Positions 1 to 64,000 of a stretch of 64,000 nt of DNA are shown here, in pieces. The first letter of the stretch is position 1, and every line of letters starts with the position of its first letter. A program made the position numbers and the translations under genes. This DNA comes from Macrostomum lignano (lineage: Eukaryota): positions 1 through 64,000 of the forward strand of contig NIVC01003518.1 in assembly GCA_002269645.1 (NCBI GenBank), in the 5' to 3' direction. The notes beneath the pieces were generated by a model. The model made no database searches, had not been told where the DNA came from, and saw nothing but the letters and a program-made list of their open reading frames with translations.

Positions 1-2212
1 GGCAGGCGCTGCTGGTCTGCTCTCAAAATCCACTCAACCCTGTAAGATATCGAAAATGACCTGCAAATAATCGAAATTTCTAAAATAAAGCCAAATATAG
101 TACAAATATTTTATCCCGTAGGTACTTAAAACATGAAATCTTCACAGAAAAATTTTCATTGTAGAAGTCAGCAGTTATCCTCGCGCGCGGGAAATGAATT
201 GCTTCTTTTCGTAAGCATTTATATAGTAGCTATAAATAGTTCCGCCCCCCCAAGTCTCGATTCAGTGCATCAGTCGTTAAGAAGTGTTTTTATACTAGTG
301 ATTGTTTTTAAAAAGAAATTCATTACATATTTGCAATTAAAATGATTAAAATCCGGAGGCGCCATTCTAATTAATTAATTACAGAGCACCAGGCGCTAAT
401 GCAGCCCCTTAAGAGTTGATGAATTCAGTTGGTCTACAGTAGATTTCTTGCAAACAAACCTTTGAAAGCTGCTTCTACGGTAGGTTAAGCTAAATTTATA
501 ATCCATACAAGGACGCTGCACAGGTAAATGTGCCAACCTTCTAATTTAGCTATCCATGACCGTGGCGTATCATGATAAAACTTATTAAATCGAAAACAAA
601 ATCTTATTCAACTATATTTATCACATTAACATGGTTTCTTTCATTATTTATAGAAACTATGGAAACATATCGCAGTATATTTGGCACATGAAGTGCTTTA
701 GTTAAAATTTCCCTTAAAATCTTGAAGTTAAAGTTTGAAGAAAATCGGTTCAGCCGTTTTTGCTAAAATCGATCACATACCTAGATAGATACCTACCTAC
801 CGACAGACCATTTTTAGTATATAGGATTTCCCTTAAAATCAATTAATACGAGTAAAATGTACTTAACGGTGAATAAAATACACAGTTTATCAACAAAACC
901 CACCGTATTAGGTGTTAACTATTAAACAAAGGGTTACAGCGCGTGTACGTTTTTAGTTCGACAGAGCAAAATATAGTAACATTTTTCATATCGTATTTTA
1001 AGAATCTTTGTTAGCAGTAGTGAGTAGCGAAAAGCAAAGCATCTTTTTAAGCAAAGAGGCAAATTTTTAAATTAGAAAAAATTGTTTGATTATGTTTATT
1101 ACATAGTTGGGTGCTTCTATAATTACTCTAAGGGCCCTAAAGTCGTATTCGAGGCGTGCTAGAAGAGTCTAAGAAAGAAAGACCATCTGTAAGAGTTTAA
1201 GTTAGAGCTGTAATATTTAGCAATTATAAAAACTCTATTTAGTCTACTTTAGTCAGTAGAAAGTTAAGCGCTAACACAACGACTTTTGGACGACTTTTTT
1301 TGTGATTCTTACCAGTGAGCTGCTCAATTTCATACTCAACTGACAATGTTAATGTTATCTCTAAACTGTACTAGCCATCTACAATAAAAAATTGCTAATT
1401 TTTTGGAGGAGGGTGGATATATTCAGTCTTCTCATTGGTTCAAAAACTACTCATTAAAAATCTAAGTTTAAAATTCGGTCTTAATATTTTGCATTCACTC
1501 TACTGTTTTTGTATTCAAATTCTTAGTCATATTATGTATTTTTCAGATCCTTTTGTACACCATTTATTGTGAATGTGTTTTTCAATTTAATTTGACCTAA
1601 TTCTAACTCATTAATTTCAATTGGTAATGGTAGTCACTTATTGAAAAAATGTTCCATTTTTTGGGGCGAGTGTCGCGACTTTCCTAGTCATTTCTTTAGT
1701 TCACCTTCACTTGTCTCTGTTTACTCTGTTTTCGCTCTCTCTGTCTGCTCAATCTTGTTATTCTTATCTCTCTCTCCCTTGCTGCCTTCTGATTGGCTCC
1801 CCATTCTCGCCTTTATCTTCAGTCGCGCACTTCACCCCTCTCCTTATTATCTGGAGTCAACCCCCCTCTAAATTAGTCATATAAATACACTTGTTTGGGC
1901 CCTGCGCCCACTTACTGGCTGGCTTATCTTAGATTCAATTTAACTCTAATTTAGTGCTAGCTTTTTTAGTCTTAGTCATTTTCTCTACAGCAATGTCTCT
2001 TTAGCGGGCACCTAGGAACCTAGGAGTTGGGCAACCCCATTCTCCCACGGAACTGCTGATAGTTGCAGGTTTATTAGCAAAACTGATTTCACTTACGGTG
2101 AGAGCACAAAAACCGGGAAGGTGTTTTATAAAAAATCTAAATTCCAAACAGAAACTACACGATGTAATTAAAAAAACACTAACAGCTGGTGTCAAATCAA
2201 TCAATCAATCAA

Positions 2213-2650
2213 TCAACAGGGATTAAGCTCAAATTCGCGCAATATTTTCAAGCCTTCCAAACAGCCGAAACGTTTCAGCGTTTCGGCCAGCTGCGACACT
2301 GTGAGGCCCCGATCTCGAATCAAGTTTAGCAGGCCTTGGTGCAACAAGTCGGCAGGATTTGTGTACTGGCGCTGCAGCAACTCCAAGTTGACAGCTGAGA
2401 TGCCCAGATTCTCCAAAACCGGCCGATATTTGCTGCTCAAATCTTGAGAATTGCACAAACGTCGGGCCAGACCGGTTGTTGCAACAATTTCAGCATAGGA
2501 ACGTTGCAACAATTCCACAATGTCACTCTGGTGCCCCGCTGTCACATGCTGGGACACTCTGACGGAACCGCTGCCACCGGTGGGGCGGTAAAATGACACC
2601 ATTTCACCTCCAACAGTTCCAATGCTCACGGTGAAGGCTCCACTTCTTCG
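2213..2650 (-). CDS. Gene B terminal exon: linker + death domain
   Basis: Acceptor cctcAG at 2651-2652, phase 0. Helical domain DIVELLQRSY..LARRLC..LRDRGLTVSQLAETLKRFGCLEGLKILREF aligns with the ORF at 40803-41129; the C-terminal pattern is typical of death-fold domains. Confidence 0.75.
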   Translation of the reverse strand, partial: RRSGAFTVSIGTVGGEMVSFYRPTGGSGSVRVSQHVTAGHQSDIVELLQRSYAEIVATTGLARRLCNSQDLSSKYRPVLENLGISAVNLELLQRQYTNPADLLHQGLLNLIRDRGLTVSQLAETLKRFGCLEGLKILREFELNPC

Positions 2651-5600
2651 CTGAGGGGTGTGTGTGTGTGTGTGTGTGTGCGGTCAGTGACAATTTGACC
2701 ATCAGTGCCAATTCGACTATTAGCGACAATTAGACTGTCAGTGACAAAGTGAATACCAGTAAGAAATTGACTATCAATGACAATTAGACTCTGTCAGTGA
2801 CAATTAGACTCTGTTAGTGACAATTTGGCTGACAGGGACAATTTGACCATCAGTGCCAATTCGACTATTAGCGACAATTAGACTGTCAGTGACATAGTGA
2901 ATACCAGTAAGAAATTGAATATCAGTGACAATTAGACACTGTCAGTGACAATTTGACTAACAGTGACAATTTGACTATCAGTGACAATAGGATTGTCAGT
3001 GACAATTTAACTGACAGGGACAATTTGACTATTAGGGACAAATTAAATATCAGTGACAAATTTAATATCAGTGACAATTAGACACTGTCAGTGACAATTT
3101 GACTATCAGCGACAATTAGATTGTCAGTGACAATTTAACTGACAGGGACAATTTGACTATCAGTGACAAATTGAATATCAGTGACAGTTTGACTATCAGT
3201 GACAATTAGACTTTGTCAGTGTCAATTTGACAATTAGTGACAATTTGACTATCAGTGACAATTTGACCATCAGTGACAATTTGACCATCAGTGACAATTT
3301 GACTATCAGTGACAATTTGAATCAGTGACAATATAACAGTAAAAGCTTACCGATGATTGGCTGGATGAAACAGACTGGTCAACATTACCAGAGAGCTTTT
3401 CAGCCTCAGACACAGGTCGACCCTCAAACTGCATGGAAACAAGAAAGCATCGCAAGAATCATAGTATATCTTTGCACAAAAATGATTCATAATTCAGCAA
3501 CTTACGTCTGGTTGATTAGACTGATCCATCGCATTGTCCAGCTGAAATTTAAACATTTGTAGGACTGGACGTGTTTAAGCTTTCGATGTATATCAGCTTT
3601 AGTAAATAGACTTTGTAATAATTTTATGGATATTTAACACCTGTAGGATTGGGTGGGATTTTAACACCTGTGGGGATCGGATGGGATTTTAACACCTATG
3701 GGGATCGGATGGAATTTTAAAACCTGTGAAATCGGATGGGATTTTAACACCCTGTGGGGATCGGATGGGATTTTAACACATGTGAAATCGGATGGGATTT
3801 TAACACCTGTGGCCTGTGGGGATTGGATGGGATTTTAACACCTGCGGGGATCGGATGGGATTTTAACACCTGTGGGGATCGGATGGGATTTCTGATACCA
3901 TCACTGAGCCAACAACCCAAACAAACCTCCAGAACACTGAGCTCCTCTTCAACCGGACCAAGTGACACAGTCCTCGCTCGGACCTCAGCCGACGGAATGG
4001 TGTCAGCCGGTGGCAGCTCGCCCAGCTCATTCAGCACTCGGTTTCTCTCCGCTCCATCTGGGTCAGGCTGCACCTTCTCCACAGGGCGCTGATTTCGCTG
4101 AAAGTTGCCCGTTGCTCCGGCACCTGACAGGCCATTTTCTCCACAACAAGCTTAGTAATTTTTTGCAACTGTTCAAGATCTGCATCCCAGTTTCTCACAG
4201 GAATCTTATTAAAGAAACTATCGTCAACTAAGAGTTGAAAATCTCGAATGTGCTGTCCGATGCGTACTCTGCCTTTGAATGCTTCGATACGGTCCCCAAT
4301 GACCTGACGAACGGACAGCTGACCGAATGCTTCGACTACGAACACAGCGTAGAGATACCTGTCGCCGAATATGTCCGGCTGTCTCAGTGGATCGTCGTAA
4401 GTTTCTGGCAAGCGACGTTCGACTCCACGCAGTCGCTCAAATGCTAACGTGTTCTGCGTGGCGATTGACTCCACTGTGCGTTTGGACAGGCCGAAATCCG
4501 CGATCTGGCGTGGTTGGGAGAGCGGCGCCTGTCTGTGCTGTCATTAGCATCTGACATTCTAGTCTGTGCTGTCGTTAGCATCTGACATTCTGGTCTGTGC
4601 TGTCGTTAGCATCTGACATTCTAGTCTGTGCTGTCGTTAGCATCTGACATTCTGGTCTGTGCTGTCGTTAGCATCTGACATTCTAGTCTGTGCTGTCATT
4701 AGCATCTGACATTCTAGTCTGTGCTGTCGTTAGCATCTGACATTCTAGTCTGTGCTGTCATTAGCATCTGACATTCTAGTCTCTGATGTCATTAGCATCT
4801 GACATTCTAGTCTCTGATGTCATTAGCATCTGACATTCTAGTCTGTGCTGTCGTTAGCATCTGACATTCTGGTCTGTGCTGTCGTTAGCATCTGACATTC
4901 TAGTCTGTGCTGTCATTAGCATCTGACATTCTAGTCTGTGCTGTCGTTAGCATCTGACATTCTAGTCTGTACTGTCATTAGCATCTGACATTCTAGTCTG
5001 TGCTGTCGTTAGCATCTGACATTCTAGTCTGTGCTGTCATTAACATCTGACATTCTAGTCTCTGATGTCATTAGCATCTGACATTCCAGTCTGTGCTGTC
5101 ATTAACATCTGACATTCTAGTCTCTGATGTCATTAGCATCTGACATTCTAGTCTGTGCTGTCATTAACATCTGACATTCTAGTCTCTGATGTCATTAGCA
5201 TCTGACATTCCAGTCTGTGCTGTCATTAACATCTGACATTCTAGTCTCTGATGTCATTAGCATCTGACATTCTAGTCTGTGCTGTCATTAACATCTGACA
5301 TTCTAGTCTCTGATGTCATTAGCATCTGACATTCTAGTAGTCTGTGCTGTCATTAGCATCTGACATTCTAGTCTGTGCTGTCGTTAGCATTTGACATTCT
5401 AGTCTGTGCTGTCATTAACATCTGACATTCTAGTCTGTGCTGTCATTAGCATCTGACATTCTAGTCTGTGCTGTCATTAGCATCTGACATTCTAGTCTGT
5501 GCTGTCATTAGCATTTGACATTCTAGTCTCTGCTGTCATTAGCATCTGACATTCTAGTCTGTGCTGTCATTAGCATCTGACATTCTAGTCTGTGCTGTCA

Positions 5601-6005
5601 TTAGCATTTGACATTCTAGTCTGTGCTGTCATTAGCATCTGACATTCTAGTCTGTGCTGTCATTAGCATCTGACATTCTAGTCTGTGCTGTCATTAGCAT
5701 CTGACTCATAAACAAATAACGCTACTATTAGTAGGCAAAAACTAAATAAATAAAAAACTAAGTATTAAGTCAAGTTTCAACCAGACCTTGGCATTCAGCT
5801 GGTCATCAATCAGGACGTTGTCAACGGCCAAGTCTCGATGAAGAATTCCGCCACCGTCCCCGTTCTGCAGGAATTCGAACCCGTCAGACACCTGCAGCAT
5901 CCAAGATGTCACAAGCCAGGGGTGGCGGGTCCTGCCGCCGCCCATCTGCTGCTGGTGTTAGGAGAGTTTGGGTGGTACATGCACTCAATGTGATAGTCGA
6001 TAGCC

Positions 6006-6066
<61 letters not shown>

Positions 6067-6067
6067 T

Positions 6068-6134
<67 letters not shown>

Positions 6135-9100
6135 CTAAGACACTAAGACAGACAGACACTAAGACAGACAGACACTAAGACAGAGAGGCATAAAGACAGG
6201 CAGACACTAAGACAGACAGACACTAAGACAGAGAGGCATAAAGACAGGCAGACACTAAGACAGACAGACACTAAGACAGACAGGCTCTAAGACAGACAGA
6301 CACTAAGACAGACAGACACTAAGACAGACAGACACTAAGACAGACAGACACTAAGACAGACAGACACTAAGACAGACAGGCTCTAAGACAGACAGACACT
6401 AAGACAGACAGACACTAAGACAGACAGACACTAAGACAGACAGACACTAAGACAGACAGACACTACATGTATGACAGACAGACAGACAGACAGACACTAA
6501 GACAGACAGACACTAAGACAGACAGACAGACAGACACTAAGACAGGCAGACACTAAGACAGACAGACACTAAGACAGACAGACACTAAGACAGACAGACA
6601 CTAAGACAGACAGACACTAAGACAGACAGACACTAAGACAGACAGACACTAAGATAGACAGACACTAAGACAGACAGACACTAAGACAGACAGACACTAA
6701 GACAGACAGACACTAAGACAGACAGACACTAAGACAGACAGACACTAAGACAGACAGACACTAAGACAGACAGACACTAAGACAGACAGACACTATATTC
6801 TCAATCAAAAGCAACGCAGACAGTTTCAAGCACATACCATGGTGGACAGCCGCTTGGAGAACACCCTCAGACTGCCGTGCTTGCAGTACTCCATGGCGTA
6901 CCCGACCAGTTTTAACACTTCGTGACAGTAGATGTACAGAATTTTAATGAAAGCGCCGCGCTTCTTGCCCAGGTCGTGCATGTACTTGATCTCGTGCACC
7001 AGGTGCTTCACTACCCTGAATTTGAATAAACGGTAAGTACATGCGATACATGTGTAGAAATCAGTACTGAATTAGTCTTCAGTTCTAGAAATTAACTATT
7101 CTCAAAACTTTTCTCCCTGCTGTCTTCATTACTTTACGTGAGAACCTGTCTCTCTGCTCTTCCCCATTCCTTGAGAATCTGTCTCTCTGCTCTTCCCCAT
7201 TCCTTGAGAACCTGCCTCTCTGCTCTTCCCCATTCCTTGAGAATCTGTCTCTCTGTTCTTCCCCAGTCCTTGAGAATCTGTCTCTCTGCTCTTCCCCAGT
7301 CCTTGAGAATCTGTCTCTCTGCTCTTCTCCATTCCTTGAGAATCTGTCTCTCTGCTCTTCCCCAGTCCTTGAGAATCTGCCTCTCTGCTCTTCCCCAGTC
7401 CTTGAGAATCTGCCTCTCTGCTCTTCCCCAGTCCTTGAGAATCTGTCTCTCTGCTCTTCCCCATTCCTTGAGAATCTGTCTCTCTGTTCTTCCCCAGTCC
7501 TTGAGAATCTGTCTCTCTGCTCTTCCCCAGTCCTTGAGAATCTGTCTCTCTGCTCTTCCCCATTCCTTGAGAATCTGTCTCTCTGCTCTTCCCCAGTCCT
7601 TGAGAATCTGTCTCTCTGCTCTTCCCCAGTCCTTGAGAATCTGTCTCTCTGCTCTTCCCCATTCCTTGAGAATCTGTCTCTCTGCTCTTCCCCAGTCCTT
7701 GAGAATCTGTCTCTCTGCTCTTCCCCATTCCTTGAGAATCTGTCTCTCTGCTCTTCCCCACTCCTTGAGAATCTGTCTCTCTGCTCTTCCCCATTCCTTG
7801 AGAATCTGTCTCTCTGTTCTTCCCCAGTCCTTGAGAATCTGTCTCTCTGCTCTTCCCCACTCCTTGAGAATCTGTCTCTCTGCTCTTCCCCACTCCTTGA
7901 GAATTTGTCTCTCTGCTCTTCCCCATTCCTTGAGAATCTGTCTCTCTGCTCTTCCCCACTCCTTGAGAATCTGTCTCTCTGCTCTTCCCCACTCCTTGAG
8001 AATCTGTCTCTCTGCTCTTCCCCATTCCTTGAGAATCTGTCTCTCTGCTCTTCCCCAGTCCTTGAGAATCTGTCTCTCTGCTCTTCCCCAGTCCTTGAGA
8101 ATCTGTCTCTCTGCTCTTCCCCAGTCCTTGAGAATCTGTCTCTCTGCTCTTCCCCATTCCTTGAGAATCTGTCTCTCTGCTCTTCTCCATTCCTTGAGAA
8201 TCTGTCTCTCTGCTCTTCCCCATTCCTTGAGAACATGTCTCTCTGCTCTTTCCCTAGAATGCAATGCCTACATTTCAAGCTGAACTCCATAAACTAGTCG
8301 GCCTTATCAATTTACCAGTCCTTCTTGCTCATATCCTGCTGTTCATCCAGTTTAAATATTTTCAGAGCCATAGGCGCGTCATTTGGCGCGCTTTTCAAGT
8401 TGCACCGATGACAAACAGCAAAAGAGCCTTTGCCTGAAAAATGAATACGGGGCATAGAAAACACCCGGTAACCGAAATATGATTTAATAAATGAATATGA
8501 TTAATACTGGAGCTCGATAATAACAACTTACCAATTAAACTTTCTTCGGGAAATTCTACTTCAGTGTTCCACAAAACTTCTGGCGCTTTCAAATCTGGAG
8601 CAATCTGTAAAACAACATCATGGTTAATTTAGAAGAAGAGTACACCATGACTCGACAATTGATCAGCCAAAAAATGAACTCACAGATTCATTGAGCTCTT
8701 GTCGAACAAGCCTCAAAACTTCCTGACGCGCCCTCTCCATCTTGTCAGGGCTGCAGGCGCGCCAAATGTCTTTAACTTCACTAAATGAAGCCCTCTGTTC
8801 CGGGATGTGATGCGACATTATCTGTACCACTTGCAAGATTGCCTGTTTGAGCCTGTTTAGGTCTCCATCAGACGAGGCCACTCCAACGAAACAATTAGAA
8901 TTTAATAATTGTTGAAAATAATCCACATGTTTGCCCGACCGCAATAGGTCAGTAAACTGTTGGACATTGTCACTTATCTGCTCACGGATTGACAGCTCAG
9001 TGAAGGCTTCTACAACCAGCAGTCCGTACAGATACCTGTCGCTAAACTGGTCAGGCTGTCGGATCGGATCTGAGACAGTCTCCGGCAGCTGCTTATCAAT

Positions 9101-11013
9101 GCCTCGCTTTTGCTCAAAGTCCAAAGTTTGTGGCGATAAATTTGCTTCCGTGAGTTTCTTTGAGAGGCCGAAATCCGCGATCTGGGATTAGTCAGATAAA
9201 TCAGTTCTGCTATAAATTACAGATTACATGTGTTTTACATTACTGAAGGATACATGGATGCAGATCAAACCAACTCAGTGACACACATGCGGATGCAGAT
9301 CAAACCAACTCAGTGACACACATGCGGATGCAGATCAAACCAACTCAGTGACACACATGCGGATGCAGATCAAACCAACTCAGTGACACATGCAGATGCA
9401 GATCAAACCAACTCAGTGACACATGCAGATGCAGATCAAACCAACTCAGTGACACACATGCAGATGCAGATCGAACCAACTCAGTGACACACATGCAGAT
9501 GCAGATCAAACCAACTCATTCAATCCGGACACACAGGAATGCAGACAACGCACAATAACGTGTGAGTATGTTAATAGGTGTTAAGATGGATTATAAGCGA
9601 AAAAGTGTCAAAGCGAACACACCTTGATATCGAGCTGGTCATTGATTAGCACACTATCCACAGACAGATCTCTATGTATAATCGCTCCTTTTGGTCGAGT
9701 TTGCAAATAGTGGAAAGCATCTGCAATCTGGAGCATCCAGCTGGTTTTCAACCACGGATGATACAGACTATCTAGATTGCTCTGGAAATAAATGAAAAGA
9801 ATGAATTATTGAAATCAATCAGCATTCAGCAATGAATAGAAAAATACTTCTATTTCAACTTATAGTTACCAATTTTGACAGATGCAAACTAAAGGACCGA
9901 ATACTGCCCAGCCGACAGTATTCCATAGTAAAGCCGGAAAGTTTAGTATCCCGACTGTACAAATGGTAAACGCTAATAAACTGTTCGCGTTCCTGACGCA
10001 GATCGTTTAGCAGCGCGATCTCTTTTACTAAGTGGTTGACCAGCCTGGAGAAGAGAAATAAAAATGTTGACAACAATAATTTATATTGGAAGCTAAACTT
10101 TCCAATGGAAGACATTTTATGCAGGTCTTAACGAGGATATGTATTTTCTTTAGTTTTTTTTGTCAAAAGGGTTATGTTATTTGTAAGATCAAAATACAGG
10201 GAGTGTCATAGGCCCCAAGGGCTGGATTCCAAGTGCAGTCGCATTAATTTCGGTGCACCTTTATTTAACGATAAATAAAGTCAGGACCGCTATACACTCG
10301 TGCGTGTGCCTGTGTGTATGACTGCGTACGTATCGGGGAGTCGATGGAATGGGCAGTAACCCAGTAATGCCTTTTGACGGTTGTGTGACAATGTCGCTTA
10401 AAGTGCGCCATGATATAGCAAAAATAATTGCTATATCATACCCCAAGTTCCGTTTTCATTAACTATTTGTTTAGATAATTTTTAAAGAGAAATATTGAAG
10501 CAAACAAATATTAAAAACTTTCAGAAACAACTAAATAAAACTCACCACTGCGTTCGACTGGCGTCGTTAAATTCGAATAACTTGACGGCTAACGTTTTCA
10601 TTGTAGGATCATTTTTGAGCCAGCATCGATGCACGCTTGCAATGCTGCCTTTGCCTAACAGATAGGATTAAAACAGATAAAAAATAGTTTGTTTTAATTA
10701 GCAACGTGGATTAGCAATCTATTATTTTATGCAGGTACACAACTGATATTTCGGTCTTTAATAGTGCTGATTGCAGTGAAAATTTCTAGGGAACAATTAT
10801 AGAATAAATAGATGACTATATAAAAAATTCTTAGACCATTTGGCACTTAAATGATAGAAAAAAACCTACTGCACTTTTGTCCTAGCTTTAGAAAAAAATG
10901 ACAAAGAAGTTCATTAAAAGTTCACACAAAGTACGCATAAAAAAGTTCTTACCTATCAACGAATTGCTGGGATATATAACGTCATTTTGCGAAGTGTTCT
11001 TTAATTTTGCCAT
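2213..11013 (-). CDS. Gene B: tandem double protein kinase + C-terminal death domain (RIPK1-like order), 13 exons, ~888 aa if one 1-bp frameshift is corrected
   Basis: Phase-consistent GT-AG exons: 10953-11013, 10546-10654, 9870-10044, 9623-9781, 8684-9181, 8532-8604, 8316-8433, 6838-7015, 5787-5951, 3927-4504 (frameshift ~4050), 3506-3541, 3351-3428, 2213-2650. Kinase 1: LIGKGSIASV, LAVK, VKEI, HRDLSVDSVL, IADFG. Kinase 2: LIGKGSFAVC, MALK, VHEI, HRDLAVDNVL, IADFG. The last exon is death-domain-like (..LTVSQLAETLKRFGCLEGLKIL). Confidence 0.85.
2683..3332. repeat. 18-bp minisatellite (GACAATTTGACTATCAGT), intronic
   Basis: Imperfect tandem copies; preceded by (GT)n at 2657-2680. Confidence 0.9.
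3640..3890. repeat. 28-bp minisatellite (AACACCTGTGGGGATCGGATGGGATTTT), intronic
   Basis: About 9 imperfect tandem copies. Confidence 0.9.
3927..8604 (-). CDS. Gene B second (C-terminal) kinase domain, canonical catalytic motifs present
   Basis: G-loop GKGSFA, beta3 Lys (MALK), alphaC Glu (HEI), HRDLAVDN, DFG, LPE (APE equivalent), GDRYLY (subdomain IX equivalent); 5 exons with the same phases as the paralogous domains. Confidence 0.85.
4530..5705. repeat. 31-bp minisatellite (TCTGTGCTGTCATTAGCATCTGACATTCTAG), intronic
   Basis: About 38 near-identical tandem copies. Confidence 0.95.
6004..6795. repeat. (ACAG)n microsatellite grading into a 16-bp unit ACTAAGACAGACAGAC, intronic
   Basis: Directly visible tandem array. 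Confidence 0.95.
7135..8250. repeat. 33-bp minisatellite (CCTTGAGAATCTGTCTCTCTGCTCTTCCCCAGT), intronic
   Basis: About 33 copies; generates the spurious 360-400 aa repeat ORFs. Confidence 0.95.
8684..11013 (-). CDS. Gene B first (N-terminal) kinase-like domain, catalytic-loop Asn replaced by Ser
   Basis: MAKLKNTSQNDVIYPSNSLIG|KGSIASVHRC..LAVK..VKEI..HRDLSVDSVL..IADFG..QLPE..SDRYLYG. The GTGAGT donor at 8683 joins in phase 0 to exon 8532-8604. Confidence 0.85.
9256..9518. repeat. 33-35-bp minisatellite (GGATGCAGATCAAACCAACTCAGTGACACACATGC), intronic
   Basis: About 8 tandem copies. Confidence 0.9.
10212..10410 (+). mobile_element. tRNA-derived SINE copy (internally deleted)
   Basis: Shares GGCTGGATTCCAAGTGCAGTCGC and GGGAGTCGATGGAATGGGCAGTAA..AAAGTGCGCCA with the copies at 13.9, 18.8 and 57.3 kb. 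Confidence 0.75.
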
Positions 11014-12619
11014 CGGCGGTAAAAGTTTTGTTATACTGAAAAGAGGAAAAGCACAATTAACGAAATTACGAGCTCGTAGTATTGCCGACTAGGAATCACA
11101 CAGCTAAGGCCATTTTCTAATTTTAGATCATAAACTGATCACATTTCGGAGGATTTAAAGCCAATAATAAAGGGAAAAACAAGTTATGTCCTAACAGCCT
11201 CTAGCACTAGGAAAGATTCGGAACTTTTTCAGAGTTTTTAACAACAGCTGAACATATCTGCAATTCTAGAACATATGTACAAACAAATAATCATGCAAAT
11301 AAAGATAGTATTTAAAAATATTAGTAATGTATATTACTAATAACTCGTATTTTTCTGCTCAAAATGGCATATGAATGAAGCAATAGTTTGTTATTCAAGC
11401 GCTTCTATAAAAAATCATAAACAACATCAAATCAAGAAATAATTACATTTATTAAAAAACAGCCACACTACACATCAGCTGATGCTGGGTTATGACAATT
11501 TTACAAGTAATATTACAACAGAAACATGACATATGTTTAATTTTATATTTTATATCTGGAGGGACAAGGTAATTCTTGGAATTTAAACATATTCTTTCAA
11601 ACACATTTAAATTACGAGTATTAGAAAACAATAAACACATTTCACGATAAAGCTGTTCGATTAACCCGATTGAACTAAACAAAACCAGAGATTTCAAAGT
11701 GACTTAATTAAAACTCCTGTTATTAGTAATCGTGCAGGGTCTCTCTAGGATCATATTCGTCGGCCTCGTAGTCGCAAGCGTTACGAGGATAATAGTTGAA
11801 ATCGTCGTCAAAATAATTAGTTAAATGAATATTAATTTCGTTAAAGAAGTCTTCATGAGATCTCTGGGCCGAAGGCATCGAATCAAATGCTATTTTCTTA
11901 GCTACTGCACTTGCAGCAGTACTGATGGCACCAACACGGCTAGAAGAGGACACAACTTCTAATGCATTAGCACCACCCGCTTCAACACGATTGTCAGAGG
12001 CATCACTAGCTGACATCTGTTGCATAGACGAATGTTCAACTTCAGCACTGTCAGCATGCAGTAGGTCTTGCACAAACATTCTCTCTGCTTCCATTCTCAA
12101 ATTATCGCAGTCTCTCCAACAGTCGCAAATTGTATCGAAATCTGCCCGCTTCTCTGGCTCTTGATGCGCGGTCAACCTGACAACCTGCTTGACTGTTGAT
12201 TGCAACTGTTCCAATTCTTCGTCTTTATCTGTAGCAACATCGAAACACTTTTTATCTAATAAATCTTCAAACGATTTCAAATGGCGACCTTCTTTAACCA
12301 TTGCAGTGTACTTGTCCACTTCTTTACCAACTAGCTGTTGAATCGACTGTCGCGAGAAAGCTTCAACAACGCAGATGCCGTACAGATACCGGTCAGAATA
12401 AGCATCCGGTTGGCGTAACAAATCGTCGTATTTTTCTGGTACTCGACGTTCAATTGTTCGGCGTTGTTCCAGCTCAAGGGACTGCTGTGTCGCGATGGAG
12501 TCTGCGATGTTTTTAGCCAGACCGAAATCAGCAATCTGCAATAAAGCAAAATTTATAGCAGCTACTGTTCTGTAGTGACTAACTTGAAAGAGATTATATT
12601 TACCCATATTACATTGTCC

Positions 12620-13640
12620 CATGCTGTACGCTCATTATACAACGCTCAAAATTCAACGCTCAACTCAACACTCAAGCTTCCCTACGATCTATACCAGACC
12701 TCTTCACTCCACTTCACTTCCTTCTGACCGACCTTCCGTGTCCGCCGTCAAGCCTGCACATCCCGCAGTATGCTGATTACATCTCAATCTTGCGCGTGGA
12801 CTGTCGGTCATCAAACTCCCTGAGCTCATCCAACCGTACCTTGACTAGCTCTACCTTTATCTCGAAAACTAAAGACTTCCGCTTTCACCGGGAAAATCTA
12901 CCGCAACTGTGTTCGCTAGCAGCACACACGAATTTCGTGTAGCTAGCCTGCACCAAACCGAAGATCCTGGGCGTCACGTTTGACCCCCTTTTCCGGTTTC
13001 ATGAGAATGCCAAAATTGCTCCATCCAATTTGCTCCATCCTTCATGCCCTGTGCAGCACTCACTGGAGGACAATTAAGATACAGAGACTCTCAATGTTAC
13101 CTTCAAACCAATTTGCAGGTCGCAAATAAACTACTGCGCTCCAGTCTGGTCACCCCTGCTCAGCTAGACCAGCTTGAATCTACTCCAGCGCTGCCAAAAA
13201 CACTGCCCTGTGGAATATCACCGGGTGTCAAAGTTGAACTCGAATTGAGCACCTACACTCAGAATGCGCCGTTCTACCTGTCAAAGCGCATTTTGAGCTC
13301 CTCGGGTCTCAGTACTGGGCCTGCTGCTCGACCCCCTGGCATCCCAATCATCAGCTTTTCCGCGACCCCCAAGCCACAGCGCTCGATCTGCTGCAATCGC
13401 CGTTAATTCTGCCTCGCCATTTCCGATCGCATCGGTTACGATCTCGCGCCCATCTCTGATTTCGCATCTCTTCGCATCGCCCACTCAGCCATCCATACCG
13501 CAATCGTCCGCGAGTATCTCATCAAGCAGCCGCCCAACCCGGTTCTTGGGTCGCAACCGCCTACTATCAACTCCTCCGAGCGCCTCCTTAGCCGTCGTCA
13601 GCGCACCACCCTCGCTTAGCTACACTCCGGTCACTGTAAA
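12620..13640 (+). mobile_element. Degenerate non-LTR retrotransposon fragment (RT C-terminal/3' region) in gene A intron
   Basis: Broken frames read KILGVTFDPLFRFHENAK and LSRRQRTTLA*LHSGHC, typical of the LINE RT thumb and C-terminal region. Confidence 0.6.
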
Positions 13641-13914
13641 GTTTGATAATTACCTTTATGTCCAAAGCCTCGGTGACGAGAATATTGTCCAGAGCCAGAT
13701 CCAGGTGAAGCAACGACCCAGACTCTCTCGTCTGCAGATAATGGAACCCATCGGCTACTTGAAGCATCCACTTAGCAGTGAGAAACGGAAACACTTTGTA
13801 TTCCTCAGACTGAAATCAAACAGTTTAATGACAGTTACAACCCATTCTTTAACACAATATTCTAAAACTCGTGATTTTTTTCAATCACTGAGTATATCCC
13901 AACAGTTTGGATCC

Positions 13915-14189
13915 CTCCAGACTCGATTCCAAGCACAGTCACATTACTCGTAATTTGGGGCTAAATTGGAGTCTCGACTTGGCTCTGTTCGTGCAACTGA
14001 CGTCCAGCTTGAGTGCCAACTACCAAAACACAGTGAAGTGAAATAACTAACGATAAATAAAGTGAGGGCTGCTGTACAATCCTGGGTGTGTGTCTGCTCC
14101 AGGGAGTCGGTGGAATGGGCAGTATTTCCTCTCGCCGGTTGTGACAATGTCGCTCAAAGTGCGCCAGGGGGAAACAGTCCCTGCCTCCA
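13915..14189 (+). mobile_element. tRNA-derived SINE copy
   Basis: GACTCGATTCCAAGCACAGTC..GGGAGTCGGTGGAATGGGCAGTA..GTGCGCCAGGG..CCCTGCCTCC matches the other copies. Confidence 0.75.
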
Positions 14190-15962
14190 AAACCCTCAGC
14201 ATACGCTCATATTTTACCCTCAAAAGATCATATTCAACGAAATCAACTCCAAAACTTACAATGTTCTCAATTCGGTTAATGAATTGCCGTAGACTTCCAT
14301 GCTTGCAGTGCTCCATAACATAGCCACAGAATATACCCTCCTTGATAAACAGGCAAAGCACTTTAACAAATTCGTCTCGCTCCTGGCTCAACTTGTGCAT
14401 GGCTTGAACTTCTCGCATTAATCGCTTATTAACCCTACAATGTAGACAATTTATAGCCAATTTTATTTTGAAGAACTGCTTAAGCTAACACAATAATAAA
14501 GCCTACAAATTTTTATTCACCAGTTCATACTGATGCCTTTTATGCTGTCTTTTACTGGCGATAGCAGCTCTTTTAACACTAGCTTAGCCTGCGACTCATC
14601 AGATTAAAGTGAGCAAAGCTGGCACTTAGCAAATGCACCTTGGCCTGAAATATTTGTTGTACAGACAAAACACTTTTAGGAAAATACTAACTGCATTGAA
14701 TGGATGTCAATATTCAACAAAATAGAGTTCAAGATACAAACATACCAAGGTATCCATTTTCATATAGAACAATATCCTGCTCTGTGACATTGTCTAAGAG
14801 ATTTTTTGAGCTCATTGTCTAATAGGCATGAAATATAGATAATCAATACATACTTTAAATTTAAATTCAAAGCAAATTCATTATTCCACCAACAAAATAT
14901 AATAATACTGTATAATAATGAATAGTAAATGAAAACTATAATATCTTAAAACTAAAAACCAATAATTAAAATTCCCATATCATTACTATAACTAAAAGCA
15001 ATAAATGAGAACAAAACAAATTAAAAGCAATTATTTTTTAATTTCTAATTTTAGCATTGCCTTATAGAAACCATTTTGTGGGCTTTATCAATTCTATGGA
15101 ATATTAGATTTTGGTAAAAATAGTTCCGTTTATGCCAATTTTAGACTGATACAAACTTTTTATACCAACTAAGACAATATCTTTTTGGCTTCCAAATGTT
15201 ATGCAAGAAATTAGACATAGACATAAACATTTAAATAAATAAAATTAAAGTGCAAATGTTTTTGAAAATTTAAGCTATTATCTTTTATATAATTGTAATA
15301 GTGCCCAATTTGAGTTCGCGTGCACTTCTATTATTTTCTCTTTCTTTCTCTCTATGTCAACCCACACCCATGCGTATAGTCTTTCATGAAATTTCTTTTT
15401 GTTTCTGATTGGCTGTAAATGTGTGAATAACGAACCCTAACCAATGGAGTGCTTAGTGCCTACCCTGTTGGAGAAATCAGATTGGTTAGGATTTTCTAAG
15501 CTGTATCTTTCAACCTGCCTCCCTTTCACACAGTCAAGTCTATAAATTCAAGCAAGCTGGCAGGCTAATAAATCAAGTTTCTTTGACTAACAAAGTCTTC
15601 TATAGTTGGCGGGAATTTGAACTCCAAAATATGTGGCTATATAATTATAAAACATTTGCAAAATAATTGTTAAACTATATACTAATAGTTAAATATAAGA
15701 CTTTATGCTATGTACAACTGACCAGGTCTTAAAAACTTTGATATACTCACAAATTCCAGGGTCTAGATTGTGTACTTATATATACTAGAACAAAATCCTA
15801 TTTTAACTAAATACATGTTAGTGTATATAAAAAATGGATTTTTTAAAATAAAAGTATACATCAAAATTTCTCACAAAAAGGCTATTATCATTTAAAAACA
15901 TATAATAGCCTAAAAGATTAATGCATAATTAGTTTTAACTAATAATTTTTACTCATAATTAG

Positions 15963-16152
15963 CAGTAGCGCAACCAGAAATTTTTCAAGGGGGGGGCGGA
16001 TTCTGAGGGTAAAGTCACGGGAGGGGGGGGGGCGGCGGAGGGGTGGCTCTGTTTTTGGCGAAAATTCGCTTGGTCCCCCCTTTGATTTTTTTTCGGTCCC
16101 CCGCCTAAGGGGGGGCGACCGCACCCCCGCCCCCCCCCTGGTTGCGCCACTG
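15963..16152. mobile_element. hAT-type MITE
   Basis: 15-bp TIRs CAGTAGCGCAACCAG / CTGGTTGCGCCACTG (1 mismatch), flanked by a perfect 8-bp TSD ATAATTAG (15955-15962, 16153-16160). Confidence 0.85.
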
Positions 16153-18771
16153 ATAATTAGGTATAAATCTTTAAGTCTTAGGGAGATAGCTATATGCCTA
16201 TAGTACAACTAAAATAGATGCTAGCTTCAGCTATAATGGAATATTGTATTAGGCCAATAATCATTCCCTTTGGGTTTGGTTTTAGTTTTTATTGTAGCCT
16301 GAGCTATAGATAGGCCTATTTATCTATTAAATAATGCAAATAGCCTTATTTAGAGCACAAAATAAATTCCTTATTGCATATTTATCCTATTTTTGCATAG
16401 CATTTTACCACTATCAATGGTTTCTTGATAAATTGAAAGTGATAGATTTGATAGTTGTAATGTAACGATAGGGAATAAATTGGCACAAATACTGAAAAAA
16501 GTTATGTATTATGGGTAAGGGTAATTAGTTTAAAATCTATCATTGTATCATTATTTATGAATATGATTGATTAAACATCAATGTTATTACATAATAATTA
16601 ATATAAAAATAGTGCTATTAGGTTGCTAATTAATGGTGGAGAAGAGAGAGAGAGAGAGAGAGAGATTAGATATAATGGAGATTCAATATTGTGGCCATCT
16701 TGGTCTTACACCGATTTAAGAGCCAACTAAGCGAAAGTTTAAAGTCAAAAGCAATTGAATTTAATTATTTTACTAATCGTTTTAACTATAAACGTGCAAG
16801 ATTTATGAAATGAGCAAAAATAGAAATTGCTCTTTTAGAGGCGATGCCGAAACAATGTTTAGATCATATTAGTGTATGTTAGTTCCTTGTAGCTGAAGCG
16901 AATCCACAAATCTAGAAAAAGAAGACTTTCGGAGAAAAAAATTGTACTTGAATTAATTTCCGCAGAAGAAATAAAAGAACACAGCATGTATGCATCAAAT
17001 ACTTAGCCACGTACACGTAATTTTTTAATAATTTACAAAATCATATTCTAAATTAATATTTATTATTCGCCGTTTTTAACCAGCATAAGATTTTGATTTA
17101 ATGAGTTAATTTATTCCGTTCATTAACAAAACAAAATTTCACTTTTTTTCGGGTAACGACTACTCAATGTGCTAGTTATCGCCGAACGCAATCAATTATT
17201 GACAAAGCAAACATTGAAGCGTACATAAAAATTAACTCAGAAGTTGTCCTTGGGATGATAAATTAATTTAAACTTTTGAATGAACTTAATTTTACATGCA
17301 CATTGTAGTGTAGACTCTCACGTTGCCAGTTTCAGTAGCCCGGCCAAGGGCCGTTTTGACATACGGTACCAATCTTTAATATTACCAGTTTCGTATTTTC
17401 ACGTCTGCTTAAAGTAGTGCCCTAAGAATTTTAATCAACTGCGTACAATTGTAAACTCTGCGTACAGCGCGCGATCGATAATTTCGATTCCTGTTTTTCT
17501 CAGTTGGCCAATAGAAATGCATCGCATTAATTATACTAATTTCTCTCGCGCGCCACCCCCCAGCCCGGTCCTTATCAGTTCTGTCTGGCCGTGCGCTCGG
17601 GGCCTTTTCACTTTCGCTCCTCCTACTTTGCCTCATTGACTTTTGCTCCGCCTTCACTCCTGTCTGCCCTCCTGTTTGGACTTTAGCTCCGCCGCCACCC
17701 CGTCTGGGGCCTTCGCCTGTTTAGACTTTGTTAGCCTCTCGCACCCTTGCGAGCCCGTGTAGCTTTGTAGGCTCTGACTGCCTTTACTTGGTCACTTGCC
17801 TTCTCTCCGCCACGGTTCTAGCCACGCCTCTGTCACTACCCGCCACGCCACTTCTACTTAAGCCGATTTCTTTATGGTTGTGTAGCCGCCAGTGGATTGT
17901 TAATCAAAGTACAAGACGTAATAATAAATTAAGTCTGCAGCCAGCGTCCGTATTAACGCTAATCCAATTTACTGCCAAGTGCTACCGCTACAATTCCGCC
18001 TCTGCCACACTTATTTGTCTTCGCTTGTTCGCGAGGCCGCCACGCCAATATCGTCACAAGACGCTGCATGCAGCGTGTGTGTATATACTCAGATACTCAG
18101 AAAAATCGAAAAGTCGCCATCACAGAAGATTCCGTCTGTGATTTCCACTTTTAGAGTGTACAGGTAGTCTTTTAATCTTTTGCGAGTGACACAACTTGTG
18201 CGAAAATGCGGTGTGCGAGGGGTTGGACGGATTAAATTTTGCTACCCCCGATCAGTTTTCTCGTATATTATATATTAGAATAGTCCAACAGAAATTGCTC
18301 ACTAGCGCATAGAGTGGCGACTTTTCAATGTTGCTGAGAGTATATGTATTTTACCGGCGGCTTGGCCCGCGGCCTCTTTCATATCAGACGTTGATCTTCT
18401 CATACCCAACGCTATCTCACTCACAGTTAGTCGACGTAAATAGCATTCCGTGTGGTCCCCATCTGACGCTGTGTTCATCCCAGCTATAGTGGACTTCAGT
18501 CATCAAGCCATAATGTCATTAAGTCAGCCAATTTTCTCCAAACACAACAGTTCTACATCATCTAGCTAGGCGCATTCAGCAGCAACCTTCTGGTTGTTTT
18601 AATCACTGGTGAATTTTCTACAGTCACCGGGGCAACTAATTGGTACCTTGATTGGTAGGTAGATGCCACGGCTAAAGGTCATTTTACACCGCGTCAATTT
18701 GCACATAGTGGAAATTTGTGTGAAAGCCAAATACTATTGGACTTTTATCAATTTTTACTTGCACCTTTTTA

Positions 18772-19085
18772 AGAGGCAGGGACCCTGGCACGCTCAAGCG
18801 GACAGTGTACACAACCAGCGAGAGGAATTACTGCCCATTCCGCCGACTCGCCTGAGCAGGCACACAAGCGCGCGGATACGTGCACAGTCATTCGCACACG
18901 CAGACACTCACACAGGAGTGTACAGCGGCCCTAACTTCATTTATCGTTAGGGATGTACACTTCACACTGTGCCTTGAGAACCAAGCCGAGATTCCAAATT
19001 AGCCCAAAATTAATGCGACTGCACTTGAAATCGAGCCTGGGCCGCTGGCACATCAGAGCGCCGCGTTAGACCACGACTACTCGTA
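18772..19085 (-). mobile_element. tRNA-derived SINE copy
   Basis: Minus strand begins GTGGTCTAACGCGGCGCTCTGATGTGCCAGCGGCCCAGGCTCGATTTC (A/B-box-like); body matches the 57.3 kb copy. Confidence 0.8.
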
Positions 19086-19129
19086 CAGGCTACGGCTCAC
19101 CAGAAATGTACTTGAGCGCAGTCCCAGCA

Positions 19130-20075
19130 GGTAGCAAAGCGGCAATGCAACAATAACAAAAAACAACAGAATACGCAGTTTTGCGTCACAGGGCGCGCTT
19201 CAGGGCCAGGTCGCGAATGAACGCCACGCCGCCGACGAAACCGGGGTGCCGGCGTCAGCCAGCAGGCAGTCGACGAAATGCCAAAGTGCGCGCCTGCCCC
19301 GCCGGTAGGGTGCCTGCAGCGTTAGCAGCAGCACCTCCTGCACCGGCTCTGGGTAGTACGAATGATGTGCGAATGATGCGCGGATGATGTGGCCTGCCAG
19401 CTGTAGTCGCCGACGGCGCAACAGGTCGCTTGGACGGGCCAGGCCGGCGCAGCGATACAAAGCCGCGTTGGTCACTCGCTCGTAGCCGATCTTGAAGGCG
19501 GCGCGCAGCAGGCCAGCTGCGCCGCGTCAACTTGCTGCTGGAGCGACCCCCGCAGCTAGCGTCCAGGTCTCGGCGTTGTACAGCAGGACGGTCTCAATCA
19601 CCGCCTGGAACAACGCCGCCCTCTGGCGGTCAGGTAAGGCCTCGGACTGCAGGCTGCCCTCACAGAACGAAAGGCAGTCCAGGCAAGCCCGCGGCGACGC
19701 CGCAAATCCTCGCGGACGCCGTGAACCAGACCGCCGAGGTAGACGAACTGCTGACAACGCGGAAGCTCTGTCGCCTGTCCATCAGCGCCTCGGCATAAAA
19801 TCGCAGCCTCGATGTCGTCCGGCCCGCATATCACGACGACGGTCTTCTGCGTGTTGACCACCAAGCCGACACTCGCCGCAACAGCAACTAGCTTGTCCAG
19901 TTGTCGCTGGGCGCCCTCGACAGTTGAGGACAGCAGGGCGGGTCGTCGGCGTAGCCAAGCACGCTGAGCCGCCTCTCCGGTTGACGTCGACCCACGTGTC
20001 GCCGCAACAGAAAGCCGTTGTCGTTGGTCGTTAGTCCTCAGCACCCAGTCAAGCACCAGGACGAACAGGAACGGC
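19130..20075 (-). mobile_element. 5'-truncated, frameshifted RTE-like LINE (RT C-terminal half)
   Basis: FVLVLDWVLR..VGLVVNTQKT..FVYLG..RRRGLAWTAF..VLLYNAETWTL..LQLAGHIIR, the characteristic RTE-clade RT end. Confidence 0.75.
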
Positions 20076-21176
20076 TTTCTTTTTATTGCTTAAAAACAAT
20101 AAATTGTATTGTTTTATTGTTTTATTGTAAACACGTACTTTCTATAAATTCGACAATTTAATAGTACATTTTGCATTTTGCATAAAGTCTCGTGGATATA
20201 TTTGAACGGTGTTACATGTACGCTCTACTTACACTGCAATAACACTTACTCAGCTTTTGAAGTACCGTACTACCTATAATGAAGCTCAATATCCGCTCAA
20301 AAATACGTGAATACCCTAATTGTTATCGAGGTATGGTTTCTCCGAGCTAAAGCGGAATTACCTTGGTACAGCCTTAGAAAATCCTCTGGTTATAATTTAC
20401 ATTGGACTGCATGCCCTTTATCGGGAGCCTCTTCTTATAATCGCTTTGCTTGTACATTGTATCTAAAAATAGAACTGCGTCTCATGACTTCAAATAAACA
20501 ATGAATAATCCGTGGATTGACCGTGGAATACCTGTGGAAAATTCCGCCAAAACTCTACATCGTTGGCACCGAGAAGAAATGCTTCGAAAATTTAAAAATG
20601 CACTTGTGCTTGTGCAGAAATTCAGAAAAATTCATATTGAAAGCAGACACTTATACTACGTGTCATGAACTCGAAGAGCGTCAAATCATTGTATGTTAAA
20701 AGAAGCAAGAATACAAGTATGTTAGGCAAATGTAAGTTAAAGTTTACATATTCTACAAATGCTTCTATAGTAAATTTTCGATCTTAAATTTGAAACAGGT
20801 AGTGATACTTTTGCAGACATTCTTCGCTGCGTTCGCAGGCAAGTACCCTTCTCTGTCTGTCAGACTGTTTTAAAAATTCTCAAAACACTTACGAGTACGT
20901 GACGCTTTTGGTATTTATACTGTTTTTCACTTTCACTGATGGAAAAAACGAGGTAAATTATAAATTACTAAGCTTGATAATTTTCAGATTAAATTCAATT
21001 ATTAAAGCATTACGAGAGCCGATCCAGGACAGTGTGGTAGCAATAAAATGGATGGATCATCACATAAATCCACTTGATGACAGAGTAGAATGCCACAATC
21101 TTGAGACTATGGCGAGTCTGCTGAACAAACTTGTAAGTCAATTTGAGAACTTTGATAGTTTTAGCAACGAGGGCTT

Positions 21177-23806
21177 CAACACCAGGGGCTTTAGCACCAG
21201 GGGCTTTAGCACCAGGGGCTTTAGCACCAGGGGCTTTAGCACCAGTGGCTTTAGCACCAGTGGCTTTAGCACCAGGGGCTTTAGCACCAGGGGCTTTAGC
21301 ACCAGGGGCTTTAGCACCAGGGGCTTTAGCACCAGGGGCTTTAGCACCAGGGGCTTTAGCACCAGGGGCTTTAGCACCAGGGGCTTTAGCACCAGGGGCT
21401 TTAGCACCAGGGGCTTTAGCACCAGGGGCTTTAGCACCAGGGGCTTTAGCACCAGGGGCTTTAGCACCAGGGGCTTTAGCACCAGGGGCTTTAGCACCAG
21501 GGGCTTTAGCACCAGGGGCTTTAGCACCAGGGGCTTTAGCACCAGGGGCTTTAGCACCAGGGGCTTTAGCACCAGGGGCTTTAGCACCAGGGGCTTTAGC
21601 ACCAGGGGCTTTAGCACCAGGGGCTTTAGCACCAGGGGCTTTAGCACCAGGGGCTTTAGCACCAGGGGCGCCAGCACCAGGGGCTTTAGCACCAGGGGCT
21701 TTAGCACCAGGGGCTTTAGCACCAGGGGCTTTAGCACCAGGGGCTTTAGCACCAGGGGCTTTAGCACCAGGGGCGCCAGCACCAGGGGCTTTAGCACCAG
21801 GGGCTTTAGCACCAGGGGCTTTAGCACCAGGGGCTTTAGCACCAGGGGCTTTAGCACCAGGGGCGCCAGCACCAGGGGCTTTAGCACCAGGGGCTTTAGC
21901 ACCAGGGGCGCCAGCACCAGGGGCTTTAGCACCAGGGGCTTTAGCACCAGGGGCTTTAGCACCAGGGGCGCCAGCACCAGGGGCTTTAGCACCAGGGGCT
22001 TTAGCACCAGGGGCTTTAGCACCAGGGGCTTTAGCACCAGGGGCGCCAGCACCAGGGGCTTTAGCACCAGGGGCTTTAGCACCAGGGGCTTTAGCACCAG
22101 GGGCTTTAGCACCAGGGGCTTTAGCACCAGGGGCTTTAGCACCAGGGGCTTTAGCACCAGGGGCTTTAGCACCAGGGGCTTTAGCACCAGGGGCGCCAGC
22201 ACCAGGGGCTTTAGCACCAGGGGCTTTAGCACCAGGGGCTTTAGCACCAGGGGCTTTAGCACCAGGGGCTTTAGCACCAGGGGCTTTAGCACCAGGGGCT
22301 TTAGCACCAGGGGCTTTAGCACCAGGGGCTTTAGCACCAGGGGCTTTAGCACCAGGGGCTTTAGCACCAGGGGCTTTAGCACCAGGGGCTTTAGCACCAG
22401 GGGCTTTAGCACCAGGGGCTTTAGCACCAGGGGCGCCAGCACCAGGGGCTTTAGCACCAGGGGCTTTAGCACCAGGGGCTTTAGCACCAGGGGCTTTAGC
22501 ACCAGGGGCTTTAGCACCAGGGGCTTTAGCACCAGGGGCTTTAGCACCAGGGGCTTTAGCACCAGGGGCGCCAGCACCAGGGGCTTTAGCACCAGGGGCT
22601 TTAGCACCAGGGGCTTTAGCACCAGGGGCTTTAGCACCAGGGGCTTTAGCACCAGGGGCTTTAGCACCAGGGGCTTTAGCACCAGGGGCTTTAGCACCAG
22701 GGGCTTTAGCACCAGGGGCTTTAGCACCAGGGGCTTTAGCACCAGGGGCTTTAGCACCAGGGGCTTTAGCACCAGGGGCTTTAGCACCAGGGGCTTTAGC
22801 ACCAGGGGCTTTAGCACCAGGGGCTTTAGCACCAGGGGCTTTAGCACCAGGGGCTTTAGCACCAGGGGCTTTAGCACCAGGGGCTTTAGCACCAGGGGCT
22901 TTAGCACCAGGGGCTTTAGCACCAGGGGCTTTAGCACCAGGGGCTTTAGCACCAGGGGCTTTAGCACCAGGGGCTTTAGCACCAGGGGCTTTAGCACCAG
23001 GGGCTTTAGCACCAGGGGCTTTAGCACCAGGGGCTTTAGCACCAGGGGCTTTAGCACCAGGGGCTTTAGCACCAGGGGCTTTAGCACCAGGGGCTTTAGC
23101 ACCAGGGGCTTTAGCACCAGGGGCTTTAGCACCAGGGGCTTTAGCACCAGGGGCTTTAGCACCAGGGGCTTTAGCACCAGGGGCTTTAGCACCAGGGGCT
23201 TTAGCACCAGGGGCTTTAGCACCAGGGGCTTTAGCACCAGGGGCTTTAGCACCAGGGGCTTTAGCACCAGGGGCTTTAGCACCAGGGGCTTTAGCACCAG
23301 GGGCTTTAGCACCAGGGGCTTTAGCACCAGGGGCTTTAGCACCAGGGGCTTTAGCACCAGGGGCTTTAGCACCAGGGGCTTTAGCACCAGGGGCTTTAGC
23401 ACCAGGGGCTTTAGCACCAGGGGCTTTAGCACCAGGGGCTTTAGCACCAGGGGCTTTAGCACCAGGGGCTTTAGCACCAGGGGCTTTAGCACCAGGGGCT
23501 TTAGCACCAGGGGCTTTAGCACCAGGGGCTTTAGCACCAGGGGCGCCAGCACTAGGGGCGCCAGCACCAGGGGCTTTAGCACCAGGGGCTTTAGCACCAG
23601 GGGCGCCAGCACCAGGGGCGCCAGCACCAGGGGCGCCAGCACCAGGGACGCCAGCACCAGGGGCGCCAGCACCAGGGGCGCCAGCACCAGGGGCGCCAGC
23701 ACCAGGGGCGCTAGCACAAGGGGCGCTAGCACAAGGGGCGCAACCACAAGGGGTGCCACCACAAGGGGCGCCACCACAAGGGGCGCCACCACAAGGGGCG
23801 CCAGCT
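21177..23806. repeat. 15-bp satellite (ACCAGGGGCTTTAGC; variant ACCAGGGGCGCCAGC) in gene C intron 3
   Basis: About 175 near-perfect copies; source of the three ~900-aa repeat ORFs. Confidence 0.97.
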
Positions 23807-25300
23807 CCTGAGTATTAGAACTTAGCATTAGATCTGCAAAGCTGCTGTAAAAGGGCGCCAAATGAGCTGGCAAGAGGTGCCACTGTTTGCCATCCTACGG
23901 AGTGGGGGCAGCCCCTTACTTTCCTTAAGCTTCATAATTACATCTATGCATAAGCGCCAGCTTCATGCACATCCTATTATTTGTCTTTTACGGCTGCCTT
24001 TCAGTGCACAGTTCAGGAAGATATTCAATGCCTGACGGTTCAGCTGGCAAACGGAGTGGCTGAGGCCTTAGATTATCTGCAGAGCATGCAGCATTCGGCT
24101 GACGAAGGCTGGGATGGAGAAGTCACTACGGACGCTGTACTTATTGACGAGCATCTGAATGCAAAGGTAAGGCGCAGTGCTCACGATTCACACACTAAAA
24201 TCGCTTGTCAAGACATTGAAACTGACATCGTGTGACTCCCGATCAATGGTAATTTTTCAGGTTTCACTCGCAACGGATTCACTAAAAGCTACGGGATTTC
24301 AAGATCGAACAGCTTCTAAAGAACATTGTCGAGACTCTTTCCGGCAGCGAAATCAGCTTAGGGGAATATTTTATAAGTATACCATCTTTGTTTTGGAACT
24401 TTTCTCTAAAATCTTATTAAAGAAAACAGTAATGCCAGAGAGCTTCGAACAGCTGCTAAAATTGCGGACGCGTCCGAAACGATTTATTAATCATCTGGAA
24501 GAACTCTGGAGTGAAGCGCGAACTAAGGGCCGCAGAGACAGTACAAATCTGACTCGACTTAAGTCAACGATTGTTCAAGTTGCAAGCATCTCCTTGTCCG
24601 AGAAGGAAGCAACCATGGCCGAAGTGAGTCAGCTTTGGAAACGCAGCGGCTTATTAAAGCAAGCACTGATTGATCGAGAACTTGTACTTCAAGTACTCCA
24701 AGGTACAATGGATAAAAGCGTTGACTTGTGGTCTGGAGATTCGGCAGCTGGCACTCTTATGGACAAGAAAACACGGAGCTTTACTGAAACTGGAAAACCA
24801 ACAGAGGAAGCATGTAAAATGGAGATTTTTTCAACTGCTACAACATCAACTAAGACAAGCAGAGTTACCGTCACGAATCTCCCTGATAACCGACAGTTTT
24901 TCAGCGGTACGTCAAAGTCAAAGACGTTTTTTGTCTTGTCTAAAAGTACGCTTATGACGTGTGCTGCGCCACGAAAAAAGAATGGTTTGAGACAGCTGTT
25001 TTCCAAGATGTTCTTATCTATTTTAGCTAATCAGTTGCGTAATGCAGTCGGTAAGATTTAAAATAAAAAGGATTTAAAGTAATAGCGACATCTGTCCAAT
25101 AGACATTACCAATAGGTAATTTCCAAACATTTGTTTTAATTTCATCAAGCTATCAAAACTCTGTTCTAATATAAATTAGCAGCAAAATTTGGTTCTTCAG
25201 AGCTTGGCTTCAGCGGGAGCCCAGGTGGCCTGAAGATCAGCATCTCGTCGATAGCCAGTGACCTCTCGACTGCAGTAGTCAGACAGACTATTCCCGCTAT

Positions 25301-26372
25301 TGAAGTATAGGTGTCTTGCCTGTGGTTGTCTAGAGGCCTTCAATAGGAACGCTGCCCCGGTGAAGTACAGTTGCTTGAGCTCCTCTGGGAAGTCTCCGGG
25401 TTGATCTAGTAGCGTTGGTAGTGCTGCCACCAGCTTCGCAGAGTCGCAGCCTTCGGTGAGGTGCTGAGCTCGTAGAAGCAAATAACTAAGACGAGAGAAA
25501 GAGACTCGCACTTCGTGCAGATTTAGCAGTTCTCGCGCAGAGGTGCCCACCGTCAGCAGTCCCTGCCGGGCTGGTGCGGGGTGAGAGCGAAAGTGCTAGC
25601 TTCGGGCGATCCGAGCTGGCCTGCTAATTGATAGCAGGAACAATCAGAGGCAGTCACGCGCAAAGTCGGGAGTTTGGAGTTCACTTGAAGCGCAGACTTG
25701 GCACACAACTTAGAGTTCGCTAGAAACGAAACGGAAGGAACGCTAGGAAAGCTTGGAAAGCTAGGAACGCGAGGAACGGTAGGAACGCTTGTCTGAGCCA
25801 AGCCATGAGAGGGGCCGCATTTATAGGGAGGATCGATTGCACCATAGCACGAAAGGCCCCCGCTGAGAGTCATAAGTGACTCTGTTGCTATTTTTAGCAA
25901 CAAACAAGCGGGCCCTGCCTCAGAGGAGGCAAGGGGGGGGGGGGTCCGGGCGCACGTGATCTCCCCATAAACACGAGCCCAGCGTACAATGATGAAATCA
26001 TTGCACTTTGGACTAAAGAAGGAAGAGGGCCTTGTCATGTGACTGACTCACATGACAAGGGGAAACGGCCCACAAGTGAAGGCACTCGTGACCGTGGGAC
26101 CGGAAAACAGAAAGGCACTCCAAATTTGGAGATGCCTGACAGAGAACGAAACAGAGGCAGGCCAGACCAAGCTGTCTGGGCACTGCAAAAGGGAAAACGA
26201 GACAAAAGGGGGCAAACGAGGACAAACAGACAGACAGACAAACGAGCAGAGGACAGGCCAGGGGACAGGCGGGGGGAACAGGCAACTGCCCAGCGGCAGA
26301 CAGAAACCTGGGGAGAAGGCGAGGGCAACAGCTGACTAGTGCGGCGCCTAACTAAACTAGCGACTCACTACA
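25301..26372 (-). repeat. 3' LTR (1072 bp)
   Basis: By eye, near-identical to 34344-35368 + 40757-40800; the differences I could see are in G-run lengths. TATAAAT on minus at 25819-25825. Confidence 0.95.
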
Positions 26373-26385
26373 CTCTCCCCGTTCA
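26373..26385 (-). other. Polypurine tract
   Basis: Minus strand GAACGGGGAGAG abuts the TG of the 3' LTR. Confidence 0.85.
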
Positions 26386-26865
26386 AATAAAGAGGCGGAG
26401 TGAAGCGGCGCGCGCTTTATTTAAAATCAAATGCAGGTTTAATGCAAACGGCAAATAAAAAGGAACGGAAGTTGAGTCCTAACATAAAATGCTGTTATGT
26501 AATTGCTTGGCTGGGCAGGCCACAGAGTTCTCGCCCGATACTGCAGGGGCACCGGCCTGCTATCAGAAAGGCGCCTAAATACCGGTGTGGGCGCCAATCC
26601 ACTAAACAAAGGCGCTCTACGTTCCTGAGCTAGCTCCTCACCCAGAGCGAGCCGCTGGTGGCTCAAAGGCCGCGTCCTGAATAGAATAACTACCGGCCTA
26701 AAACACCTTAAAGGGGCCAATTCGCACAAACCTAGGTGCTGGAGAACACCAACATCGCGGCATCAACAAACAACACAAAAAAAGGGGAACTGCGGGCACC
26801 GGTCCCTAGGATAAATAGTGGGCCGGCTAAGGCAGAGTCGAGATCAAGCGTGTCTCCCTTTCCGT

Positions 26866-29337
26866 TTACAGATAGTCCAGCGGAGGGCGAGCCAGGACCG
26901 CAGGCAGCTCTGCCTCGCTGCCGCCGAGGTGTCGCATCACGACCAGCGCGGCATGGTGCGCGGCGTAAGGGCGCAGCGGCGGCTGCAGATCAGAGCCGCT
27001 CAGGCGAACAGCCTCTTCCATAATGGTCATGCGTTCAATGACGGTAGTCTGGCGCAGGCTGTTCCAGATAGGGCCCGCGAGCACAGCCGGTACGTGTCCG
27101 TGGCGGGCTGCGCTGCCTAACAGATTACTCGCCAGGCAAGAGGCGGCAGTCAGCAGCGCCGCTCGTCCGTCATCATCCGGTAGCTCGCTGGTCTGGGTGC
27201 TGACATGCACCAGTAGTGGCGGGTCCGCCGGCGTGGGCGGCGGGGCGCGGGGCAGCTCGCGGCCCAACGCTTCCCCAAGGCCGTCCCACGGGTCGTTCGG
27301 CGGGTCTGGATCTCCGTGGACGCTACTTGGCGGCGGAACGCCGTCGGCGATCGACATCGGCGACTCCGCCTGCGCATAATGGATCCCTGGCGGCGGCGCG
27401 TTCCGGAGTCCGGCACCCGTGGCTTCGCCAGGATCATGATGGCGGGCTGCACCCAGGGCTTCTGGTCCCGCTCCTGAAAAAGAATCAGCAATGTGGCGGC
27501 GGACCGCTTGGAGGCCTCGGCTGACCTCCTGCTCCAGTTGGACGTAGGCAAAAGCCGCGGCCAACCGCTGGGCCATGAGTCGGCGAACACTGCTGACCTC
27601 CGGCGGGGAATCAGCCGTTAGATCGATCACTTCAGGGGCTTCAGCCCTGACGGTGTCCTGTGATCCGCGGCTTGGCCGGCTCCGCCGCGGTTCTGGCGAC
27701 GGCGAGTCGCTTCGCCGGCCGTGCTCCCGTCCGCGTCGAGGCGGACGCTCTGGATGCTCACGGCCCTCCACTTGGGCCAATTGGCGAGTGGCGAGAGGCC
27801 GGCGCGGAATGCCCATGACCTCCGGGGAGGACGGGGTGCCTGGCCTTCGGCGGCTCCGGCTGGGCCGGCCCTGGTCACTCTCGGATGACGAGCTTGGAGT
27901 CGGCTGGTGCTGTCGCTTGTGCATTTCTGCGCTGCAAGGTTTTAATTTGTGCACACGCATGCGGGCGGTGCGACTAACGTACGTTTTAGCCCTAGGATCG
28001 CTAATCAGAAGCCTCTCGGGCGGCCTCCGATCCCTAACTGGCCTACCTACCACTACTGGTATGGGAGACGCTTCCACCGGAGTGGTGCAAGAAGGTGGCG
28101 CAGGAGACTGCGCCGCAGAAAAAGGTTCGGGAAAGGGGGACGCGTGGGCAGGTGAAAAAGGAGCAACATGTGCAGACGCATTCAAACCAGGCACACCATC
28201 ATGGCGATCACCATACGGCAGTGGCTCACGCCGAAATGCACTTGCCTGGTTCGCTGGTGTCGTGACCGGTCCACCTCCTGGCTGCACATCCGGGATCGCC
28301 AACGGCCGGAAGCGCCACCGGAAGGCCGGCCATGCGTCATCGTCATCATCATCATCAGGATCGTCCTCCGGGATCGGTGTCAGGGTCGCGGGTCCTGCAC
28401 CGTCCGGGGCATCAGTCAACCTGCAGCGCTTCTTGGCCTGGTCGACTTCTGGATCCGAAGTCAGCTGGTAGTCGGCATCAGGGACGAGTAGCAGATTCCG
28501 GCGATGGACTACTAGCTCGTCGCGCCTGGCCCGCGGGTTTGGCACTCTACGGCGAATCTTGTAGACGACCTCGCCCTTGGGTTCGACTACCTCGTACAGC
28601 GCTTTGCGAGGTCGATGGAACTTCGCCGCTTCATCCGGTTCGAGCACCGGGTTGTTGAGGAAAACCAGGTCACCAGGTTGGAGCTTCTTGGCAGCGGGCA
28701 GGTTCGAATAGTGCTCGTCGCGCAGTTGCTGATGCAGATGTAGGCGTTCTTTAGCTAGCTCAGTCGCTTCGTCTAAGCGGCGCTGGAAGTCCTTGACATA
28801 GTCAGGCAGATCGGCATACTCCGGCAGCTTCTTGATCGCGTTGTCGATTGGTAGTCGAAAGTCTCGACCAAACACCAGGTAGTGAGGCGTGAAACCTGTC
28901 ACCGGGTGTACACTAGAGCGGAGCGCCATCAAGCAGGCTGGGAGGAAGGTGTCCCAGTCGTTATGGTTGCGCTCGAGGAGGCAGGTGAGGACACTCTTCA
29001 GCTGCTTGTTGAGGTTCTCGACTTGCCCATTAGAAGCTGGGTTGTACGGTGTTGTCGTCGTATGCCGGATGCCAAACAGGTCACAGAACTTCTTGAACGC
29101 TGAGCCAGTGAAATTGGTTCCTTGATCAGTGTGTATCCAGCATGGTACACCAAAGTCAGGGATCAAGCGCTCCTGCAGATCTTGATGACCGTCTTGGCTT
29201 TCTGGTTCCTCATCGGATAGGCGAACGGGTACTTCGACGTCGCGTCGCATAGCGTCAAGATGTAGCGGTTCCCGCTCTTGCTCTTCTGGGCAATTGGGCC
29301 TACTACGTCGCAGTGTACTCTTCCCAGAACTTCGCAC
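26866..29337 (-). CDS. pol: Integrase core (D,D35E region) with very long low-complexity C-terminal extension; joined to RT-RH frame by a 1-bp frameshift at ~29180
   Basis: FGVPCWIHTDQGTNF..YNPASNGQVENLN..TGFTPHYLVFG..; the upstream frame ends VHCDVVGP..NQKAKTVIKI. Confidence 0.9.
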   Translation of the reverse strand: MRSSGKSTLRRSRPNCPEEQEREPLHLDAMRRDVEVPVRLSDEEPESQDGHQDLQERLIPDFGVPCWIHTDQGTNFTGSAFKKFCDLFGIRHTTTTPYNPASNGQVENLNKQLKSVLTCLLERNHNDWDTFLPACLMALRSSVHPVTGFTPHYLVFGRDFRLPIDNAIKKLPEYADLPDYVKDFQRRLDEATELAKERLHLHQQLRDEHYSNLPAAKKLQPGDLVFLNNPVLEPDEAAKFHRPRKALYEVVEPKGEVVYKIRRRVPNPRARRDELVVHRRNLLLVPDADYQLTSDPEVDQAKKRCRLTDAPDGAGPATLTPIPEDDPDDDDDDDAWPAFRWRFRPLAIPDVQPGGGPVTTPANQASAFRREPLPYGDRHDGVPGLNASAHVAPFSPAHASPFPEPFSAAQSPAPPSCTTPVEASPIPVVVGRPVRDRRPPERLLISDPRAKTYVSRTARMRVHKLKPCSAEMHKRQHQPTPSSSSESDQGRPSRSRRRPGTPSSPEVMGIPRRPLATRQLAQVEGREHPERPPRRGREHGRRSDSPSPEPRRSRPSRGSQDTVRAEAPEVIDLTADSPPEVSSVRRLMAQRLAAAFAYVQLEQEVSRGLQAVRRHIADSFSGAGPEALGAARHHDPGEATGAGLRNAPPPGIHYAQAESPMSIADGVPPPSSVHGDPDPPNDPWDGLGEALGRELPRAPPPTPADPPLLVHVSTQTSELPDDDGRAALLTAASCLASNLLGSAARHGHVPAVLAGPIWNSLRQTTVIERMTIMEEAVRLSGSDLQPPLRPYAAHHAALVVMRHLGGSEAELPAVLARPPLDYL

Positions 29338-32300
29338 ACAGGGAAGCTCTGTACAGGTACTCGGTCTCGTCTTCGGGATTTACTTTCAAGACAGGCGCGG
29401 CACTTACTGATAAAGTTCTCGGTGACACGGGCTAATCCGGGCCTCCAGAATCGTTCACGTAGCCGCTTCAACGTCTTCGTCTGGCCGAGGTGTCCACACA
29501 GTGGCGAACTGTGGAGCTCCTGGAGCACCTGGGCATCAAGAGACTCAGGCAGGACAACCTTCGGGGACTGCTGGCCGTCGGTCAGGTCGATCATCAGCAG
29601 GCCGTTGTCCTCTAGCAGATTATCATAATATCCGAGCAGGTTCCGCTGCTCCTTCGTCAGTCGCAACCGGGTGTCGAACTCAGGCTTCGGGGCTTTGTTC
29701 TCGACCAAGTTGAGCACATAGCCAATTGCTCGGTCGGCGCGCTGCGCGTCGACAAACTGTTGCCGCGTCATCGGCAACCTCATAAAATCGGTGAGCACGG
29801 CGCGGCATGGCTGAGGGTTCATGACTCCCGCAGTCTCCGCTTCTGTGGCTCGCAGTTGATCACACGACTCCGTCTTGTCGGCGTCAGGATTAGGTCGCTC
29901 CGAGGGACTTTGTTTCACAACGTCGGCGTACGATCGCTGATCTCGTTTCGAAGTTCTCATCGTCGCTCTCTTGACAGGAATTTCCGCAGCTGGAGCAGTG
30001 CACTTGCCTCCACTGCACAGCCCAGGCGACTCTTGGCTGTAGGGCGAGACGCAACACGTGAAGCACGCCTCGTCACAAGCAGCCGTAGCCGTCGGCTCGA
30101 TCATCGTCGTCATTGGGTGAGTCTTCTCCAGCACTGGGCGGTGTCGCAAAGGGGGACTCGACTGTCCGCACAGGCGATGAGCAGCTGTCTGTCGGCTCGG
30201 GGGACAGAGCGTTGACCTTGCAGCCGTCGCGAGAGTATGGCCTCTGTCAACACGGCGAGAACTCTCAGCGCAAAACTCCGGGGAGTTGAACTTACATTGC
30301 TGGTCTGGATTCGCGTTGTGGGCTGTCATCAGAAGGGCTGCTTGTTCAGTGGCCTCTGAGTCGTGGTCCATGGGCGTCTCCAGATTCCGAGACCCGCAGT
30401 CTTGGACATCATCAAGGAGGTCTACGTCAGCAGTGGCCTCCGAGGGTTTGTCCGGGCGAATCTCCAAGTAACGGCAGTCGGCGTGGGCGTCGCTGCGGAG
30501 GGCTGAGGTGTCAGTGGCCTCCGGGTTGGTGTCCAAACCGGTCTCCAGGCGTTGACTGCAGCGATGGTTGTCGTGCTGAAGGACTGCTGGCGCAGTGGCC
30601 TCCAGGTCTTCGGCCAGGGCAGTTTCGGCCTCCTTGTTGCGAGTGTGGACCTTCTTCGAAAGGGCTGGTCTTGCAGTGGCCTTCCGGGTGGTGTCCAGGT
30701 CCGGCTCCAAGCTGGTGTCATCATCGTGTCGGGCTGCAGAATCGGGATGCTCAAGCAGTCGGCCGTGCTCGAAGTCAACCGGTGGTGTCTCCGGGCGTCT
30801 TGACAGGGCGTCAGCGTTGGCGTGGTCCTTGCCTTTGCGATGGTGAAGCTGGAAGCGGAACTCGCTTAATCGCTCAATCCAACGGCCCAAGATGCCTGTG
30901 ACCTGCGTCTGGTTCAGCAGCCACAGCAAGGCCCGATGGTCAGAACGAACTTCAAACTTCTTGCCGATTAAATAATGACGGAAATGTCGCATCGCGTCCA
31001 CGATTGCAAGCAGCTCTTTCTTCGTGACCGTGTAGCGCTTCTCAGGATCACGAAGCTTCCGGCTAAAGAATGCAATTGGGCGCTCGACGCCGTCGGATTG
31101 CCGTTGTCCAAGACAAGCGCCTATGCGAATGTCTGAGGCATCCGTGTCTAGGACAAACTTCACATTAGGATCTGAGTTAAACTCAGGCAGAGCGAGAACT
31201 TCAGTCGAACACAACTTCTTCTTCAACGTGTCGAACGCTACCTGGTGCTCATCAGTCCAATGCTGCCGCAGGCTGCCGATGTCCTTTCGAGTCAGGGCAT
31301 GTAGCGGCGCAGCAAATCCAGCGTAGCCGTTGACAAACTTGTGGTAGTAATTGGCGAGGCCTAGGAATTGTCTCAGTTGAGTAACGGACTGTGGCACGGG
31401 CCAATCACGGATCTGCGCAATCTTGTCCTCACAGGTCTTCAGGCCGTCGGGAGTCACGACGTGGCCTAGATAATGCAGCTCCTTGAGGAACAAATGGCAC
31501 TTCTTCGGCTTGACCTTGAGGTTGGCTGCGATAATCCGCTGGAGTACAGTCCGCAGGTTGTCCAGCTGCTCCTCGAAGGTCACGGAGTGCACCACGATGT
31601 CATCCATGTAGCCAAGCGCAGTCTTTGGCGTCAGGCCGTCCAGGAGCTTATTGATGCAACGCTGAAAGCTGCCTGGACTATCGTGGAGACCCATCGGCAG
31701 AACATTGAAACAGAATTGTCCGCGGTCAATCACAGAGAACGCCGTCAGGTGCTGATCGCAGTCGCGCAGCGGGATCTGCCAGAATCCTTGAGCGAGATCC
31801 AAGCTAGAGTACCACTGGGCACCACGCAGCTTCGCGAAGGTCTCCTGAATGTGCGGCAGCGGGTACGGGTGGTACACACACTTGTCGTTGAGAGCTCTGA
31901 AGTCATGCACCAGCCTGATGTTTCCGTCCTTCTTGGGCACTATCAGCATTGGCGAGTTGTAGCTAGAATAAGCCGGGCGAATGATGTGCTTCGCCAGCAT
32001 CTCGTCTAGCAGGGCGTCTAGCTTGTCCTTCAGATGAGGCGGGATCCTGCGCGGTGGTAGCGCAACTGGTGTCCGATCCTTCAGGATGATCTCGTGGGTC
32101 ACCAAGTGTGTCAGGCCAGCGTCTAGCAGATGCTTCGAGAAGGCTGCTTGACACTCAACTAGTAGATCTCGCACTCTCTGTCGTTGATCTTCGGACAGCT
32201 CGCTGTTGATCTCGACTTCCTCTAGCCAAGCTGTGCTGGACTCTTCAGGGCTCCTTGGCAAATGTCGCACTTCAGGTTCCGGCGTCTCTTCCAGGTACAT

Positions 32301-32708
32301 CAGGTCGGCAGTTCTAAGTGGTGTCGCAACACCAACGCGGATGCCCGACTGCAGGAACACCTCGCAGTCAGCAGTGTTGACGACCTCGATGTAGCCTCGA
32401 CCTTCAGGCATCGTCATCAGAGCTGGAGCTGCTTCCAGAGTGTTGCAGCTGGGGTGCAGTCTCGACTTCACCAGCTCGACGATTGATGGCGATCCTCGGT
32501 TCTCGGGGTGGCCGACATCCAACTGGACGGCCAACAGCGCTGAGCTTCTCGGCGGCAGAGTGCACTTCTCGGAGGTGTACACCCGGCATGATTGAAGCTC
32601 ACGGCGCGAATAGCGAACGGGAATGCACGCGCCATTGTTGAACTTTAACATTCCTTGCGCAAAGTCCAAGTTTTGGCAGTGTTCACGCATGAAATTAATA
32701 CCAAGCAA
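29163..32708 (-). CDS. pol: Gypsy reverse transcriptase, RNase H, long spacer, integrase HHCC zinc finger
   Basis: LDLAQGFWQI, MPFGL-equivalent LPMGL, GYMDDI, LDTDAS, ELLAIV, SDHRAL, NADALSR, H..HLG..C..C. Confidence 0.95.
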   Translation of the reverse strand: MLGINFMREHCQNLDFAQGMLKFNNGACIPVRYSRRELQSCRVYTSEKCTLPPRSSALLAVQLDVGHPENRGSPSIVELVKSRLHPSCNTLEAAPALMTMPEGRGYIEVVNTADCEVFLQSGIRVGVATPLRTADLMYLEETPEPEVRHLPRSPEESSTAWLEEVEINSELSEDQRQRVRDLLVECQAAFSKHLLDAGLTHLVTHEIILKDRTPVALPPRRIPPHLKDKLDALLDEMLAKHIIRPAYSSYNSPMLIVPKKDGNIRLVHDFRALNDKCVYHPYPLPHIQETFAKLRGAQWYSSLDLAQGFWQIPLRDCDQHLTAFSVIDRGQFCFNVLPMGLHDSPGSFQRCINKLLDGLTPKTALGYMDDIVVHSVTFEEQLDNLRTVLQRIIAANLKVKPKKCHLFLKELHYLGHVVTPDGLKTCEDKIAQIRDWPVPQSVTQLRQFLGLANYYHKFVNGYAGFAAPLHALTRKDIGSLRQHWTDEHQVAFDTLKKKLCSTEVLALPEFNSDPNVKFVLDTDASDIRIGACLGQRQSDGVERPIAFFSRKLRDPEKRYTVTKKELLAIVDAMRHFRHYLIGKKFEVRSDHRALLWLLNQTQVTGILGRWIERLSEFRFQLHHRKGKDHANADALSRRPETPPVDFEHGRLLEHPDSAARHDDDTSLEPDLDTTRKATARPALSKKVHTRNKEAETALAEDLEATAPAVLQHDNHRCSQRLETGLDTNPEATDTSALRSDAHADCRYLEIRPDKPSEATADVDLLDDVQDCGSRNLETPMDHDSEATEQAALLMTAHNANPDQQCKFNSPEFCAESSRRVDRGHTLATAARSTLCPPSRQTAAHRLCGQSSPPLRHRPVLEKTHPMTTMIEPTATAACDEACFTCCVSPYSQESPGLCSGGKCTAPAAEIPVKRATMRTSKRDQRSYADVVKQSPSERPNPDADKTESCDQLRATEAETAGVMNPQPCRAVLTDFMRLPMTRQQFVDAQRADRAIGYVLNLVENKAPKPEFDTRLRLTKEQRNLLGYYDNLLEDNGLLMIDLTDGQQSPKVVLPESLDAQVLQELHSSPLCGHLGQTKTLKRLRERFWRPGLARVTENFISKCRACLESKSRRRDRVPVQSFPVCEVLGRVHCDVVGPIAQKSKSGNRYILTLCDATSKYPFAYPMRNQKAKTVIKICRSA

Positions 32709-33208
32709 ATTTTCAAATCGGTGACCGTGACCAGGAATTCGGTGTCCGCGACGACATCACCAAACTCCACCGGGATGATCACCTTACACGCAAGGGGTAG
32801 CTGCGTACCGTCGTACATGGTCACGCAATCCGGGATAGCATGCGATATGATACAACGAGGCATCCGACGTCTAACATTGGCCCAGGTCGACGCTCCAAGA
32901 AAGTTTTTCCGGCTGCCGCTGTCTAGCAGGAAGGGAACCTCTCGGCCCGCCAATCGGCCGGTGACGTACGGATCGGCCTCACGCGCATGGATTTTTTGAT
33001 CATCGGAGGTGTCCACGAAACCTCCGGGCTCAGCCTCACTTACTGATGAGCGACTGTCGGACTGGGCATTGGCGCCTGCGCAGCCGACATCCTCTTCTTC
33101 TGGTGAGCGTTCGGAGTCTGCCAAGTAGCCGGGGCTTGGGCTCTGCGGAGGGCGTTGCCGTGGGCGCTCTCCGTCTCGCCGTTTCCCTGGTTCTGGCGTA
33201 ACGGGCAC
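32645..33208 (-). CDS. pol: Aspartic protease (start of pol, -1 frame relative to gag)
   Basis: FLLDSGSRKNFL; 1-bp frameshift to the RT frame at ~32712. Confidence 0.85.
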   Translation of the reverse strand: MPVTPEPGKRRDGERPRQRPPQSPSPGYLADSERSPEEEDVGCAGANAQSDSRSSVSEAEPGGFVDTSDDQKIHAREADPYVTGRLAGREVPFLLDSGSRKNFLGASTWANVRRRMPRCIISHAIPDCVTMYDGTQLPLACKVIIPVEFGDVVADTEFLVTVTDLKICLVLISCVNTAKTWTLRKEC

Positions 33209-34209
33209 TGTGCATTGCGATGACCAGGCTGACCGCAGCCATAGCAGATCATGGCTTTCGAAGGCGGACTCGTCTTCTGCTGCTGGTCACGCTGCACCAG
33301 GTTGTCTAGCAGTCGCTGCTGTTTCTCTAGCAGATCAGTCAGAGCCAGGAGAGCTTGAGCGGTGGCGTCGGGCGTCGGGTCACCGTCGCGCTCCCCGTTC
33401 AGCATGCGAACCGGGGGTTGAGCAGAGCGCTGCGCCAGTTCCTTGGCGCCTTCCAGACGATGGAGTTCTCGAATAGCGGCCAGCAGATTGTTCGGGCGGA
33501 CCCAATAGAGCCGCTCGCGCAGATCTGGTGTCGTCCTGATGCCAGCTAGGAACTGATCAGCCAGCTCCCGCTCTCGATCCTCAGGGTGCATTCGAGGGTA
33601 CGCTCGCTCTCCCAAGGTGCGCAGGGCATCAGCGTACTCTTCTGCTGACTCATTCTTGCCTTGCTGACGGCGCCTCAGCAGCTCTCGATATTCATCCGCG
33701 CCACCGTGGCGGGCGAATCTCTCGATCAGTCGCTGCCTGACCTCCTCGTAGCCAGCATAGCGTGGGAGGTGCATACTGAGCAGAGCCGGGTAAGCGGTTG
33801 CCAGATCTAGACTCGCAACGAGGTGCTGCTTCATCTCGATCGGGTCTTCGATACGCTCCATCTCGCAGCGCTGCTCGAACGCGGCGAGCCAGACGTGGAT
33901 GTCCTGGCTGGGCGTGTACTTTACAATCTTAACAGATTTGCTTACCGGCCGCTCCATCTGCTGCTGCAGAGCTGCCATCATCGTTCTCACATCCTGGGGC
34001 CTGATGTTCTGGCCGAGGTCGTCCAAACCTGGCAGAAGCTCGTCTGGCGGGTCTTCGGACACTTCGCTTCTCGCACTTCGCCGCGGCATCTGCTGACCAA
34101 GGTCGTTGACCGCTGCTGCTGCGGCAGCCGATGCTGCTGCAGGTCTCGAACTGCTGATGTGCTGATCCAGCCGGCTGCTGCACCGGCTCTCTTCTCTCTC
34201 GTTAAACAT
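33040..34209 (-). CDS. gag: Gag with CCHC zinc knuckle
   Basis: Capsid-like W..FE..C, YADAL, LADQFLAGI, and CYGCGQPGHRNAQC. Confidence 0.9.
   Translation of the reverse strand: MFNEREESRCSSRLDQHISSSRPAAASAAAAAAVNDLGQQMPRRSARSEVSEDPPDELLPGLDDLGQNIRPQDVRTMMAALQQQMERPVSKSVKIVKYTPSQDIHVWLAAFEQRCEMERIEDPIEMKQHLVASLDLATAYPALLSMHLPRYAGYEEVRQRLIERFARHGGADEYRELLRRRQQGKNESAEEYADALRTLGERAYPRMHPEDRERELADQFLAGIRTTPDLRERLYWVRPNNLLAAIRELHRLEGAKELAQRSAQPPVRMLNGERDGDPTPDATAQALLALTDLLEKQQRLLDNLVQRDQQQKTSPPSKAMICYGCGQPGHRNAQCPLRQNQGNGETESAHGNALRRAQAPATWQTPNAHQKKRMSAAQAPMPSPTVAHQ
33181..33187 (-). promoter_or_regulatory. Candidate -1 ribosomal frameshift slippery site G GGA AAC
   Basis: X XXY YYZ heptamer at the gag/pro overlap, in the correct frame, followed after 7 nt by a CGGAG..CTCCG stem. 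Confidence 0.7.
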
Positions 34210-34318
34210 TTCAAACTAGTAGAATAGCCGAATTCTTACTCGAAAGAGCGGTTGTCTTGGGTGTAGTAGTAGTCGAATCTTGACTTGTCGGATCCCAGAT
34301 AGTCGTGTCGTTGACTCG

Positions 34319-34342
34319 TCGAATCCCACCGCTGAGTCACCA
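34319..34342 (-). other. Primer-binding site
   Basis: TGGTGACTCAGCGGTGGGATTCGA, 1 nt inside the 5' LTR end; complementary to a tRNA-like 3' end TCGAATCCCACCGCTG..ACCA. Confidence 0.8.
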
Positions 34343-35572
34343 ATGAAGTATAGGTGTCTTGCCTGTGGTTGTCTAGAGGCCTTCAATAGGAACGCTGCCC
34401 CGGTGAAGTACAGTTGCTTGAGCTCCTCTGGGAAGTCTCCGGGTTGATCTAGTAGCGTTGGTAGTGCTGCCACCAGCTTCGCAGAGTCGCAGCCTTCGGT
34501 GAGGTGCTGAGCTCGTAGAAGCAAATAACTAAGACGAGAGAAAGAGACTCGCACTTCGTGCAGATTTAGCAGTTCTCGCGCAGAGGTGCCCACCGTCAGC
34601 AGTCCCTGCCGGGCTGGTGCGGGGTGAGAGCGAAAGTGCTAGCTTCGGGCGATCCGAGCTGGCCTGCTAATTGATAGCAGGAACAATCAGAGGCAGTCAC
34701 GCGCAAAGTCGGGAGTTTGGAGTTCACTTGAAGCGCAGACTTGGCACACAACTTAGAGTTCGCTAGAAACGAAACGGAAGGAACGCTAGGAAAGCTTGGA
34801 AAGCTAGGAACGCGAGGAACGGTAGGAACGCTTGTCTGAGCCAAGCCATGAGAGGGGCCGCATTTATAGGGAGGATCGATTGCACCATAGCACGAAAGGC
34901 CCCCGCTGAGAGTCATAAGTGACTCTGTTGCTATTTTTAGCAACAAACAAGCGGGCCCTGCCTCAGAGGAGGCAAGGGGGGGGTCCGGGCGCACGTGATC
35001 TCCCCATAAACACGAGCCCAGCGTACAATGATGAAATCATTGCACTTTGGACTAAAGAAGGAAGAGGGCCTTGTCATGTGACTGACTCACATGACAAGGG
35101 GAAACGGCCCACAAGTGAAGGCACTCGTGACCGTGGGACCGGAAAACAGAAAGGCACTCCAAATTTGGAGATGCCTGACAGAGAACGAAACAGAGGCAGG
35201 CCAGACCAAGCTGTCTGGGCACTGCAAAAGGGAAAACGAGACAAAAGGGGGCAAACGAGGACAAACAGACAGACAGACAAACGAGCAGAGGACAGGCCAG
35301 GGGACAGGCGGGGGGGAACAGGCAACTGCCCAGCGGCAGACAGAAACCTGGGGAGAAGGCGAGGGCAAGGGGGGCAAACGGCAACTTAAACCGAGGGACT
35401 CTGTGACATCCGCCAGCTTTTCGTTTTTCGAGGAGGCTCTTCCCCCTCCTTTTCGTTCTGGCCTGGCGTGGAAGCGGCTAGCTTCCTCGTCTTGGTCTGC
35501 TGGTGGGGGACGGATCCCCCCTGCTGCTTTTTTGCGGGGCAGGTGGCTGCTAAGTAGTTGGCTGCTGGCTAA

Positions 35573-40658
<5,086 letters not shown>

Positions 40659-40802
40659 TCCTTGTGCTCTTTTACCTTGGGGGTTGCGATAGGGGCCTCG
40701 CGGCCTATTCGCGGCGCCTGCGCCCCCCGTCAGTAGTAGTAGTAAGGCGAGGGCAACAGCTGACTAGTGCGGCGCCTAACTAAACTAGCGACTCACTACA
40801 CT

Positions 40803-41129
40803 ATGCTAGGCGATGAAGTTGACCTGCTAACTAGAAGCTACTCAAGTGCGACAGTCAACCACGAGCTCATCAAACGACTGTGCAACTGCTCTGAAGTTGT
40901 TGACCGACTGAAACTGATTCTACTTGAGATGGATAGCTTAATGACGGTCAGACATCATTTTGGAATCGACTCGAGTAACCAAGCTATCTCTGGTGGACAA
41001 GCCGAAACAATTCTAAGAAATTTGCGTGAAAGAGAGCTCTTATCGGCAAGAGATCTCGGATCGGCCTTTAAAAAGTGCGGCTGCTTAAATGGTCTACGAA
41101 TTCTGCGAGATTTTGAGACGAGTAATTAA
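40803..41129 (+). CDS. Stand-alone death-domain ORF (108 aa), distal half of gene C last exon
   Basis: MLGDEVDLLTRSY..LIKRLC..LRERELLSARDLGSAFKKCGCLNGLRILRDF aligns along its length with the gene B death domain; the ATG overlaps the CTAT TSD. Confidence 0.75.
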   Translation: MLGDEVDLLTRSYSSATVNHELIKRLCNCSEVVDRLKLILLEMDSLMTVRHHFGIDSSNQAISGGQAETILRNLRERELLSARDLGSAFKKCGCLNGLRILRDFETSN

Positions 41130-42104
41130 GCCGGGTTGTGTGCAGATGCCCATGATACCCAAACTATATGTGCGTTTGATCATAACCCAGCAAAGCTAGC
41201 TAAGTCACGTAGGGTGCAGTGTTTGCAAATTTTATTTATTCGCGTCGACCAGAAACACCTAGCATTCATATTTGGAAAAAAAACACACGCATTAAAAAAC
41301 AAACGAAATAAAAAGCTAATATATTGAAAACTCAGTAAAATTTAATGGCCTAGAATTAATGAAGAGTCGAGTGTGATTAACATTTTTTAAAAGTAAGCAT
41401 CCAAGAAAAACATTCAGGTACGATTTTGTCATAGAAACTTCACATGAATAACTTTTTTGTTTGTAATAAAGTCTGATTTGTCTATTCTGCAACGATAAAT
41501 GGCTCTGCATAGTTTACATTTTGTAAACCTAGCCGGTACATCGCAAAGTGAAACTGTCTACGTATCAACGCGTGAAATTGTTATAACTATACCATGTATA
41601 TCACACATACAAAAACGCGATATATTAAACAAGACAAAACCAACAAAAGCACCCTTGATGTTAACTCTTCGCACATTAAAATGTTTTATTTTCTTCAAGT
41701 AATTACATTGTATACGATATGAACCTAAAACAGCTAGTGTTTTTTATTGACAATGTAAACTCGCATGACTCGCATGAATTTATAACTCGCATGATTATTT
41801 CAATCCATTTTGATAACGGTATAATATAACTATGTTGTACGAGTTTTCTTCAACCTAAGTCAGACTTTTCATTTCTATTAAACTTCTTTTAATACGTCTG
41901 CAAATATATCATGAGAAGGAGGATTGTAAGCTCAGCAGTATGAAAGCTTACATTTTTATCTACTAGCTTTTGTGATCCTCGAACTCCGAGCACTGTTACA
42001 ACCGAAGCAAGTAGCTACAGCGACCGCCACAAGCCGTATTACAGTGCAATAGCCAGTTACGTATTCTATGCATAAAAAGAGTTTTCACGACGGAAAGTCA
42101 ACTC

Positions 42105-42710
42105 TCGCTCCTTAGATCTCCACTCTCGCTCCCAGATCTCCACTCTCCCTCCCAGATCTCCACTCTCGCTCCCAGATCTCCACTCTCCCTCCCAGATCTC
42201 CACTCTCCCTCCCAGATCTCCACTCTCGCTCCCAGATCTCCACTCTCCCTCCCAGATCTCCACTCTCGCTCCCAGATCTCCGCTCTCGCTCCCAGATCTC
42301 CACTCTCCCTCCCAGATCTCCACTCTCGCTCCCAGATCTCCACTCTCCCTCCCAGATCTCCACTTTCGCTCCCAGATCTCCACTCTCGCTCCCAGATCTC
42401 CACTCTCCCTCCCAGATCTCCACTCTCGCTCCCAGATCTCCACTCTCCCTCCCAGATCTCCACTCTCGCTCCCAGATCTCCGCTCTCGCTCCCAGATCTC
42501 CACTCTCCCTCCCAGATCTCCACTCTCCCTCCCAGATCTCCACTCTCGCTCCCAGATCTCCACTCTCCCTCCCAGATCTCCACTCTCGCTCCCAGATCTC
42601 CACTCTCCCTCCCAGATCTCCACTCTCCCTCCCAGATCTCCACTCTCCCTCCCAGATCTCCACTCTCGCTCCCAGATCTCCACTCTCCCTCCCAGATCTC
42701 CACTCTCGCA
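42105..42710. repeat. 20-bp minisatellite (CACTCTC[G/C]CTCCCAGATCTC)
   Basis: About 30 tandem copies. Confidence 0.95.
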
Positions 42711-44647
42711 CTCTCCCACTTTCCGTTCCAGATCTCTCACTATTTAAGATCCCAATTGACACTCTTAGATCCCTTAATCTCACTCTCAAATCCCCAATCT
42801 ACTACCTAGATCCAAATCTAAACTACATATCCATCTACAGTAAAAGATGAACGTTTTTTTGCATTGCGAAAGGACGATTTTAAACAAAAATTGCTCATAT
42901 CAGTGCGTTCTTCTTTACTGTAATTAGCACTTAAGTAATACCTTGTCACGTTATTGGCGTAGAGGCTATGACCCTTAGAAGGGCCGTTTTACGAGAGTTG
43001 TCGTAAGTCGTAGTCCCAAAATGAATCGAGTCAAGTCTTGATAAGCGGATTGTGTAGCGGAGCACTTGGCATACAAGGCAGGTAACTGCCGTAGTTGTTT
43101 TATTGTTGAGATCAATATTCAAATTTGGTTAATGTTAATACAGAACTTATTGTGCTTTTGGGACACTGGCGGCTGCAACAATGGTTTTGAATTGAAGGTG
43201 AATTAGAAATTGTAGTCGAGTGGTAGGCGAGTGATGCAAGGCGATGCAACGTGGTGAGTAACGGCGATGAGCACAGCAGTGGCAGATGCGTAGTGGTGAG
43301 ATTGGCGCTAGCCGTGGCAGACAGTGGCAGGCAGTGTAAACAGGCTGGCCCAGACAGAGGAGCCGTGGCGAGAGATAAGGAGGCTCGAGACAGAAGGCAG
43401 GAGAAGGAAAACAAGAGCCGCGAAGTGAGGAGGCCCCCAGCCCGCCGCCAGGCGGGGTTAATAAAGAGCGCAAAAGGGGGTAGCGTAAAACACGGAGAGT
43501 TTTCATTGGCTGGCGAGAGAACTTGAAATTATCGATCGTGCCAAAATTCACAGACGGGCGCAAGGCCTACCAAATACACAGTGAATTAGCAGTTGATACA
43601 GATTATTTGCACGCTACTATAAGTAAACGTTAAAATAAACTATTGGAGAAATTAAAATGAGAAATTGCGAGGGAAACTATAGTCCAACGGCCCTTTTGCG
43701 GGACCACTTAAACTAGCAACGTCACAACCTTGTTTTCTAACCTCGCTCCTATATTTTGCCCACTTTGTCAACTACCAAAAGCATTTATATAGCTTACTGC
43801 GGCAACTGTTCTCAGTACAAACTATTCAACAACTACAGACTTCCGGCTCCGAAAAAATGTGTTTCTATTTCTATATTAAAAAAATTGTCTGCTTTAAAGA
43901 CAAAATGCAAAAGCGACTTCTTTAGGAGACCAGTAAAGATTGAATTGAAGCCTTTAGAATGAAAAGTGTTTCCATTTACTTAAAGTAGCTACTTTCTATT
44001 GAACATTTTGCTTTCATAGACAATTCGTTGTCAGGCGCTGCGACCGATGATTCTTTGCATTGTTCTGCATAAAAAATACAATCAATGGATAAATAATCAG
44101 CGGTCCCAGTGCGTGACAACGATTGTCTGGCGAGCGCCGGTAGGCGCGAGCCATAGACAAATCGTTTTCACGTGCTGCGACCGCTGATTCTTTGCATTGT
44201 TTTTCTGTTTGACGATCCTACAGACAATGCATTGTTTGTAGTAATGGATTGTTCTGCATTAAAAATGTGAATAATGATCGTCAAATTGCTAAACAATGAC
44301 AATGACCGTCAAATTGCAGCTAAACAATGGCATTCGATGCGAGAGACTAACTAAAGTAGACTGCTAAAATATGGACCAACTTATTTAAATCGAAATTCAT
44401 TTCAGAATGTAAAACTTCCGCATCTTTCTACCAGCTAGCTTTCTCGTCAGCCTTTTTTGCTTCTACATATACTGTTATCAGAAACTTTAAACAAAAGCTT
44501 ACGACTAGCTAATTAAGTACGCTCGCACATGAAAAAAAATGTATTATCGTTTTATAACTTTATATAGCAAAATATATAGAAAGAGCAAATCACAGAATAC
44601 GGAGCAAATAGCCTAGCTGATTATGTCTCAGTACCATGCATGTCAAA

Positions 44648-45110
44648 AGGAGTTAGTATATTCACTCAAGTGCATAATGTCCACACACACAATGAGTTTG
44701 CATGAGTTTTTAGTTCGACAAGTTTCGCAAAGCCGTGAAGAATTTCTAAAAAGTTAGTTATATTAAATTAAAGTAAAATAAAGTGCATACTAATTTCGGT
44801 CCAATTTATGAGTGAAAAATTTCTCTGAGTATTCATAAGTGCATACGGATATATTTACCATAAATAGGCTCTGACTGAGCTCCACAAGGTCTTTGTCGTC
44901 AAATTTTACTACTTAGTTATCAACTGTGCTAATTATCGGCATACAAGCTACATCAGCATCAACCAGATTACTCAACTACAGCGCTAAACTAACGCAGGAA
45001 CCAATTTTGAATTTCGTTTTAGGATATAAGTATATTAAAAGCACGTTGCATAGAGAGAATACTTTCTCGGCAAGGACATGCAGAGTGCGGGACTTCTTGA
45101 ATGGGCTTTC
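44648..45110 (+). repeat. Diverged duplicate of the promoter and first exon of the three-finger gene
   Basis: Collinear blocks shared with 47644-48230, including ACCAATTTTGA, GGATATAAG..AAAAGCACGTTGCATAG and GGACATG[C/A]AGAGTGCGGGACTTCTTGAAT. Confidence 0.75.
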
Positions 45111-45344
45111 TGGCACTGGCACTTAAGGGACAGAATTGGGAGAAATTGATCGGCTCCATTGTATTTGGTTTCAGCTTTACAATAGCTATTTTTGTGGGGG
45201 GTTAAGTTATCGAAAAAAATATAAATATTATTATCAATAACCATCCTACACATACATTTCACAATTTCACAATAACAGGTTACAGTAATACGCTTCTTTA
45301 AAAGCCTTCAACGTCTAAACTTCCGTATAATTTTCATAAAATTA

Positions 45345-46985
45345 CTCTCGCTCCCAGATCCTCACTATCGCTCCCAGATCCTCACTCTCGCTCTCAGATC
45401 CTCACTCTCGCTCCCAGATCCTCACTCTCGCTCCCAGACCCTCACTCTCGCTCCCAGATCCTCACTCTCGCTCCCAGATCCTCACTCTCGCTCCCAGACC
45501 CTCACTCTCGCTCCCAGATCCTCACTCTCGCTCTCAGATCCTCACTCTCGCTCCCAGATCCTCACTCTCGCTCTCAGATCCTCACTCTCGCTCTCAGATC
45601 CTCACTCTCGCTCTCAGATGCTCACTCTCGCTCTCAGATCCCCACTCTCGCTCTCAGATCCCCACTCTCGCTCCCAGATCCTCACTCTCGCTCCCAGATC
45701 CTCACTCTCGCTCTCAGATCCTCACTCTCGCTCCCAGATCCTCACTCTCGCTCTCAGATCCTCACTCTCGCTCCCAGATCCTCACTCTCGCTCTCAGATC
45801 CTCACTCTCGCTCTCAGATCCTCACTCTCGCTCCCAGATCCTCACTCTCGCTCCCAGATCCTCACTCTCGCTCCCAGATCCTCACTCTCGCTCTCAGATC
45901 CTCACTCTCGCTCCCAGATCCTCACTCTCGCTCCCAGATCCTCACTCTCGCTCCCAGATCCTCACTCTCGCTCCCAGATCCTCACTCTCGCTCCCAGATC
46001 CTCACTCTCGCTCCCAGATCCTCACTCTCGCTCTCAGATCCTCACTCTCGCTCCCAGATCCTCACTCTCGCTCCCAGATCCTCACTCTCGCTCCCAGATC
46101 CTCACTCTCGCTCTCAGATCCTCACTCTCGCTCCCAGATCCTCACTCTCGCTCTCAGATGCTCACTCTCGCTCTCAGATGCTCACTCTCGCTCTCAGATC
46201 CCCACTCTCGCTCTCAGATCCCCACTCTCGCTCCCAGATCCTCACTCTCGCTCCCAGATCCTCACTCTCGCTCTCAGATCCTCACTCTCGCTCCCAGATC
46301 CTCACTCTCGCTCTCAGATCCTCACTCTCGCTCCCAGATCCTCACTCTCGCTCTCAGATCCTCACTCTCGCTCTCAGATCCTCACTCTCGCTCCCAGATC
46401 CTCACTCTCGCTCCCAGATCCTCACTCTCGCTCCCAGATCCTCACTCTCGCTCTCAGATCCTCACTCTCGCTCCCAGATCCTCACTCTCGCTCCCAGATC
46501 CTCACTCTCGCTCCCAGATCCTCACTCTCGCTCTCAAATCCTCACTCTCGCTCCCAGATCCTCACTCTCGCTCTCAGATCCCCACTCTCGCTCTCAGATC
46601 CTCACTCTCGCTCCCAGATCCTCACTCTCGCTCCCAGATCTCCACTCTCGCTCCCAGATCCTCACTCTCGCTCCCAGATCCTCACTCTCGCTCCCAGATC
46701 CTCACTCTCGCTCCCAGATCCTCACTCTCGCTCCCAGATCCTCACTCTCGCTCCCAGATCCTCACTCTCGCTCCCAGATCTCCACTCTCGCTCCCAGATC
46801 CTCACTCTCGCTCTCAGATCCTCACTCTCGCTCCCAGATCCTCACTCTCGCTCCCAGATCCTCACTCTCGCTCCCAGATCCTCACTCTCGCTCCCAGATC
46901 CTCACTCTCGCTCTCAAATCATCACTCTCGCTCCCAGATCCTCACTCTCGCTCCCAGCTCCTCACTCTCGCTCCCAGAACTCCCA
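45345..46985. repeat. 20-bp minisatellite (CTCACTCTCGCTC[C/T]CAGATC), related to the 42.1 kb array
   Basis: About 80 tandem copies. Confidence 0.95.
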
Positions 46986-48121
46986 GAGCGGGGCCATCAG
47001 CTGCTAATTTTCTACTCCACTGTCATGGTTTTATGTAATTAGATGGAACCAAAAGCGGCCTGGGTCGCCCGCTATTCTAATGGAGATGTGACGACTAGTG
47101 GACGACTCCGATGGACTTCAGCTGGCCTGCTGGGCTGTCACCGTCTGCTGCTGGTGGGGGGAGGGTCCGGCACTTTCCTGTCGCGCTGACCTGCTTCAGC
47201 ATCCAAAGGATCTTGTTTTGCGCTGCGAATTCGGCAAGACCATCCAGTACAAAGAGCGAAGTCACATGGTGCTGCTGCCGAGATTGACATGGCGGTGCCC
47301 GGTGAACGCAGTCGAGCGACACATCCAACGGATTGCGGTCAGCGGAGGGTGTTCGACGAGAACTGTAATCCGCGCACAGTCTGCGTAGAGGAGGTGCCAC
47401 CTGGGCGTCAGTGCTTGGCCTCCCAGTGTCTGACATCATGCGCACTGGTTACTGGAGGAGTGAGGCTGTGCAGCGACACCTCCCTCGGTTTCATCAGGTA
47501 GCTGCAAATTTTGCCAGTAGTGTCTCAGCCCTGTTTTAGCTCCCCTTTTTCTGCTCCTATCTTCTTGCTTGCTTTGGGTTTGGGGGCCGCTTTGTGTATC
47601 GCCTCTCGATTGCTTCTCGCCAAAAATAATATTGCTGATCACAAGGAGTTAGTATTCACTTAAGTGCATCAGGTCAACCGTTTTTTGCACACGCAATGGG
47701 TTCCGTGACAATATTTGTGTTCTCCGGGATTTTATTTGGTAATATTCAATAATATCCCGTAAAATCTTTATGTCTATGGTTTATACGAGATTACACATGC
47801 CTTTTTCGGGAGTTATTTTCATAAATCCATCGGGCCTCAGGCCCTCGTGATTTATACAAATAACTCCCTCAAAAGGCATGTTTAATCTGATACTTAGTTC
47901 GAAAAATTTCACAAAGCCGTCTAAACAGTTTGTGATATGAAATTGTTTTGAAATAAAGTACATACTAAGTTCAGTCTAATTTATGAGTTAATAAGCACTT
48001 CTCTGAGTATTCATAAGAGTACAGATATATTTACCATAGATCAGCTCTGATTGAGCTTGACAACAGGCACTAGTCGGCAAACTGCGCTAATTATCGGCAC
48101 ACAAATTAATGTATCAGAATC

Positions 48122-48160
48122 AACCAATTTTGACCTTCGCTAGGATATAAGATATAAAAG
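48122..48160 (+). promoter_or_regulatory. Candidate CCAAT + TATA (TATAAAAG 48153-48160) promoter
   Basis: Located about 40 nt upstream of the ATG at 48199. Confidence 0.5.
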
Positions 48161-48198
48161 CACGTTGCATAGTGAGAATATACTTTCTCGGCAAGGAC

Positions 48199-51100
48199 AT
48201 GAAGAGTGCGGGACTTCTTGAATCGGCTCTCGCTTGGACTTTACTGCTAACCGTAATTGGTAAGCCATTTGTTGACTGTTAAAATATTAGTCCTGGTGTT
48301 TACTTATAGCTAGTTACATGTAGTTACATGCAGAGGTCAATATAGTCGCAAACGAGCTCTAAAAAATGGGGTCGTGCGCACGGATTCTAATCTGGGGTTG
48401 TTTTGCGGGAGAGAGCGAGTAGCCTCGACCGTTAAGCAATTCTACCACTGTATGAAATATTTACCATCTAGCTTTAGACCAGAGGCACGTCTTTGCATTA
48501 GGTTCACGATATTTCACAGATTGTGATGAGCAAATTCTCAAGTTAAATAAAATTTTGCGTTCGTGTCAACTACTCGTATATCAACGCAGGTTGGAAGCTG
48601 CATTGCAAAAACTTAAAAGTAGACTACTAATTACATGCGATGTAGCTATGAAACAATTGATTTTCAGCCAACTATCAGCGCTTTTTGGTGTTTAATGATT
48701 GATACTTATAAAATTTTACCAGTGTATATTTAATTTTAACATTGCAGCGACTGCTGCAGGCCTGGAATGCCATGATCAAGAAAGCACAAATCACACAATA
48801 AAATGCTCGGATCATCAGAAAACTTGCGCTCGAAGCTACTTTAGCGACGGTGTAAGAATACTAACAGTGCAAAGTGTTAATTCGAATCTACGAATTTCAA
48901 AGTCAGATTTTCAAAAAAATGTTATCGTCTCACTTCTAATTTTAGAAATTTATGGGTGCTTCCTGTGGCGATTGCACCAAGTTTCATTTCGCCGCGCTCT
49001 CAGTCGGATTAACGGCGTTCTGCAAAACCTGCAGCGACGACAAGTGCAACTCTGCTAAGCTAACAAACGGCTTATGTAAGCTTCGGTGCGAATCAAAAAT
49101 GCAGTAGTAAGCAAGGAAGATCATACATACACAAGATGGGCCACTCATTAACCACTTATGTGGCCATAGAAGCTAATGTGAATAATTGTGCCACTCGCGA
49201 CAGCACGAAAATCAACTACTGCACTCAATTTCGTCAGTAGTCTCTGCAGTGCATGCATCATTCTTAGTTTGATTGAGTATAGCTTTTTATATAATTCACG
49301 AGAATTTCTATCCAATTCTTAAAAAATAGCGTCTATGTCCCTAAGCTACAGAACTCAAATTTATAAGCAATCAATTATTTAAAGCTTGTTTTTTCCTGAT
49401 CTTGTCTAATTGATAAAAATTATCTAGTACATGCACGTGTAGATAGTAATACAAGTAGCTAATAAAAAAACAGGAGCGTCGCCAGGGGGGACAGGGGGGA
49501 CATGTCCCCTCCAGTAAAAAATCTGGGGCAAATGCCAATGCTTTGTCTCCCCCTTACCCCACCTTTTGTATGACCCGTTGTGGAAATCAATCATCTTGCT
49601 GCAAGGCGACAAAACATAGCGCCTGCGGCGCCAAAATGAGTGCCTGCGGCGCCAAAATGGTGCCTGTGGCGCCAAAATAAGTGCCTGCGGCGCCAAAATG
49701 GTTCCTGTAGCACTAAATTGAGTGCTGACAACACTGCTGATTCTGAAAATAATGTACATGCAGCAGTTTTGTAATATAATCCACCATAAAATCCAATGCG
49801 ACGTCCTTTGAAAATAAGCATAAGAAAGTCAGTTGTTGCAAAAGCCTATTTTATAATAACACTTCAGCTTTCAGGCCTCAATTCTCCTGCTCGGTCGGAT
49901 CCAACTTGATTGTGCTCTGCAACACCGGGGTCAGCGTGTGTTTTCGAGCTAAATACAGCAATGGAGTAAGTTACGCTCGTATTTATTGCTAGAATTAGTC
50001 GTGTGACTAAATGAGCATCTTATTTCTTTTTTGTTATAAATACAGCGTACAATAAGCGGTTGCGGCGAGTGTGCCGGCATCATGGCTAAGGCCTTGAAAG
50101 AGAAAAAAGCAGTCGCATGCAAAACCTGTTCGGCAGCTAAGTGCAATACCGAAGTTCTATTGACTGTCGAAGGTAAGCAAATCTACATTTACTGTGCATA
50201 ATCAGATTTGTTATTAGTTAATAAAGAAAGAAGCAAATTTCAATGACAAGTTACAAGTTACACAATATTAATTGGAAACGCCTTTAGTAGCAAAGGAAGT
50301 AGCAAGTAGCAAAATGACAAAATAAAGCCTTCACAAAGATAACTTCCTTAAATAGACAGCATCCCAATTACCGCAACTATCCCCCAGAATGAAAGCGTTC
50401 TCCAGATAGACAGTATCCCCCAGATAGAAAGCATGCCCTAGATACCAAGCATCCCAGATAGCAAGCATAGCAAGCATCCCTGAATAGAAAGAATTCTTAG
50501 CTAGCAAGTACCCCCCAATACAAGCATCCCCCAAATACAATACTAGCAATTAAGCATCCCCCAGAAAGCAAGCATAATTTAAATTGATCGAACACTCTGT
50601 AAAAAAGATCAGGTTGCTGCGCCACAACGAAACAACAGTATAACAAAATAATTTAAAAAGGCTCAGCGAATTCTAAAACTTTCGTCAATTGTGATCGCAA
50701 TCTTCAAGTCACCAGCATTTACCTTTGTCGCACTGTCTGCAACGGATTTTGTGTCGTTAGAATTCATATTTTGCGCTGTTGGCTAAAGTAAATTAAAAAG
50801 TAACAGCAAAATCATTTTGCTTGATTAGGGTTAGCATTTTATCGGTCTTAACAGCACTCAAGCTTGACAATGACTTTATTAGCTATTTGTTTTAAATCAT
50901 ACACACTGATAGCCGTAGGTCTACATGGAATGTAAATGAATTCTTAGTTTTCTCACGATGCTTTGGAAACAAAATGCTGCTATAGAGGAAAACAATTTCT
51001 TATGAATATCCACCCTATATTGATTTCGAATGTTACATATGAATTGTTCCAATTGTTTGCCAGCGCCTACGCCAAAAACGGAGTGTCAACCTAGCGCCGC

Positions 51101-54100
51101 TGTCGACCCGAAAATCCCGGCAAAATGCGTCTACTTTCAAAATGAGCACAGCGACGAGGTAAGTGCTCTGAACAACTCGATCTACTCAAGATCAAGTTTT
51201 GTACGAGCTATATACAAAGCCATCTTTTTTTACAGAAAACGATTATTGCTACTTGCGGAGACTGTGTCAGCTTTTCTAAGTACGCCGACAAAGCGCTAAT
51301 CTCAACTACTTGCCAGTCTTGCACTGCAGATACGTGCGCTGCCGAACCATCAATGGCGAAAGTTGGTAAGTATATAGCTGTCTTTTTAATAATTAAGGCT
51401 TTTAATCAGAATATACTTATTATGAGACGCTTTTTAATAATATTATTGAGCTTTTCGATTCTTATCCGACTAGCAGTGAATTTTCATGTCAAATACTAAA
51501 ACATTCTGCTTATTGCAGAGCCAGCTGCTAAAGGCTTAAAGTGCTTCGTTAGTTTCGACCAAAAATCCAAAGTCAAGACGCTAGCAATGTGCAAAGCAGG
51601 CGTGAGGCAATGTCACAGAGCCGAGTCTAAAAGCGGACGGGTAAGTCAGACAAACCTCTGTTGGAAGGCGCATGCAGTATTGTTTATTAGTGTATTATTG
51701 ACAAAGAACATTCTTGTGTTTTCAGAATTTTCTACATTCGGGTTGCGGTGACTGCTCGGAAGCCAGTGAGGAAACTAAGAGTTTAGGACGCTTCGCGCGT
51801 GTTGAATGCAAATCCTGCAACACAAACGGATGCAATACGCCAAGCCTAACATTCGATAAATATGGTAATAAATATCTTCGCGGATTATTTATAATTTTTG
51901 GTAACATTTTTCGATTTTTGTCGATAGGACGGTAATTTTAGATTTTTTAAATCAGTTTCTTCACTAAATACGCAGTGTCCCTGGACAGAGTAGTTAGTAA
52001 ATACGGCCAGGCAGTCCTTCTTTCAGGAGCTGCTTATGTTTGATTAAGTAGGCTACAGTACTAGCAGAAGTATGACCTGCACCTACAGCCAGGACTGCTT
52101 ATTTTTAGGATGAATAATTTTCTCGAAATGAACAATTGAATAAAACTACTGTAAAGGCGTCATACTGCTGTGTACAAATACACAAAAGAATGAAAAAGCG
52201 ACTTCATAGATATTAGTTTCGAAGCTTGCCGTACTTTTGTCACTTTATTTGTAATATTTTCCGTTCCGTTAGGGTCATACATTTACGTACCTGTATACTA
52301 ATATATTTTTCTCAAACATTTTCACTTTTTAGAATCACATTTACGATGACTTACTAATTAAAAACTCTTATTTATTACAGAAGAGGCTAGAAAATGTTAT
52401 GAAGGCGAAGACAAAAGTTATACGATATTGTGCAAATTTTCGGTATGGACATGCATGCGAAGTTACTTCAGCGACGGGGTAGGTCAAATTAATTTATTGT
52501 ATACTCTCGGTATAGCTAACAGGGCAGAAAGATATGCCATGTTAGCTATCAGAAAGCTAACAGGGCATATTAGAAATATATTAAACATATTATACAACAT
52601 AATATAAAACATAATAATAAAACATGATATAAAAAATAATAATATTAATATTAAACTATATTATTATATTATTAATAAATAATAATATAAAACATAATAT
52701 GAAACATATTATATTAGAAATATGACAGGGCATATTTCTGATTACAATAAATCAGAAAGCTAACTTCTACAGAAAGATATCAACAGTTTATATTTGTATC
52801 TGATTTATTCCAGACATTTATGAGCGCGGGTTGCGGAAGCTGCGACAAGTTGCATGCGGAAGCCAAAGCACTTGGAAAGACGGCTATTTGCAGAACTTGC
52901 AGCACTAACGAGTGTAATTCAGCCAGTTTGATGGCAGGTGTTGGTAAGTATAGCTTCAGTTATTATTTCCTCATTTTCTTTGATTTCTTAATTTCTTAAT
53001 CCTTAGAGCGACGTCAGAAACGTTACACTCCGCCTAAAATGCGATTGCCACTTCCTAGTTAAATCAACCTACTTCTTCCAAGTTAGCAGCTATAATCAGG
53101 TAACCCAGAAGACGGAAGAGTTAACTAGGAAGACGGAATAATTGTTTCGTTTACGCTCTCGCAATGATCGTCGCGGAAATTTAGGAGTCCTACTCGAATT
53201 TTTCTACTGCAGCTAGTAGCACCCAAAGATTTTTTCGGTAGTAGTGATTCAAATAGGCTATTCCGGATTTAACAATAGTGTAAGATGAAGATTTAGTATA
53301 TTGTGATAATTTGTTCTGATTATAAATGGCCTTAGAAGTAGCACGAATAAACAATTAAAGTATTTTGCTTTATTTAAGTGCTGTTAATTCAAACCGGATT
53401 TTTAACTAGGACGCGATCTATTTCTTATTACTAGTTTAACCTTGAATATTCACATTGGCTTCAACTTATTTATGCGGGACTTTTTGTGCATGGGGGTTAA
53501 TCCTCAGGGTGTTAATCGCAAGTCAACCCCATAGGCCAATTTTCTTGTACCCCCAAAGTTATCAACTGATGCAAAATAGCGTTTGACATTTGCATTTTTC
53601 ACTTGGGGCAAATAAAACTGGGTTAGCTACCGATCATGCTCAGTGCACAATCGGGTGCTACATGTAGCATGCAATTACCTTATAAGATTTCCGTGTAAGA
53701 AGGTCCTGATATTTATGCTTATTTCCTGATTAATGTAATTCAATATTAAGTGACGAAATTCTTTGGTTTCTACATTAGTTGCAGAAAACCCACCGTCAGT
53801 TTTCGTGCTGATTTACAATGAATGCCGTTTTCATTGCAGAATTCCGTGAGTTCTTTCGCTGCCACGTGGCTAATTTTGGCAGAAGATCTTTTACTTCAGT
53901 GTGCAATCATGGTGTTACTACCTGCTATGAAGCTGAACTTACTGATGGGGTGAAAATTTTGAAGCAAATTTTTTTATTGACAAAATTGAAATTAATTATT
54001 TCAACTTCCAAGTCAATTTGATTTTTTCTTAAACTTGCAGGAAAGGATGGCAAACTGTGGCACCTGTGCAGAGGTTAATAAAAACAAAAAGACAGCCAAA

Positions 54101-57100
54101 ATTTGCAAAACTTGCAACACTCCACTATGTAATGTGGGCCTTCTAAAGCCCTCTCAAGGTAAAGAAATTATTGTTGAAGTGACTTAATTTATTAGTATTC
54201 TAGAGACAGTGGCACCTACCAAAAGACAGGGGTACCCACCAATAGACAGTGACCAAGAGACAGTGACCAAAAGACTGTGACCAAGAGACAGTGACCAAGA
54301 GACAGTGACCAAGAGACAGTGACCAAGAGACAGTGACCAAGAGACAGTGACCAAGAGACAGTGACCAAGAGACAGTGACCAAGAGACAGTGACCAAGAGA
54401 CAGTGACCAAGAGACAGTGACCAAAAGACTGTGACCAAGAGACAGTGACCAAGAGACAGTGACCAAGAGACAGTGACCAAGAGACAGTGACCAGAGAGAC
54501 AGTGACCAAGCGACAGTGACCAAGAGACTGTGACCAAGAGACAGTGACCAGAGATACAGTGACCAAGCGACAGTGACCAAGAGACTGTGACCAAGAGACA
54601 GTGACCAAGAGACAGTGACCAAGAGACAGTGACCAAGGGACAGTGGCGCCCACCAAGAGGCAGTGGCGCCCACCAAGAGACAGGGGTGCCCACCAAAATG
54701 CCTAATTTGTAGGCCCTTCCCTGGTAAAATGTACTGAAATTAGGCAACTCATAGCTATAGCAGCACATCAATAAACTTTAAAAGAAGATTGCATACTTTT
54801 TTATCCGATACAGACTTTGAGTGCTACGTGAGCTTCAATAATTCAGTAAACGTTGTGGAAAAATGCCCGCCGGGAGTAAAAAGCTGTTTCCGAGCCAAAT
54901 CCACTGATGGGGTAAGTCGGTTTGATAAGCATACTTGTTTTTTGATGTGTGTAATTTAAATTGTGTAACGATTGTGTAACGAATGCCCATTCCGCTAATC
55001 CCTGAACGGCCGACGCGTCGCTATAGATGATTGATTATCCATAGTCGGCTCGAAGGCCATGATAAAAGGTTGGTGGGCTACCCTAGAAGGGGCGCGGTAC
55101 CCACCCGGCCGCTCCACCTAACCGGGCAGTAGGCCAAAAGAACCCTCAAGGCTGGCCCGACACCAGGAGGGGGACCACTTGCGACCGGACAACTCCCCGG
55201 CCTTCCAGCTTATTGGCACGATCAACACCTTAGGCATTAGAGCGTACGTTGAGCAGTACCACGGCCCGCATACCCAAGTTCGGCAAAAGCCACTGGATGG
55301 TCCCCAGCGCCGGAGCCCAGTCTATCCGGCAGCCCTAGGGTCTGCCTTGAACACTCGCGGCCCGGACGGATACCCCTGAGTCGGCTTGCGAGACAGCGTG
55401 GGGGGGGGGTCTGCGGCTGCCAGCGGCAAATCTAGGGTGCAGACCTCCCACCAGCCTTTACCTGCTGAAGATAAGGGCATGGTCTGTCTCATACTTCACT
55501 ATCATGCTGAATATGCCCCTGCGAGCGAATCACTTCATATAGAGAACCGTGAAAATGCATACAGGAAAAATAATATTTCCGGGTTTTTTCCTGGTAGAAA
55601 TTAATATCACAATAAAATTAGTTAAAAACGAAACTCTATTTAAATATCTTGAGCATGCGTTCCACTGAATCGATGATAAAACGACACAAAAAATTGCGTA
55701 TACACATGTATCTACAACCAAATTGTCAAACTACACCAGTATAATTTTATATGGAAACTTTCTATTAGTGTATGCACTATTCATGTCGCAGTTTTTTTGA
55801 GAGTCTACATTGATTCCTCATACTGTTCATGGTAAAATATATTTAATGTTCTTTAAGGAATTCGACAGAAAATTTAATTGATAGTCAAATTAATTTTAAG
55901 GCGGTATTCATTGCTGCCTGCGGGAATTGCGAGCCGTTCAATTCTCACATCAAAGGAGCAGCCGAGGGTGTCACTTGCAAGGCCTGCGGCACGGAACGGT
56001 GCAATTCGGCCCAACCGCCGGAAAAAGCTGGTGAGAATTTATTTTCAGAAACTGACATACTGTAAAAGGAAATTTACACAAAAGCACATAGGGCATTCGT
56101 ATCGTATGCAGTTTTATAGAAAATATTATAGATAACACACTTAAACCGACGCAGAGTTAGTCAATTAATTTGAGAGCGACTAAATCGGAAGATTTTATTG
56201 TGTCCAAAGATGACGTCATAATCACTAGTTAATGTTGGACACGTCAATAATAACGTCATGCATCACGGATGTACTAGTCCGTGTTTAACCCGATCCATAG
56301 AGAGACAGCTAGCAGTCCGATGTCTAAATTGATATTTATAATATTTAACTTAATTTATACCACAATTTAATACGCGTCTATTTAACGTACATGTACGGGC
56401 GTATCTTATTATCAGCCACTGAAGGCATCGAGTGTAACATTAACTTTGGAACCGGCGCTAGCACAACGGTGAAATGTGGAGCAACAGTCCGGTCCTGTTT
56501 CCGAGCCGAGCTAAAGGACGGGGTAGGACTATTCGGGATGTGAATTTTATTCAGCAGCGAAGCAACTATAGGCGAAATTTATCTACAAAAATTACTCTGC
56601 AATTTCAGAAGGAATTCGCCTCTTGTGGCGATTGCAATGGGGCTACTGCTCTGTTTGGGCGTATTGGAAATTTGGTCAGGTGCGATGCCTGTTTTACTGA
56701 TCGATGCGGTTCAATGCAAGGTAAGAAGTACTATACTAGTAACAGTGTCCCCTGACTGACTCGTATATTACGGTCGTAATTTTACCAGTAAAATACCGGT
56801 ATCTATCTGAGTGATTAGCGATATGGCCAATGTGTAAATATTTTAATTGTTAACTGAAAAAAACGATACCAATAATGAGGTCGCTACACTTCAGCCGTCA
56901 AACTTGCATCGAGACTCGCGTGTTACACCTATGCCAGCAAAACTTTAAGAACGGAGATAGGATGCAGCCCCGGACAGACGAGCTGTTTTCTGGCTGAATT
57001 CAGTAGCGGGGTAATTCAAGGCCTACTAATCGCTGTTTCATTGTAGTAGATAAAGCTGCATTGATAACTTTAGTAATTTCCAAGCAATTTTACCTTACAA

Positions 57101-60100
57101 ATCTTTCCAGTCTGTCTCAGGTGGTTGCGGAGACTGCTCCCGTAGTAAGACTTTTGCTAATGGTATGAGACAGTCTGTCAATTGCAGCACCTGTACCACA
57201 GACAAGTGCAATACGTTTTCGTCAACATCTGGAGCTGGTAAGTAGCTCGTAGTACCTAACTGCTTTTGGTATGCTATTTTAGAATAGAGATGAAGAAGTA
57301 AAGATTTTTTTATTTTTTTTATTAGAGGCAGGGGGTTGTGTACACCCTGGCGCACTTTAAGCGACATAGGCACACAACCGGCGAGAGGCATTACTGCCCA
57401 TTCCGCCGACTCCCCTGAGCAGGCATAGCTCGTACAAGCGCGGATACGTACGCAGGCACACACTCACACAGGAGTGTACAGCGGCCCTAACTTTATATTA
57501 TCGTTAGGCATGTACACTTCACTGCGCCTTGGGGGGTTGGCTCTCAAGGCCGTTAATTGCACGAGCAGAGCCAAGCCGAGATTCCAATTCAGCCCCAAAT
57601 TAATGTGACTGCACTTGGAATCGAGCCTGGGTCGCAGGCACACCAGAGCCTGCGCTAGACCGCTGGGCTACGGCCCCCCCCCTATAAAGTAAAGATAGTA
57701 TGAGCCATAGACAACATGCACATTTTTTACTGAGAAACCCACGACTGAAAGACAACAATTTTCAAGCCTGCATACGATTGGGCATCAAAATTGAGAGTCA
57801 CTATGATTGAATACCTCAAGGAGCATCTTCGGTTGACTGCAGCAGTTGTTGATCTAGGAATTAGCAAAAGAAGTCACTAGTGCAGACTGATGTTTATCGA
57901 ATCGTTTGAAATATATAGGAAAGGACATCCTTGTGTTCTAGAGTCCTAGAGATGTGCTAGATTAGAGTTCTCAGTGGAGTTTCTCAGTAAGAAATGTGCC
58001 TGCTAGGGTGCAACCCTTTGGTTATCTGTTTTCTTAATTAGCACAACGGAAGTAATACTCCTTCTTTAACTCTTTCTTTAAGCCGATTAACTGGCATAAA
58101 AGTCCATTAATTGCCTCCCACGTTCTTGTAACGGTCATTATCATGTACTATACAAAACACGTTTTCAGCCGCAGCTGGCCCAGCACCTGTACTGACATGC
58201 TATGCACACTCAAACACTGCCGCAAAAATCGAACAGAGCTGTCCTGGATTCAATAAGTGCTATTTGGCCATTTACGGTAGTGGGGTGAGTCGACGCACAG
58301 ATGTCAACGCGCATTGTTATTTAAACAGAAAGTCAGTTGTTCGATGCATGTGTTTGATTTTTTTCAGGCGGAATCGGGTAATTGCGGAGACTGCTCCCTG
58401 ATCGAGTCTGCAGCTAAACTTACAGGACAAACAGTCAAATGTAGCACCTGCAGCACAGACAAGTGTAATGCGGGCTCGTCTACAGGTGCCATCGGCGCCG
58501 GCGGTGAGTGCCAATATACGATAATTTTTTAACTAGCTATGGGAATGGAGACAATTATCCTATATACGTCTAGAACCATTCCCTAGGCGCACTTATCTCG
58601 GTTTTAAAGGTTCCTTAGCATGAAAACACGCATATACCTACCGACAGACCATTTTTAGTACTTGGAAGTTGGGCCTACGAGCTAAACTTTCTTGCCTTCT
58701 CACTGCCTTTGATTTGCGGTAGTGCAGAGTGCTCACCTACAAACTAAAATATTTCCTGTGGATAAAAAAATAACAGTTTCAGGGCCTGGAAGTGCATCGG
58801 CCCTCGCGTGCTACTTGTTTGACTACAAAAGCAACGGACAACCCACTGAGCAGAAATGTTTTACAGGTCGAGAGTGTATGACAGTTTTCCATGATAAAAA
58901 AGTAAGTCAGCCTAAGTCTTCAAGGAATGAATAAAGATACTTCAAGTTAATTTTCGTTTGATTCTTTGCTATTATAGGCCATGTCGGGTGCTTGCGGAGA
59001 CTGCTCGTTTATCAATAGTGCAGTCAAGAAGATGGCGGTAAATTCGATAACATGCACAACCTGCAGCAAAGACAAGTGCAACTCAGGCTGGTCAAATAGC
59101 GGAGCTGGTGGTGAGCTTATCAGACGTTCGGGTGACATGTTCAACCAATTTTTTCAAGAATAGTTGGTAAAAACAAACAATACGTGCATGAATTTCAGGA
59201 TGCACCAGGGGCTTTAGCACCAGGGGCTTTAGCACCAGGGGCGCCAGCACCAGGGGCTTTAGCACCAGGGGCTTTAGCACCAGGGGCTTTAGCACCAGGG
59301 GCGCCAGCACCAGGGGCTTTAGCACCAGGGGCTTTAGCACCAGGGGCTTTAGCACCAGGGGCGCCAGCACCAGGGGCTTTAGCACCAAGGGCGCCAGCAG
59401 CAACAGTCGTTAGCAGCGAAAAAGCTACAAAAGGAGGGCAACGTATCCTTTTAGCAAATTCATTGCTCTCACCTCGCGATTCGGCCCCTTCGCTTTAGGT
59501 TTTTGAGCACTAAATATTGCTTAGTGTTAATTCGATGCGTATTTACATTTTAGTGCCTGCATCGGCTCCAGGATTCAAGTGCTACGTGTTTAACAACAAC
59601 GGCAGTGGTAAAATGACTGTTAAATGCAGTTCGCCTCTTAGCTGTCTGCTTTCCAAATATAATAATGGGAACAGTGATGTAAGTCACAAGTGTCCTGTCG
59701 GAATATTTTGATTTCTACAAGTAAAAAATCAACTTCAACTCCCTTTAAGCTTGTGCTTGATAGTTGGATGGAAGTTTTCGTATGATTCCATCATTGAGGG
59801 CCAAACCCCAAATGCACAGAGGGTACGTCACAGCCTGACGATTAGAAAGCCAGGGCCGCTGTACACCTGTGTGAGCGTGTCTATGAGTGTCTCATTTATT
59901 AGCAACATGAATGTCTTTGCAGATTTTTGAAGGCAGATGTGGAGACTGCGCCGCGATAAACGCCATGGGCAAGATAACAGGAGTGAAAGTCGAGTGTCAC
60001 AGCTGCAAAACTGACCTGTGCAACTCTGTTGAAGAATTCAAGAGAATCAGCAGTGCCAAGTCTGATGAGCAAAGCAGCGCTTCCTCGGTACAATACGGCA

Positions 60101-60153
60101 ATATTGAAGCCATTGGCATAAATGTATTTTTGACTGTATTTGCTTATGCTTGA
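48199..60153 (+). CDS. Secreted/GPI-type protein with 12 tandem 8-Cys three-finger (Ly6/uPAR-like) modules, 25 exons, ~1005 aa
   Basis: Signal exon 48199-48259 (MKSAGLLESALAWTLLLTVI). Exon pairs: 48748-48851/48946-49075, 49868-49965/50046-50172, 51064-51158/51236-51365, 51519-51640/51726-51864, 52381-52478/52814-52943, 53840-53949/54041-54158, 54814-54911/55901-56030, 56416-56522/56609-56720, 56895-57010/57111-57237, 58169-58284/58368-58503, 58777-58901/58978-59110, 59554-59678/59923-60153. All are GT-AG with phases 1-0-1 and the motif C..C..C | CG[D/E/S/T/N]C..CxxCxxxxCN. It ends SSASSV..AIGINVFLTVFAYA*. Confidence 0.88.
49471..49700. mobile_element. Probable MITE fragment (CAGGAGCGTCGCCAGGGG.. 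end, internal GCCTGCGGCGCCAAAAT repeats)
   Basis: GC-rich insert in an AT-rich intron with a hAT-like terminus; no matching second TIR found. Confidence 0.35.
50340..50570. repeat. Degenerate AGCATCCCCCAGATAG-like minisatellite
   Basis: Imperfect tandem units in an intron. Confidence 0.55.
54245..54690. repeat. 15-bp minisatellite (GACAGTGACCAAGAG), intronic
   Basis: About 29 copies; source of the VTVSWSLSLGHCLL ORFs. Confidence 0.93.
57325..57680 (-). mobile_element. Most complete tRNA-derived SINE copy
   Basis: Minus strand 5' GGGGCCGTAGCCCAGCGGTCTAGCGCAGG..CCAGGCTCGATTCC (A box TAGCCCAGCGG, B box GGCTCGATTCC); 3' end CCCTGCCTC followed by an A-rich tail. Confidence 0.85.
59204..59398. 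repeat. Second array of the ACCAGGGGCTTTAGC 15-mer, with a 60-bp higher-order period
   Basis: Same unit and variant as 21177-23806; the GCGCC variant recurs every fourth unit. Confidence 0.95.
59795..59890 (+). mobile_element. Partial SINE copy
   Basis: GAGGGCCAAACCCC..GGGCCGCTGTACACCTGTGTGAG matches the SINE middle region. Confidence 0.6.
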
Positions 60154-61573
60154 ATTAGTTTAAAGCATCAAGACTAAAAATGTGCTTGGCTCTAGAAAAG
60201 GTAAAATGAGAAATTTAAAGTTGTTTTTAACAGTCCACCAATATGCTATGCTGCTCCCGATGCTGCCACTAAAAAGTTGAAGAATAACATAACTTTTTAA
60301 GCCACATCTTTCGCACATTATTCCCACATACGTGTACTACATGTACGTAATGAACATAACCCTACCCACATAACAAAGTATATTTTTTCGTAAAAAATTT
60401 TAAATGCAAGGTTTTCGAGACTGAACAACAGTTACCGCTGTATGTACTTTAGTAAATCTATTGCAACCAGTTCGTACACATATAAATGTGCTGCTTTTGT
60501 AACTTCTGTACGAAACAGTTTGTTTAAATTGCTAATAAATATCTGCAAGCTTGCTATCTACGCACATGGTATGGTTACATGGTAATAGATGCGACAGTAC
60601 ATGCACACAAGGCATACTTTTCCTACACCTTGCATGTATGCTCGTATGCATGCCAATGATCTTAACTTTATCAATTTGATGCTTAATGTTCGTACAACTG
60701 GACATAATAAATTGGACGAAGTTCTCTGTTATACGGTAACTACTGCTCATATATTGTAAATGTTCTATGCGCGATATCCTACAACTCTCAAAGTGCTTGC
60801 AAAGTTAAAACCATTCTGTTCTATTATTTATGTTTGTCAATTAATTTTGTCATTTAAAATTTTAAAGTGAACGCTTTATACACTTTCTGATACATTGATA
60901 CACTTTTATTTGCAAAATAGGTTTTCTGTGAACATGTCCAAATTAAAAAACATGTACAAAATTGTACAAACATGTACCCCATATCATGCACTATATGGTA
61001 ATTATAGACTGTCGAAGTGCTAATGTTAGCTTTCACTTGCATGTACGGCTATATGTTTGCAAACTGCAGATAAACATGAATAAAAAAGCGTCAAATACGC
61101 CTTCATACTTTAATACAGCTGATATACTTAGTTGCACAGTCAAAATGGATGCGCTTGCTTAGTGTCATTTTAAATTCATGCAATAAGCTAAAAATAATAA
61201 ATGCTCAGTAGTATACGCGGTCGTACACAATGAATTTGCTCGTAAAGGTACATAGATATTATTTCATGCTAACGATATTAAAGTAATTTGCAGATTTGGA
61301 GCAGATTCTGAGCATTAATTACGAGTATATAACCGTGAATTTTTTCTGCAAAGAAAATAACAAAAAATACATGGTTGTCAGGAACTTCGAAAATAAATAT
61401 TCTAGATAGAATATCCCTTTAAAGTACAACTAATTTTAGTTGCTAGTAAATTATTGACTAGCTTCTTTGATTTAAATTTATTTAAAAATGATTTATTTGT
61501 TTGCATGAACTTTTTACGGCAATTTAAAAATAAATTGGTATATGCATTTCTGATAGTAATTACCTACCTACAG

Positions 61574-62006
61574 TAAATGACTACGGCCAAGCTGTTTGCG
61601 GCTTCACTATGAATTCTAAGCTTCTACGTGGAATCGGCAAAGACAATGGACACGTTGTTGACAGTTCCTCTGTCTGGAATGTAGGAAGTAGTTCGGTGTC
61701 GGGCGACCAGTCTACTGAGGGCGAAACGCAGGTAAGTCTGATGCAAAGCAAATCGGAAAATTTTTTAGCATTTTATCAGTCGATTTAAAAATTTTTTTTT
61801 ATAAAAAAATAAATACATTTCAGAAACGAGGCCTCATACCATCAACCTTTCTCACCAAAAAAGGGAATCTGATTTTATTTACACACCCGGATGAGTACAC
61901 TGCGCCGCAGGAGGAGTCCAAACAACAACACGATGCTCCAACAGCCGTGACTCGCGGCGTGACAACATTGGGCGATTTGTTTAACTCCGCAACTCATATA
62001 TCCGAG
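61574..62006 (+). CDS. Two exons of an unidentified gene (61574/ATG 61609-61731; 61824-62006)
   Basis: Open phase-0 exons with GTAAGT/GTAATT donors: MNSKLLRGIGKDNGHVV..GETQ|KRGLIPSTFLTKKGNLILFTHPDEY..TTLGDLFNSATHISE. Downstream exons were not identified. Confidence 0.55.
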
Positions 62007-62689
62007 GTAATTTTGAGAATTTTCTATTCTGAAAATTTTCAGTGCGAATAGGAATAGGAAACTGTAATAATCAATATTTGTAGCGAAATTATTTTTAAGG
62101 TGCTTTTATTTTGCCACTTTCATATATTGCATGTCAATTGGCATTTTTTGATAAAACTATGGGATTAACCAATCCTGATTTTCTTAGCTTCTAAAATAGC
62201 TGCTGATATGAAAATATAGAGACTTGTTCTAAAACTGGATTTAGGAAGAATACGAGTACGTTAAATAATATTTGTACAACAGTTTCCTATTTTATAGCTT
62301 AACTTTATACCAACTGCGTTTAAAGAAAAAAAACAAAAAAAAATTTCTAACTGTTTCTTCCTGGGTTCGTTTTCTCATAATATTCCGATGTATTAAAGTG
62401 CATTCCTAATATACGTATTAAGTACGAATTGATCTGCTAAAACTCATTTTACAGGTGAGTGCATTTCGAAAAAACGACATCTTATCTATAGGTTGGTGTG
62501 TACATGATGTGATGTGTTGCTATACGGTTGAGTATTATTACAAGAGCAAATATTTGAAAAGCCAAAGCAATTTACAGTACATATACATAAAAGAAGATGT
62601 GATGTCGATAATAAGAATAAAAAAGTTATTGATCTATAGGTATACAGTTTATAAGCGTCTTTTTCAACGGATGCGGCCGCTAGAAGGAA

Positions 62690-64000
<1,311 letters not shown>

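Follow-up and report, generated by a model that had tools for sequence, protein, structure and literature searches.

A tandem-kinase gene of Macrostomum lignano with a putative C-terminal death domain

Locus and kinase units

The window examined here, the 64,000-nucleotide stretch NIVC01003518.1:1-64000 of the Macrostomum lignano assembly Mlig_3_7, carries on its minus strand a kinase gene that runs from a start ATG at 11013 to a final stop TGA at 2215-2213 and is interrupted by 12 introns, every one of them GT-AG. GenBank records the gene as BOX15_Mlig009930g3, with other copies named Mlig009930g2/g5 and Mlig005512g2; among the contig sequences compared, L003 is drawn from NIVC01003518.1 and is identical to the window base-for-base. 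The deposited product of the locus, PAA51010.1 (P0174; CDS 11025->4031), is a 672-aa kinase-kinase protein lacking a death domain (DD), and same-frame kinase-kinase-DD proteins are encoded on other contigs (P0001, 894 aa, on two contigs; P0175, 915 aa). The window and the paralogous contig L001 are separated by 14 synonymous and 7 non-synonymous differences (pN/pS = 0.145), which shows that the coding sequence of the copies is under purifying selection, and the last exon, which encodes the DD, is 100% identical between the two. Long open reading frames at 7085-8290 are translations of a 33-nt minisatellite within an intron and were rejected.

The first kinase domain, K1 (8684-11013; residues 1-334; Pkinase E=1.3e-22), is assembled from exons 11013-10953, 10654-10546, 10044-9870, 9781-9623 and 9181-8684. 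Its motifs comprise a GKGSIASV G-loop, the β3 lysine in LAVKLF (10592-10575), HRDLSVDS (9676-9653) and DFG (9175-9167). The lysine, the glutamate, HRD and DFG are all kept; because the catalytic-loop asparagine, equivalent to Asn171 of PKA, is replaced by serine in all copies, K1 is predicted to be degenerate or atypical as a kinase.

The second kinase domain, K2, opens with a 73-bp exon (8532-8604) that starts in phase 0, reads IAPDLKAPEVLWNTEVEFPEESLI followed by a G, and is homologous to K1 exon 1. Its first codons, ATT GCT (Ile-Ala), stand opposite the ATG GCA (Met-Ala) of K1; an in-frame ATG is lacking, and the exon ends in phase 1 within a G-loop glycine codon, leading into the exon of a second G-loop (GKGSFAVC). 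The remainder of K2 (4031-8433; Pkinase E=3.5e-21) occupies exons 8433-8316, 7015-6838, 5951-5787 (or from 5948, at a NAGNAG acceptor) and 4504 onward, and its motifs are canonical: besides the G-loop, MALKIF (8371-8354), HRDLAVDN (5840-5817) and DFG (4498-4490). The catalytic set is complete (ALK, the αC glutamate in HEIKY, HRDLAVDN and DFG), and K2 is predicted to be a catalytically competent kinase. Both domains exceed the Pfam cut-offs of 31.7 and 23.1 bits for PF00069 and PF07714, K1 with 80.9 and 81.5 bits and K2 with 76.2 and 71.0 bits. They are 47% identical to each other (tblastn E about 1e-43), far above chance, and share phases 0,1,2,0,0 with closely similar exon sizes (61/109/175/159/498 in K1, 73/118/178/165/578 in K2). 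An earlier, sequence-only reading of this DNA had described both the 73-bp exon as a homologue of the first coding exon leading to a second G-loop exon and an equal exon layout in the two domains, and on both points our results agree.

Directly upstream of K1, and absent from that reading, lies a third kinase unit, K0 (11723-14815; ATG 14815, stop 11725-11723), which is homologous to K1 and K2 and has identical exon phases. Its five exons (14815-14746, 14644-14521, 14434-14260, 13809-13654 and 12535-11723) are annotated in part as a 383-aa product (window 14528-11723). K0 has HLD in place of HRD, a long acidic tail and no death domain, and in the window contig its G-loop exon contains an in-frame TAA that is AAA (Lys) in L001; this stop codon could mean that the window copy is truly decaying. 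At the 5' end of P0175, K0 exon 3 is spliced to an acceptor upstream of the K1 ATG, so K0 and K1 are co-transcribed. Fused K0-K1-K2 models in UniProt (P0002, P0003) skip exons and stem from an older assembly, and were set aside.

The shared layout of K1 and K2 had been ascribed to intragenic duplication. Because the separately terminated K0 has the same exon layout, we infer instead that the gene arose from a tandem array, two members of which fused, rather than by internal exon duplication; the first codon of K2, an ATT, aligns to the ATG of K1. A single-kinase-DD paralogue, P0021, exists as well. In the proposed course of events, two neighbours in a three-member array (K0, K1, K2-DD) would have become one gene when a donor just upstream of the K1 stop was paired with an acceptor exactly at the former start codon of K2, now ATT. 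That acceptor may earlier have served the spliced leader (SL). The locus would then be a concrete case of a tandem gene array giving rise to a multi-domain gene in a trans-splicing organism.

Transcript continuity and reading frame

The last exon of K1 closes with QELNES at 8684, followed by the donor GTGAGT of a 79-nt, phase-0 GT-AG intron (8605-8683) with acceptor TTTTACAG. The splice from 8684|GTGAGT to CAG|8604 and the 73-bp exon had been proposed from the letters alone, and the GenBank model uses this very junction; were the intron retained, K1 would end ESVSSFFG* at an in-frame TGA (8665-8663). The GenBank annotation was built from StringTie/TACO RNA-seq assemblies cut at experimentally mapped SL and poly(A) sites (PMC5730564), and its pipeline made no cut at the K1-K2 junction in any copy. 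The NES|IAP junction (QELNES-IAP) is present in the deposited models P0174 (window locus), P0001 (two contigs), P0175 and P0173. Because RNA-seq-based models at the window and four other contigs contain it, the joining of K1 and K2 in one mRNA is supported, at the level of deposited models whose reads multi-map among near-identical copies.

An operon-like pair of genes, in which K1 stops at TGA 8663 and K2-DD is a separate mRNA made by SL trans-splicing at 8604, with the SL AUG as its start and the cis-spliced K1-K2 form a minor or read-through product, is quite unlikely. The biology of the animal lends it some plausibility: the last three bases of the SL in M. lignano are ATG, trans-splicing affects ~30% of genes, and 15% lie in operons, with an intercistronic mode of ~100 bp (PMC8629364). 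Here only 79 nt separate K1 and K2, the acceptor TTACAG matches the trans-splice motif [T/C]TNCAG, K2 lacks an ATG of its own, and the phase-0 start of its exon would place SL-AUG|AUU GCU in frame; K0 and K1 are, moreover, co-transcribed. Against this stands the consensus cis donor 79 nt upstream of the acceptor, since cis-splicing is expected where a donor precedes the acceptor, in the account that PMC8629364 gives of Conrad et al. 1993. Transcripts are cut by the pipeline at mapped SL peaks, yet not here. No AATAAA or ATTAAA hexamer occurs in the K1-K2 intron between the alternative K1 stop at 8663 and 8605, and a canonical poly(A) hexamer is present after K0 and after the DD. Finally, no deposited product or cluster member begins at the K2 exon (IAPDLK). 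P0173 (572 aa), which starts inside K1, was rejected as a separate K2 transcript: its contig carries homopolymer frameshifts of its own in K1 and ends ~2.5 kb upstream of the gene.

In the window, the K2 frame closes with MERRETEC* at TGA 4033-4031, as P0174 does, and the linker and DD exons (3541-3506, 3428-3351 and 2650-2213) are one base out of frame. The shift maps to 4049-4051, where the window reads CGG-AGAG and four other contigs read CGGGAGAG; in the deposited contig sequences the G-run at 4051-4049 is GG in the window and GGG in L001, L002, L004 and L005. One added G gives exactly 888 aa, and the 3' part of exon 10 (3927-4048), read in the shifted frame as RNRVLNELGELPPADTIPSAEVRARTVSLGPVEEELSVLE, is homologous to the C-terminal tail of K1 (P0001 and P0173 sequences). 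The sequence-only reading of a single gene for two kinases and a death domain, with an 888-aa protein, therefore stands as far as the K1-K2 mRNA models and the repaired length go; in the window as deposited, the DD is out of frame and TGA 4033-4031 breaks the open reading frame.

The assembly was made with PacBio/Canu and Pilon polishing and is highly redundant (PMC5730564). One redundant contig, L004, is 99.75% identical to the window: across 10.8 kb there are 4 mismatches and 23 gap positions, almost all of which are 1-nt homopolymer differences. L004 is intact at the G-run but has its own frameshifts inside K1. Since 1-nt homopolymer indels make up almost all the differences between this near-twin and the window, the missing G is most likely a long-read consensus error and the real locus intact, and the deposited product of the window contig is probably truncated by that error. 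If the frameshift were real, the window copy would encode a ~669-aa kinase-kinase protein without the DD, as a redundant paralogue decaying after recent duplication of the M. lignano genome. We regard this as unlikely, although the window sequence does stop at 4033-4031, the 672-aa GenBank product lacks the DD, the genome is highly duplicated (PMC5730564), and K0 is interrupted in this contig by an in-frame TAA at the position of AAA in L001. The lesion is a single nucleotide in a G-run, of the kind by which the contig differs almost wholly from a twin that is intact here and broken elsewhere; the identity of the DD exon with that of L001 and the pN/pS of the open reading frame also argue against decay, and the TTAAA->TTTAA change in K0 can also be understood as paired errors in homopolymer length. 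We rejected a micro-intron or an alternative donor as a bypass of TGA 4033: the sole nearby GT...AG pair spans 16 nt, and the homologous frame resumes right after the missing base.

Linker and C-terminal domain

The encoded protein is predicted to run from K1 through K2 and a low-complexity linker of ~110 aa, which carries a conserved TVSIG motif, to a death domain at the C terminus. Two short Ser/Gln-rich linker exons in phase 0 (3541-3506 and 3428-3351, within 3351-3541) are also present in P0001. The motif itself, FTVSIGTVGG (residues 749-758; 2606-2635), is predicted with low confidence to form a β-hairpin and is conserved in the single-kinase paralogue Mlig029749 as PTVSIGKVLGN. No Pfam RHIM (PF12721) match was found at E<=10 in the linker of either paralogue, and the V-S-I-G core departs from the RHIM tetrad (I/V)-Q-(I/V/L)-G; the motif is RHIM-like in position only.

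The last exon (2213-2650, with the stop TGA at 2215-2213) encodes a death-domain-like helical bundle at about residues 785-888 (~2527-2216), and AATAAA, the first canonical poly(A) hexamer past this stop, lies at 2070-2075. Several factors suggest a death domain. Pfam Death (PF00531) matches tail residues 148-217 with E=0.013 and 16.0 bits, below the gathering score of 22.6 bits. A family profile finds the Pelle death domain as its best match in the PDB (E=0.018), with the NF-kB p105 DD and the Dronc CARD also listed. An AlphaFold2 model of the tail, with pLDDT of 76-91 over the helices from an alignment of 2 sequences, is a six-helix bundle superposable on solved death domains, and its best 21 Foldseek matches in the PDB are all death domains (target-normalised TM 0.54-0.75, rmsd 2.1-4.2 Å, E 0.14-2.3), with a probability of 0.84-1.0 for the first 20 and 0.44 for the 21st. 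Those matched are from FADD, Fas, TNFR1, RAIDD, RIPK1, ankyrin, DR3, p84 and IRAK.

None of these signals reaches formal significance, the Pfam score being sub-gathering and the Foldseek E-values 0.14-2.3. As three weak, independent signals (Pfam Death, the Pelle profile match and the Foldseek matches) converge, the C-terminal domain is probably a death domain, on weak but convergent evidence. The death domain of the sequence-only reading is thus upheld by structural and weak profile matches, at a Pfam score short of the threshold, and as such it would escape Pfam-based architecture searches. It is improbable that the last ~100 residues are a lineage-specific helical domain merely resembling a death domain, which would leave a plain tandem kinase. 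That alternative draws on the 16-bit Pfam score, on Foldseek E-values of 0.14-1, on the 2-sequence alignment behind the model, and on the tail of P0021 and a plus-strand relic, neither of which matches Pfam Death when searched alone; it has to contend with the Pfam E-value of 0.013, with the profile matches to Pelle, p105 and Dronc, and with an unbroken run of 21 death domains in Foldseek.

A homologue search with the tail alone returned no match and missed even the identical deposited proteins, apparently through a word index limit. Full-length AlphaFold2 modelling from a 5-sequence alignment gave a mean pLDDT of 34 and a pTM of 0.22, values uninformative on the packing of K1 against K2.

Relatives, comparable architectures and possible function

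Taken together, we read the locus as one 13-exon gene whose mRNA would encode kinase 1, kinase 2, a linker and a C-terminal death domain in 888 aa, with the frameshift a consensus error, an origin by fusion within an array, an active K2 and a regulatory K1, and give this reading a probability of roughly two in three. No orthologue of the kinase family was found outside M. lignano. An exhaustive HMMER search of 1.84 billion representative proteins yielded only 4 proteins with E<1e-30, among which P0019 was rejected as a relative because it is a repeated plant-like kinase fragment. Two Macrostomum paralogues, P0004 and P0020, contain ankyrin repeats. The sequence-only reading held the kinase-kinase-DD arrangement to be unfamiliar and perhaps novel. 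Literature searches on tandem or two kinase domains with a death domain, on RIPK1 of Platyhelminthes and under the gene identifiers returned no description of such a combination of death-domain kinase and tandem kinase, and the genes are absent from the supplements of two M. lignano expression papers; the protein is, however, already on record as a hypothetical protein in both GenBank and UniProt, with its DD below the Pfam threshold.

A close parallel in layout is RIPK1, whose kinase is likewise N-terminal and is followed by a long intermediate region of low complexity and, at the very C terminus, by a death domain; the RIPK1 DD is among the Foldseek matches of the tail, and the short, conserved, β-prone TVSIG occupies the place of the RIPK1 RHIM between kinase and DD. 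RIPK1 has one kinase domain where the M. lignano protein has two, and the linker lacks a Pfam RHIM match, its core being VSIG. K2 has RIPK2 among its best sequence matches in the PDB, but at ~36 bits RIPK2 scores no better than PLK4, BRI1 or JAK2, and JAK2, CSF1R and FGFR3 are the preferred matches of K1 and the family profile; judged by these comparisons, the M. lignano kinase is not a RIPK orthologue. IRAK, Pelle and Tube also combine a death domain with a TK/TKL-like kinase, Pelle provides the top PDB match of the DD profile, and plant RLK/Pelle kinases figure among the best distant matches to the full protein. In IRAK/Pelle, by contrast, the DD is N-terminal, the kinase is single, and there is no detectable orthology. 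DAPK1 (kinase - ankyrin - ROC-COR - death domain) likewise carries a kinase at the N terminus and a death domain at the C terminus of a single polypeptide, and the Macrostomum paralogues P0004 and P0020 have ankyrin repeats. DAPK1 differs in having a single kinase; its CAMK-type kinase and ROC-COR are absent from the M. lignano protein.

The tandem arrangement has parallels of its own. JAKs pair two kinase-fold domains in tandem (JH2 then JH1), of which the first has a degenerate catalytic loop, and PDB searches with K1 and with the family profile each place JAK2 JH1 near the top. Unlike JAKs, the M. lignano protein has no FERM or SH2 and does have a putative death domain, and its K1/K2 pair would come from a local Macrostomum tandem array, independently of JAKs. 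Plant tandem kinase proteins of the RPG1, WTK1/Yr15 and Sr60/Sr62 type contain two related TKL-type kinases, one often a pseudokinase. They too consist of two related kinase domains joined by duplication or fusion, and several distant full-length matches, covering about half of the query, are plant multi-kinase proteins; they belong to a plant lineage of independent origin and have no death domain, and their immune role is shown whereas here it is conjectured.

Death-domain kinases such as RIPK1 and IRAK/Pelle act as central switches of innate immunity and cell death in animals; tandem kinases serve as immune receptors in plants and as cytokine transducers in vertebrates. By analogy with RIPK1 and IRAK/Pelle, the death domain may recruit the protein into death-fold oligomers in which K2, a putatively active kinase with all catalytic residues present, would be activated by proximity; K1, with serine for the Mg-binding catalytic-loop asparagine, may be a degenerate regulatory or sensor domain. 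Far more speculative, and unlikely, is the idea that kinase-kinase-DD is a flatworm-specific hub of innate immunity and cell death. Such a hub would converge both on a RIPK1-like layout (an amyloid-prone TVSIG for the RHIM) and on a plant tandem-kinase/JAK-like layout (a degenerate sensor or decoy K1 and an active K2), with an outron-to-intron origin in an operon. M. lignano is a genetically tractable flatworm, and because transgenesis is established in it (PMC5730564), the function of the gene is directly testable in the animal itself.

Exon layout of the two kinase domains

The gene, rebuilt exon by exon on the minus strand of the window, encodes two kinase domains, K1 and K2, each with a clear Pfam kinase match (E=1e-22 and E=3.5e-21). 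K1 is encoded by exons 11013-10953, 10654-10546, 10044-9870, 9781-9623 and 9181-8684, the last of which ends in ...QELNES followed by GTGAGT, and a 79-nt intron (8683-8605; 3' end TTTTACAG) leads into K2. The first K2 exon (8604-8532, 73 bp) starts in phase 0, reads IAPDLKAPEVLWNTEVEFPEESLI(G) and is followed by exons 8433-8316, 7015-6838, 5951-5787 and 4504 onward. The sequence-only reading had joined ELNES|GTGAGT to this 73-bp exon in phase 0 and had seen one layout in both domains; the rebuilt exons bear out the junction, and the layout is evident in parallel exon sizes (61/109/175/159/498 in K1 versus 73/118/178/165/578 in K2), common phases (0,1,2,0,0) and 47% identity. If the 79-nt intron is retained, K1 terminates with ESVSSFFG at a TGA (8665-8663).

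The acceptor of K2 exon 4 is a NAGNAG (CAGCAG|, 5951/5948), whose alternatives give products of 888 or 887 aa; among deposited models, P0001 reads STMQQMGGG, while P0174, P0175 and P0173 read STMQMGGG. Nearly every long intron is occupied by a different minisatellite (2684-3332, 3628-3891, 4531-5705, 6006-6795, 7139-8254 and 9257-9518; units of 18, 28, 31, 16, 33 and 35 nt, up to 50 copies). In four frames, the 33-nt array gives spurious ORFs longer than 360 aa (7085-8290).

Evidence for one gene, its joining splice and its proposed origin

The NES|IAP junction is present in every deposited model of the region: P0174, the product of the window locus (PAA51010.1, BOX15_Mlig009930g3), and the products of other copies, P0001 (two contigs), P0175 and P0173. 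None begins at the K2 exon, and no deposited model ends at 8663 with a separate K2 start. The underlying Mlig_3_7 annotation is not ab initio; it draws on RNA-seq assembled by StringTie/TACO and a de novo transcriptome, with transcripts divided into genes wherever spliced-leader or poly(A) sites had been mapped by experiment (PMC5730564). Neither AATAAA nor ATTAAA occurs between the alternative K1 stop and the 8604 acceptor; poly(A) hexamers are present 3' of the stop of K0, a third kinase unit upstream (11453, 11541), and of the final stop of the gene (2075). Since all RNA-seq-based models cross the junction and no hexamer intervenes, the single gene spanning both kinases and the C-terminal domain, as originally proposed, is supported.

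A real rival is that some mRNA encoding K2 and the C-terminal domain arises by spliced-leader trans-splicing at 8604. About 30% of Macrostomum lignano genes are trans-spliced to a 35-nt leader with a terminal ATG, its operons have intercistronic gaps of ~100 bp, and its trans-acceptor motif is [T/C]TNCAG (PMC8629364), which the TTACAG at 8604 matches. The exon lacks its own ATG and starts in phase 0, so a leader AUG would be in frame. However, a consensus cis donor lies 79 nt upstream and the annotation places no gene cut here; we therefore argue that cis-splicing predominates at this acceptor.

Directly upstream, K0 (14815-11723, minus strand) has its own ATG and stop, the same five-exon layout and phases, and a long acidic tail without a death domain; it is 42% identical to K2 and 39% to K1. 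At a separate locus, Mlig029749 (P0021) encodes one kinase of this family, to which the C-terminal domain seen here is likewise attached. The shared layout had been read as intragenic duplication; the sharing stands, but it extends to the separate K0, and the simplest history would instead start from kinase(-DD) genes (DD, death domain) arrayed in tandem, one of which, K1, lost its original 3' end and came to be joined by splicing to K2-DD. The former start-proximal acceptor of K2, possibly a spliced-leader acceptor, would have been converted to a cis acceptor: ATT, the first K2 codon, aligns with the K1 ATG, with the acceptor AG immediately before it. In the deposited model P0175 (915 aa; contig L005, 10001 onward), K0 exon 3 joins, out of frame, a TTTTCAG| acceptor (window 11035-11036, minus strand), 22 nt upstream of the K1 ATG, which shows that the array is co-transcribed, with K0 and K1-K2-DD on one primary transcript. 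The same acceptor is a candidate for spliced-leader addition as well. The K0 G-loop exon (14644-14521, minus strand) carries an in-frame TAA at 14604-14606 (GQGAFAKCQLCSL, stop, SDES...) where the paralogous contig L001 has AAA (Lys); either a substitution or a paired homopolymer error could explain TTTAA versus TTAAA. In the deposited K0 model, the product (383 aa) begins downstream of the TAA, at 14528.

An interrupted reading frame

The 888-aa protein of the sequence-only reading is not encoded by the window as given, in which the K2 frame ends at TGA 4033-4031 (...SLTQMERRETEC, stop). A shift of one base is needed to keep the rest of the last K2 exon, linker exons 3541-3506 and 3428-3351, and the final exon (2650-2213) open; for this reason P0174 (672 aa, kinase-kinase) ends before the C-terminal domain. 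Alignment with four further contigs from this assembly places the frameshift at CGG-AGAG in the window versus CGGGAGAG in L001, L002, L004 and L005. With one G put back, the sequence reads ...MERERNRVLNELGEL... and the ORF comes to exactly 888 aa, so the earlier reading evidently bridged the gap.

M. lignano is free-living, and the genome of this flatworm is rich in repeats and recently duplicated; its Mlig_3_7 assembly (GCA_002269645.1; PacBio/Canu, Pilon polishing) has a large duplicated fraction. P0174 maps to contig NIVC01003518.1 of this assembly, and the locus sequence L003 retrieved from there, once reverse-complemented, agrees with window 1-21025 at every base, which identifies the window as NIVC01003518.1:1-64000. 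Over 10.8 kb, the window and L004 (NIVC01004504.1) share 99.75% identity; 4 mismatches and 23 gap positions separate them, and nearly all differences are single-base changes in homopolymer length. L004 is complete at 4051-4049 and has its own one-base deletions in K1 exons (window 10026 and 8793, both intact in the window), so P0173 begins within K1. In the copies that have truly diverged (L001/L002, L005), substitutions make up most of the differences from the window (51 mismatches versus 10 gaps in one 2.9-kb block). Given these patterns and the assembly type, the window frameshift is most likely a consensus error. As private 1-nt homopolymer indels break different parts of the ORF in L004 and the window, several deposited family proteins are truncated artefacts. 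L004 and window 1-11343 are redundant copies of one locus in the public assembly. Across 889 aligned codons, the window and L001 differ at 14 synonymous and 7 non-synonymous positions (pN/pS 0.145), and their last exons are identical, consistent with a functional, constrained ORF.

The C-terminal domain, kinase motifs and relatives

The C-terminal region is, at roughly 85-90% probability, a death domain, accepted because three weak, independent signals concur. Pfam Death is marginal by sequence alone (E=0.013, 16 bits, under the cut-off of 22.6), and here the earlier assignment falls short; fold and profile matches uphold it. From an alignment of the last 145 residues to a relic sequence of 30% identity, AlphaFold2 predicts a helical bundle (pLDDT 76-91), for which all of the top 21 Foldseek matches in the PDB are death domains (FADD, Fas, TNFR1, RAIDD, RIPK1, ankyrin, DR3, p84 and IRAK; target-normalised TM 0.54-0.75, rmsd 2.1-4.2 Å, but E-values of just 0.14-2.3). 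With a profile built from the three family members, the best PDB sequence match is the Pelle death domain (E=0.018), and the NF-kB p105 death domain and the Dronc CARD are also among the matches. Among 222 retrieved proteins, only the M. lignano kinase-kinase-DD copies and Mlig029749 carry this DD-like domain.

K2 retains a full catalytic residue set (ALK, HEI, HRDLAVDN, DFG, LPE). K1 keeps the Lys, Glu, HRD and DFG, and in all copies its catalytic-loop Asn is Ser (HRDLSVDS), a change found in K1 alone among family members; K0 reads HLD. By likeness to known systems, the death domain would carry the protein into homotypic death-fold assemblies, where K2 would become active through proximity and phosphorylate downstream targets, while K1 would serve as a pseudokinase-like regulatory or sensing module. 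A TVSIG segment, conserved in the tandem and single-kinase paralogues and lying 25-30 residues before the death domain, stands where RIPK1 has its RHIM; it falls outside the RHIM definition, because its core is VSIG and it has no Pfam match.

On sequence comparison, the kinases form an orphan family, whose best-scoring solved relatives reach just ~36 bits with single-sequence queries (RIPK2, PLK4, BRI1, JAK2, CTR1) and ~72 bits with a family profile (CSF1R, FGFR3, JAK2, PLK4). Filter-only HMMER against 1.84 billion representatives gave four proteins below 1e-30, three from M. lignano; the fourth was rejected as an artefactual repeat. RIPK1 is nearest in layout (kinase, intermediate region, death domain), Pelle in death-domain sequence, and JAKs and plant tandem-kinase proteins share a similar tandem kinase arrangement; the protein is an orthologue of none of these. 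Among proteins, the conceptual product best matches an M. lignano hypothetical protein; it is already in GenBank under that label, its death domain missed at Pfam thresholds. A literature search for the protein and its kinase-kinase-DD architecture found no describing paper.

The G+C-rich window centre holds retrotransposon ORFs at 26869-32708 (minus strand) and 37647-40655 (plus strand), one element with a Ty3/gypsy-type pol (RVT_1, RNase H, integrase) and a second with RVT_1 and RNase H. A 970-aa ORF within G+C-rich sequence (20899-23811, plus strand) has matches to low-complexity repeat families alone (Decapeptide, GLTT) and is probably translated repeat DNA, not a gene. Immediately 3' of the RT/RNase H ORF (37647-40658), a small ORF at 40803-41129 (plus strand; MLGDEVDLLTRSYSS...GLRILRDFETSN, stop) shares ~30% identity with the DD of the tandem-kinase gene and is the relic used in the AlphaFold2 alignment; it resembles the truncated remains of a further family member with a DD.
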